Shown in pieces: positions 1 through 64,000 of a stretch of DNA of 64,000 nucleotides. The position numbers and the translations under genes were made by a program. The stretch's first letter is position 1. Every line of letters begins with the position of its first letter. The stretch lies in the NCBI GenBank assembly GCA_964035575.1, contig OZ037842.1, positions 1,612,001-1,676,000 on the forward strand. The letters run 5' to 3'. The notes beneath the pieces were generated by a model that saw only the letters and a list, made by a program, of their open reading frames with translations, had not been told where the DNA came from and searched no databases. Origin of the DNA: Rhynchopus sp. YZ270_cl-10 (Eukaryota).

Positions 1-603
1 TTTGCTCCTACTATGGAAAAACTGATGTGACTGCCACTTCTGTTCGAACTCGAGACCCATCGGTCTCTGGAAGAGAAGAGAATACGATGCGTTGTTCTGT
101 GCACCTTTCCCCCCCAACAGTGCACCCTCACCCACCCCCTCTCCTCCCTCCTCTTTTCACAAAGTTGTTTTTTTCGTATCATCGCCTCACATTGCAAAAG
201 GGGGTATCACAACCCCCCTTCAGGCAAATGCGGGGGGAAGGTGGCTTGCTGGTGATTATTTATTTGTTTATTGTTTTGTCAAAAAAAATCCCACACCGCC
301 GTTAGGCCGCACATTAAAACATGCAGGAAAAGAGAGGAAAAAAAAGAGGACGTTTTTTTTTCTTCTTGCATCCGTTATGTAGATTCACATGAATCACTAC
401 TATTTTTTATTGAGACGTTTTTCACTTTTTGAAGTTCCTAGTTGCGTTCATTGTATTGCATCAGATGCAAACGAACATCATCTTATTCCAGAAGGCGCCA
501 CTGAGGGGGTTCATTCCTTAACCAAAGCACCCTCTCTCACCTCAATTTGTCACATCCATACGTTCTCACCTCTTCCTCAGATATTACACACACAAAAAAC
601 AGA

Positions 604-2385
604 ATGGCGTTCTCAGCATGGTTCGGCGTCAGCGTGGTAGGTGTCTTCACGACACTGAAGACATATTTGTGGTGTTTGCTGGTGACACTGTGGAGGATTT
701 TGCTTCATGAGATCGAGGTTGTGTGGGAATGTGTACGCCCAAAGCGGACGTTTGTTGTGCCGACTGAGAGTGGCAAGGTGCGTGGGTACAAACGTGGTAC
801 TGCATTGGTGTGCAGAGGTATCCCGTACGCGGACTCCGTGGAAGGTGCTTACCGGTGGAAGGCACCACGCCCTCCACAGCCTTGGAAAGATGTGCGCGAC
901 TGCAAGAACTTCTCGCCGTGCTTCCCACAGGACCAGACCGGCATGGTGACGTCGTCCTTCTCACTCACGCGCTGTGTGCTCATGGGCATTGCAAAGGGCT
1001 TCCTCCGCATCACCGGCCTCGTACGCAACCACAAAGGCTCCGAAAAAGATGCCCTCACAATCAACGTCTGCTCCCCCTTCAACCACGTCCAGATGACCAA
1101 CAGCGTCAACCCTCCCGCACAGCTTCCCGTTCTCGTTTTTGTACACGGAGGTGGTTTTTACCTAGGCTCTGGTGGGGCGCCCTTCTACAAAGGCAATGAA
1201 ATGACCGAAAAAAACTGTGTTCTAGTAACAATGAACTACCGTCTCGGTGTGGTCGGGTTTTTGAATGTTCCTGGATGTGACACAAACCGGGGGCATCTTG
1301 ATCAGCTCTGTGCTCTGCAGTGGGTGCATGATAACATTGCAAACTTTGGTGGTGACAAGAACAATGTCACTATTTTCGGTGAGTCCGCAGGCGGCATGTC
1401 GTGCGCAAACCTGATGGGGTCACCCCTGCGGAAGACACCCGAAGGGAAGCAGCTCTTTAGGAAGGTCATCTGCATGAGCGGTGCTGCACACAACGTGCAT
1501 TCCCTGCAACGCTCTGAGGAGATCTTCGAAGAGGTCCTGGGCAACCTTCCCAAGGGGAGCACCCGCGAGAGCCTGGACACTGTGCCCTACTCTGTCCTCC
1601 ACTCTGCCATGATGAAGTTCATTTGGAAGCACCGTCGTGCATATGACACCAACCGCGCTGCCGACGTCATCGGCCTGGGCCCGCACATTGACAACCTGGT
1701 GCTTCCCAAACACCCACTGCAGGCGGTGAAGGACGGCGATGCGAATGATCTGATGCTTCTCGCCGGCACCACCAAGCATGAGTACACTCTGTTCACCTCC
1801 TTTCTCCAGCCGCACCGTCCTTTAACTTCGATGCTTCCCGATCGCTTGGAGTCGTGGATGAGCAACACTGCGACATACAACTGTGCACACGACATCTCCG
1901 AAACGAAGCAGCGCCTCCTTGCTGCGTACCTCACATCCGACTATTCGAAGACCTTCCCCGGGTTCACTTACCACAAGGAATACAACGCGGCGGTGACCGA
2001 TTGGGAGTTCAGAATTCCCTGCGAACGTCTTGCCCACGTACACAACACAGCAGGGGGGCACGCCAGGGTGTACCTCTACCAGCCAACTCTGAACGAAACC
2101 TACGGATGCTGTCATGGTTCAGAGCTGATGCCGCTCTTCGGTACACACAAATTCCTTCCCTTCATCTTTGACGAGAATGCAGGTGACACCTGTGGTGAGA
2201 TCTTCCGTGATGTAGTAGCGGAATTCTCCAAAGGTGACCTCTGCACAAACTCCTGGCCAAAGTTTGACAGCACAAACCGCAACGTCATGGAGCTAGGGGC
2301 GAACAAATCGCTCCTCTCCAACCCCGACAGTGATATTATCAACAGATGGGGCGACCTTGCTCGGTTTGATAAACGCATTTTGTGA
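604..2385 (+). CDS. Type-B carboxylesterase/lipase (alpha/beta hydrolase) with N-terminal hydrophobic segment
   Basis: Motifs GIPYA, LPVLVFVHGGGF, NYRLG, FGGDKNNVTIFGESAG (catalytic Ser), TTKHEY (Glu) and CHGSEL (His). First ATG at 604. Single exon. Confidence 0.93.
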   Translation: MAFSAWFGVSVVGVFTTLKTYLWCLLVTLWRILLHEIEVVWECVRPKRTFVVPTESGKVRGYKRGTALVCRGIPYADSVEGAYRWKAPRPPQPWKDVRDCKNFSPCFPQDQTGMVTSSFSLTRCVLMGIAKGFLRITGLVRNHKGSEKDALTINVCSPFNHVQMTNSVNPPAQLPVLVFVHGGGFYLGSGGAPFYKGNEMTEKNCVLVTMNYRLGVVGFLNVPGCDTNRGHLDQLCALQWVHDNIANFGGDKNNVTIFGESAGGMSCANLMGSPLRKTPEGKQLFRKVICMSGAAHNVHSLQRSEEIFEEVLGNLPKGSTRESLDTVPYSVLHSAMMKFIWKHRRAYDTNRAADVIGLGPHIDNLVLPKHPLQAVKDGDANDLMLLAGTTKHEYTLFTSFLQPHRPLTSMLPDRLESWMSNTATYNCAHDISETKQRLLAAYLTSDYSKTFPGFTYHKEYNAAVTDWEFRIPCERLAHVHNTAGGHARVYLYQPTLNETYGCCHGSELMPLFGTHKFLPFIFDENAGDTCGEIFRDVVAEFSKGDLCTNSWPKFDSTNRNVMELGANKSLLSNPDSDIINRWGDLARFDKRIL

Positions 2386-3686
2386 TATTTTCTGTGGGTC
2401 AGTAGGAGGTGCCATTACAACTACCATTTTCTTTAAAAAAATGTGCAGAATGCCGATCTTTTGTAAGGTAGTTGAGTTGCAGTTTAGCTTCATCTTACAT
2501 TTTTTTAGGTATTTTGTGTTTTTTTTGCATCTATTGAGGTGTATTAATACGAAGTCTTCAACGACTGCCTTCTTGAGCACAAAACGAAAGGAGAGAGAGA
2601 GAGAGCAATTCGTAGATGGAGGGGGGGTGGGAGAGGGGGAGGGTATTTTTGTGTACTGTGTGTTTCATAATGTGCGTATTTTTTTTTTTTTCTTCTTCTG
2701 TTCTTCGATTTTCGACATTAACACTTTCTTTTTGTTTTACTTTTTCTCCCTCACTTCATTTTGATGCAAATGGGCATCATCCCAAAAATAAACGTCTCTG
2801 CAACGAAAGAGACAAATGATAAATCGGCCCCCCCCGAACATTAAGCCTCCTATGTATTGGTGCTCCACAAAAACCTTTCACCAGAATCTGTCAGAGACCT
2901 GTCGGTTTTTTTGTTAAGAGGGGGGGGTGTCAAAGATAGCAATTTTGGCTTCTTTCTTTCTTTTCTTCTTCTTTTTTTTGCTGGACGAGGTTTTTTATAT
3001 CAAGGTGACGAAGCAATCTAATCAGACTAAACACGAGAAGCATTAGAGTCATCTTATAAACCTTTTTTTTTCTCTTATGTGTCGCTCATAGAGCCCATTC
3101 GATTCAAGAGCATTCTTGAGTTTTCCTCGTTCCGCACAACAACCAAATATCCCATTTTTTTCCCAGAAAATTTTGTAAGCGTGACTAAGCACTCAGAGCT
3201 TAGATTAATATTACATTTTTTTTTTTTTGTGCCAAAAAAAAACAAGTAATTGCTATCGGAAAAAAAACGGGGTGTGATGTGGAACTCCATCCTGTAGAAA
3301 TAATCTACAACACGCCCAGCATTCTGCTCTTCTGCAGGTATGCTAACGCTCTTCGTAAGCTGCCAGACCCACTGGGACGCCAGCATCTGAAACGTTCAAG
3401 AAGGGGCTGTCCTCTTCATCCAGCACCATCTGCTCGATAGCGTTGTTGGACGTAGGCTCGGCAGGCTCGGCGTGTTCCAGCTCGTTTTTGTCCACAGGCT
3501 CCCCACATTGTCGTCGTCGTTGGAGCAGTGCGGAAGGAACACAGAATGCACAGACTACAACACATCGATCACACCAGGCACATCAGCACCTCCAGCAAAT
3601 CGCCAGGATGCTACGGTGGTTTCGAAAATCGCGCGGAGTTTCCCACAGCACACCCGTTTTTCCTTGGCAATTACTTGTCCTTGTTG

Positions 3687-4301
3687 TTTTCAACCACCTT
3701 CCTTCAACCCTTGTAGGGATCAGTTGTAATTTTTTTCGCGAAAACATGAAATTATACATTTCAAGAGAACAAATTAAAAAGGGTCCTTATTTGCATTTTT
3801 GGGCTCCGCCCGTGCAGTGATGGGGTCAATCTCGAAAATTGGACAATTTTTTGACTACTTAAATTTTGAGAAATATGAGCCCGGTTGCTTATACGTGGGG
3901 CCCATTTTTGGCCAAAATTTTCCTCAAAATCTGGTTTTGTAAAATTGACCCTTTCCCCCCCCCCACATCGATTTCAATACTATACCTTACTTCACCTACG
4001 GTTGCCCTTACAGGGGGGGGTGAAGGAAGGTAAGTTGAAAAGGGTCCTTATTTGCATTTTTGGGCTCCGCCCGTGCAGTGGTGGGGTCAATCTCGAAAAT
4101 TGGACAATTTTTTGACTACTTAAATTTTGAGAAATATGAGCCCGGTTGCTTATACGTGGGGCCCATTTTTGGCCAAAATTTTCCTCAAAATCTGGTTTTG
4201 TAAAATTGACCCTTTCCCCCCCCCACATCGATTTCAATACTATACCTTACTTCACCTACGGTTGCCCTTACAGGGGGGGGTGAAGGAAGGTAAGTTGAAA
4301 A
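3687..4301. mobile_element. Putative MITE-like element whose right part is tandemly duplicated (261-bp unit)
   Basis: The left end TTTTCAACCACCTTCCTTCAACCCTTGTAGGG is an imperfect reverse complement of CCCTTACAGGGGGGGGTGAAGGAAGGTAAGTTGAAAA, which ends both repeat copies (~4041 and 4301). No clear TSD. Confidence 0.5.
3780..4301. repeat. Near-identical tandem duplication, 2 x ~261 bp
   Basis: GGGTCCTTATTTGCATTTTTGGGCTCCGCCCGTGCAGTG starts at both 3781 and 4042. The copies differ by very few bases. Confidence 0.95.
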
Positions 4302-5059
4302 TTTCTCTCCTTTAGATGCATACGTCCATTCATCGTTCTGTTTCTCTTTCTTTCCTACAAAAATAAAAAAAACGTTTTTTTAAAGTCTGTTGTGTGTCCC
4401 GTGGACCCTTCAACTTTCCTGATGCCTTGTGATATTTAACCAGTTTTTTTTTTTTTTTTGTTTGTGTGTGTATATCGTGCATCTCCTTGTTTTGTACTAT
4501 ATTTCGTTACGTTTTGATTGCCCTTTTTTCCCCCCCAGCGTTTTGTGCATTTCTCCAGAGAGGTTTTTTTTTTTGGTTGGGCACGAAACTACCCATGGAA
4601 TTCATTGTTTAGAATCCGTCGGATTCAGAGAAAGAAAGAGGAAAAGTATAGTGGAGTTCATCCTCGGGTGTCTACACTAATACAACCAAGTTTTCAGAAA
4701 AAAAAAGAGTGATTGTTTCGAAGACGACTTTACCTAGGATCCCAGCGACATCCGACGGCTTATAAACAATTGAGACTTTTCTTACTAAGAAGGGCGGGTA
4801 CACAAAACTTTCAAAAAAAAAAACCAAAAAAGGGGGGCATTTCGCACAATGCAGTCCTTACCCTTAGCTCTCCCTCTCCCTCTCTCTCTTTCTTCCTCCC
4901 TCTTCCTCCCTTGTTTGTTCCATAAAAAAACTAAAATCAGTGGAATGTTCCTTAGACGTTAGCAACCCTGTGTGTCTCTTCGGCAGCATTACCTTGCCCT
5001 TGGGGGATCTCCTGTTGTGTTTCTTGTTTGTTATGTGTGTGGCATGAGCGGCACGTCAT

Positions 5060-5092
<33 letters not shown>

Positions 5093-6083
5093 GTTTGTTC
5101 TTGATTTTTTTATTTGTGCGGGCTATGGATGTGGTGGTCCAGTAGTGCCGTTTTGTACTTCACAACAACGAAAAATATTTTTCCCCCTTTTTTTTTTGCT
5201 TTTTTGCTTGTAACTAGCCCTGGCGGCTCGTGTTGTTCTGTGTGGGTTAGTCGGGTCTTGCGATCCGTCTGGGGTCTCTTTTACTCAGCATCAGGGTACG
5301 GGTTGACACATTATGTGAACACTTCCCCTATCCCTGGCTGCTTAAGGGTGCACAGACAGCACACCTTTCCCCAGGGCGTGGCCGATCCCTTTGCTGTAAG
5401 CGTGGGGACTCTGGCATGACTTCCAGACCTGACATCCCCATATATCAGGTCTTCACGCTTTCTGTTATCCTCCCGTTTCTTTCTTTTATAGGTGACAAGG
5501 ATTATCAGAGATTTCTTTTAGTTTAGATGTGCACGAGAGGCACATTGATCACATTTTTTTCCTTCTTCTTTACGCACACTACTTTGTGAGCGGAAAGTGT
5601 CACTTTGTTCACTCACCCAACGCAGCACCGCCCAATAGGTGTGTGGAAGCGTCAACGCATCAAACAACCACAAGAAGGGGGTGAGGGAACACTTTTCTGG
5701 GGCCTGTTTTGCCTATTAGCCGCTTCTGCATTGCGTTCTTTTATTCTTTTATTCTTTTTTTGGTCTGAAGCGAACCGAAACAGTGTCCTGCTCACAGAAA
5801 GAAAAAATAACAACAAAAATAAAAGGGTGAAAGTCAAATGTATACACATATACACAGGGTTATAGTCAGATCTATACACTCATTGTATGTACAATTGTCA
5901 ATTGTACATACAATTGTATAGAAATTGTATAGATCTGACTATTTGATGTACAATCCCAACTTTTTTTATAGTCAGATCTATACAATTTATGTACAATCCC
6001 AGTATACACTAGGTCGTACACAAATTGTATAGATTTGACTATACAAAAGTCAGATCTATACAATTTTTGGATTGTACACGCCA

Positions 6084-6150
6084 TACCCAGGTACCCAGGT
6101 ACCCAGGTACCCAGGTACCCAGGTACCCAGGTACCCAGGTACCCAGGTAC
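6084..6150 (+). repeat. Tandem 8-mer array (TACCCAGG) x ~8 inside the MULE
   Basis: Directly visible. Produces the spurious RYPGTQVP-repeat ORFs. Confidence 0.95.
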
Positions 6151-6554
6151 ACGGTACACTGGATACAAGGATAAAAGTCGTGAAAGAGCAACCACAGCCA
6201 ACCCGCCAGTCACTGAAAAGTGACCAGACAGTCCACTTGACAAACACAAAAGTGTCCGTCGCGTGGGGCATTCATGCACTGAGGAGATAATGATCCAACA
6301 ATTCACAAGAAAACATTACTTAACCTACTGCTGGAAATTGCCAGGTCGTAGTAACACACAAAGTGTGCCTCCGTTCGGGAATATCGGAGTTATAGAGTCC
6401 TAAAAGGCCTCTGCCGCTAGTCAAGGTATAACCGAATGAACGGCCCAAGACCCCCGTGGAGAAGTTAAATGTTGTAATGATTTCAAGTAAAATGCGAGCA
6501 CTGTCTTACCCTCCTCAATGCATGGTGGAAGATGTCTTTCACAACAAATATCCT

Positions 6555-7386
6555 GTACCCAGGTACCCAAATTCCCAAACCCACGCAGTGGCACATGACC
6601 GCAAGTGTGAGTGACCCACACATGAGGGAATGCGACACTACGCAAAATTTACCACCAGACCCTGTCTTTCGTGCACCTGAAGTACAACGCCGCAGACAGG
6701 CCAAACATGCGTTGGACTCAGAGGAATGCCCGCTGTGCAGGTATCAAACATGAGAACCAACTCCCAGCAACAAGGCGCCTTTTGGCGGGCGTTGTTGAGG
6801 GTGTTTGGGGTGCAAAGTTTTCCACAATTTTGATGCGCGGGTACAGAAGTGTTATCTTGTTCTTTCATCTCTAGGAATGTAAATGTCAATCGCGTTTAAC
6901 TACCACGAGGGCTTGTTCAGTGAACCCACGAGGGGTCGCAGGGGGTTGGTTATCCCATATCTATCAAAGGTTGTGTCGACCAGGCTAAACCACTATGTTA
7001 CGCTGTACGTTGTTAAATCCGAAGAAATAACACTTTAGCAGCCGCAGGAAGTTTGCTAAAAAGAGTGCCTCACGCTACACAAACCACCACCCGCGATTGA
7101 CTTAGATGTTATAACAAAGAGAATTCAGAACAAAACAACACCCTGCCCCATACACACTAAATTGTCATGCTTTAAGAGCATGCCTGGGCCAAAATTACTA
7201 TGACGAAAAGGCAACAAGACCACCCACAAGGAGTGTGAAATGTGCACTGGTTTTCTGGGGGAACGCAATATTTTCTTGTGTCTAGTCCTCCGCAAGCAGA
7301 GGACAGACTTTCCGGAAGGTTTCCAAAGTCGAATTTCTTGCACTAGCTATGCTCCCTGGGTTAAATGGCAATAGCAGTGACTGACT
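6555..7386 (-). ncRNA. Candidate large structured RNA core, copy 1 (cargo of the MULE-like element)
   Basis: Homologous to 19565-20293 (same orientation) and 17397-18365 (inverted). Long-range complementary arms 6849-6863/7127-7141 and 6885-6894/7092-7101. No conserved ORF. Strand inferred from G-U bias. Confidence 0.55.
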
Positions 7387-9041
7387 TCTGAGAAAAATCG
7401 GGTGTGCGAAACCCAATTTCCATTTTTTGTGTATAGTCCTGTAGGGGTGGGTGTGTGTGTGGGTAGGTGGGTAGGTGGGTGGGTGTACTCTAAACTGTTT
7501 TCCACTATGGGTAGGGATTTGTGTACGACCTAGTGTATACTGGGATTGTACATAAATTGTATAGATCTGACTATAAAAAAAGTTGGGATTGTACATCAAA
7601 TAGTCAGATCTATACAATTTCTATACAATTGTATGTACAATTGACAATTGTATATACAATGAGTGTATAGATCTGACTATAACCCTGTGTATATGTGTAT
7701 ACATTTGACTTTCACCCAAAATAAAATACCCACGTAAAAAAAATAAGTACCACGCCAATTCACGCACCCAGAGCACCCTTTGTACATCAATGAGGGCACT
7801 CTGAATTAATACTGATTTTTTGCACATTTTATGTTTTCACTTATCACCTGTATTTTTTCTTGTTTAACACGCAAATTTAAATCGCCTATTCAAGTTTTCG
7901 CAGTAGTTATTTTGCAATATTTCACTTATTAATTTTCGATGCTCGTGAGCTCAGTTTGCCTCGCTGCGGAAAATTAACCACACTCGCATCGAAAATTAAT
8001 GCATTAAATTATCGCAAAATATAACTTCTGTATAAAAAGTCGAATCAATAGATATTAAAGTGCGTGGACGAGAGTCACATTCATTTTTCAAGTTTTTTTT
8101 TTATATTTCCGTGCATTTTATTTTCCACAAACTGCACATTTTTTCGGTACACACGCTCATAGAAGCGTTTGCACCAAAACCACTTTTTTTTAGATGTGTG
8201 CACGAGAGTCACATTCATTTTTTTCAAGTTTACCTTCTTTTTTATCCATTGTCAGCGCCAATCAACATCACTTTTTTTTTCCCCCACTTTTTTAAAGTTT
8301 TTCTACACGGAATGCATAACATCTTATCAGACGATGGTTTTGACCTGTTTTTGCTTAACCCCCTCCTCGAAATAGATGTAGGACTGCGTAGTTTGGGTCC
8401 ACCCGGTGCACCGGTCATATACCAAGGTACACTGGCATGAGAGGGCTTTTGTATTTCAAGTAAACTTTGTTTGCCGTCGGGTGTCGGGTCTGCTCGTCTC
8501 CCATGCGATATCTGCGTAAGGTGCCCCCGCCAGCGTTCGCCTTCTCGCAGGGGTCAGAGGCATTTTTTTTTTTTTTGGCGATTTTTTTTTTTGAGGTGGT
8601 ATTTCAAGTCAACCCTTCAAGAAAGAGGACCGATGTTCTTTTTTATGGAATTTTTTTTAAAAATTGGGTTGTATGCATTCTGTGTCCATATTAATTTTGT
8701 GTGTTTCCAAAGAGTTTGTCTATGCGTCTGTTAGAGGTGCTGTTCACGTATCATGACGTGGTCATTCCCTTGGTTTTGAGTGTTACACGTTTCAATCACT
8801 GCATGAGTTTCTTGCCCATTACCTTTGTCACCATGAGAGCACACCACCACCACCACACACCAACCAACGCAACACTCATCTTCACGAACAACTATTTCTC
8901 GTTGTTCCACACCCACCCTTCTTGTTGCAGCTCTCAGCTTTGCCGATCTTTTAAAAAAAAAGCTTCCTCTTCCCTGCAATTTTACAAACACTCTCTCCGG
9001 AACCCCAAAGCATTTATTAACAGATTTTGTTCTACACAAAA

Positions 9042-10070
9042 ATGCCGCTCCCAGTATCACCAATGCGGGCAACGTCACCTACACGACGTGCTTGGGGTGG
9101 GTGTGAAGGTGGACGGGATAGAGTTGCTGTGGGCGATCCAAATTATTGCACTGAAGACCGCCGAAGCGAGGCGAGGGCGGGGCGTGCTAATGTCGCACGC
9201 AATACGGGGTCTCTTGTTTCAGGCCTGAGTTGGTCTGGATCTGCCAAAGCAAACGACAGCAAACGCGTCCGCAGCTGCGGCGCGAATATCCGACAGACAT
9301 TCAACCACAGCAGCCTGCACCCCGCGAGAGGTGGTGTCTGCACTGACGTTACCGACAAACGTACCGGACGACGCCCTTCTCCTGAAAAACACCGCAACAA
9401 CAGCAGCATCCGCCAGACCAAACCTGTTGTGGGTCTGCATCAACAGCGTTGGAACTCTTCAATCCGAGCCTCAGGATGCAACGTTGAAGAAGCACCGCTA
9501 CCTCGGGTCCGGGGGAAGTTGAGGACAAATTCTCCGCAAAAAACGTCTGCGATTGGTGTGAGCAACCATACATTGACACATGACGCAGAGTCGGTAAGGG
9601 TGCGGCGGCGTGGGAATGGGGCAGGGGGGATTGGGAGCTTGGAGGTGCAGACTGCGGGGCTGACGTCATCTGCTTTGTGTCCGCAGCCGGAGTACGATGA
9701 GTCACCCCCAAGAGCACGCAAGAACAAGAGTGCGTCGCCTTCAAAGTACCCAACGCAGGTAGGGGTAGCCATGCACGCTCCACCCCAGCAAGCGTCCACG
9801 AAGCACAAACAGCAATGGGTCGCAGACATGCTCCAAAACCGTGCCCACCTCCTCGCCCCCGCAGGCGCAGCCTCCATCCACAACCCCGGCCACGGTGCCA
9901 GAAGACCCCTCGACGGTTCAGAGGCACAAAGGCAAGGCACACCGCGCTTCATCAGTACCTGGGAGAAGCCGGTCCCCCCGCAGTCCCCAGTGCGAAGGAT
10001 TTCGATTACAGGGTCGCCAAAAAGGGGTTATAACAGTCATTCTACATCCAGGTTGCTTGCGTGGGGGTGA
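9042..10070 (+). CDS. Hypothetical basic, probably disordered protein (~342 aa)
   Basis: Long ORF with codon usage like neighbouring genes. ATG at 9042 follows a CAG acceptor-like site. No recognisable domain. Confidence 0.7.
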   Translation: MPLPVSPMRATSPTRRAWGGCEGGRDRVAVGDPNYCTEDRRSEARAGRANVARNTGSLVSGLSWSGSAKANDSKRVRSCGANIRQTFNHSSLHPARGGVCTDVTDKRTGRRPSPEKHRNNSSIRQTKPVVGLHQQRWNSSIRASGCNVEEAPLPRVRGKLRTNSPQKTSAIGVSNHTLTHDAESVRVRRRGNGAGGIGSLEVQTAGLTSSALCPQPEYDESPPRARKNKSASPSKYPTQVGVAMHAPPQQASTKHKQQWVADMLQNRAHLLAPAGAASIHNPGHGARRPLDGSEAQRQGTPRFISTWEKPVPPQSPVRRISITGSPKRGYNSHSTSRLLAWG

Positions 10071-10258
10071 TGCTAGCTGAGGGAGGGTGTTTTTTTTTGT
10101 AAAAATTGGGTTATTTGGGTAATATTTCACTGTAATGTATTAGATGAAAAAAGAGTAGTTTCTTTGGTTTGTGTATAAAAAAATTGAGGGTAAAAAAATA
10201 AATAAGTTTACACCATCCAGATTCACACAAAAAAACAAACAAAAGGGAAGCCGCCAAT

Positions 10259-11845
10259 ATGTCTGACATTGCAACAGTGAACGGCGACATGAATGTGATC
10301 TGGATGCTGGTCTGCGGAGTGATTGTGTTTCTGATGCAGCTTGGTTTCTGCTTCCTCGAGGCAGGTGCCATCCGTGCGACAAACGTGAGCAGCATTATGT
10401 ACAAGAACTTTGCGGACTGCTGCATTGGGGCCATCATGTGGTGGTTCTGTGGGTACTCCTTTGCCTTTGCGGGGAACAATGAGTTCATTGGTGGAGACGA
10501 CCGTCATATGTGGGCACTCTCCCCAAACCCGTCGGATGAGCTGTACGCCAACCTGGGACACTTCTTCCTGTCCTTCACATACATGACAACGGCAGCTACG
10601 ATTGTGAGTGGTGCTGTTGCGGAACGTGTGAACCTCGTCGGGTACGCCATGCTCGTGCTGTTCATCAGTGGGTTCACCTACCCAGTGGCCGTGCACTGGA
10701 TCTGGAGCGGCTACGGATGGCTCTCCCCCTTCTCCGACAACAAGATCAGCGCCAACGGTGTGCTTGACTTCGCTGGCAGTGTTGTGCTCCACGAGTTCGG
10801 TGGCTGCTGTGCGATTGTGTTCGCCTTCCTGCTTGGACCACGCAAGCTGCGTGACGGCATCGACGTCTTCTCTGAGGAGGGCCAGAAGATCGTTGCGCCA
10901 CACAACCGTCTCCTCCAGGCCGCAGGTACCCTGATTCTGTGGTTCTCGTGGTTTGCCTTCAACGGCGGGTCTGTGGCCGCCATTGCCGAGGGTGGATCGC
11001 TTGTTGCCGCAAACGCGATTGTGAACACACTTCTCTCTGCTGCGTCGTCGACAATTATGTGCATGATCTTCACACGCTTTGTGTACGGGTACTTCGATGT
11101 GGGCCACTGCTGCAACGCTGCACTGACCGGACTGGTTGGGATCACAGCAGGATGTGCATACATGGCGCCACTGTACGCACTGTGCACAGGGGTTGTGTCG
11201 TTCTGGTTCTACTACGGCTTCTACAAGCTGCGTGTGATGCTGCGCATCGACGACGTGGTGGACGCAGGCGCCGTGCACTACGCAGGTGGTGTCTGGGGTG
11301 GCATTGCTGCAGGCCTCTGGGCTGACCAGGCACGTATCCGTGCGGGCACAGGCAACCCGGACGCTGGTGCTGAGTACGGACTCTTCCTTGGTGGAGGTGG
11401 CAAGCAGTTGGGTATGCAGCTTCTCGGGATTGTGATGATCACTGTGTGGTGCGCTGTGACGACGACGATGGCATACTTCTTCATCAACGCCACTGTGGGT
11501 GCACGCATGAGCGAGCAGGTTGAGCTGGAGGGCATTGACCACCACGAGCACGGAGGTGTTGCCTTTGACTACCTTGAGCATGTTAGCAAGAGCCACCGTG
11601 CCGGCGAGGTCATCGACGAGACACACAACGTGGTTGTGAAGCTGCAGACGTTCTTCGAGAATGTGTCGAACGACGGCATGAAGGACGCTGCAGGCGAGGT
11701 TCGCGATGCCATGGCCTCCTTGGAGAAGGCACTTGCCGCTGCTGCCGCACCCAGCCAAGGTTCAATCAGCGGCTGTGGCTCTGACACGGTCATCAAAGTG
11801 GGTGCAACCGAGCCAGCCAACGAGGAAAGCAAGTCCAGCGACTGA
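10259..11845 (+). CDS. AMT: Ammonium transporter (Amt/Mep family)
   Basis: MQLGFCFLEAG, TAATIVSGAVAER, DFAGSVVLH (first conserved His), WFSWFAFNGGS, IDDVVDAGAVH (second His), ~11 hydrophobic helices and EGIDHHEHG C-terminal motif. Confidence 0.97.
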   Translation: MSDIATVNGDMNVIWMLVCGVIVFLMQLGFCFLEAGAIRATNVSSIMYKNFADCCIGAIMWWFCGYSFAFAGNNEFIGGDDRHMWALSPNPSDELYANLGHFFLSFTYMTTAATIVSGAVAERVNLVGYAMLVLFISGFTYPVAVHWIWSGYGWLSPFSDNKISANGVLDFAGSVVLHEFGGCCAIVFAFLLGPRKLRDGIDVFSEEGQKIVAPHNRLLQAAGTLILWFSWFAFNGGSVAAIAEGGSLVAANAIVNTLLSAASSTIMCMIFTRFVYGYFDVGHCCNAALTGLVGITAGCAYMAPLYALCTGVVSFWFYYGFYKLRVMLRIDDVVDAGAVHYAGGVWGGIAAGLWADQARIRAGTGNPDAGAEYGLFLGGGGKQLGMQLLGIVMITVWCAVTTTMAYFFINATVGARMSEQVELEGIDHHEHGGVAFDYLEHVSKSHRAGEVIDETHNVVVKLQTFFENVSNDGMKDAAGEVRDAMASLEKALAAAAAPSQGSISGCGSDTVIKVGATEPANEESKSSD

Positions 11846-14800
11846 ATGAAGTGACCACTAGGGGTAACAAAAAAGAACAGGGAAAGGGAAAAGGGAAACC
11901 CCTAGTCCTCACCTCAGTCCTGCACCTCTGCCCTTTTTGAATGCGAAAAAAATGTAGTTTTGTCCCTTTTCCCCATCATCCTTTTTCCCCCCTTCACTGA
12001 ACAGAACTTCGTATTTCTTCGCGACCGATCGCGACGTGCATTCCGTATCGGAGAAGTGATATGTCTTCACTTCCTCTGTCCCATCGGAGACTATGTGTGT
12101 CGTGGTTGGGGTCGCTTACTTTGTTCACTTTGCGGATTTTTTTTTCTGTCTTTTTCTTAAAAGAGATTTGAAAAAATAGGTCTGCTTCGAGAGCATTTAG
12201 ATGTTCTGTTTATTGTCCTTTGAACACTTTTGTTTTTTAAAACAAAATGTATGTGCCTTTGATGCCATTCATATAAGTTATCTTTGCTCTGCCTGCATCT
12301 GCAGAGCTGCGTTGGGAGACCTCACTTTTTTTTAATATTCACCATTTAGCACTCTTTGACTTAATAAATATTCCGATGTGAGGGTCCATCATTCAATCTA
12401 TATTTTTGCAACGCACGCAACTAGAAACCTCGCATGGTTCACAGTCCCCCTCCCCGTTTTCCTCTTTTGCGGTACTTCCACCTCTAGTTGCCTTCGTGGC
12501 CTTCCCCCCTTTTTCCCCTTGGTTTTTTTTTTTTAGCACACTCCCGATCTCCCTTTCTGAATTGCCTGCATTTGCTAAATCAAACTACGTATCTGGTCAC
12601 CTGAAATTTTTTTTGTTTCAACCATGCAGTGAAGAGGCAATCATAGGAAAGGTGGTTATTTGGTCGGGTGAATGCTTTGTGTGGAGACAGAACAACATAG
12701 TGTTGAGATCTCAACAAAAAAAAAGGACAAAAAAGTACTACACGGAAGAACCCATACAGAGCATTAGAATCTACCCTGCCACCTTCAAAGATTCGCGTGC
12801 ACATTCATCTTTGTTCTTTTTTCTTTTTTCTTTTTTCTTTTTTCTTTTTTCCAGTGATTCCTTTTCACTAAGCAGGCTTTGGTTTGGCTTACCACCTTTA
12901 CCACTTTTTATTTTTTTCACAGCTACGACAATAAGTTATAACGAAGAGAAATTTTAAAATCTCGCCAAAAAAAAAGACCGCGACATTTAGAGCTGTCCTC
13001 CTGGGTTGTCTTGTAGTGAACCCAACGGAGAAATGCCTTTGGGGCTGTTTTTGTGCTTTGGTGAAGAAGAAAGCAATAAAACGGGGACCGTAATAAGTCT
13101 CGTTGCACCTAAGACCGTAACAGAAGATATTGCTTTGAGACCCGCAACCCCCTGCAGCGGCTGGGAGATAGGTCCTGGCCCGCCTTGCAAAGGGGGGAGA
13201 TTCTTGGGTAATGTTTCCTCTGTTGCCTCTTAACCTGCAGCAGCCACCTATAGGGCCAATGATCAAGGTGGCTAAGCATAGCCTGTGTGTCTTGTTAACG
13301 GCATTAATTTTAAGTAAAATAATGCCCAATTTTCATACGTTTTTTAATAGCATTTGTTGTCATTCAAGTCGAGGGGGAGGGAAGGAGAGAGTGCAAAAAC
13401 ACCGGCCATCACGCACATACACGTTTCATGGGTATTATTCCATTCAGAATTTCCCACAAACCTGATTTTAAACACACACACATACGTTTTTCACCACGGC
13501 CGTTTTTTTTCTCCCTTTTTTTTTTCGCAACCCGGAGTGTCAGTGCGCGGAAGAGGGAGTTCGTTTTTTTTTGTTCTGTTTTATTTTTTTGTGTGCGCTA
13601 AAAATAATAATAAAAATTCTCGTGTTTCTTTTTTGTCTTCACACCAAGGGGCACCCTCCCGCCCTTTTTTGAGTTTTTGCAAAAACTCGGTCTGCTCCCT
13701 TCTGTTCCCTATCCCCTCCCTTTCTTTTCGTCTTTTTTTTTGTTCTATTTTCGATTGTGCTTGTATACCAGAGCTCTCAACCCAGGGCACGACACAACGT
13801 GTACACACTGTAGAAAATATGTTTTAAAAATACCAGTTTTTTTCTTTTTGCGTACCCCCATCCCCTTTTGACCCACTGTTTTGCTTATATTTGCATACAG
13901 TGTGTCGTCTCACTTCCCATGACGTTATCGATTCCTATCTAATAAGAAATAGAACTAGGAACTGTTCAATTATTTTCTCCCCCATCCCTCTCCAGGCCTT
14001 TGTGTCTGGAAGGTTTTTTTTCTTCTTCTTTTTTTTTGTTTGATGTAAAGAGCACAGAGAGGCACCTTATCATCATTCAAAAGAAAAAATTTTTTTTTCG
14101 TTTTGCGCTTGAAACCAAAAACCTCCACTAGCCAGCCTATTGTAGGTCAAAGTTTTTTTTGCCTGTTGCTTTTCTTGTTTTGCTTTAAACATAGCCAAAA
14201 AAAAAGGGTGTATTGTATCTGAACACAATATTTCCTGTAAAAACCCCCGAAAAGATGGGTGTGCACAGTGAGGCACTTCATCTTTCATTTTTTTTCGATT
14301 TTATTTTTGCCTAGGAAAATATACGACGTTCCCCAAAAATGCTTAAAATACCGTTATATCTTTTATCGAATTCAGCTATGGGGGAAAAAATGGACTTTTT
14401 TATATATTTTACATAGACCATCCTCCTCCTCTCCCCCCCGTCAATACGACCCTCTATCACGATATCACTGTGTCTTCCCCTGCTGACAGTCTGCTATAAT
14501 CGGGCGCCACGGAACTCCGGTTGTGTTTCTTTGGTGTGATTTTCCAAAATTAGGTGTAAAAAAATGTCCTCGGTTCCTTCAATACAGGGGGGAGATGTGT
14601 GCTCACTCGAAACAAGAACAGGCTGTCGGGGTGGAGAGTTGGCGGCTACACCCCAACCCTTACCTGTACCTGGGGGTAGTACGACATCTTCGCCTTCGGC
14701 TTCCTCCGTGCCATCTCGTGCATCGCTTCAGGCTTCCACGCCGCTTTTTCCTATTCTAATTTTCCCGAATTTCCCAGAAGAACCTTGTGTGTGAGGTATA

Positions 14801-15027
14801 TGAAGCTGTGTATATGGGAGAGTGAAAGGGGGTACAAAAGGAAACTAACATCACTCTCAAATTCAATCGCGACATCACCTTTCCTTGTACATTGCAGTAA
14901 AAATGTTACACCAATCCCATTCAAATTCAACAAATCTCATCCAGAATTTTTTACACTACACAAGAGAAAGAAGTTTATTCCCCCCCTGCCCCCCTGCTCT
15001 GCTTTCTGAAGTGAACCAGAGGTAACT

Positions 15028-18000
15028 ATGCTTGAGTTAGAAGGAGAAGGATTGTACAAGACTCTTCTGGTTGCGTTGGGTGCCCTGTTTTTGCTAACAA
15101 AGCTTTCGCAACCAAAGGACGATGTATCCTCGAACGTCAATTTCCAACAGTTCCAAAGCCATTTCGTGTACGTCTACCTCATCATGATGATGGCTGACTG
15201 GCTGCAAGGTCCCACTGTGTTCAAGCTCTATCAATACTATGGGTTTTCCCGCCAAGAAAATGCAACGCTGTTTATTGCAGGGTTCGGAGCGTCCATGATC
15301 TTTGGTGCGTTTGCTGGGTATGCACGAAATGAAGTTTTGCAGAAGAGCGTTGAGGTCCTTTGACTTCGGCTTATATTGACAGTTTTTTGTCTTTTCAAAT
15401 CCTTTTTCCCCCAACAGAACCTTCGCTGACAAATACGGCAGGAAGCTGTGCTGCCAGATCTATGGGGTGACATACGGACTTTGGTATGACCAGAGATTTA
15501 TATACCATAGTAGAACTGAGGCTGAACCTCAGTTTTGAAAAAAAAAAAAAAACTTTTGCAGATTTGGACCACGGATGCTGCCAGATCTGGCCAGATTTGG
15601 GGGCCAATTTCCCAGATCTGGCTCGTTTTCCAGATGTGGAGATCTTGTTTCCAGATCTGGCCAGATCTGGCCAGATCTGGGAATCTGGGAAATTTTTTTT
15701 TTCAAAAAAAAAAAAAAACCCCCAGATCTGGCCAGATCTGGAAATCTGGCCATTTTTTTTTTTTTCTCAGATTTCTGGCTATTGTCTCCCAGGGAAAGGG
15801 ACTCTCGAATTTTTTTTTTTCGCCCCTATATAGGGCTAATTTCGACGATTTGAGGCCGTTAAAAGCAAAATTTGACACTTTTGAGCATCTGTGGGGGTCT
15901 AAAACGTGGTTTCGCGCACCCGAAATTTCGTGGTTTTTACCAAAGACAAGTCGATTTTTGAAAAATCTCGAAAAAAAATTTTTTTTTCCCGGGAAAATTT
16001 TGACCCCTGAGTAGGGTTTTTGTGCACCAAAAAGTGCAAAAAAACGCAAGAGTCGGGTGTTTTGACGATCTGGGTACCGCCATATGCACTACAGGGGCCC
16101 ACAATTTCGACTTTTTCTTAGCAATTTCCTTCATAATTTTTTTTTTCGATTTTTGGCAAAGGCAAATCTCAGGCAAAAAAAATTCACCCCTGATAGTGGG
16201 TCCTTGGGTGTCCAAAGATGCCAAAAACACAAAAATTTTGATGTTTTGACCATCTGTGGGCGCCTAAAACGCACTTCTCTGCCCAAAAAATGAATATCGA
16301 TTTTTCCTTAGCGTTTTTATAGCCGTGCTTTTTGGGTACTTTTTCGCAAAGGGAAAAAAAAAATATCAACCAAAATAGTGGGTCCTTGGGTGACCAAAAA
16401 TGCAAAAAAACGCATTTTTTTGGTGTTTTGACCCTTCAGAACCACCCAAAACGCACTTTTGTGTACCAAAACACGCATATTTCACATTTCCTTAGCAATG
16501 CCTTCACAAGTGCAAGGTGATTTTTGACCAAACTAATTTTGTGCACTTTTTTTGTGGTCACGTAACACTAAAATCCTCTCCGTGATGCGAGAATTACATG
16601 TGCGAATGCGATAATGATTCTCGCATGCGAACGCCCAAAACCACGAAGGAGGACGCAAGCAAGGCTTCAGTGCACTTAGGTACAGGATGCGTCGTTTTCA
16701 GTTACAAAAAAGGGTACTGTGAAGCGGTTGAGGCACACACACACACACACACAGACCCGTTGCAAAATGCATCTGGGACCCACGCTAGACCCCCCAAAAG
16801 CTGTAAAACCATATATTTCCATCTCGCGACCCCAGCGGATGTGGACTGAGGTGTTTTTTTTGGGTGTTTAGAAAGGTTTTTGTCCGATTGGAGAATTTTT
16901 TCGGTAAGTGTTGCGTTTTGTCCCCACTGAGTGTGCACTCAGAAAACACTCATCAATAAAACGACCTTTCTGTTCGGTAAAAAATAGTTATTTTCTATCG
17001 TAGTAGTGGGTTTGTCGTGCAGTGATGTTCTTTGTACCTGGAGAGTGGGCCGAGTGCAAGGTATGTTTTTAACCCCCCGGTTTTCTCCCTTTCGACATGT
17101 CCGCTATTTTTTAGCTATTTTTTTTTTGTCAACAAAAATGTCACTTTTACGTTTAAGGGGTACGGGGCGGCTTCTTGTTTGTTTGTTTGTTTTTTTGTTG
17201 TAGTCTCTACTTTTACATTCAATTTCTCTTAACAGGTACCCGAACCGACGACCCTTCATCGTGACAGCGAAGCAGTGCCGACGGAAGAGCTGGTGCAATT
17301 ATTTGAAAACCAGGTGGCGATCGTAAAAGTCGGGTTTATATACCAACTTTTCCATTAACCCACCCCATAGACCACCCTAATTATTATGAAACTCTTAGTC
17401 AGTCACTGCTATAGCCATTTAATCCAGGGAGCATAGCTAGTGCAAGAAATTCGACTTCGGGATCCGGAAAGTCTGTCCTCTGCTCTTGCGGAGGACTAGG
17501 CACAAGAAAATATTGCGTTCCCCCAGAAAACCAATTTTTGTCAGAGTAATTTTTGCCCAGGGCATGCTCTTGAAGCATGGCGGCTTGGTGTGAGAAGGGG
17601 CAGTGTATTGTTTTGTTCTAGATTTCAACGGTTGTTAGAACGAGTCAAGTGGATGCTTATCTAAACACTGACTTTAGTACAGACCCGAGAGATCACACAT
17701 GACTTTGAGGAAAGAACAAAGCAATGCATCTGTACCCGCACGCCAGGTTGTAGTTACTTCAGAATTTTCTTAAGTTTGCATGAACGAGGAGGGGCGAATC
17801 ATTCTTCGGGAACCATTAGCTGTATACCATGGAATGATTTTCTCAAAAACACCACGTGGGGGCTGAATTCAATCCCTTAAGAATTGCGAATTCAGCCTTT
17901 GTAGAAGGTACGTCTTACTTGTACTTGTACTTGTATGCCGTGTCCACCCTTCTCGACCTTACCGGTTCACATGTACGAATAATATTAGGCAATGGTAACA

Positions 18001-21000
18001 CCCTTCTCAATTGTGCAAACTTAAGAATTTTCTGCTGGAACTTACCAAAATCGATTTTCTTTCACCCCAAACACCCGCAACACCCCACCTGCTACTTCGG
18101 TAGCCTGTGTTGTTGGGAGTTGGTTCTCATGTTGATCCCCAGTGTTTTGCACTGCTTCTTCTGAGCCCAACGCTGTTTGGCCTGTCGACGTAATAAATAC
18201 GAAGACAGGGCGGCGGTGCCAACAATTTTCCGATGATGTAACGTTTATCTGATTGATTTATCGTTTGATATACCTTGTGTGTCCTACTTCGTAACTTGCA
18301 CACACGAGCAACGTATATTGAACGGTACTTCAAGCGATACTTCGTTATGTCATTGGGGTACCTGGAAAAAAAAATTTTCCCAGACGTCCCAGATCTCCCA
18401 GATTTGGCCAGATCTGGCCAGATCTGGCCAGATCTGGGACGTCTGGGAAAATTTTTTTTTCAAAAAAAAAAAAAAATTTTTCCAGATCTGGCCAGATCTG
18501 GGCGGCCCAGATCTGGAGATCTGGCCAGATCTGGCAGCATCCGTGTTTGGAAAAAAAGTTTTTTGCATTTTTTGGGGAACTCGGTTGCTGACCGCACCAT
18601 GAAATCCCGTACCATACAGGCTGTACCCAAATTTTTTTTGCCTGCGGCGCCATTTTTCCTTTTTTGCTCCGCAAAAAAGGGTTCGTTGAGTGACTCTGTG
18701 GTGTAAAAGGCTAGATTTTTACACCGTACCCCAATATTTTTTCGCCTGCGGCGCCATATTATATTATTTTTTTTTCGCTTCGCAAAAAAAATTTGAGTCA
18801 TGAGTCCTGATATGGGTGAAAAATTGCATCCGGGTGCCCTTTTGTGCACTCCTCCTGAAGGGGGGAAAGGTGCTGTGAATGCTACCTTGCGTGCTGGAGT
18901 CAGGCATAGTGCATGTGGGACCTGCTGGAGCCCTAGCCAGTGAAGCCCCCTGGGCTAGTACAATGATGATACTTCAATCTGAAGTCCATTTCTTCAAAAA
19001 AGCCCCTCCGTGCCTGCAGCCCCCTCAGGAATAGCAACCTCACTTTTTTTGCACTTTTGGTAAGGAAAAAAATCGTATATAAATCCCTGGGTATGACGTG
19101 CTTTAAATATACATAGCGCTCCAATTAGAGTGTTAGGGTATAATTAGAGTCTGGGATTTTGGGTCAAGTCAGTTAGAGTCCAGTTAGAGTATAATTAGAG
19201 TCGCTTTTCTTCAATTAGACTATAATTAGAGCGCAGTTAGAGCATAATTAGACTCTAACTACACTCTAATTATAGTCTAATTAGAGTAAAACAACAGGCT
19301 TCTTGTAGGTGCAAACGCCTTAAGGAACTGGTTCCCCTAAGGTTCCTCTGTAGGACCCAGGTGTCCAGGTGCCCACATAGCTGAGAATAAGACTTGGGGA
19401 CCCGGGACCCGGTTATTCTCAGCCGGACTGGGACACAACTATGTGAAGGCGCTGTGGGTCCGCCTGAAAGCGGGTCGGGGACCCGGTCGCGGGAGGGTGG
19501 GGGCCTAGTCCAAGTCCTACTGTACCTAGTACCCGGGACTCGGGACCCGGCTTATTCTCAGCTATGGGTACCCGGACCCGCAGTGGCACATGCCCTCAAG
19601 TGTGAGTGACCCACACATGAGGGAATGCGACACCGCAAAAACTCTTCGTGCACCTTCGGGTGCAATGCCGCAGACAGGCCAAACAGCGTTGGACTCAGAG
19701 GAATTCCTGCTGTGCAGGTAACAAACATGAGAACCAACTCCCAGTAACAAGGGGCGCCTTTTGGCGGGCGTTATTGAGGATGTTTGGGGTGCAAAGTTTT
19801 CCACAATTTTGATGCGCGGGTACAGAAGTGTTGTCTTGTTCTTTCATCTCTAGGAATGTAAATGTCAATCGAGTTTAACTACCACTAAGGGGTCGAAGGG
19901 GATAATCCCAGTATCAAAGGTTGTGTCGACGGGAAATCTATGAGTATACGTTCATTTCATCCGCAGAAATAACTACTTATGAACCCAGGAGAGATCCAAG
20001 CCTCGCGCTAAACCACCACCCGCGATTGACTTAGATGTTATAACAAAGAGAATTCATAACAAACAACACCCTACCCCATGCACACTAAAGTGCCATGCTT
20101 CAAGTGATCATGCCCTGGGCCAAAATTCCTGTGCTAAAAAGGCAACAAGACCAGTGTGAATTGTGCACTGGTTTTCTGGGGGAACAAACAATATTTTCTT
20201 GTATCTAGTCCTCTGCAAGCAGAAAACAGACGTTCTGGATTACAAAATCGAATTTCTTGCACTGGCTATGCTCCCTGGGTTTATGGCTATAGCATTGGTT
20301 GATGTGCCCCTCTTATTGACCCTATTATAAGACTCTAATTAGAGTCTAATTAGAGTCCAGTTAGAGTATTAGAGTTCAGTTAGAGTTTTAAAGACTCTAA
20401 TTATACTCTAACTGCCGACTCTAATTATCTAGTTGGAGTCTAATTAGAGCGCTATGTATATTTAAAAAAAAAATTACAACTCTTCCTGTTTGAACTATAT
20501 TATCTACCTGATATCCCTAACAGTTGCCTGACAAAGCATGTGAACAGCTATCCTGTGCTCATGTTAGGAAGGATCTTGGGTGGCTTTAGTACAAGCATCC
20601 TGTGGAGTGCGTTTGAGGCGTGGATGATCAGCGAGCACAACAGACACGGCTTCAGCTCGGAGTGGATCGGGGGGACCTTCTCGATGATGATCCAGCGCAA
20701 CGGCCTTGTCGCGATCCTGTCGGGGTTCATCGCTGAGGCGGCTGTAAGCTTCTATGATGGACATCCAGTGGCACCGTTCGATGTGTCCCTTACATGCCTC
20801 ATCATCGGCACGCTCATTATCACGTATGCACCCCTTGTTGAGTGAATGAACATCATACCCCTCTTAACAGCTTCACGTGGACTGAAAACCATGGCGACAC
20901 CCAGTCCTCCCAGACGGCAGGACTCACCCGCGCAGTGAAGGTCATCATGAACGACAAAAAGGTGTGCTACGATTGCTCTCGTACAATATTTCTTTCCCCC

Positions 21001-22006
21001 TTCCAACTTTGAATATACCAAAAAAAAAAACAAACATTTTTCAGGTCTTGACGATCGGGATCATTCAGTCGTTGTTTGAGGGGTCGATGTACACATTTGT
21101 GTTTGGGTGGACACCGCGTTTGGAGGAGAGCGGGAAGGTGCCGCTGGGGTTTGTGTTTTCGTCGTTCATGATTTCCTGCAGCATTGGGGCTACGGTGTTT
21201 GCGTACCTGTCAAAGAACGGACGCTCGGAGGAGTTCATGGTGGGTGTGTTCCTCTTCGCTGCGTTCTGCATGATCGGGGCAGTGATCTCAGACTCGCCCC
21301 TCATCACGATGCTCAGCTTCTGCGGCTTTGAGCTGTGCGTTGGCATCTTCTGGCCCTCCATCATGTCACTCCGTTCAGAGTACCTCCCCGAGGAAGGCCG
21401 TGCCACCATCATGAACCTCTTCAGAATCCCGCTCAACGCCTTCGTCTGCCTTATTCTGTTCAACCAGGTATGCGTTTTATGTCCCCGAACAACCGTCTCC
21501 GCAACAAAAGAGAAAATGGCTAGCAGATGTTCCATCTCCACGTAGCGTGTTGGGCTCCATGTAGCTGGCAAGCTCATGCACTTCCTCGAAGCTTCCATCA
21601 TGTACTCGTTGGCAAAGGGTGTGCAGTGCAAATACCGTCTGACATTAGGGTGTCAAGTATTTTGCACTTTTCCACTCTGGTCACAGAAACATCACAAAAA
21701 CATTGCAGTAGAAAAAAGAATAGTCCACAAGAGGGGCGCCTGCACCCTCCTTTGTACACTGTTAACGGGTTTTGTATTTGAAGTCAATTTTTTTTGTATT
21801 GACCCCATGTTTGCGCCTCAACACCACCCCTTATCACACAGGAAAGCCTTTCAGTCAGAGACGACTTCAAGCTCTGCGCAGTCGCCCTCACGGGGTGCGC
21901 ATACCTCACGAAGAAACTCGACTCGCTCCCCTCAAGCGTGGTCCCGGATCTGATTGTCAAAGACGCAAGCATGGACCCGGAACAGGCCTTGGACGACTCA
22001 CATTAG
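15028..22006 (+). CDS. MFSD5: MFSD5/MOT2-like MFS transporter (molybdate-anion transporter family), 6 exons: 15028-15317, 15418-15483, 20524-20823, 20871-20961, 21045-21467, 21842-22006
   Basis: Motifs ADWLQGP, ADKYGRK, LGRILGGFSTSILWSAFEAW, APFD, QSLFEGSMYTFVFGWTP, RATIMNLFRIPLN. All junctions are GT-AG and preserve frame. Intron 2 is ~5 kb and filled with transposons. Confidence 0.9.
15830..16550 (+). repeat. Degenerate ~180-bp tandem repeat (about 4 units) inside the nested element
   Basis: TAGTGGGTCCTTGGGTG...TGTTTTGACC...AAAACGCAC recurs at ~16194 and ~16376, with weaker copies at ~16011 and ~15831. Confidence 0.7.
17397..18365 (+). ncRNA. Candidate large structured RNA core, copy 3 (inverted relative to copies 1 and 2; carries an extra ~260-nt folded domain)
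   Basis: Stem 17605-17619/17713-17727 (15 bp with two G-U). Perfect 14-bp stem 17767-17780/18014-18027 closes a copy-specific insertion. C(UUCG)G hairpin at 18091-18104. Confidence 0.55.
19102..20466. mobile_element. Non-autonomous TIR element with TA- or TTAA/TTTAAA-type target (superfamily unresolved)
   Basis: Ends TTTAAATATACATAGCGCTCCAATTAGA and TCTAATTAGAGCGCTATGTATATTTAAA are inverted. AATTAGAG/CTCTAATT subterminal arrays at ~19120-19290 and ~20330-20450. The TIR/TSD boundary is ambiguous because the target is palindromic. Confidence 0.8.
19565..20293 (-). ncRNA. Candidate large structured RNA core, copy 2
   Basis: Collinear with 6555-7386, with long identical blocks (e.g. GGGGTGCAAAGTTTTCCACAATTTTGATGCGCGGGTACAGAAGTG) separated by loop-like indels. 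Confidence 0.55.
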
Positions 22007-22595
22007 GCATCTGAAGGGGTTATTGGTTGGCAGGACATACGGGCTTTTTTAAACAATAACTGGCCTGTTCTGGCGGTGCTTTTTTGCCCATTTTTCACGC
22101 AATTTCGATTCTTTTTTTTTTTTTTAATGCCTGTCGGTTTTTCGCTGATTTTCCCCCCCACCCGCAATAGAGACACCTTAGAAGACATTCTGAACAAATA
22201 CATCTGAAACTGACACAGTGGCAAACAAAGGGGTGTCAACCATGTGATACAGGGGTTTCACAGCACGACAACTTCACCCAACCACTCAAAAAACTCTCCC
22301 TCGTAACGCCCCCCCCTTTCACCCCATTAACTTAAAAATGCCGGGTTTTACTCAGTTCGAAGTACCGAAAACCTGGTCAAGGGGGAGAACGACATCAACA
22401 AAAAAATCGTTTCCTCCCCCTTACAAACACATGCCTTACAATAAATGAGTTTCATATACTTTCAACATCAAAGAGAAGGTAGAAGGACGAATAAAAAAGT
22501 CTCCCAATTTTATTTGTTCCCCGCGGAGCCTTATCAACTTCACTTTTTCACAAAACTCCATATTCCCCCCAGGCCTCCCTCCTCCCACCCCTGCA

Positions 22596-23752
22596 ATGCC
22601 ACCACCACCGTTCTCAATAAACGCAGAAACCGAGGAGGTGTTCTGCAAGGAGGTGGAGGAGTTGTGCGATTTGTTGGATCAGTCTGAGGCACGTGGGGGG
22701 TTGTTTGTGCGATGGATCAGCACGACGTTGCAGCAGGACGGAGGGGCCGCGTTGGTGCAGGCTGCTGGGGATGGGGCAAGGCTGCTGGAGGAGATGGGGC
22801 TCGGGGCGATCATCCGTGAGGCGCCGTTCCACCTGCCGGAGTTGTTGGTGCAGCTTGCAGGCGCAGTGTCGACGTTCTCGTCGACGCACAACCTCGCGCA
22901 GCCTATTGCCACCCTTGACGTTACCCTCAGCGGCGCCCTCCTCCCCACCCTCGCACTCCGCGGCCGTGCCCGCGAAGCACTCACAGAGCAGGTCCTCGGC
23001 CAAGTCGACACTGTGCTCACCATCGCAACCCACGTCCTCACACATTTACACTGTCACGCCTCGGTTCCGATCCACGAGCAGCTCTCCGTCGCACAAAAGG
23101 GTGCAATAAAAACAACACTATCAGGTATGCCCTGTTTAAACCTCTTGGATCGATATAAAAAGGGGAAGCTGTCTCTTCAATGGTGAGGGCACACCGTCAG
23201 CAATCCTATGTGTACGTATAACCTTTTCGTCCAAGAACCCTCCCATTTGGTCCCTCATTCCCATTACAATTTTCTCTTTCACCTCAACCCCCCTTTTTCA
23301 CAGCGCTTATGGAAGTTCTGAACGACACACGCGAGGAAACGGCGTTGCTCTGCACGCATCTTATTGTGCTGCTGCAGGTGTGCGCTGGGTGCGAATACTA
23401 TGACATGATACCGGCACATGAGAACGCAAACTGCTTTGGGGTGCAGTTCATTTCGTTGATGAACCGGTGCAAATTCCAGAACACGGGTGGTGCTGGTGAC
23501 GACAAGATGCCCGACGTACAGTTCATGTCGAAGCTGATCGGCATCGAGAGCGTTGCAACGAGCCAGGCATCCTCAAGCTCCGTCATCTACCCCAGAGACC
23601 TGGCCGTCTTCTGCGAGATGCTCGAACAAGACGTACGTGACCAAGGCCCAGCTTCACCACGAGGCGTTGCCTATAAAACCCTCCTACGAGCCATCGTCGC
23701 AAGTGAATTAAAACCTGTCGGGTGTTCCGTAGACCTTTCCCAATATGAATGA
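22596..23752 (+). CDS. SPIN90/Ldb17/Dip1-like leucine-rich domain protein (2 exons: 22596-23124, 23304-23752)
   Basis: A GT-AG intron joins the two ORFs in frame. C-terminal FGVQFISLMNR...IYPRDLAVFCEMLEQDVRD...RGVAYKTLLRAI resembles the SPIN90/Ldb17 LRD consensus (recognised from memory, not searched). Confidence 0.55.
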
Positions 23753-24609
23753 AAAATGTGCAAAAAATCTGAACAAAAGCAATCCGTTGTTGTCCGAGAC
23801 TCAGTTCTTAAAATGAACGTTTCTCTAACTGAATGAATCTGGTTGTGGTTACCCGACCCCTACCTATTCAAATAAACTGGAATGAGGGGTGTGGGGAGAG
23901 GGGGTGGGAGTCGTTACTAAAACCTTTTTGTGCTTACATCCGGGGCTGGCATCGTAGCTGGGTCAGTTGGAGGTCTGCATCGATTTTTTTTTCATTTTTA
24001 TTCATCACCGAAAAAGTTGTATATTGTTGGAGATCACACAGGGTGTGGTCGGGCAGTATTATTGTCTCATTTGCAAATAAGAAGTGCTCTCAATTCTGTT
24101 TTATTTGCTCCAGTGTTTTATTAGTGTCCCAGTGACCCCCCCTATTTTTTTGTACCAATGTCTCGTGTGTCCCTATCTCCCATCAGTTTTTTATTTTGAA
24201 CGAAATCTGCAAAAAAAGACTCCCTCCCTCACCCATATTGCATTTCCGTCTTCTAACGATACACGAGAAGCTCCACGAAACGGATTCAACTCAACTCAAA
24301 CTCACAGTAGTAGTATTTTCATGTGTGAATTTTGAAGCCTCCCACCTAACAAAAACTACACTCGGGTTTGAAAAATTGACCCAAAAAACCCCCCTCCTTT
24401 TCTAGCAGGCAATACAACACATATTTCCCCCCTGCGTTCCTTCCCTCAACACACATACACCCGCTAACTGCATCTTTATTTTTGTATCTTGATAATATTG
24501 TTTCTCTGCATGGGATAGTTGCTCCGCCACCGCCTTCCGCCCTGTTTGCGGGGTTTTTTTTCCTTTTTTTCCCCCCCTCCCTTTTCCCCTCCTGCGCCAC
24601 CCTTCTTGA

Positions 24610-27600
24610 ATGCCGGATGTTTCCCCAACCGCCTCCATCGTGGAGGTGTCTCCTTCGGGTGAAGAGTTAAAAGCTTCGTCTTCTTCTTCTTCATCTTCTC
24701 CAAAAAAATCTCACTTTGCGGACCCAGTTAATACCCCGAAGATTTCTGAAGAGAAAGACGCAATTAAGGACATAAAATCGCCTCCTGTAATAATTGGACG
24801 TTCTCCGGATGAACGATCTTTGGAGAAGAAATCACCTAAAAGCAGCCCGTTGGTTTCGCCTGATATTGTGAGGTCACCTCCGGAGAAGAATTCTGAGCCT
24901 GGAAAGCAGCCTTCACCGAGGACTATTTTGTCTCCGCTTGGACCGGCGTTGACGGAATCGAAGGATGGGCTTCCTTCAGCTCCGTTGCGTGCTTCTTCTA
25001 TGAAGCTGAGAAGGAGATCATCCGATCCGGCTGACCATTTGCACGCACCGTCAGGACCTTCTTCTGTTCCGCCTTTGTCGCCGGATTTATCTTCATACAA
25101 ATCAGATAGGGGGGATTCACCTATCGATGCGTCTCATAGGTCGTCGCGAAGAGGTTCACCATATCCCCGTTCAAATGGTTCTTCATCACCAAAATCGAAG
25201 GGAAAACAACGCAAAAAGTGGAAACGTGGTAAGCTTCTCGGAGAAGGAGGCTTCGGTGAGGTATACCTTGGGTTGGATGAGGATATGGGGAATCTCATTG
25301 CAGTGAAGCATGTTAAGATCGATTCGCGGGCAAATTCGGATGCGTTAGTACAGCTTCTGAATGAGGTGGAGCTGATGGCACGGCTGACACATCCAAGCAT
25401 CGTAAAATATATGTCTATGGAGACATTCGAAGGGTACTGCAACATCTTCATGGAGTACGTCCCGGGGGGGTCCGTTCTGAGTGTTCTCGAGGAGTTTGGG
25501 CCATTTACGGATGAAGTAACATCTTCGTATAGCAGACAGATCTTGAATGGGCTGGAGTATCTGCACAATGCAAAGGTTGTCCATCGGGATATTAAGTCGG
25601 CCAATATATTGTTGCATTCTGACGGGAATTTGAGGTTGGCAGATTTTGGTGCAGCAGTGCAGCTGGCAGCCTGCGCAGAAAAGAAAAAGCATGAGCTGGG
25701 AGGCACCGTGATGTGGATGCCGCCCGAGGTCATCAAGGAAGGCACCAAGGCGAATATTGCGTGGCAGCAGGACATATGGTCGCTAGGGTGCACGATCATG
25801 GAGATGCTGACGGCAAAGCGTCCGTTTAAATGGGTTGCGGACGACGAAAAGGACATCGTCCTGCACATCATCGACATGGAGAAGGAGGTGCAGCTTCCGG
25901 ACTCGATTTCGAAGGAAGCGTCGGACTTTTTGTTGAAGTGTTTGAAGAAGCCTGCAGAGGAGAGGCCGTCTGCGACGGAGATGTTGACCTACAAATACAT
26001 TGAGCTTTCCGACGCGAATCCGGTCACAGAACGCAGCAGGAAGCCACGCCCTGAGTCGCCCCGCGCCTCTCCAAAGAGCGTTCCTCGCGTGAAGAGCAGA
26101 CCTGCCGGCACACCCTCAAAGCGTCACTCCTCTCCTCGGGGCTTCGACGACGACTCTCGCCTCCGTCTCGTATCCGCATCCTCCTTTGGCAAACGCTCCT
26201 CGATCTACGCCGAAGGTGTTGACCCAGGCACGCCGAACACCATGATAGGTAGCCCTGCTGTCTCCGTTGCTTCCGTGAATGGGTCTTGGACAAATGGACG
26301 GCGTGGGCGGGATACCCCCAGCAGTACCCGGCACAACCCTCGTGCAACCATTTATGACGGGTCGTTTGCATCGGATTTGGATCAGTCAGAGAGGCGGCGG
26401 GTGCCGTCTGCGACTGTGATGCAGGACTTCGATCTGACTGCAGTTGAGGGCGAGACGGGGTTGGTTCTGACGGACGCCATGGCAGTCGCATCTGTCGCGC
26501 CTGGGTCTCCTGCAGACGAGGCGGGGCTGTCTGCAGTTGTAGGGTGGTTTCTGACGAGGGTTGCAGACACGGCTGGGCGTTCGCACCGATCAGACCGTTC
26601 TTCGAATGAGCGTGTAGTGTATTCGCACCCGGACAAGCGGGATGAGATTGTTCAGATGCTGGCAGAATGCTCCGTCCGCATGACCTTCATTGTGTACAAG
26701 CCAGGTGACGAAGTAGAGGTCCTCCGTTCCAGCGCAGAGTGGCATGTGTGCACAGTGCGCTCTGTCAAACCTGAAGAGCACCGCATCACCATCTTTGGCT
26801 ACGAAAGCGAAAAAATATTCCGGAAGGAGCTGAGCTTTTCCAACCTCGACACACACCTGAGGGTGGCCACGAAGAAGTCTTCTAGCTCCTCCTCCCCGAA
26901 GCTCAAGATTAAGGAAGACAACAAAGACAAAGAAAAGGACAAGAAGGACGACAAGAAGAAGCCCTCCGAAGAGCTCGACAAAGACAAGAAAAGCGACGAC
27001 GCCGACCCTGACACCCAGGAGCGCCCACGCCTCCCGGACAACGCAGCAAAGTCAGCTTCCTCCGACGGCAGGAACTCCCCAGAGCAGAGTGACATCATCA
27101 CGGGAGATGACGTATGCAAAAACCCCCCCATCCCCTTTAGAATTCCCTCACATTCTTCTGACCTTCAAATTTTTACTAAACAGCCGTCGCCTCTCGGACA
27201 GAAGAGCCAGCATGGGAATATGTCGAGCTTGATGCTTCCTTTGGGTGTGCTTCAGTCGCGGGAAGAGGAAGGGAACAGCAGTCCGTCGCCTGTGTACACC
27301 AAGAGCGCTGGAGAGCAGCGGCAGTATACAGAGTTTGTGAAGGGGAAGGCGGTGAGCCCGACGGCGGAGAACATTGAGTGGTGCAGTCCTACCTCTGCGT
27401 GGCCGAAGAGTAAAGTGACGCCGACGATGGTTCCGGGGATGTTGGCAGCGTCGCCTGCAGGGAGCCCTGTGTTCGTGCGGCGGAGTGGGTCGCGTGTGGA
27501 GAGCGACTGCGAGGATAGGATGGAGCGGCGCCTCAGCCAGACCATGCCGCAGCCTAACGGAGAGAACGGCATGCACCCCAGGAACCGCAGCCCGCACAGC

Positions 27601-30133
27601 ATGTCCTTCCCACGTGGCAACGGTGTCTGGTCGCAGCCAGCCATTCCCGCACGCAGGGAAAGCAGCTTCCCAGAGGACCTCACACCCATCACGTCGCCAG
27701 TCATCTGCATCAACGATGACACCCGTGGCTTTCAGCTTGCAAAACTGACCAAAGCTTCCAAGCCCAACCGGCCAATCCTAGCTGCTGCTATGGACAGAAA
27801 GTATGTGGGGTTTTCTCCGTCGTTCAAAATATTTGGAAATGATTGTAAAAAAAAACTGCATTTGAACATTTTAAACAAACACAGCCAATCTGCATCATCA
27901 ACGCCAAAAGCGGACGACGCCAGCGCCTCGTCACCACTCTCGGCAGCACCGTCAAACACCAAAGAAGTATGTATTTTGCCCCCTTCTTTTGTAATTGCTT
28001 TAGATTCTCTAAGGCCACCAGGCGTGCGATGCGTATAATTATGTAACTATCTCTCTTCTCCCGATAGCGTCTCAGGGTGGCTCTACTGTTGCCTCACACA
28101 TCAAAACACCACTCTCCTTTGCACACCACATCCACTCCACCAGGTTGCAACCGGGGGTCGTAGACCCCGCTCCAAAACGACTGTAACCTTTTCGACAACG
28201 TGGCAAGGTTCGAGCTCAAAGCGCAGCCCCCCAGATAGGATGACTGAGGTATGCACCCTTACTTTCCACAGCGCACAGAGCCTTGCGTATTACAGTTCTT
28301 TTTGTATGTTTTATCGTGATTTATGATCCCCCCACAGATAGCAGACCTGCAACGCCAACCCTCCCACACGGCGTCTGCCTTTGATTCGCACCCAGCACGG
28401 CACCCTGCAGCAGGGACACCCATCACCGAGCATGGTATTGAGAGCAATGCAGAGTCGATGCGCACACGCCGCTCGGGGTCTGTGCACTCGACGTCAGGGC
28501 AGAGTCTGCTGCCGATATCGCCTCTGAGCATCTCAGACTTGACTGTGGACCGGCAGCCGACGGGGATGCTGTTCCGCAAGCGTCTGATCGAGCAGCAGGC
28601 GCTGTCCCCAACGGAGGACTACGAGAGCACGACGCCACGCGACGCGTTGGAGGCGTCTGGGCAGCTGTCGGGCTCGCTGCTGGTGATCGATGTGCGGCCT
28701 GAAGACCACGACGAAGACTCACAGCGTGTGGTGCACTCGCTGCTGCCGAACCACAATGTGGCGCTCTTCGTCGCCTCGCTTCGTACACTCTGCCAGCTCG
28801 CAGACGTTCTCTGCAACGATGCAGAACGCCGCAAAGAGCTGCACTACTCCATCAACGCACGCTGTGAGGCGATCAACTACCCACCCTTCCCGGCACTCCC
28901 TTCATGGCTTGTGGCAAGCGACAAAGCGACGGATATGTGTTCACAGTACAAAATGTCCCGCCCGCTCACCTTTTCACTGACCATGGGACCACCCTCTTCG
29001 GGGAAAGGTACGTTCTTTTAAAATTGCAAATTGTTTTCATGCCCATAATACATTTTACAACAGATGTTGCGTCCGACCGTGTTGGCATTCGTTGGCGGCG
29101 GTTGGGGGGTCCACCGCAGTGTGCGTTCATTGTGGATGAGGTGATGGAGGAGTCTCCGGCAGAAGGTGCACGGATTGTACCTGGGTTGGAGTTGTTGTGC
29201 ATTGACGGGAAGGAGGTGAACGATGAGAATCAGCTGCGTGCGGCGCTGCTGAAGGGTGTGCAGAGACGTGGCATGGTGATGTGCTTCTACAGCCCTGAGG
29301 AGGACGGTGCGTCTGCTGTGCGGCTCATCTCGAACAACTCCATGCGGAGCATTGCCAGTGTCGGTAGCGTGCTCATCCACACCAACAGCTACGGCGGAAG
29401 CAGCAGCGGGTCCCCGCTTCGCCGCGATGCACGCTCGAACACCACCTCCCCACGAGGACGCACCACCCGCAAGGAGTCGCACCTCACACAGTTCGAAAGC
29501 GGCTGCGCTGCCGACAGCTCTGCCGCCGCCCTAGCACGCACCGGGTCATGCATGTCCCTCTCCCCCACCGCAGGCGGCAAACGCGTTTTCTCAATCGAAG
29601 TAAAAACACCCTACGAAGAAAAACCCATCAAAACGCAAAGCGACGAACCCGATGCGCCTGAAGCAAGCGAGCTGCCCCCAGCGCTCAACGGGATTACCAC
29701 TGTGTACAGCGACCTTGGCGAGAAGGAGAAGGAGCAGCGGAGACAAGATGAATCTGTTTCAGGGGATGCAGTCTGGTCACCCGTGCAGGAGGTGTCTAGA
29801 CCTCCGGTACATCCGTTGAAGCTGGAGAGAGTGCATTCTGTGAAGGAGGAAAGCGACCGCAAGGTTGTGGTCGACATTGAGCAGGGGAACGAAAAGGAGA
29901 AGGGGAAGGAGAAGGAGGGCAAGAAGGGGAAGGGCCTCGAAGGCGGTGTGGGGGAAGGCACTGCGCCAACCCTGCAAGAACGCTTCATCGCGCACGTGCG
30001 CAAGAAGATCCCTGCATCGAACATCGTGATAGGTCTCCTGCTTGTGCTCGTGATCGTCCTCTTATCACTCTTCTTCAAGGTGTACTACCTACTGATCTTC
30101 CTTCTTATGCTCCCCTTCGCCTTTGCGTGCTAA
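24610..30133 (+). CDS. STE11/MAP3K-like Ser/Thr kinase with PDZ-like domains and C-terminal TM helix (~1705 aa; exons 24610-27800, 27885-27966, 28144-28248, 28338-29007, 29064-30133)
   Basis: WKRGKLLGEGGFGEVY, IAVK, FMEYVPGGS, HRDIKSANIL, ADFG, WMPPE, DIWSLGC. Four GT-AG introns join the ORFs into one frame (5118 nt). PDZ-like VASVAPGSPADEAGL and VDEVMEESPAEGARIVPGLELLCIDG. Hydrophobic C-terminus. Confidence 0.85.
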
Positions 30134-30348
30134 ATACGGAGAGAAAAAAAAAATGGAGTTTTTCTCCCCGGTAGAGAGGGGGAGTTAAAATAAGGGAACG
30201 TTCTGAATTATGGTTTTTTTTTTCGTTTTGTTCAGCAACGAAAATGGGTGTAGGACTGCATGGTTTGGGTCCACACAGTGCAGGGCAGTGTACCAATGTA
30301 CGCTCTTCATGAGGCCTTTTGTATCTCAAGTCAATTATCATTTCTTTA

Positions 30349-30434
30349 GGTGACTAAGCACGAGAGGCTTCGGTTCATCTTATAAACTTTTTTCTTTCTT
30401 AAAGATGTGTGTGCTCGAGAGGCACGTTCGTCTT
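30349..30434 (+). repeat. Representative pair of a dispersed ~35-40 bp hairpin repeat family (ACGAGAG-like loop)
   Basis: GGTGACTAAGCACGAGAGGCTTCGGTTCATCTT and AAGATGTGTGTGCTCGAGAGGCACGTTCGTCTT. About 20 related copies across the window. Confidence 0.75.
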
Positions 30435-32796
30435 ACTGCGTTTGTCTTTTTTTTCTTTTTGTGTGTCTTTCCAAAGAAGCGCCGTCTTCGTAGCTATCCT
30501 CGTGTGCTCTCCCGATTGGAATGGATGATTAGTGACTTTTGTGGGTAGGGTGGGTGGGGGGAGGTATACGTATGGGAGTTATCTTAAATTTATTTAGCGT
30601 TCGTTTCTTCTTTTTTGGGGTCATTGAGAGAAACACACTACGCATGGGTAAGGGAACCAATTTTTCCTATCTAACGCTTTGTTTCGAGAGGGTGTTTAAC
30701 GTGAGTAGCGTACACAAAAAAAAACAGTGGATATGGCACAACTGTGGCAACACAACCGAGGCAACTACACTACTCCAACAATTTATCAAAAAAAAAAAAA
30801 ATATTAATAGTGGAGCTCATCCTCTGGGTGTCTACACTTATACAGCAGTTTTAAAAATATAGTATTTTCAATTCATCCCTGCGGTGTTTCAGTAAGAGCG
30901 TAGAACCTGTGTTTTTTTTGCTTGCGTTTCGACGCAGCGGTTCACTCTGATGGAAGCGGGCAATACCCACCTGTTGAGGTTCAGAGGCGCGTTCCTCTTT
31001 CAAGAGTTCTCTTTACTTTGTGTTGTTCAAAGGTGACTGAGCAAGGGAGGCTTAGGTTCATATAACCCCCCTTTTTTCTTTTGAAAAAAAGCAAAGAAAC
31101 GTAAACTTGAAAAATTCAACCATGTTACAATATCCTGGCACAACGACTCCTTTTTCAGTTCATTTGCCAAAAAATCACTTTATTCCGGTTTGGTATCGTT
31201 GAAGAGACCGCCACGCTGCCCATCATCTTATCCTGTCTGTCCGTGCGATTTCATAACAATTGCCCTGAGGCAACTTAACAGCTTTTTTTTTTGTCCATCC
31301 TTATTTTTCTTAACCCAATAACTGACATAACAGAAGAAAAAAAATGCCCCTCTGGCTACACTAATAATACAACCAAATTTTCAAAAAAAAAATAAAAAAT
31401 ACAATCATTACAACAAACGGAAGGGTAAAAACTAAGGTGTATTCTGGGATTCACAACCCTAGGAGCAACGTTTTTTTTTCTCCCCCTACTGCTGTTTGTT
31501 GTAACGACTGTAATAATAAGGGTCTTCACTTGACTCTGAAAGGGTTTCTTCTATTGTCACCTAAACAAGGTGCCGCAAAGATAATATTATTCGTCTTTTT
31601 TTGGCGAAGAGGTTTTCCTGGCTCTGCGCACACAAAAACACAAAAATAAAAACTGAAGGTCCCAATCTTTGCTTCCTATAAACGCAGAAACCCCCCTTTT
31701 TGTTTGCACTTATCAGCTTCACTTCCCTTTTTTGTAATGATTTTTTTTCTGATGTGTTAATTGCAAATCAGATCCCCTGCTCTATTCAGTAGAAGACAGC
31801 GGACCTCTTTGCGAGAAAAAAGGGGGCAACAGTATTGGAGTGTACCATTGGTAAAGCAATGGTATTTCAATGATGATATAGGTGAGTGACGACACCTCCC
31901 CCTTTTTTTTTGCCAGTTGGGTGTGCACGTTTAGGAAAGGCAACTTCCTATTAAGCCCGCCGACTCCATTTTCTTGGAGCTTCCAGGACCGTACATAGCT
32001 CCGTTCCCTAATAGGAATGGTAAAAACAGTGGAGATTGCACAACTGTGGCAACACAACCGAGGCAACTACACTACTCTAACAATTTATCAAAAAAAAATT
32101 TCAAAAAAAGGGCGCAGGGGATGTTACCTATGCTTCCTGTTTGCTATATGTAAGTAGACTATTATGAATTTGTGGAAATTTGATTTTTTTTGTAACACTT
32201 AGAACACCGATTTACTTCCGATTTACTCACAAAGAGTGTATTGCGTTCGAAAATTTGATTATTTTATGGAAAAAAAAAAACCCGAGCGGTAGCGGGAGTA
32301 GGACATCTCAACGTAGACCGCGAAATGGAAGTAAGTTGGGCGGAGGGTGGGCGTGGCGTGGATATATTCTGTTGCGACACGTGATTTTTCCAAGTTTTCA
32401 AAAAAAAAAAAAAAAGGTCTGACTTTTCTTGGTTCGTTGAGATTGGTGTGATTTCATCTAAGAGAAGCATTTACTTCTCTTTTTTACTTTTTGCTAAACA
32501 TGTCAAAAAAAGCAAGGGTACATTGTTTGCACCCTCTTTACATTATTTTTGTTGCATTAAGAAAAGAATGTATATGAAATAATCTAAGAGGTTGCCACGT
32601 ATTTTCTCTTTCTTTCCGAACAATAACTTTCCGTCGTTTTGCGTTTTTTTTTTTTTTTTTTGTGTTTTTTTTGTTTGCAAAGGACAATTTTTTTTTTCTC
32701 ATGGTTTTGCTCTCCCTTCTTAGGTTCCGTTTTGCCAATAAAATAACACCATACCTTAACAGCATTCCTTTTCTGGGGGATGGGGTGGGAGTCTTT

Positions 32797-32902
32797 CACG
32801 ATGATGATATTACTAAGGGTTTTGGTGATATGACGTGCTTGGTGAAGCATGTGCTATGACATGTCGTATCACCAAAAAAACCTGAGTAACATCATCACCG
32901 TG
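32797..32902. repeat. Imperfect ~42-bp inverted repeat/hairpin (possible MITE relic)
   Basis: CACGATGATGATATTACTAAGGGTTTTGGTGATATGACGTG pairs with CATGTCGTATCACCAAAAAAACCTGAGTAACATCATCACCGTG. Confidence 0.75.
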
Positions 32903-34056
32903 TGTTCGGAAAGGGAGATCCGGGGCTAATGGCTTCTGTCAACTGAGGGATTTCACCCCGCCATCTTGCTGGGATTCTGGGTCTTTCTGGTCACGTGAGG
33001 TCGAAACCCCATAGTAACAAAAAAAAGGCTTTCTCGAAGTACTGCAAAACACCTTTAGCTTTGCGAGCAAACAATGCTGGCCGTCTTTGCAAAAAAAGAA
33101 AAAAGAAAAAATAGTGTTATATTGTGTGTATGTGAAAAAACAGTGCGTTGTGACGAGAGAAAAAACTTGGTCCAAATGAGACGGGGTTTTTGTTACTTTT
33201 GGCGAGTTTTTTTTTTTGGAGGTGCACTTACAATTTGTTTGGGTGCCTGTATTTTGCACACACACCTGACGCGATGCGTGCCGAAGTTCCGAAGCTTCGA
33301 ATAAGTGTTGGGCCACCTCCCCCCTACCCTCGAACGAATGGTTTACGTTATGTTCAGTTTGATTTTCTCGTCGAGAATTTTTGAAAATAAAAAAGGACCG
33401 CCCATGTTGTGTCGTTTCCTCTAAGCTTCTTTGGACACGGCAGATATGTGAAAAAAACAGAGAAAGGTCAATAAAATAAACTGATTTTTCTTTGAAAAAG
33501 ATCTGTTTTATGTGTTCTAGTTTTGGTTTGTTTTCTGTTTCAAAAAAAAATTTTTTTTTATGGTTCTTTTTGTGACTTCTCAAATTGTCAATTTATTGGT
33601 TTGGGTAAAAACGAGACCCTGTCACATTCAGTGACCCGTCGCGTTTAAATTATTGCTTTCTATTTGAAACTACAAATGGTTTGTGTTTCTTCCCCGAGAA
33701 CGTTTAAAAACACTGCCCCAGAGCAGCCCTTCGTCTTTCAACGCCTTATTAGGTTGCCCTCGCCACCCCTCCCATTTAGTACTTCGGATCAAAAAAAAAG
33801 ATGCTTTCCCTTCGCCAAACGACATTTTTTTTTTTTTTAATTCATCTCTCCCTGCACACATCCCAACCTGAGCAATGCTCCGCTCTGAAGAACTACCGTA
33901 ATAATGTTGGAACGCTTTAAAAAATGCCCTGCCGTTCCAACATTACGTTAACGGTGTTCCCTTCTCAAAAACCCCTCTAGCTTCTCCGGCATAAACCACT
34001 TCTCACAAAGTATGAACCTTCTTTCCAGATCCTGCATACACACTACACTATAAAAT

Positions 34057-34542
34057 ATGTTGCGCGGAACGGTCATCCAGAAGATTGTATCAGGTGGACA
34101 GACCGGTGCGGATAGGGCTGGGCTGGACGCAGCTGTAGCGTTGCGTCTTGCCCTGGGGGGGTGGTGCCCGAAGGGGAGACGTGCAGAGGACGGTCCTATC
34201 GACGCGAAGTACCCTTTGGTTGAGACACCGCGCAGTGCGTACACACAGCGTACGGAGTGGAATGTTCGCGACTCTGATGCTACTCTTGTCTTAGTGTGGG
34301 AGAGGCTTATCCCAGGTGGTGGGACCGAACTCACAGTGAAGCTTGCTAAGAAACACAACAAGCCTGTTCTCGTGGTGGATGTCTCAGAAAAACGGTCGCA
34401 AAACACACAACAATGTCTCGAAGACTTTGTATCAAACAATTCTGTCAAGGTGCTCAACATTGCTGGTCCACGTGAGTCCACAACGGTGCCTGTATATGAA
34501 CCCTGTCTCGAGTATCTGACGTCGCATCTTCAAAGGTTGTGA
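34057..34542 (+). CDS. Circularly permuted YpsA SLOG-family protein (often annotated 'putative molybdenum carrier protein')
   Basis: KIVSGGQTGADRAGLDAA, GGWCPKGRRAEDG, RTEWNVRDSDATL, GGTELT, LNIAGPRES. Intronless. Confidence 0.9.
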   Translation: MLRGTVIQKIVSGGQTGADRAGLDAAVALRLALGGWCPKGRRAEDGPIDAKYPLVETPRSAYTQRTEWNVRDSDATLVLVWERLIPGGGTELTVKLAKKHNKPVLVVDVSEKRSQNTQQCLEDFVSNNSVKVLNIAGPRESTTVPVYEPCLEYLTSHLQRL

Positions 34543-35423
34543 GGAAAAAGAGAGAGATGGAGGGGGGTTTTGTGTGTTCCCAATGCAGGCGCTGTCCACT
34601 AGTGTAGAGAAAGGAAAGAATGCGTGGACTATTCTAGCCCCGGTTTGCGTGTTTGGGTGGGCCCTCAGAGGGTTGCGCAGCGTGATGTAGCGTTGTGATA
34701 TGTATTGTTCCTGACCTTTGAATTTGGTTAATCCCCAGCCAATTCGGGCTGGGGAAATGTGTTAGCTTTTTTTCTCGGTGCGTAGAAGCGTTTTCACTGA
34801 GTTTTCTTACCCTTGACTCAATTTAATTAAAACACTCTGAAAGTGACAACCCAGTTTCACGACCTTCAGTTCTGATGTCTATTGGGACATTGGACACTGT
34901 CTTATTCAAGGATATCTCTAAATCCGACCTTTTTTTTTGGCCAAATTCCAAAATCCCAATCCCAATGCACAATTAGAAAAATTCCTGACAATGATGTCTT
35001 ACAAAAATAAAAGTAGTATTGGGAAAAACAGTACCCCCATCCTTCTCTTGTATGTACCGCGACACTATGCAGTGCCCCTTTTTGTGCTATGTTCTGATGC
35101 ACAGAAGAGTGGCAGCGGGATGTTGTGCGAATTCGGTCTAACTCAGTAGTGCATTTGTCTCTCAATGTGTACGTAGTATGCTGTAGCCTCTGACGCCTTC
35201 TGAAATGACATGGTTGGTTCCGTTCAAAAAGGACAAGGTTTGACCAGGTTTGGGCTGGCTGGAAGCCCCCCTGCGGTGCTGATTCGCATTGTACTCAAAA
35301 CACCCTTCTTCACGGTGGACTCCTTCTGGCAAAGGGCAAGTAAAAAATATCTTAAATCACCACACACTCAGGATAATATTACAAAGCAAACCAAAGGAGG
35401 CAAAAAAGAAAAATACAGTAACA

Positions 35424-38400
35424 ATGTTGCGCCTGAGCGCAGCAACGATGTTGCGTCTAAGCGGAAGCCTGGCGCTGCTCGCCACTGCAGCAGCGCTGCA
35501 GGACTGTGGGTACTGTGCAGGACGCTGGCACGACGAGGCGTCGGATGACTGGATGCACGTGGCGGAGGACAGCTGCATGCTGACGAGCAAGTACGGAGCG
35601 GTACAGATGGTCGGTGTGCAGGTGACACCTGCGTCTGGGATTCTGAAGACCCTCGGGATCACAGGGGAGTTCAATGAGGCGACGATGTCGATCAGGTGGA
35701 GCAACGGTGTTGCGTGGAACATGCTGCCTGCATCGGGCATGAGTGGCGGTGGTGGTGGTGGTGGTGGCAGTGGCAGTGGCAGTGGTGTGGACAGCAGGGT
35801 GGTGCAGCTGGAGATGCTTGTGGAGAAGCTTTTTGGCGAGACGCAAGCACTGCGCGAGGCAGTTGCCTCTCTGTCGACGTGCAGCGGGTGTCCCTTGGCC
35901 AATGGCACTGCCTCGCCTGGCGAGACGTCTGTGCCCGACACAAACTCCCCACCAGGGATGACACGTGCTCCTCCCACCAAGGCACCGCTCACACCTGCAC
36001 CCCGCACAGCCGCACCCCCTACCATGGCTCCGCTCACACCTGCTCCACTCACTCCTGCACCTCCCACAGTCGCACCACCGACAGTTGCACCACCGACAGA
36101 CGTACCCGGCGTGAGCCCAACCACAGACGAGCTGCAGCAGCTTGCCGCACGTGTTGACATCCTTGAGCAGTCGCCTGGGAAGGCAGGACGTGACGGCTAC
36201 TGCGCAGTTGAGCCGAACATGACGTGGACGTACGTGCCTGTCGCACGCTACCCGAGAACGGTGTCCGGGCGCGAGTGTGTGACGGGAGCCATCTCGCCAC
36301 GTGGGCCACCCGGCTCGGCAGGCAAGCCGACAATGATGACGACGCCGTTCATGACGGAGGCGAAGTGCAAGTGGGGGTCTGCGATCCACGCAGACGCGAT
36401 CTACGCGTACACGGGCGACGAGATGGTGTTCTGGCGTGCGGGTGATAAGAGGTACAACGTCTACCAGTTGAAGAACAAGCCGTCGTGGGACAACTGCGAC
36501 TTCGAAGGTGCAACGCTGTTGGCAGGGCAGCTCGACCTTGAGGCAAAGGAGGCTGCTGGGAACAACTTCACGATTGTGCTGGACAAGCCTGGTGCGTACT
36601 ACTTCGCCTCGGACACGGCAGGCAAGGTGGGCGACGAGCGCAAGGAGAACTGCTGGCACTACAGGTCTGATGGAACGTACCCAGGTCAAAAGAGCAACTG
36701 GGGACGTGGTGTGAAGATGGCTGTGATCGTGCTGGAGCCCTCGAAGGAAGTGCTTGCCGAATGTCCTCTTTACGATGCGTCGAAGTTTGGTGTGAGCGGC
36801 GGGCAGGCAGCAGACTCGGAGTCTGTGGAGAGGCTGAAGGGTGCTGTGGGTGCCATCAGCCGCCAACTCATCCAGTACGAGGTGCGTCTGCAGGAGCGTG
36901 TGCGTGCCCAGGGTAACAGCGGCATCACAGTGACCCGTGCGAAGGGACAGGGCAGCGACGCATATTTCCAAACGTCCTTCGTTGGCTCTGGCCCAGGTAA
37001 CGCACACAACCACGCAGACAACAAGCTCACGATCGGCCTTGGTGAGTTTGGTGCGGTGCTGAACGGTGTGCAGTTCACGACACGTCACAACGACTACTCG
37101 CTTGTGCAGCCAGACGAAACGAAGACAGAGGAGGAGTACATGAGCACGTGGCCCACCAAGTCCAGGGCCATCGACCTTCCGGGCGTGCCGCAGTCTGTGC
37201 TTGACAAAGGCTCGGTGAACGACCAGATTGTGGAGATGCGCGAGTACTTCCGTGCCTTCCACGAGCAGGACTCGTCCATCCGTGCTGACTACGACAAGTA
37301 CTTCAAGGCGAACCTGTGCTACCTGGAAGGCACCTGGACAGAGGCACAGGAGAGCGTGGCAGAGCCGTTTGCCTCTGACCGTCACCACATCGATGCAGAC
37401 ACGTGGGAGGACCTGCACGCGAAGACGAACTACCTTTTCAACAACGGACAGAAGTCTTCAGCAGAGAACCTTCCGTTCCTTCCCACCGCCTTCCGTGCCA
37501 TGCGTGAGTCCACCACAGGTGACACATTTGAGCCGAGAACGGCGCAGTGGTTCTACCGCATCAACTGCGTCCCGATCAACGAAAAGGTGTCGACGAAGCG
37601 CTTCCGTGCCGCGAACGCACTGCACCTGCAGTTCTCTCGCACTAAACCTGCAACGAAGAAGTCTGTGGCAGACACGTCGCGTGGGATGTTTGAGCTGAAC
37701 CCCACTCTGCGTGAGAGATACGACGACGAGAAGGAATGGCCACGTGGCGGGACAAGCCTCGAGTTCCTGGACCAGCTCATGCAGCAGATCCCTGGGTTCA
37801 ACGGTCCCAAGGCGTTCCTGGACGACAAGTCCTTTGGGCCGACGTGCACAAACCACAACGGATCTGGTGAACTGAACTCTGCACGCTACTCGCGCTACTA
37901 CGCCATTTCCGGCAAGGACGCGATGGGGAACGAGAAGAAGAAGCGTTCGTACAACGATCTGCTTTTTGCTGCACAGACCACACACAAGAGAGTGAGTCCG
38001 CAGGAGGCGTGCCAGGACTACGCCGACAACGACTTCGCCACGAGCGACGACAAGGCGCGTGTCAAGGAATGTGCAGCGATCAAGGACAAGTTCGACTGCT
38101 TCGGACACGCGAAGTGGGAGGGCGATGCGGACACTGGATCCTCAAGCGCGAAGTGTGTGTGGACAGGGAAGTGTGTGTACAAGAAGTGCTGGACACAGCG
38201 TTGGTCGTACGCAATCCCACTTGAGATCATCTACACGACACCCCTCACGGAGTGGAACCCCTACAACATCGACTACTTCGAGAAGGGGACCGACGAGTAC
38301 AACAACGTCAACTCGAACGGCAAGAAGGGTACGGAGAGCGCACCCTACGAGGGGTCGCGCAGGAACGTGTTCTTCCGCACACCTGCAGACTTCTTCAGCA

Positions 38401-39266
38401 AGGATCTTGCGGACCGCGACGCTGCCGACACCTCTGGTGGTGAGACATATGTGAAGGACAAGAGAGGCACCACGCGCAAGGTATGTAATATGCGATGTGA
38501 CCAACATTCCCACACAAACACGTCGAACACAACCTCACATCCACAGGTGCGTGCATCGGGACACTGGCTGATGTTCCCCGAGATTGCAGGCGTTGGGCAC
38601 GTGAGACAACGTTACCCTATCATGCCAATCCACGAGTCCGGTTCCTCGACGTGGAAGGAGACAAAGGCTGTGCAGGAGCTTGTGATGGGGAAGGAAAGCA
38701 GCCAAGCGATCAAGGACATTATTGCAGAGTACCGTGCAGGGTCGTATGGGGCAGAGCTGATCCTCATGTCTGGGGCGGGACACGAGCACAGGGTATGGGA
38801 TTGGTTTATTGCATTTGTCATATGTTGACACTCCTCTACTCCCCTGCTGGATTTACATGAGTTCTTTTTGATTTGTTTTTGCTACCAACTATTGTGAACA
38901 GATCTCGCTGAGCTCGAACGACATGAACCGTCTTGTGAAGAAACAGATAACGACGATCAGGAAACTCAGCACCACAGACGTGTCGCACATGCACTACGTC
39001 GAGGTACGTGCCACCACACCACACCACACATGCTTTCCACAACCAACCAAACACACCACACACTCCAGGTGAGCTACGACGAGGCAAGAGGCAGCGGAAA
39101 GGAGTTCGACCTGAACTGGTGCACAACTGTGACCGCACAAAGCTCTGAGTCCTGCCCAAGTTCAGTTGCCTCTGACCCCACAAAGTGCGGGAAGACGAAG
39201 TCTGGCTTCGACTGCTGCTACGGAAAGTGCCCCGACAACCACCCCAATGTGGAGTTGGTGGTGTAG
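35424..39266 (+). CDS. Large secreted protein: signal peptide, TxAP/PPT repeats, phytocyanin-like cupredoxin fold, long conserved C-terminal domain (exons 35424-38480, 38547-38792, 38902-39003, 39069-39266)
   Basis: Hydrophobic N-terminus. (T/P)xAP repeats at ~35930-36110. YNVYQL...WDNCDF...LDKPGAYYFAS...C...GVKMAVIV. Three frame-preserving GT-AG introns. His pairs GHEH/SHMH near the C-terminus. Confidence 0.8.
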
Positions 39267-41926
39267 GACAGTGTTCTGCTCTGCTGTGCTGTAAGGTGTC
39301 CACACACGACCACTACCCCGCTTCGCTGTTGGGGGAGTCGCGATAGATGTGTGTTTGTTCTTTCGTTGTTATCTTATCATTACTTCACGTGTGTTTCCTT
39401 TCAAGAAGGTGCACCCTTCGGTGTGCCGTTCTTCATTATTGCCATTGCAAACAGTTTCCTTGCTCTGCATCAAACAGCAACGATCAAGACCCCAGGACCT
39501 GTTATTTTGTTTTTGTTTTTGGTTTTTTTTTTCTTTTGCACTGCCCATTGGTTTGTGGAAGATGCAAACGTCGGTATTCTATTCCTTACTTGACGTCTAC
39601 TATGTGTACCGTGTGGTGCACGCTTCTTATCTAGGAATCTATTATCTAGGAAGTATTGCTTCATTTTTTTTTTGCCTCTCTTTTTTGGAAATACACTCAA
39701 TTGCAATACTGCTACGTAGCTTTACGAAAGAAGGATTGATAAAGGCAACAGTTGTTTGCCATGTACTCTGCTCAACCCCGTCACCACTATTGAGGCAGTT
39801 GCACCGTTGGTGCTGCCGTTAGCGTGAATGCCCCACAGCAGATGAGTGTGGCTGCCTCAAAGCTGGCACACAGCGGGATGGGTGTTGGGCAGGCTATGCG
39901 TCACTTTCTGTTTGTTTGTTGCTACGTCTTTCTTGGTATGTTAGGCATTGATTGGTCTGGTCAAATAATAATGTGTGCAATACAAGGGCTGTTTCACTAC
40001 AGGGCCTTTGCAAAGACACCACAAGGTGAAGGTCTTGGCATGTTTCTCTTTTTTTGTGCTAAGAAACGACAATGTGCTGTGCTCAAATTCAGCTTCATGC
40101 AAGCCTCTGTTGAAGTGCTTCTCCACTGCTGGTTGGTTGTTTGTCCTGTGTGCGTGTAGCTTTCATTTCATCCTGTTCCCCCAGGAATTCCCCTCCCCAC
40201 TGTTGGCAAAATAAAGTACGAACACGAAAAGGGTAAGCGTGCAGAACGTAGCTTCCAATACCCAAGGACTTTTCTGTCTTTTTTTTTTAAAAATTATTCC
40301 TCCTAACCTTGCTTTAAAGGAGAAATAGTATTACCGGGTACGGTCGCCAATCATCCCTCAAACAGGAGGATTGTGCAATCAACGAAAACAACATTACTTA
40401 CCTACCGATCCTATTTTATTGTTGTGTATTCTGCACGACTGATCGTGTTCCGTTTATGTACGTTTACGGCCATTTCTTTACGTTGCTTCTTCATCGTTGC
40501 ATGTTCCCAGCATTGTCAGCGTTAGTTTTTTTTATTATTTTGCTGCAGGCGTTTGACACGTTCTCAGCCCTCTGACTATTATTTTAGGTGACTAAGCATA
40601 GGCTTAGGTTCCTCTTTTAAACATTTGTTTTTATTTGCGTTATTGGTGTGGCTGAAACCAGCTATTTTGCCTAAAAGTCCACAAACTTGTACATTTTTTT
40701 TTTTGGGCTCGGACACATCAGTCATTTGTTTTTTATTTGTTTGCTGCAATAATAACTTCACTTTTGTTTTGTTTCACAACGGCTATTGTGTTGGGTGCGG
40801 ATGCTTTCTTCACTCCTTCGCAAAATGCACCCATTTATTCCCGGTGGAGTGTCTTGCTGTGCGTCCGCGGTTGCACAGTCAAGTTCATTTCGAATCATGA
40901 GAGGCCTGGTATGACGTGGTGCAGTGTTTAGCCCCTTCGGGATGCTCACTGAACCACCCTGCACTACCACCACACATCACTTTTTATTTTGTTTATTTTT
41001 GCTTTACGCTGTCTATTGGTTCTTTGTCACATCTGCCTCCATTGCGGGGTACTCAACAACAACAATGAATCTGACTCTTATTCAGGCCCTTAGGGTGGTA
41101 CTTTTTGCTGGTCAGCGGACCAGCAACCCTAGGTATTGCTGGTCCGGGTCTAAAAAAAAAAAAATAACAATAGATTTTTTTTGAGATTTTTTTTTGAGAA
41201 TCCCACCAGAACAGTCGGGTGTGTCACAGATGCAGAGACCCTGGGGGCTCAAGGGTACACCGTGGGAGACCAGAACGCGACTCAATTGGTCAAACGCCGA
41301 AGGAAAAGGAAGCATGCAGCATGGCGAAATAAAAAAAGTAGCGTACCGTGCGCCTGCGGCGCAATCTTGCCAACCCACCTTCCTATGACATAGTTTGGCA
41401 GTTAAAATGTGCCATTTTAAGGGAATTTTTTTGAAATGTTGCGTACCGTGGCTTCGCCTGGAACCTTTGGGTGCCATGACCGCCGCTTCTTTTATAGATG
41501 TACTGAGGTTACTGATACGAAGGCTGACACCCACTACGGCTTGTGGTTCACCCTCCCCACCCGCCTTTCACGATTTTGTGCATCAGAGGGGAGAAAGCGC
41601 GTCACCTCCCTGCAGTGGCAGGGAGTCTTTTTTTACCACTGTGTGCTTTTCACCTGTTTTTTGCATTGACCAGCAAACCGGGTTTGGACCAGCAGTTGGC
41701 GGCTACCCCCCCGACCACCCTAAGGCCCTGCTCTTATTCTCTCCAAAAAAAAAAATAATGTGCATTTTTTACCATTGATTCACCCGACCAAAATCCTTCC
41801 ACACTCCACTCCCCACCTTTCCCTTTTCAAGGCGACACATAGGGAAATTATTTTAACCTTTTTTCCCCTCTGTTTCGGGTATTTTTGCCATTCCCAAACT
41901 TCACAAAATAGGAAGAGTTTTCCTTT

Positions 41927-44900
41927 ATGATTCCTCAGGCAGTGGAGGCCGCACCAAGAGACGTGGCATCCCCGAGGGATCCTCCCTGGAACGGCGCCCA
42001 CCCTACGTCACGACAGAAGCATGCGCACCTTAAGGCACAACGCCATCCTATTCGCCCAAAAAACCCAAAGCAGAGGACTCAAATGGACAATCAAACGCCA
42101 CAGAGACAAAAGAGCCGCCTGACAAAGGTGCGCCGCTTGCCAAATCAACGTGCGAACTTTGGGGAAATATTTGAGACAGTTCTGTCACCCAGGGCGTCGC
42201 CGCGGAAGGGTAGCGTAAAGGCATTTCGTAGTGTGGTCGACAGTGTGGACCCTCTGCTGCACTGCTACGCTGATGACCTTGCGTGGCAAGAGACTTTGGA
42301 TGCGATGTGCCTGCGTGAGGAGCGTTTGAAGCAAAGCTTTGAGACGTTGCTGCTGACAGGGTCGACGCAGACATCCGGACCACTGGCATTGGAGACACGG
42401 CATAGTGGTGCGTTGACATGCTTTGCAACAGATGAGAGCGATGGTAGTGACAGCCTTGACGGGACTGCACACAAGGTGGCATGCCTCAGCACGTCGCTCA
42501 TCGCTCAGGTGAAGCAACGCATTGAAGACGGCAAACAGCAGCTTTGGGACACCGACGCAGGTGAACGTGGTGCGGTGACCTCTGCAGAGAAGGGTGTCTT
42601 GCTCACAGAGCTGGTCAATGCACATTCACACTCCGATATCCATCTCTTCACAGCAACCTGCCAGACATTAGTCAACCTTTATGGCTTTCATGAAGAAACC
42701 TCTGAGCTGTGCTTTGACGCAACCGAAGAAAGAGAAGATGAAGACAAAGAACAGCCACAAATCGCCCACAAAGATCCAGTAGGCTTCACCGAAGAAACCC
42801 TGAGAGAGCACGACTGCAAACGCCTCGTCTTTTCACATTCTCCAGACGATGTGTACCCATTATCGCAGATGGCACGCAAAAAGGCGTTGCGCGCATTATG
42901 GGGCACACAACGCAGCTTCATAGACATCACACCGCCCGGCATGGTACCTGCCCGCTCTGTCGTCCCCTTCTCTTCTGACAGCCCCTCTCTTAGCTTCAAC
43001 AACACGACCTTACAGCAGATGGTGTCAGAGGTGGGGGTGCATTTACGGGATGTTTTTTGTGGGAGGTTTCGGCATCGTTTGGGCAAGGTTGTGAGAACAC
43101 TACTTACCTTAGAACGCGAGAAGGAAGGGGACGCGGTGCACGAACTGCTGGAGAATGTGTACTATCTGAGGGACACACCCAATACAAACACTAACACAAC
43201 TGATGCAAAGCGACGGTCACGCGAGGAAGAGGACAGACGCCGCAGACTGCACAGTGGCTGTCTTCTTGAGGAGCCCCTCTGCGCACACGATGGCACCCTC
43301 CTGCGAGACTACTACCCAAAGAAATGCGTTAGTGCGCACGCCCTCCTCAGCACCTCTATCGAAGCCGCCTATCAGGAATACCGTGAACAGGTCCCCCACC
43401 TCCCCTGCGGGGGAGACCCTTCGAAGCTCTCAGTATTCTGCCTGCTGCTTTCCACGACGTCATCTGCGGAGGCAGTCTCGAAGCTTCTCTTTATGCAAAG
43501 TGTTCCAGAAAATAACCGAGCGGAATCTAAATTAAAGGGTTTGGGTCAAATTGGTGCGACCCTGCAGCATGCGTTGGATGTAGTGATGGCAGATGCGTTC
43601 TTTGATGCGTTTGGGTTGGACTGCGATGACAGCAGTGAGGAGGAGGGTGAGGTGAAGGAGATGGTCACGAAGGCGTCGAATTTGAAGAGGATTCAAACGG
43701 AGTTGCGGGAGAAGCTGTTGTTTGAGAAAGAGTTTGTGCGTGCAATGCGTGATGTGGAGGCGGAGGCGAAGGCAGAGAATGGCAGTGCCACGTCCGATAG
43801 CGAGGACGACAGTGAATCCAGCCGCCAAGATAAAAGGCGTGCCGCACCCACCCAAGAGGAGGTAGCGGCTGCCACAGCTGACCTCAAAAAATGGATAAAA
43901 GTCTTCTTCTGTGCACTCTCCGCGCTCGAGACAGAGCACCGCACAGAGCTGCCCAAGGCTGCAACCCAGCACCACGCACTGTTTGAAGAGGAAGCTCCGT
44001 TGTTCACATCCTCCTCCATTGCGTTGCCGCGTGATAAGGATGTCACCAATACAACAGCACCGGTGACAGGAGCAGCAAAGGTTACGAAAATTGCGGTGCC
44101 GGTACCAAGCATAGCGGGGGCAGCGAAGTCTGCAGCAAAGGCAATCCCGATGACAACGATATCAGGGACGGCAGCATCAGTGGCAGCAGCAGCGACACCA
44201 ACGGTAGCGAAAGCAATACCGATGACAAAGCCAACCATGGCAACGCCTACTCCAACGCCAGCAGCGATCGCAGCAGTCGCATTGGCAGCAGCAGCCGCAG
44301 CAGCAGACATCTCACACAGCACTGAGGGCGGCCTCCACATCCACGGCCTCTCCTTTGCACTGCCCCCGGTCAACGGAGTGCGGCATGTCTACTTTGGCCC
44401 GTTCTCCGTTATATCACATCCCCGACGTGTACGCGAGGGTGCAGACTTCTGCAGCACGCTCCGCCGGGTAACAGCACACATCGTCACACAGTCGCGTGAA
44501 CGGCAGCTTCTCTCCAGCCAACGCCACCTCGCTGCCCACGGACACACCGTCGCAGAACGGTCTCTGCACACTGCCGACACGCTGTCCTGCGTCCTTGCAC
44601 AATGGGACGCACGGGTGACACGCCCCCTTGCGATTCGCGCACCGTTCATCCCTCTGACGCTCAACAACGAAGACATGCTTCGGGGGCGTGCCTTGCAGGC
44701 ATGCAGACGGGGGGACAACCACTTCAAGGACTTCTTCGACAACACACCTTTGAACGAGTACTCCCGCATCCAGGGTGCTTTGTGGGGGCTGTACTACGAC
44801 AAGCAGGGCGACGTTTTGGACGAGCTCCTGGACAACCTCAAGAGCACCGACGGTGGCACCAACGTGGTCCCCATTTCTCTGTGTGCTGCGACACACCGCC

Positions 44901-47900
44901 TCTGCCGCTTCTTTGGCGAACACGAGATGAGGTCCGCTGCAGACAAGGCTGCCAAGGGTGTGCACGAATGGGGCGACGACGACGCCTTTCATCTACAGCT
45001 CAGAAGACGCCGTTCGCACAACGGCTACACCGACCGCATCTGTGCAGTGGACTTGCTGTACTTCTTCATCCACCTCCTCAAGGTCGGCACAATGGACCAA
45101 TTCCGCAGTCTCTTCCTGCAGGGCATAGACGACGCTGGGAACACGCCTATGGAGGAAATCAACACTGCCTTCACAGAGCTGAAGAGCGGGGAAGCCGATG
45201 TCAACACGATGGCACAGAAGTGGGTCAAAACGATAATTTTCCTCCAGGTCTTCACAAAAACCTTATTTCGCGAGCGGAAAACCATTATCATCAAAACCTT
45301 TGCCTCTAAAACCCGCGTGGAGGCGTTGCAGGGAAGGTACACTGCGTGGTGTGGGCCTTGCTTTGGGTTGCTTGAGGCGGAGAAGAAGAAGTTCAAATCG
45401 TTAAACGCTGTGGCACATGACTGCGACCCTGACGAAGTTGCCGTGGAATACAAGATACAGAACTGCCCGCACGCCCCTCTGGGTGGGTCTCCTTGGGCCT
45501 TTCTTCCTCTCTTCGAAGTCGTGAAGGTGGCGTCCGTCACACAACGCATGCAGGACGGCGAAGGCGACGGGAAGACATCCTTCTACCACGAAATCATCTG
45601 CGACGTCGTGACCAAGGAGGAGGCCGAGCCCTTCCCAGAAGAGGTCCTCGAGAGTGCACTGTGGGGCATACGCCGCATCAACAAACGCTGCGCCGCAGAA
45701 CGCAAAGTGACACAACGCTCTGCGAAGCTCGTCACCACGGAAACCCATATGCGCACCACCCTCACCACAGAGGCGTCCCTCCACACAGCAAAGCTCTGCC
45801 TCTTATCCGAAGCACTTCGCGTCCACAGCGCTGCCACGCACGCTGCTTCTCAAGAAACCGCACGACTTCTCCTCTTCAAAAGCTTTCTTGACACCGCCAC
45901 TGCCGTCCACAACGACTGTGGCGTCTCCTTCAGCTACCTCTGCGTCTATTCGGAGGAGTTGTCAGAACGGCAAAGGGTTGTCTCGGAGTGCACACAGAGC
46001 ATCTACTGTGATGTGTGGTTTCCTGCTTTGGGCGAGTTGGAGAGGGTGGGAAGGGAGGGGATCGTGGTGGAGGTGCAGGAGGCGTCTGCGCTGCTTGCTT
46101 TGGAGCGTTCGTTTTGTGTGTCTGCGAATTGCATCTTTGTGGAGGAATGTGTCGCGAGGGAGCAGGCGTGGGTGTTGTACTGCGAGCAGAGCAGGCGCTT
46201 TGCGTTGGCGTACGATGCTGTCAGTATATGGGCGCGTCATGTCTTTGCGGAGATCAGCAGCCGTGAAGAGATTCTGCGGAGAACGGAGTACAAGACCTGT
46301 CTCTTTGCCGTGAAGAAGCTGCAGTGTGTGCTCATGCACGGCTGGTGTGCCTCTTCAGTTGCTCTTAAGCGGAATGTTCTCTTCGCAAAGCACTGCACAT
46401 CCTTCGCAGATAGCAGTGAAGTCATCATAAGAGACAGCATCCAACAGCGCTACACCCACTCCGTCGTTGGGTTTGCATTCGAAGTCGAATGGATGAAAGC
46501 AATCTCGCTGTTGTTTCAAAGGCAGGTGAAGGTATTTGACGAGATCGTGCACATCTTTCGGGTGCAGCAGACTGAGGTCTTCGTCAACGCACTCCTGCAA
46601 AGGGAAAAGAACAGCGCCCAGGCGCTCCAGCACGAAGAGAAGAAGGAACGCAAACGGACAGAGCGAAGCTTTGCAATACTCTGTGCAGAGTGCAGAATAG
46701 CTGGCTGTGTGACTCTTGAAACGCAACTTCGGGATGGAATAGAGAAGCAACAGAGCCTGTTTACACGACACATCTTGTCCACATCTGTGATTGCGATCGA
46801 CGCTCACAACGGATTCACCAGGATCATGCAGAAACACCCCAGCCACGTTCTATGCAAACTCCCAACAATATCCGAACACTCATTGCGCAGTACGAAATAT
46901 GCAGGCGCCGTTACGCCCATCGCCGACCCGTCCCTGCTGTTTTGTGCATTGGAGAAGGCAGAGGTGCAGGTGCAGAATGTGTTTGAGGAGATGGTTGTCA
47001 ACCTGAGTGATGGTGCGTCGGTGCAGGAGACGCGCGCTGCGCTGGCAGTGATGTGCGTGCAGCTGTACCGTGCGTTCCTTGATGACAACGAGATGAACGA
47101 CGCTGCAGTGCTGGCGACGTCCCCTCTCCTCCTGCTTGTGGCACACCTCTGCTTCGGTATCGGTGCAGCACAGCGCATCCCTGGCACGTCAGCTTCCCGC
47201 AACATCCTCCGTGAGGTCGTCAACGAAGACAAATGGACACAGACACGTCTCGTTCTCTTCACCGCCATGCAGCTCGTCGGCACAACCCCACCCACCCCAC
47301 CGGCAGACAAGCTCGGTACAATTCTGGTTTCAGCGGTGGGCGGGAAGGGTAACCTCCCTCTTCTCGGGTCGTCTGTTTTTGGTGGCATTGTGGACACTGA
47401 TGTGTCTGCGGCGTTTGTACGTCGTGGCCGTCTACACCGTGCACAGCTGTGCGAAGTGCTGCGTGGTGTGGCCCACGCAGAGTGGTGGGTGCTGCACACC
47501 TTCACAACGCCGTACCAGAGTGTGTGTGGCACGGACCTGCAACGCTTCTGCCTGCAGGCGCTCTCCACAAAGGCACTGCTCTGCCTTGAGGAGCGTGCAC
47601 GCTTTGCAGACAGGCTGCTGCAGTTTGATGTTACCGCCCCTTCAAATCATACACTCTCTGCCCCGTCGCAACAGGTCACAACAAGGCGTACTGGGCTGAG
47701 CAGCACGACCCAGACCACGACTGCAGAGGAGGACGAAGAGGAGGAGGAGGAGGAGGAGGAAACTGAGAGCGACGAAGAGGGTGAGGAGGAGCTGGCGGCG
47801 CCCGCACCAGCAGCGCTAGCACCACCACCGCCACCGCCACCACCAGCAGCAGCAGCAGAGGTAGTGGTGGCAGCTCCACCACCTGAGTGGAGCTGCAGTC

Positions 47901-49543
47901 AGTGCACACTCGTGAACCCCTTTGATGCCACCACATGCTCAGTGTGCGGGCACCAGTACACAGCACAGCAACCGCCCAAGGGCACGGCGGAGGAGGAGTA
48001 CTCAATGCCATCAGACTCAGAGAACGCCGGGTCACGCAGGCAGTCGCAGGCCGAAGGGGCACAACCGAGCACCCATCGTGGGTCGCTTCCCCAAGCTGAT
48101 GCTGTTCAAAAGGGCAGAGCAAAGGTCAGCGGTGCAATGGACGGAGGCGATGCCAGCAGTGGGTCTTCTGCTGAGGCTGGAGGTGTTGGAGGTGTCAGCA
48201 CCCGTCAGAAGGAGCAGGACGCAGAAGAAAGCGAGAGCTCATCAGAAGAGGAAGAAGAAGAAGAAGAGGAGGAGGATGAGGAGGAGGAAGAGGAAACACC
48301 CACCAAAGCTGTTTCACCCGGCTCCTCACCGTTGGTGCCCAAGAAGCAAACTGCACCCTCGGCAGCAATGCCCTCCGCAGCAGGGCCTTCCGCAACTGTG
48401 CAATGGAACTGTACAAGATGCACTCTCTCAAACCCCGCATCTGCCACCACCTGTGAGATGTGTGATGCAGATCGTCCCACTTCAGCGGCACCTGTGAAGC
48501 AGCAGGCACCACCACCGCTGCCAGCAGCAGCAAAGGTAGTAGCGGCAGCCTCACCACCACCCGGGTGGAGCTGCAGTCAGTGCACACTCGTGAACCCCTT
48601 CGACGCCACCACATGCTCAGTGTGTGGGCACCAATACACAGCACAGCAACCGCCCAAGGGCACGGCGGAGGAGGAGTACTCAATGCCATCAGACTCAGAG
48701 AACGCCGGGTCACGCAGGCAGTCGCAGGCCGAAGGGGCACAACCGAGCACCCATCGTGGGTCGCTTCCCCAAGCTGATGCTGTTCAAAAGGGCAGAGCAA
48801 AGGTCAGCGGTGCAATGGACGGCGGCGATGCTAGCAGTGGGTCCTCTGCTGAGGATGGAGGTGTTGGAGGTGTCAGTACCCGTCGTGGCACACTTCCCCA
48901 ACAGGAGGAAACACCGACCAAGGCTGTCTCACCTGGCTCCTCACCGTTGGTGCCCAAGAAGCAGACTGCACCCTCGGCAGCAATGCCCTCCGCAGCAGGG
49001 CCTTCCGCAACTGGACAATGGAACTGTACAAGATGCACTCTCTCAAACCCCGCATCTGCCACCACCTGCGAGATGTGTGATGCAGATCGTCCCACTCCAG
49101 CGGCACCTGTAAAGCAGGCACCACCACCGCCACCCGGGTGGAGTTGCAGTCAGTGCACACTCGTGAACCCCTTTGACGCCACCACATGCTCAGTGTGTGG
49201 GCACACCCCAGCACGCACACCTCCTCCTGTTGGCACGGCGGAGGAGGAGTACTCAATGCCATCAGACTCAGAGCATGATGCAGGCTCACCACGGGCACAG
49301 TCCACTCGTCGTGGGACGCTTCCCCAAGCTGACGTTGTTCCTAAAGGCAGAGCACAGGCCAGCGGTGCAATGGACGGTGGTGATGACAGTAGCGGGGAGT
49401 CCTCTGCGGAAGATGAGGAGAAAAAGAGTGCCAACACAGGACACGCTGCAACCACTGTGAATGCAGCACGGCCAGCAGCGTCTGCTGTTGGCACGATGGA
49501 GCCCGATTATGACGACGAGTTTACCTCTTCTGAGGAAGGGTAA
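41927..49543 (+). CDS. 2538-aa protein with five C-terminal RanBP2/NZF-type zinc fingers
   Basis: Uninterrupted ORF. WSCSQCTLVNPFDATTCSVCG x3 and WNCTRCTLSNPASATTCEMCD x2, in internally duplicated segments. Confidence 0.85.
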   Translation: MIPQAVEAAPRDVASPRDPPWNGAHPTSRQKHAHLKAQRHPIRPKNPKQRTQMDNQTPQRQKSRLTKVRRLPNQRANFGEIFETVLSPRASPRKGSVKAFRSVVDSVDPLLHCYADDLAWQETLDAMCLREERLKQSFETLLLTGSTQTSGPLALETRHSGALTCFATDESDGSDSLDGTAHKVACLSTSLIAQVKQRIEDGKQQLWDTDAGERGAVTSAEKGVLLTELVNAHSHSDIHLFTATCQTLVNLYGFHEETSELCFDATEEREDEDKEQPQIAHKDPVGFTEETLREHDCKRLVFSHSPDDVYPLSQMARKKALRALWGTQRSFIDITPPGMVPARSVVPFSSDSPSLSFNNTTLQQMVSEVGVHLRDVFCGRFRHRLGKVVRTLLTLEREKEGDAVHELLENVYYLRDTPNTNTNTTDAKRRSREEEDRRRRLHSGCLLEEPLCAHDGTLLRDYYPKKCVSAHALLSTSIEAAYQEYREQVPHLPCGGDPSKLSVFCLLLSTTSSAEAVSKLLFMQSVPENNRAESKLKGLGQIGATLQHALDVVMADAFFDAFGLDCDDSSEEEGEVKEMVTKASNLKRIQTELREKLLFEKEFVRAMRDVEAEAKAENGSATSDSEDDSESSRQDKRRAAPTQEEVAAATADLKKWIKVFFCALSALETEHRTELPKAATQHHALFEEEAPLFTSSSIALPRDKDVTNTTAPVTGAAKVTKIAVPVPSIAGAAKSAAKAIPMTTISGTAASVAAAATPTVAKAIPMTKPTMATPTPTPAAIAAVALAAAAAAADISHSTEGGLHIHGLSFALPPVNGVRHVYFGPFSVISHPRRVREGADFCSTLRRVTAHIVTQSRERQLLSSQRHLAAHGHTVAERSLHTADTLSCVLAQWDARVTRPLAIRAPFIPLTLNNEDMLRGRALQACRRGDNHFKDFFDNTPLNEYSRIQGALWGLYYDKQGDVLDELLDNLKSTDGGTNVVPISLCAATHRLCRFFGEHEMRSAADKAAKGVHEWGDDDAFHLQLRRRRSHNGYTDRICAVDLLYFFIHLLKVGTMDQFRSLFLQGIDDAGNTPMEEINTAFTELKSGEADVNTMAQKWVKTIIFLQVFTKTLFRERKTIIIKTFASKTRVEALQGRYTAWCGPCFGLLEAEKKKFKSLNAVAHDCDPDEVAVEYKIQNCPHAPLGGSPWAFLPLFEVVKVASVTQRMQDGEGDGKTSFYHEIICDVVTKEEAEPFPEEVLESALWGIRRINKRCAAERKVTQRSAKLVTTETHMRTTLTTEASLHTAKLCLLSEALRVHSAATHAASQETARLLLFKSFLDTATAVHNDCGVSFSYLCVYSEELSERQRVVSECTQSIYCDVWFPALGELERVGREGIVVEVQEASALLALERSFCVSANCIFVEECVAREQAWVLYCEQSRRFALAYDAVSIWARHVFAEISSREEILRRTEYKTCLFAVKKLQCVLMHGWCASSVALKRNVLFAKHCTSFADSSEVIIRDSIQQRYTHSVVGFAFEVEWMKAISLLFQRQVKVFDEIVHIFRVQQTEVFVNALLQREKNSAQALQHEEKKERKRTERSFAILCAECRIAGCVTLETQLRDGIEKQQSLFTRHILSTSVIAIDAHNGFTRIMQKHPSHVLCKLPTISEHSLRSTKYAGAVTPIADPSLLFCALEKAEVQVQNVFEEMVVNLSDGASVQETRAALAVMCVQLYRAFLDDNEMNDAAVLATSPLLLLVAHLCFGIGAAQRIPGTSASRNILREVVNEDKWTQTRLVLFTAMQLVGTTPPTPPADKLGTILVSAVGGKGNLPLLGSSVFGGIVDTDVSAAFVRRGRLHRAQLCEVLRGVAHAEWWVLHTFTTPYQSVCGTDLQRFCLQALSTKALLCLEERARFADRLLQFDVTAPSNHTLSAPSQQVTTRRTGLSSTTQTTTAEEDEEEEEEEEETESDEEGEEELAAPAPAALAPPPPPPPPAAAAEVVVAAPPPEWSCSQCTLVNPFDATTCSVCGHQYTAQQPPKGTAEEEYSMPSDSENAGSRRQSQAEGAQPSTHRGSLPQADAVQKGRAKVSGAMDGGDASSGSSAEAGGVGGVSTRQKEQDAEESESSSEEEEEEEEEEDEEEEEETPTKAVSPGSSPLVPKKQTAPSAAMPSAAGPSATVQWNCTRCTLSNPASATTCEMCDADRPTSAAPVKQQAPPPLPAAAKVVAAASPPPGWSCSQCTLVNPFDATTCSVCGHQYTAQQPPKGTAEEEYSMPSDSENAGSRRQSQAEGAQPSTHRGSLPQADAVQKGRAKVSGAMDGGDASSGSSAEDGGVGGVSTRRGTLPQQEETPTKAVSPGSSPLVPKKQTAPSAAMPSAAGPSATGQWNCTRCTLSNPASATTCEMCDADRPTPAAPVKQAPPPPPGWSCSQCTLVNPFDATTCSVCGHTPARTPPPVGTAEEEYSMPSDSEHDAGSPRAQSTRRGTLPQADVVPKGRAQASGAMDGGDDSSGESSAEDEEKKSANTGHAATTVNAARPAASAVGTMEPDYDDEFTSSEEG

Positions 49544-49930
49544 GATTGCTGTGTGTGCTTTGCTTTGCCTCCCTCTCCCTGGTGCTGCCACCTGCGTCCG
49601 CAGAGGCAGTTTGCACCACAATTTTTAACAGATTTTAACAATGTCTTTTACAAACATACCCCCTTTTTAAAACCGAACAATTCGCCCCCCCCCCCAGTAG
49701 TAACCTCAAAAAGAAACCCCACACTGCCCCCACTTTTCCCCCACCTTTTTCCCTCAACCCTTTCCCCCCGACAAATTTCCCTTTCTCAGGTTTTCTCCAC
49801 TCCTCTTTTCACACTTGACCCCTCTTGACTGATCTACTAAGCAGAACAACTAGCTACTGTTGGACTATCTTACCTCTTTTCAACATTAGTTTCTAACCTC
49901 CCTGACCCTTCTTAGCACTTTGTCAGTGCC

Positions 49931-50632
49931 ATGGTACTGTGCGACATATGCTTTGAACCTGCAGTACGGATATGCACCCTCTGCGAGGTAGGCGGGTGTT
50001 TATCCTTAGTGTGTGCGAAGGAAGGTTGCTTCGAGGCTGCACACCATCCTGCGGTGCTTGCGGTGCACGTTACATTTGTTCGGCCGTTGTGTGCCCTTGG
50101 GTCTGGTGGTGCCACCCCCGGGTCAAGATTCGATAGCAACCGCACCGAACTGCACAAAGCCGCCCTGCGTGAACGATGCGAAGAACAGATGAGCCAGCCC
50201 CCAGATGGCGGCGTTCTCTTCTTCAAAGCAGCTCACAGACTGGCCCTGTGGCATCTCGACAATGCTTACCTCACTGTACAGCTCGATGCAGAGATTGTAC
50301 ACCTAGAGCTTGAGCACCGTGCGCACTGTCGTGCATTAGACGACGAAGCCTTCAGCTCAGCAAGCGAGGAGGAGGAAGGGGAAGGTTCAGAACAATGCTG
50401 GTACTGCGATAAGTGCGGCAGCGCAAACGATTTGGAACAGTTTGAATGTGAATGCGTTGTGGATTCGGAGGAGGAGGGGGAGGAGGAAGTGGCCGAGTGG
50501 GTCAACGTCACGATGTCTGTGCATGACACAGCCACGGAGGGTTCCGAGTGCGACACATCTGACTCTGGTGTAAAGGTGGAAGACCGCTACGACACGGAAA
50601 CCCCTGAAGTGTCAGAGGGAGAAGATGTCTAG
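49931..50632 (+). CDS. B-box-like zinc-finger protein with acidic C-terminus
   Basis: CDIC...AVRICTLC...LVC..EGCFEAAH...H, plus a second Cys cluster WYCDKCGSAN...CEC. Confidence 0.65.
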   Translation: MVLCDICFEPAVRICTLCEVGGCLSLVCAKEGCFEAAHHPAVLAVHVTFVRPLCALGSGGATPGSRFDSNRTELHKAALRERCEEQMSQPPDGGVLFFKAAHRLALWHLDNAYLTVQLDAEIVHLELEHRAHCRALDDEAFSSASEEEEGEGSEQCWYCDKCGSANDLEQFECECVVDSEEEGEEEVAEWVNVTMSVHDTATEGSECDTSDSGVKVEDRYDTETPEVSEGEDV

Positions 50633-52067
50633 TCGCCTGAGAGCCTGGAGCATGTCATTTCAGTCCATTATGACGCGGCAGATGTTCGTATAATAATATG
50701 GTCCACCATCGTCGTGTTGGTAGGTGTTGCGCAGTTACCTAGCTTGTTTTGGTTAAAGATGACGCGTGAGAAGCAAACATTCATCTTTCATTTTTTTGTT
50801 TTGTTTTTTTCCCCTTTTCGTTGTCCGTTTCCTGGACAACGACCCTTGGTACCGGCACGCCACAGCATGTTACACCTGTTGCTGTTGGTGGTAAGGTATA
50901 TGTGCCTGCACCTTAATCAGTGTCTGTGCACTAATTATTGTTATTATTTTTTTTTGCTGCAAACAATTGTGTTGGTGTAGCTGCCTTGTGTATTTTTTTT
51001 TGCTCTTTTTGGTTACTATCCAACGAGGTTTTAGTTTTGTTTTAGAGAGATGTGCATATGAGGCTCTTTCTTTCTATTTTATTTTTTCTGTGGGACAACG
51101 TACCTCTTTTCGAGCCCCTAGCCTGATTTTTTTCTTATGAAGTGCGACATGTTTCCCCTCGCCTTGGGATGGCGCTAAAAAAACTCACCACACAACGTGG
51201 ATGGGCTTCTCTTTTGGGATGTTCTTCCGTCTTACTTTTTCTTTGAAGGTAACACCTACCTAGCTACCTATCTAGCTACCTAGGCTCATTTTACCAACTT
51301 TTTCTCTCTCTGTTTGTTTGTTTCTTTTTCTTTTTCCTGTTTTCGGAGCTGAAGGCATATCAGATGCGATGCTCAATGGATGTAGGGACATCATGGTTTC
51401 AGGTCCACCCACGGCGGTGTTGGTCACCAAGGTACACTGCCATGAGAGAGTACTTTGTATATCACGCCGACTTTCCTTTGTGGCCATACCCGTACACATT
51501 CTACCTGTAACGTGTACATTTTCTTGACGTTTCCTCCCAGCCAATCCTATTTCTTCAGGTACATACTGTTGTTTACGCTAAATATATTTTACGATGAAAA
51601 ATACGCAAAAGAACGACTGCATTTCTGATGCAGTCGTGCAAAAAAAATAATTCAGAACTTTCACAACACAATGCCCATTGTACCCCACTCCCCCCCCCCC
51701 CCCCCCACATCCTATATCCTTGCATGCTTCTTTCTTTATTATTTTTTTTCGAGATAAAGCACAACCCCACCCCCCACCCCTTTTCCCCTCAAAATACCCT
51801 CTTCCTCCTCCTCCCCCTCCCCCTAAATTGGGCCGTATTCAGCAGAAATTACCCCATATTTTACCACAGAAAAAAAATCCCCTTACCCTACATACACAGC
51901 CCCCCCCCCCCCCCCCTCCCTTTAGCTCTCTTTCCTCTCCACAGATTTGATTTTCGTGATCGTTTAACGCTTCAACTCAAAAAAAGGGCGACATTGTGTA
52001 CAGATCCTACCTCGGTAGGTGATTGTCGATACAACAAAAAAACCCCCCTTCTTCGTTTTTGATTCGA

Positions 52068-52862
52068 ATGTTCACCTGCTCAGTGTGCACATCCCCTGCG
52101 ACGCAGTATTGTGCGTTGTGCTCGACACAAGAATGTGCGCTGAATTTATGCTCGGGAGAGAGTTGCTTTGAGACGTCCCATTTTGTTTCTTTGCGCGAGG
52201 TGCATCGGAGAAAGCTGCTTCCGCTGCAAGACACTACACATGAGGATACACAAGAAGAACGCCTCACCATTCTGGTTGACGAATGCAATGAGGTTTCCTC
52301 ACGCCATGCTGTGCTTGAGGCAAAGGTTGCGGCACGGTACTGTACGGCACGGTGTTGTCTTGCAGAGGAGACGCAACGAGGTAGCATTGCATGCGATGAA
52401 GGCGGCGTATGGGGAAAGATGAGTGCGAAGTTCCGTCTCGAGATATTAGAGATGGGTGAGGCTATGGAGCTGGCCGCAGTGCGTGGTGCGTGCAGAGCGG
52501 AGAAGAAGGTGTTGATGCAGGCCTTTGGCGACGCGGTGCCAGCGTCGGCAGGGTTCTTCTCGCCTCCGGTGTCGTGCTTGACGTCGCCGTTGTTTTGTCC
52601 TTCGCCATATCTCTCGCCAGCGCAGCTGTCTCCTGCACCGCTGTCCCCACCCCAACCCTCCCTCTGCCCAAGCACCTCCCAAGGCGAATCCGACACAGCA
52701 ACGAACGTCACCGACAACGACGACGACGCAGTGGAGAACTGCCCCGAGGTCTTTGGCAAGGTCGTCCGTCGTGTGTCGTTCTACAGGGAGCCCTCGCAAT
52801 GCCTTTCGCGCGCAGAGTCGCTCCACCTCGGCAACGGGCAAGGCATCTATGCGGTGATATAA
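52068..52862 (+). CDS. B-box-like zinc-finger protein
   Basis: CSVC...ATQYCALC...LC..ESCFETSH...H, the same spacing as 49931-50632. First ATG at 52068. Confidence 0.65.
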   Translation: MFTCSVCTSPATQYCALCSTQECALNLCSGESCFETSHFVSLREVHRRKLLPLQDTTHEDTQEERLTILVDECNEVSSRHAVLEAKVAARYCTARCCLAEETQRGSIACDEGGVWGKMSAKFRLEILEMGEAMELAAVRGACRAEKKVLMQAFGDAVPASAGFFSPPVSCLTSPLFCPSPYLSPAQLSPAPLSPPQPSLCPSTSQGESDTATNVTDNDDDAVENCPEVFGKVVRRVSFYREPSQCLSRAESLHLGNGQGIYAVI

Positions 52863-55130
52863 AGAGGGAGGTGAAGGGTTTATTTGTGAATGCTCTTGAA
52901 GGTGTTGTTGGTGGCGAAAAGTCGTCTCGATTTTTTTTTTTCAGCGCGAAAAACTGGAAAAAATGTTTCTGTGTTTTTTTTTGCGTTTTGGAAAGATGAT
53001 TTTGAGGGTCAATATATCCTATTCAGAATCTCATTGTGTCCATCTTAACAGCTTTTCTGGCTTCTTTTGTCTCAAAAGATCACTATAGTGTACTAATCCA
53101 ATCTTATTGCGTGCTTTCATCCCGGATGGCTGGCATCGTGGGTCAGTCGGAGGTGCCTGCATCAACTACAGTTTTTGTACTTCCTTTTTCACTTACAATT
53201 TCCATTTTTCTCACCCCGCAGTCTGTGTACTTCACACGAGACAACAATCCTAATACTGAACGCTGTGTTTCCTCTCGTATTGCAAACCAGCAGAAGGAGA
53301 GACGAGAGACTCTACACTCAACAAGAATTATCAAACCCCCCCAAAAAAAAGCCCTCAACCGCGCCTCTCATGTGTACCCCTCTGAGGAGGAGGTTCTTTG
53401 ATGTGCTAAATGTATTGTTTGTTTTTTTTACACCTTCTCTTCTGTTGTTGGCCGCAGGGTACTTATGTTTTCATCCGGCGCTGGCATTGTATGTAGGTCA
53501 GTCGGAGGTGCCTGCATCAATAACTACCATTTTTTTTTTTTGTGAAAAAAAGTTGGGAACATTTTTGATCCCTCTTCTTCCTATGCTATCAATTTGTTGA
53601 ATGCATGTGTTGAAATACTTTTTTTTGTGTTTTTGTTTAGCGCATACCGCTCATATGTATGAAGTCACCTCTCCCCCTCTGAAACCAATTGCTGGACACC
53701 TCGCGAGTTTAGTATAACAAAACCATTTTTCATGAAATGTGATCAAAAAAACCGGACCAAAAAAAAACGAAGATCTTTACAAAAAGCATTAACCCAAAAG
53801 TTAAGCAGATTTTCTCAACTATGCTCAATCTGCCCCTTGAGGAAAACGCTGAGCAAGATGGGATGATAAATGTTTTTTGATGGTTTTTGCTCTGCAAATA
53901 GCAATTTACACAACACACCTCATTTTTCTTCTCTTGGTGAGGATGAGAGACTTGGGTTCAACTAACCAACTTTTTCTTGTCTATTTTTTATTTTTTTGTT
54001 TCCAGCACCATCTCAGCTTCCCGCCAAATGCTAAGTCCTTCCTGTGGTGACTACGTCTGTGGAAAGCGTTTTGTACCCACCATACGGTACCATTCCTTTT
54101 GGGTGCGTAAAGTGCACACTGCCATGCATCCCCTGCCACGTTTGTATCCTACCACAAGACAAATCCGCCAGAATCGCCTGCGCTTTTCTAAGTTTTCTTT
54201 ATTTACACAAAACACGGCTTTGTCCTGGGAAATGTATTTGGCAGGTTTTTTTCTTTCTTTTGTACCTATTTTTTCTTGTCCTTTTTAGTGAACGGGGTTC
54301 AAATAAAACCGTCAAGGTTTCCCCCATTATTATCCCTTTCTTTTGTTCCCAACCTGTTTTGTAAACCCCCACTGAAGGGGGTGAAGGGGAACTAGACTAC
54401 ACGGGGGGTTGGGTTAAACAAGTTTACTTGGTATGAAGGGTTTTTGTGCGCGAGCAAAGGGCATTGTTGGAAACATGGTTTACCCTTCCCAATGGGTACC
54501 TTCGTTAGGCAGCAATTCTTGAGGGGAGTCCAGTCCAGTTGCGCATAATTTTTTTTTTTTCTTTTTCAAAAAATATTTACGATTCATTTTTTGGCAAAGA
54601 TGTGTGCAGCGAGGCACATTCATCTTTCAATTCTTTGAGAAAAAAAAACCTCTCCCCAGAAAATGCGCACCCTCAGAAAATATCACCCCCCCCCCTTCTT
54701 AACTGAAAGTGACAAAACTTTGGATTACCCCTCCCTATATTTTTTTCACTGTCACATTGTTTTGGTCAGTGTACCAAGATACACCACGTCCCCCCTTTTA
54801 TTTTTTTATTTTCACTGAGCTACATAGATCATCTTCTCATCCGTCTTTATATTTTTTTTCAGATGAAAATAATAAATCATGAAATGGATGTTGGACTGCA
54901 TGTTGGGTGCACTCCACGGTGCACCGGTCATGCACCAAGGTACACTGTTCACAGGGTTTTTTTGTATTTCAAGTCAAACTTCTTTTTCCTTATCCACTTC
55001 ACCCTCAAACCCCCACACCTTTCAGAATAGAACACATAGCGGAAACACACAACACACATCTCGGTATTTACCCTCTCTTCCGCTCAGGGTTTTTTGGTAT
55101 TAGGCTGTCAAGATTCCGTTTTTAAACGAA

Positions 55131-57169
55131 ATGAGTGGGCACAATAAGGAGGAGGAAGACTATGGTTCTAAGGTAGCGTCTGACGACGGGAGCAATGCCT
55201 CAGAGGACCTCGTGGTGATGCGGCAGCAGGGGACACATGCCGCCAGCATGCGTGTTGTGGGGCGGCGTGGGAGTTACCTCAGAATCCAGAAGGGGATCCC
55301 GGCAGCATCATCGTACTCTAACCTCAAACGGAACCAATCGGAATCCAAAACAGTTTCGATCAATCTGGGTCAGTCTATGGTCCGGGTGCGTGCACCCGAG
55401 CAGATACCTGATAGGGTGCTGCAGGACTTTGATGTATGTTGTTTTATTGAAATATTGAAAAGGGCTTCGGCCAACTTTGAAAAACTTTTGTTCAGTTTTT
55501 TGGAGGCGAAGTGATTGTCGACATAACAAAACACCACAAAACAGAACACGATAAAAAGACAGCAAAGCATCCGCTTCCGTGGCAGCTCATCTCATCTGCG
55601 ATCCTCAATGAGTAGAATACAGCAGCAGTCCCCGAGAAGGTGTGTGTTTTACAACTGAATAGGGGGTAATGCTTGCGCATAATATGGCCCCAATTTGTGT
55701 CTTTGAGAACAGGTGTGAGTTATCCTTAGCAGTTAGAATGTGGCACATTGTGTGTGTGTGCGTGTGTTTGATAACTAATAGGGGCAATCTTGCGCAGAAG
55801 ATGGCCCCAAGATTGAGCGTTTCATTTCTCCTCTACCCCTTTTTCTACAGAGTCGGAAGCGCCGTGCGTCGCGAGTCAAGCATGAAGACACCCAAGTCTG
55901 TGGAGCTTCAGTATGTCCATTCGATCCGTACACATTTTGTTTTTTGAATCTTTGAATTTCTCGATACCCTATCACCCACAGCGTAAGTGCAGGAGACATT
56001 ACACAAGTGGAAGAATCTCACGATGCATCGGAGGAAATCACGGACAACATCTGCCCCATCTGTTTCGAGGAGGAGGAGGAGGGCGAGGAGAAGCATGGGT
56101 GGTGCCATGTGGTGGGGTGCAAGCATAGGTTCCACACCGTCCATATTCTTGAGTTCCTTCGCTATTGGTGTGTAGCTTTGTTTCTTTTTTTAATTCCTTC
56201 CAAGCGATCCCCCTCTCCATATTCATATTTCAAATATTTCTTTCCGACTCTTAAACTCATCGCTTTCTTTTACCAACCTATTTGTACTTTCTCTAAAGTT
56301 CACTAAACGAAACTATTATTTCCAGGAACCGCTACTCCTGTCCGATGTGTAACGGTGAAATCGACGCACTGAAGCTCGAGAACGGCGATACTCTCTCCGC
56401 AACGAGCCTCCAACGACAGTTCTACTCGCCGCCGTCGGGGGTGAAGTTCAACTCCGAACACAACTTCTCTTTGTTCTCCGACCCGGACGAGGTACAGGCG
56501 CTCCCACTCACCAAAACGATGAACGAATACGAGAAGATCGTGCAGCAAGCAAGCTTTGCAACCATTCGTCTCCAGCTCATCGACAGCGACGGACGCGACT
56601 GCGGCCCTGACGGCAAGATGATCAGCATCAAAGCAACTCACGACCTCGTCTCTGCCGAGCTCTTCAACGACTCCGCAACTGTCCAATCCGAAGGACAATG
56701 CACCTTCAGCAACCTCGTCATGCAGATGCCCGAAGGCACAACACTCGCGGGAGACGAAAAGGTGGGCCTCACATTCACGGTATGGTCTTCTGGATGCAAT
56801 ACCATGGACACTAAAATCATATAAAAAGTACCTTCCGTAAAGGTCAACTTGAGTAGATCTTTAGGTGTCGGCAAAAAAAATAATATTGCATTACAGGTAA
56901 CGGGCAGCGGCGAAGGAGCAGAACTCCCCTGCCATGAAGTAGTTATCAGAGCTAGTGTTCTCTTCCCAATCGACCAACGAGAGACAGCCGCAGGGCTTCT
57001 TAGGCGCCAATCAGGCGGTGCAAGTATGAGAGAACCTGCCAACACAAGGTCAAACTCTGCCGTCGACGAAAACAAGTCAACAGAACCTGTCACCTCACGT
57101 AGAACAAACAAGCCAGGCAAACAGCCGGCATCTGGAGGAAAAGATGGCTGTGGTTGTGTTATTCTGTAG
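55131..57169 (+). CDS. RING-H2-variant protein with C-terminal CAAX (exons 55131-55433, 55563-55639, 55851-55910, 55982-56167, 56326-56779, 56897-57169)
   Basis: Spliced RING CPIC...CKHRFHTVH...WNRYSCPMC. Ends GCGCVIL*. All introns are GT-AG and frame-preserving. Confidence 0.8.
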
Positions 57170-60100
57170 GTATTTTTTTTTTTTTTTGAACATACTCGGG
57201 TGAACGAACGGCAGGTGGGGGGGTTTGGGTCGGGAGGGGGAAGGGATTGCTTCACGCTGAGAATCGTTGTTTTAGTCGCGTTTTTTGTTGTATGCATATT
57301 TTGTGTGTTGCTGTGAAAAGAACACACAAAGGTAAGAGGCTCCCACTTTGTTTCTATTTTGCCTCTTCGGGAAGGTTTGGGGTGCCCACACCCTTCAAGT
57401 TCTCGCTTTTTTGTTGTTGTTTTTTTAGAGACAGCCTGTTCTCTTCTTTTTGTCGTGTTGTAAAAATTTGAGTTTTGATCCCAGGTCTGTTGGTTTTAGA
57501 TGAGAGTTTCGGGCTTGAAATACGTACTGTGCCCCCGTTGTGGCCATTTCGTCTTTCAAAAAGTTGTTTTCTATTTTTTTTTTTTTCAGTCTTTCGTCGT
57601 TTTGTGGTGTCGGTGGGGGGCTTCCCCCCTTCTGTTGCACACACACCACTCCCGCTGACTTCATTGCTTTGCAATGATTTTGTTTTGTTTTATTTATTTT
57701 CCAAAACCACCCCCTTCTTTGTTCGTGTATATACCACATAATCGGGTATTTCACTCCCCCCCCAAAAAAAATAAACACCTTCTGTAAATTTGTCATTGCC
57801 AACCCAGTTTGGCAAATGACAAATTTGGCGATTTGTCGACACAGCAAACAAAAAAAAAACAAAATCTCTGACAGAACGTACTTTTAGTATGATACTGTAC
57901 GTTTCAGCGTTATTTTTTTTTTAGATGTCTGTGCAGGCACATTCATCTTCAAATTTTCTCTTTTTTTTTTCTTCTTTCTTTTTTAGGTGGGTTTCAGTTA
58001 TTACATTTGGAGACACACGTTATTTTGTGACAAGTTTACGACACGTGAACTGTGACAATGCACAAGTCTCCCTGTCAGTATTTTTCCCCCCCCCGAAGGT
58101 TACTGAGTACGGCTTAGGTTCATCTTACAAGCTTTCTGGTGCATCTGAGAGCACATCTTTTTCAAATCCCCCCCCCCTTTTTTTTCTGTACGAGAGGGGT
58201 GGACTCTGATGGCTGATGTTTGCACAAAGTAAGTCATCGGCAATGTGAGGGCAGCCCTGGTGGGATGAGTCATGCGAGCTACAGTGACGGAAACTTACCG
58301 CCCTCAAGAAAAAAAAAATGCGGCAAAAAATCCGATTGCGGTAAATTTCTTTTTCGGCCATTTTTTTTTCCCCTGCTTAGATGGCTAAGCACAGGCTTGG
58401 GTTCATCTTACATACCCTCCTGTTCTTGAGGCAGTAGGGTGTGCCTAGCTGTACCTATATTTGTTTGGGTCGAGCTCCTCCCCCTGTCCACGCAAAAAAG
58501 CGAACACTCAGCTTTCCGGTGCAACCCAGCACCGAGCAAAAGTGATAGTGGAAAATAAAGACATGGCGGACTCTTCCTACCCTACATTTTTTGTTTTATC
58601 TTTTTCTCATCTCTACTCTCGTAGCTTCATACAAAGTATTGTTTTGTTTGTTTTATTTTCTCCATAAACGGTTCATGTATACGATCTTCATCGTTCCTTT
58701 AAGATCCATGCACGTGAGGCATGCCCATCTTACAACCCTTTTCACAAGGTGACTAAGCACTCTAATGTGCTCTCATCGTGCGTTCTTTTTAAACGTCAAT
58801 CTCAAGGAGTAAGTCCAAGTCGACCTTTTATTTGGTAGCACTCTTTTACCCTAAACAATGCATGAGTCTGATGAGAGGCTCATATTTCAAGTTTTTCTTT
58901 TCTTTCAAAGACGCGCGAGAGGCTTGAGTTCATTGTAATAACTTTTTCTGCTCTTTTAGATGTGCACGAGAGGTACATTCATCTTTTTCAAGTTTCTTTT
59001 TTTTTTTTTTTTTTTTTTTTTGTTTTTTTGTTTTCCCATACCACGTGCAGCCTGGCTTCCCACCTTGGAATCATGAAATGCGTTCACCTTTTATTGTAGG
59101 AGAGGCACATCTTCAAGCTTTCTGATTTTGTGTTCTTTGAAAGTATGGTTTTAGTTTCCCTGGGTCCTGCTGACTTCATGAAGACACAGAAATGCAAGAC
59201 TGGGTCCCCCCACTGCAAGTATAGTTTCTGTTACCATGGTTGAGCAGACAAGATGCATTCAATAGCACCGCTTTCTGGCTCTATTCCTTTGCGTCTTCCC
59301 TGGTGAATTTTTTTTTTCTGACAAAGAAGAAAAGAGAAAAAGGAGAACCAAATACACGAGGATGACGTGTGAAGAGCACACTTACCCCCTGTTTTTGGGT
59401 TTTTTTTCTCTCTTTTTTTCTAGTCGGAAACAAAATAAAATGTGAAAAAAAGTATTATCGGGTGACTGCACGAAGACATTTTGGTATGGGTGAACGGGGG
59501 GAGGTGCACAAAGTACGCAATAAGTGCAAATCTCACCCCACCCCTCTTCAGCCACCCCAAAAATCATTTTCCCTTTTTTTTTCTTTTTTCTCTTTGCGTT
59601 TCGATACCTACTGTGGTATGGAGGTACGTCTTCTTCTTCTTCTTTTTTCAATATCATTTTACATGAGACATGCCATCATTTTTTATTACTTTTTAACCTT
59701 GCGTTGTGACCATTTTTCAAGGGGACTAAGCACAAGAGGCTTAGGTTCATCTTGTAAACCCTTTTTTTCCTTTTTTCCCTTTTTTACTACTTACAATGTC
59801 TACTTCCCTCGGGTAGTTTGCACTATGAACTTCAATGCCTTATTTTGCTGTGAAATAAAAAGGGACACCTCCAGCCAGTCAATACTTTGGGGGTTTTAAA
59901 ATACGACCTCTATTTTACCCCCTCGTGACAGTGCGTTAATGGGTCGCCTTGTTTCATCGTGCCCAGGGGGGACAAAGCAAATGTAGGTGACGTTGCTCTC
60001 AGCTCACTGTTCGCTTTCACGTTCGTTGATCGGGTTTATCTGCTGGTTTCTGTTTTATTGTGTGCTTTTTTTTTATGGTATGTTGTCGTGTGCCCAGTCT

Positions 60101-61955
60101 TTTCAACAATTCTCATCCCCCCCTTTTTTTTTGGTTAACTTGGCTCTTTTTTCACCTCAGTGGCTACGGTTTGCGGTTTTGTGTTTTATTCGCAGCGTTT
60201 CAGCACTTTTCAATTTTTTTTTTTGTATTTTTTTTCTTCCCTTTTTTGGTTCACGCACCTGATTTCCCAGCGACCCATTTCTATTATTGAACCATTTAGC
60301 TTTTTGTTCATTTTTTTTATATCGGATTTGGAATGCAGTACAAAAAAAAACTGGGTTTTTTGTTCAATCAACGAGATTAACTGAACTGCCCCCCCCCAAA
60401 AGAATATTGCTGTATTTCTGTGTTCTATTTCGGCTTTCGAAAATAAAGTATTTTGCTGTAAGCCACGAATTTAAAAGACTTATGGAGTGCATATTGCACA
60501 GTGTATGCTACTCTACTCACATTTTTTTTCCCCAGTGCCTGCATCCGTGTCTGGTGAGTTTTTCTGCACTTTCAGCTTCTTTTTCTTTTCTTTTTTCAAA
60601 ACAACGGGGGGGGTGTGGAGTAGACGTGATTCATGCTTACAGATATTTCTGAGAAAAGCTCTTTTCCCAAGTTGGCGAAGAACACTTATCACTTTTACCA
60701 AATAGAAAGAACTTTCCTCCATACACCCCCAAACCTTTTTTTTTACAAATGGGATTCTCCTTCTCCCAACGCTTTTCCAAATAAAGTTTTCCCGAAAAAT
60801 GAAGTTAATTTTTTTTTAAAAAACGAACTGAAGAATAAAACGGGGTGCAAGGGGGAAAGATACAGCTTTTTTTTAATGATGTGAGTCAATATAATGTTGA
60901 CGTTACGCAAACAAAAGAAAACTCTGAATTTTCACCATGAAAATTATGCACCTCTCTCTGCACAATACAAAAAGTTCAAAAAAAAATGCGTGGAGATCAC
61001 ACAGGTGGACATCACAGATGTTGTTCAAAATTTTCAAAAAAAAAAAAAGAAGAAGAAAAAAAATAGAAAAATAGCAGGCTTCGGCCGACATCGATCAATG
61101 GACCCTAGTTCTGTGACGATTGTCGACACAAATAAAACAAATCTCCAAGCTTGTTACATCTGCCAGTCTGAAGTGAACGCCACAGCCCCCTTTAAAAAAC
61201 AAAAATAAAAAAGACTCTCAATTACCTCCAGGTGGAGAATTCCCACTCTGGATAGTAGCGATGGATTGCTAAGAAAACACCTGCATGGCCTTCAAAGATG
61301 GTTAGCTTTTCTCTCTCCCCCCCCCTTCCATCCCCCAGTAGAAGTGAACGAGGCCCCTCCCCATGCCCATCTGTGTTAGGCTGTTCAAAACTTTTTTTTT
61401 TGGTGGGTTTGCTTCAGTTGCACTTTGTCGGACAAGACAAAAAAAAACAGGGGGACAGGGGGGGCGAAACGAATAAAAAACAGTACCGATTGCGTTCGTT
61501 AACTCTATTTTCACCCGCATCAGCTTATATCTCACCCCCTTTTACGAAAGCTCAACGCTGCAGATGTACATTCGTCTGACAATTTTTTTTTGTCACCTCA
61601 TGAAATGAAGGAGGAAATAGAAACAACGCACTTTGAACACACTTTGCGGTTATAGCGACGAACCGCGCTGCAGAGCCACTCCTCACCAAACAGGTCGAGG
61701 TGTGTGCGTTTCACCACAACCTCTCCCATGGGTTTTATCGTGTGGTGAGTGTTAAGTTTCTATTTTTGCGGACTCCGGCAGAAATATGTTTAAACCACTA
61801 CACTACACATACATACAGGAAAAAAAAACAAACAAACAAAACAACATATCGAGCCCCCTTCGTCTGTCGTCCCCAGCCCAACCCACACTCTCTCGGCTCT
61901 CTTAACCCAGGCGCGTTGCCTTTCAAATATTTTATTTGGCGCGTTCAGTTTATAG

Positions 61956-63866
61956 CAAAGTCCGCAGCCACTGCGCCTTGTACACTATGTGCCCCATATG
62001 TCATGAGGAAGACCTGTTGCAGGGATGGTGCAGGACAGAAGGGTGCGACCATGGATTTCACACAGAGCACATTTTGGATTACCTGCATTTGACGTATGTA
62101 CCGTGCAAAGGGGGAAAAAAAAAGCCCCCCCTTTGAAATTCATTAGGGAAAATTTGTGTGGGGTTGGTAGTTGCAACGAAGCAGACAGATCAGTGAGTTT
62201 CTTGCGAAGTGTTTTCTGGATAGTGAAGACTGTCTGAAGGAGGCCCATCTTCGGGGATATTTTTCCTTTCAAAAAAGGGTTGTTTTATTTCTGGGAAATA
62301 AAGAAGTAGTATTTCCCTGGGGGTGGTCAACTTCTAAGGGCGTGGATTTCCGATTCGACGGCAATAAAAATATGTGGAGTTCATCCTCGGCAGTCTACAC
62401 TAATACAACCAAGCTTTTCAATAAAAAAAAAATCTTCTTTTTTTTAATTCTTTTTTCTTCACAGCGGCCGGTATGTGTGTCCGATGTGCAACAACGAGAT
62501 CACCGCCCTGCTTCTCGACGACGGCACAACGCTTGCTGCGGCGGACCTGAAGAAGCGTTTCTACTTTCCACCGTCGTCGATCAGCTTCAAGTCAGACCAC
62601 AACATCTCTCTGTTTAAGGAGGAGGCGGAGGTGTGTACCCACTCCCCACACCCCACCCATCAGCGGATAATGGACTTCCGGTCCCAATACACTACGGAAA
62701 TTCGTTTTTTTTTTTATTCACCTCCACTTTTTAGTTTCGCGCCATTTTCGTCTACTCAAATCCACCCATTTTTCTCACTGCAAAATAGCGCTTCTCTGTT
62801 CCATAAGAGTTTCGATGACATGCTGACTCATTCATACTCATTTTTTTTGTTTTCATTCCCCAGTTTTTCTCAGATGTAAACATCGAAAAATGGATGCACA
62901 ACTGCGCGGTTGGGGTCCATATAGGAGAGATTTGGCAGCTTTTTTTTTTTGGCCTCAAAGAGGTTTCCTCTTCACAGCCAGGTAGTCAGTGAGCCAGTGG
63001 GAGCGTATTGCAGTAATAAAAATATCACCACAGAATATTTATTACACACTTTCCGCACAAACCACCCTCCCCCTTCCACAGTCGCTCCCGCTTCCGCTCA
63101 CCGCTATGGTGAATGAGCAGCGTCGTGTCGTTCACCAGGCAGCCTTCCCGACCATCCTCCTGCAGCTGAAGGACAGCAAAGGCTCACCATGCAGCCCCGA
63201 TGCTGAGAGGATACGTGTCCACGTCGGGCACGACTGCGAAGGTGCAGAGCTCTTCAACGGCAAGGCCATGATCCAAAGTGGCGGGCAGTGCACCATATCA
63301 AACATGGTTCTGCAGATCCCTGCCACACAGAACGTCTCCGAAAAGGACGCCGTCACGCTCAGTTTTAAGGTAACAACCCACCCCCTTTTTTTTACAATCT
63401 GAGGCATTCATAAATACAACCCCTCTAGAATCGACAATTCTCCCATCCTCCCTCGTATTTTTTCAAAAAAAAAAAATTCAAAAAATATCCAAAAAACCAG
63501 GTGACCTGCCTTGGAGAAGAACTACCCTGCCACAACTACACAATCACCTCAAGTGTTTACTTCCCTGAGGATGAGCGTGAGGTCTCCCCAGGACTGCAGA
63601 CCTACCGGGAGAAGGTGGCTGCCGCAAAGGCGGAGGAGGGGAAGGCGAAGGCCGAGCCTGTCGTGGAAGAGGTTTCCCCAACAAAGCCTGTCAAGGCTGC
63701 TCCGCAAGAGGACAACAGGAGCGATTCTAACTCAGACACAAACGCGCTCTCCGGGACACTCGAGAAGGAACGCAACGGCTTCGTCAAAGAAAGCAACAGA
63801 CGGGAACGGCGGAAACAACCACAGTCCGTTCAGGACGGTGGCTGTGGTGGATGCGTTGTGGCATGA
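61956..63866 (+). CDS. Paralogue of the RING-CAAX gene; 5' exons uncertain (exons 61956-62093, 62465-62630, 63082-63369, 63501-63866)
   Basis: CPIC...GCDHGFHTEH...GRYVCPMC. Collinear with 55131-57169 (FY.PPS...F.S.HN.SLF, AELFN, QS.GQCT, ELPCH). Ends GCGGCVVA*. A further upstream exon at ~61655-61699 is possible. Confidence 0.75.
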
Positions 63867-64000
63867 AGGAATGTAAAGGGATTGGGAGGGGGGGAAAACG
63901 TCTATCGGACCAGAAGTTTGCTTCTAATAAATGGTGTTGAGAAAGCAAAGTCTGCAGAAGATAGACCAGAAATGACTAAGCAGAAGCTTGGATCCATCTT

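Follow-up and report, generated by a model that had tools for sequence, protein, structure and literature searches.

A conserved folded module, most probably RNA, in unrelated DNA transposons of Rhynchopus sp. YZ270_cl-10

To our knowledge, nothing about eukaryotic cut-and-paste transposons would lead one to expect that they need a large RNA; the omegaRNA of Fanzor, about 90 nt in its best-studied case and located at the end of the element, is the exception on record. Why, then, do three different TIR transposons of Rhynchopus sp. YZ270_cl-10 hold what looks like the same non-coding core? The three lie in one stretch of 64,000 nucleotides (the window, from whose first letter all positions are counted), and an earlier note had read them as homologous copies of a structured RNA that lacks a conserved ORF and rides in shells without a common TIR sequence. 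If this is true, a structured module of 1-1.3 kb in three superfamilies would suggest a new RNA-protein system or a new large ribozyme in Euglenozoa; alternatively, it would show how DNA transposons get expressed under polycistronic transcription.

The relatedness of the copies, designated c1, c2 and c3, is apparent from several comparisons. Copies c1 and c3 are 79.8% identical across 806 alignment columns, c1 and c2 match in two blocks (76% and 73% identity) and in a third, short one located via anchored alignment, and an nhmmer search of the window detects three copies and no more. In public contigs compared with c1, the module belongs to a family of many copies whose 5′ edge is sharp: summed contig depth drops there 3- to 9-fold in all four runs, as expected for an exon edge or an element end. 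Judging from contig depth, most c1-type copies apparently have different flanks; an extra domain of c1, called U, is also many-copy in these contigs. At the level of sequence comparison, the homology of the three copies and their many-copy status are thus demonstrated. Contigs of run X11, whose RNA origin is only a guess, cover the c1 module, one of them ending 7 nt beyond its 5′ edge. Exact-motif scans for the module gave no match, and the 11, 4 and 2 hits of further motif scans were rejected as chance, similarity being confined to the surroundings of the query motif; L002 and L010 appear to resemble a LINE ORF1 region. With c2 as query, blastn returned nothing from phages and one match from plasmids (E 0.9).

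The module is also non-coding, as had been proposed. Non-triplet lengths are found for 23 of the 25 indels between c1 and c3, and none of the 60 element frames of at least 40 aa passes the Pfam cut-off, the three sub-threshold hits having E values of 0.016-0.024. The indels and the Pfam HMM search together exclude a recognisable coding origin, and with it a decayed coding fragment that could still be recognised as such.

All three copies reside within gene-less TIR elements and none in the window is free-standing. Copy c1 lies in shell 1 (5825-7717), a gene-less element considered MULE-like from its TSD and TIR length, with TIRs of 201 bp (5825-6025 and 7517-7717, 200/201 identical) and the 9-bp TSD AAAATAAAA. 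Copy c2 had been assigned to a hAT-like nest. The perfect 8-bp TSD (GGTATGAC) of the outer hAT-like element stands (15491-19089, TIR CAG(A/G)GATTTATATAC, within an intron of an MFS_5 gene), but the direct carrier is the inner element nested in it, shell 2 (15570-18545), whose TIRs start with CACGG and have 27-bp perfect arms, which contains CCAGATCTGG arrays and is flanked by the 7-bp TTTGGAC/TTTGGAA, with one mismatch. Shell 3 (19107-20461), the carrier of c3, is TTAA- (or TA-) flanked and has 11-bp CTAATTAG palindromic arrays. The TIRs differ among shells, and alignments between the left ends of the direct carriers are no better than those of shuffles, which bears out the absence of a common TIR sequence. 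In each element the conserved part stops 180-260 bp inside the end, and the 3′ end of the module lies 0-60 bp from a subterminal array. No nuclease gene is found near the module, and a Fanzor (TnpB-like RuvC) gene is absent from the 64-kb window. On balance, the module is probably transposon cargo and not an independent insertion.

The structured strand is minus in c1, plus in c2 and minus in c3, and the module spans about 950-1,300 nt. The cores as originally delimited were too short, since the structure of c1 reaches about 6160 and that of c3 about 19356. In c1, folding and helix listing define a core (6555-7387, minus strand) with a 5′ hairpin bearing a CCAGG loop, short hairpins, a long helix (7165-7118/6872-6824) enclosing a variable domain, a CCAAACA/UGUUUGG multibranch domain and two 3′ hairpins. 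It is followed by the extra 3′ domain U (6161-6560, minus strand, 400 nt), recognised from its folding score and helices and closed by a long helix of its own, and by a tail (6084-6160, minus strand) built from 8.4 copies of the 8-bp unit GGGTACCT and further degenerate units, which can pair with the 5′ loop by complementarity. Copy c2 (17397-18366, plus strand), the best-folding one, contains a private 300-nt insertion (17755-18055) and a 3′ rod (18228-18358), and ends in GGGGTACCTGGA. Copy c3 (19356-20303, minus strand), which the folding and pair tests described below suggest to be partly decayed, combines a core (19565-20303), its own 3′ domain (about 19372-19572) and a degenerate 8-bp tail. 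The 8-bp tail units are thus present in all three copies, near one TIR, and whole domains have been exchanged at fixed positions. No significant mutual similarity was detected among U, the c2 insertion, the c3 tail domain and the upstream flanks.

Folding energies distinguish the two strands. The z-score of c2 is -9.8 for the plus strand versus -3.2 for the minus strand, that of the c1 core is -4.3 for the minus strand versus -0.2 for the plus strand, and that of the U domain is -10.5 for the minus strand versus -5.1 for the plus strand; the lowest value in 38 background windows is -4.97. Folded separately, the halves of the c1 core score about -1.5 each, and 150-nt local windows of c1 and c3 fold mostly like shuffles. 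Pair keeping adds a second line of evidence. When the c1 structure is projected on c2, 14 of 16 changed pairs are kept on the RNA strand (8.0 expected, P 0.0017), and 13 of 18 when the c2 structure is projected on c1 (9.0 expected, P 0.032), in an alignment of three sequences with two or three two-sided c1/c2 changes; the six tests of the opposite strand together keep 11 of 48, and none of them reaches significance. The kept changes are mostly swaps between G-U and Watson-Crick pairs, which indicates that one single strand is concerned. None of the four pair tests with c3 is significant (P 0.10-0.56), for which reason c3 looks decayed. An RNAalifold model of the 5′ part alone was set aside as mis-paired, the partner strands being absent, and a plus-strand pseudoknot (GAGAACCA/TGGTTTTC) was dropped because the strand test favoured the other strand.

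Several helices singled out in the earlier note can be judged against these results. The 15-bp arm 6849-6863/7127-7141 is indeed kept in c2 (17605-17619/17713-17727) with a G-C to A-T swap, and only for c1 minus and c2 plus do all 15 of its positions form Watson-Crick or G-U pairs. The stem 6885-6894/7092-7101 around the most divergent region forms 10 of 10 pairs in c1 and 9 of 10 in c3, and CCAAACA/TGTTTGG is present in all three copies. The double change proposed for CAGCAAC/GTTGTTG is real in that one pair is altered on both sides, but the helix has an A-C mismatch on the presumed RNA strand. As for CCTGTC/GACAGG, it is kept in c1 as described, yet its second holder is c2 rather than c3, where it is lost. 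Taken together, folding scores and pair keeping support the proposal that unrelated DNA transposons carry a single strand with a conserved fold, most probably RNA.

Is this structure still in use? It could be a relic, selected in an ancestral element, a host RNA or ssDNA, or left by a decayed coding fragment, with the present copies as passengers. Such a reading would account for c3, which breaks about half of its changed pairs, and for the U domain, in which 8 of 11 listed paired-site variants break a pair singly (unphased, among the 40 listed of 92 variants). It is rather improbable given the pair keeping between c1 and c2 despite 25% divergence, the 6 of 9 listed core paired-site variants that keep the pair and the exclusion of a recognisable coding origin. 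The indel joints lend weak support: among 15 listed (of 36), 13 orphan fewer pairs than most random placements, only one of them individually at 0.02. An RNA-level function, present or recent, is considered very probable. The long imperfect rods of c2 and U also recall an anti-silencing decoy, whose long bulged helices would engage Dicer or Argonaute and thereby weaken RNAi directed at transposons, a benefit available to any superfamily; the accessible parts of PMC10161547 include RNAi among the Diplonema features that they cover. A benefit shared in trans would be only weakly selected for retention in cis, however, and the rods do not contain the most invariant sequence; the decoy is an improbable reading.

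The 5′ edge suggests how the strand may be produced. A splice-acceptor-like AG stands at the start of the module in c1 (TTTTTCTCAG, 7388-7397, minus strand) and in c2, which is preceded by CTAAT and CTCTTAG; c3 has no such acceptor. Read post hoc, an acceptor-like site within 2 nt is met at 0.3% of non-coding positions. Upstream of c2 and on the same strand lies a putative in-frame two-exon gene remnant (17025-17355, plus strand), with an ATG exon at 17025-17060, a GT-AG intron and an in-frame exon from 17236. Its best phmmer match is an HTH-repeat protein (E 1.8e-4, weak), and two other searches with the 40-aa exon gave no match. No partner protein emerged from these searches or from the 60 frames compared with Pfam. 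Beyond the edge, the 5′ loop and the 3′ tail co-vary at one pair, and their pairing probability is 0.87-0.98 in c2, 0.3-0.45 per site in c1 and 0.09 in c3.

The explanation preferred here, with a probability of roughly one in three (0.35), is that the module RNA is the terminal exon of a transposon transcript that undergoes splicing, provided that the locus is transcribed and the AG used, and acts as the scaffold of a protein beneficial to the transposons. This protein would be supplied in trans by full-length relatives and would aid persistence or spread. A helix between the 5′ loop (A)(C/U)CCAGG and the 3′ tail CCUGG(G/A) may close the RNA, and a gene-plus-RNA cassette may have been captured by several superfamilies and have lost its gene later. 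The partner might be an RNA-guided nuclease, on the model of Fanzor ghost loci, which is the least certain step. With so many natural copies, the module lends itself to covariation analysis, to a search for its partner and to probing of its structure.

The same remnant can be read otherwise. Lying just upstream of c2 on the same strand, and weakly HTH-like as transposase N-termini are, it would suit a cis-acting mRNA element, be it a 3′ UTR with structure or a self-processing ribozyme of a new kind, that allows the transposon gene to be expressed under polycistronic transcription, has spread between families by recombination and is passive in deleted copies. The invariant blocks, mostly unpaired, and the alternative pairings of GUUCCC with GGGAGC or GGGAGU also fit such an element. 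It is a doubtful solution all the same, because the strongly folded 400-nt domain of the young, gene-less shell 1 family is left unexplained and no known ribozyme motif is conserved.

The 3′ tail raises the question of retroposition, as a short tandem tail is a trait of some LINE and SINE ends. A SINE-like retro-module could have been copied by a LINE- or Penelope-type RT, inserted with a preference for GGTACC/ACCTGG motifs within TIR elements, and then amplified with them. The 8-bp tail of all three copies, the swappable 3′ domains, and the sharp 5′ edge with apparently other flanks in most c1-type copies agree with this origin, as do the about 2,500 retroelement gene models of D. papillatum given in the accessible parts of PMC10161547. 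It nevertheless remains improbable: neither c1 nor c2 is bordered by its own TSD and c3 has only a single 6-bp GGGCAC repeat around it, not one of the three copies is free-standing, the acceptor-like sites at the 5′ edge favour a Pol II exon, and no SINE Pol III head is found, whether of tRNA, 5S, 7SL or other Rfam-derived type. Telomerase-like templating of the tail was rejected, since the loop covers 7 of the 8 bases and has no alignment region.

Known RNA families offer no ready identity for the module. It has no match in Rfam, a check that the earlier note had advised, nor in Pfam or among tRNAs and known ribozymes, and the earlier idea of a ribozyme finds no known family behind it; Rfam matches are limited to miRNA-type ones on the TIR palindromes and two sub-threshold snoRNA ones. 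Very divergent subgroups aside, a group I intron is contradicted by the lack of an Rfam match and of the P, R and S motifs on the RNA strand, and a group II domain V with its catalytic triad was not detected. No catalytic core of the hammerhead, HDV-like, twister or pistol type is conserved in all copies and none is matched through Rfam; with a loose HDV descriptor, c1 has no match and those in c2 and c3 are not homologous. For RNase P/MRP, GGAAAGUC occurs in c1 and c2 only, CR-V is unmatched and Rfam is silent. The covariance model of HEARO, a family that Rfam includes, has no match at E up to 10, and the three 5′ flanks have no target in the 64-kb window. No such element appears in the titles or abstract openings of the accessible papers, and TnpB, IS605 and HNH are absent from seven supplementary files of PMC10161547. 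A bolder version of the preferred reading, a kilobase guide or template RNA of an undescribed RNA-protein machine, captured independently by three superfamilies and shared in trans, with a 5′ loop reading its own 3′ GGGTACCT motif, is unlikely; the machine may be an RNA-guided nuclease, a recombinase or a reverse transcriptase. The novelty concerns the RNA family and how it is laid out, while the function may prove to be that of an unusual SINE or 3′ UTR.

How does the module compare with known systems? Some SINEs have a common core with swappable tails, and Tx1-type elements are target-specific; the module likewise has a common core, an exchangeable 3′ part, a short tandem tail and residence in other repeats, but it differs from SINEs by the absence of a tRNA, 5S, 7SL or snRNA head, the absence of TSDs in two of three copies and a size of about 1 kb or more. 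In IscB omegaRNA (HEARO), the scaffold begins abruptly after a variable 5′ flank and contains a pyrimidine-rich, pseudoknot-capable loop. The module shares the abrupt start, after an apparently variable flank, and the pyrimidine-rich loop, whereas it is much longer, lies in a eukaryotic TIR context, has an intron-end-like 5′ flank and gives no Rfam match. Retrozymes and IStron group I introns, as far as the accessible accounts of them extend, are also branched RNAs of 600-1,000 nt or large ribozymes on mobile elements; the module, in contrast, occupies TIR shells instead of LTRs or IS ends, and neither a hammerhead or HDV core nor one of group I or II type is detected in it. The analogy with Fanzor and its omegaRNA is partly sustained. 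In the accessible parts of the respective papers, Fanzor is carried by hAT, MuDr, Mariner, Sola, Helitron and CMC elements, including non-autonomous ones (PMC10530073), and gene-less ghost loci retain the Fanzor RNA (PMC10432273). This RNA lies 3′ of the gene, within a conserved 3′ UTR where Chlamydomonas, an intron-bearing case, is concerned, and the SpuFz1 omegaRNA of 88-90 nt spans the right inverted repeat and extends 14-15 nt into the variable flank (PMC10432273, PMC10530073, PMC13565253). Size and position relative to the TIR set the module apart, as it is ten times longer and stops inside the element, with no TIR spanning and no 3′ variable guide. What it has in common with Fanzor1 omegaRNA and ghost loci, within the same partial sources, is the spread of one cargo across unrelated DNA-transposon superfamilies and its retention in non-autonomous copies, and by this analogy the module is tentatively viewed as a possible scaffold for a trans-acting selfish protein.

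The module is a real, strand-specific structured sequence of no known family, carried by three unrelated DNA transposons. Its three homologous copies are c1 (6555-7386, intergenic), c2 (17397-18365) and c3 (19565-20297), the latter two within the same intron of ~5 kb in an MFS_5 gene (Pfam for the gene; intron edges read from the sequence). Self-BLAST of the window gives 79.8% identity over 806 columns for c1/c3, and two blocks of 76% and 73% identity for c1/c2; profile searches of the window recover only these three copies. The earlier note saw no conserved ORF in the cores, and the module is indeed non-coding, since 23 of the 25 indels between c1 and c3 are non-triplet and none of 60 frames taken from the elements passes the Pfam cut-off.

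Contigs aligned to 6170-7435 number 3,785, 8,592, 122 and 28 in four public runs from four studies, one of the two largest possibly being the source of the window. Summed contig depth does not measure copy number, but so many distinct contigs show that the family has many copies and that U, an extra 400-nt 3′ domain of c1 (6161-6560, minus), belongs to it. In each of the four runs, bin 7374-7416 has a depth 3- to 9-fold lower than bin 7331-7373, the final bin being edge-limited. Loose contig ends reproduce sequence of the c2 type in two runs and of the c3 type in the other two, and also reveal at least one additional subfamily.

The superfamily names of the carriers are inferred from the form of their TSDs and TIRs. 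The MULE-like carrier of c1 (5825-7717) has 201-bp TIRs, one base different between arms, and a 9-bp TSD. The carrier of c2 (15570-18545), with CACGG TIRs and a 7-bp near-duplication, is nested in a hAT-like element (15491-19089) with a perfect 8-bp TSD, while that of c3 (19107-20461) is flanked by TTAA. The left ends of these direct carriers align no better than shuffles, in line with the initial description of unrelated shells; the hAT left segment does exceed shuffles against the left end of the inner element (score 37, shuffle maximum 26). In every copy the 3′ end of the module is set back 180-260 bp from the end of the element, with a subterminal array 0-60 bp away. The hAT-like TSD, GGTATGAC (15483-15490 and 19090-19097), includes the 5′ splice site of the MFS_5 intron; the element therefore inserted at an exon-intron boundary, duplicating the donor. 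The TTAA-flanked element begins just 17 bp past its end, and three degenerate ~182-bp repeats occupy the interior of the c2 carrier (16014-16433).

From 5′ to 3′, the module consists of a hairpin with A(C/U)CCAGG in its loop, the long-range pairing GUGCAAG/CUUUGCAC (longer in c2), a pair of short hairpins, the invariant segment GUUCCCCCAGAAAACCA, a long helix with a variable domain at its tip, a 300-nt insertion present in c2 alone, a multibranch domain with CCAAACA/UGUUUGG as its closing helix, a CCUGUC/GACAGG hairpin, a terminal rod (different in c2), GGGUAC, an optional domain (represented by U in c1 and by another, ~200-nt domain in c3, and absent from c2) and a tail of 8-bp GGGTACCT-type units (8.4 in c1, about 1.5 in c2, degenerate in c3). 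The tail is complementary to the 5′ loop, with one co-varying pair (ACCCAGG/CCUGGGU in c1, UCCAGG/CCUGGA in c2), and the predicted probability of this helix falls from 0.87-0.98 for c2 to 0.3-0.45 per site for c1 and 0.09 for c3. On the strand opposite the putative RNA, tail units (6090-6143, 6558-6567, 18357-18366) read CAG|GTAC, resembling a splice site, and a T-rich tract precedes in c2. U (6510-6520, minus) and the c2 insertion (17777-17793) have a helix strand GCAU...GAGGAGGG in common, their overall alignment being not significant. GGGCAC occurs just 5′ of c3 (20304-20309) and at its tail start (19369-19374), both minus, a possible 6-bp duplication in c3 only.

Folding favours one and the same module strand in all copies: minus for c1 (z -4.3 vs -0.2), plus for c2 (-9.8 vs -3.2) and minus for c3 (-3.7 with the tail domain vs -1.6 for the plus core). 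On this strand U, adjoining c1, forms a closed domain (z -10.5); the c2 insertion reaches -5.5 and the 3′ half of c2 -6.7. The lowest background z is -4.97 (38 windows of 300 nt, best strand, 10 shuffles each), and an AT-rich palindromic segment just outside the MULE-like element (7908-8021) lies in that lowest window (z -5.0). Counting against structure, most 150-nt windows of c1 and c3 do not stand out, and each half of the c1 core, folded alone, gives z of about -1.5.

Confident pairs from one folded copy were scored on another to limit circularity. Of 16 changed pairs, 14 are kept when the c1 structure is scored on c2 (the substitution spectrum predicts 8.0; P 0.0017); for the c2 structure on c1 it is 13 of 18 (P 0.032), two tests that are not independent of each other. 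On the opposite strand, 11 of 48 are kept. Four tests involving c3 are not significant (17/33, 13/20, 4/9 and 9/18 kept). Conservation of structure is shown between two copies, c1 and c2; the kept changes are mostly G-U to Watson-Crick swaps and two-sided in only 2-3 cases. Three pairings first proposed by eye (a 15-bp arm with a compensatory swap, a stem with a double change and the stem enclosing the most divergent region) are real in the window sequence; a fourth set holds in c1 and c2, while in c3 CCTGTC/GACAGG is lost and CCAAACA/TGTTTGG is still present. Among 40 listed of 92 unphased variants, those in the core keep a pair in 6 cases, break one in 3 and are unpaired in 12; those in U keep 3, break 8 and are unpaired in 8 (3 of which close a mismatch), which counts against strict constraint on U unless partner changes sit among the unlisted rows. 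That the module is a relic is rather improbable.

The 5′ edge of c1 falls at the acceptor-like TTTTTCTCAG and that of c2 at CTCTTAG, with CTAAT shortly before; such sites lie within 2 nt of 0.3% (c1 type) and 5.8% (c2 type) of non-coding positions, a post hoc comparison. The decayed c3 is without one. CAC-rich motifs, reported for diplonemid introns (PMC12621601), also occur 5′ of c1 and c2. A putative gene remnant precedes c2 in the same orientation; it comprises an ATG exon, a GT-AG intron and a second exon in frame, which would splice at 17313 into the module, with a stop seven codons on, or continue to 17355. A 40-aa frame there weakly resembles an HTH-repeat protein (E 1.8e-4 for the repeats taken together), with no match in other searches. 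A SINE-like origin would account for the tail and the sharp edge and leaves unexplained both the acceptor-like site and the missing TSDs, none being found around c1 or c2 themselves; it is unlikely.

Unrelated shells, fixed orientation towards one TIR, the acceptor-like 5′ edge and the putative upstream gene remnant make cassette capture the simplest account: several DNA transposons would each have taken up a gene-plus-RNA cassette, from which the gene was lost afterwards, the gene-less element keeping the RNA since a protein would act on it in trans. We give this reading a probability of roughly one in three. A non-autonomous element would profit from retaining the RNA mainly if a trans-acting protein uses it, as is proposed for Fanzor ghost loci, which lack the gene and keep the RNA (PMC10432273). 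It is on retention that a cis-acting 3′ UTR or a new ribozyme, doubtful in our estimate, does less well, while accounting for the layout. A role as an RNAi decoy appears more improbable still.

Elsewhere in the window, a dispersed ~95-nt family of 76-78% identity (8369-8475, 30242-30334, 54881-54989), with shorter repeats nearby (8061, 8195, 30322-30460, 40573-40635, 58883-59012, 59707-59772), has no Rfam match at gathering score and may represent clusters of small RNAs or else a short mobile element. A circularly permuted YpsA SLOG gene occupies a single frame at 34054-34542 (Pfam E 6.5e-55); this family is mainly bacterial, and horizontal transfer is possible. A 2,543-aa frame (41912-49543) encodes RanBP2-type zinc fingers with recent internal duplications (80-94% DNA identity), a 261-bp tandem duplication (99% identity) lies at 3771-4301, and an ammonium transporter shares 73% identity with a protein of Rhynchopus euleeides, against ~38-41% with most other matches, which points to a diplonemid-like host.

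Rfam searches of the module give no match at gathering scores and none that is credible at E up to 10; no tRNA is detected by ARAGORN. Characteristic motifs of group I, group II, hammerhead, twister, pistol and RNase P/MRP RNAs are either lacking or incomplete in the copies. No description of such an RNA was found in the literature searched. For D. papillatum, PMC10161547 reports MULE, TATE and Helitron elements along with almost 10,000 dispersed repeat motifs, the origin of many being unknown, and states that transposable elements there have yet to be identified rigorously. In its distribution the module resembles Fanzor cargo (PMC10530073, PMC13565253). Unlike a Fanzor omegaRNA, it does not span the TIR, has no 3′ guide and is ten times as long as the SpuFz1 RNA, and these three differences rule out that identity.
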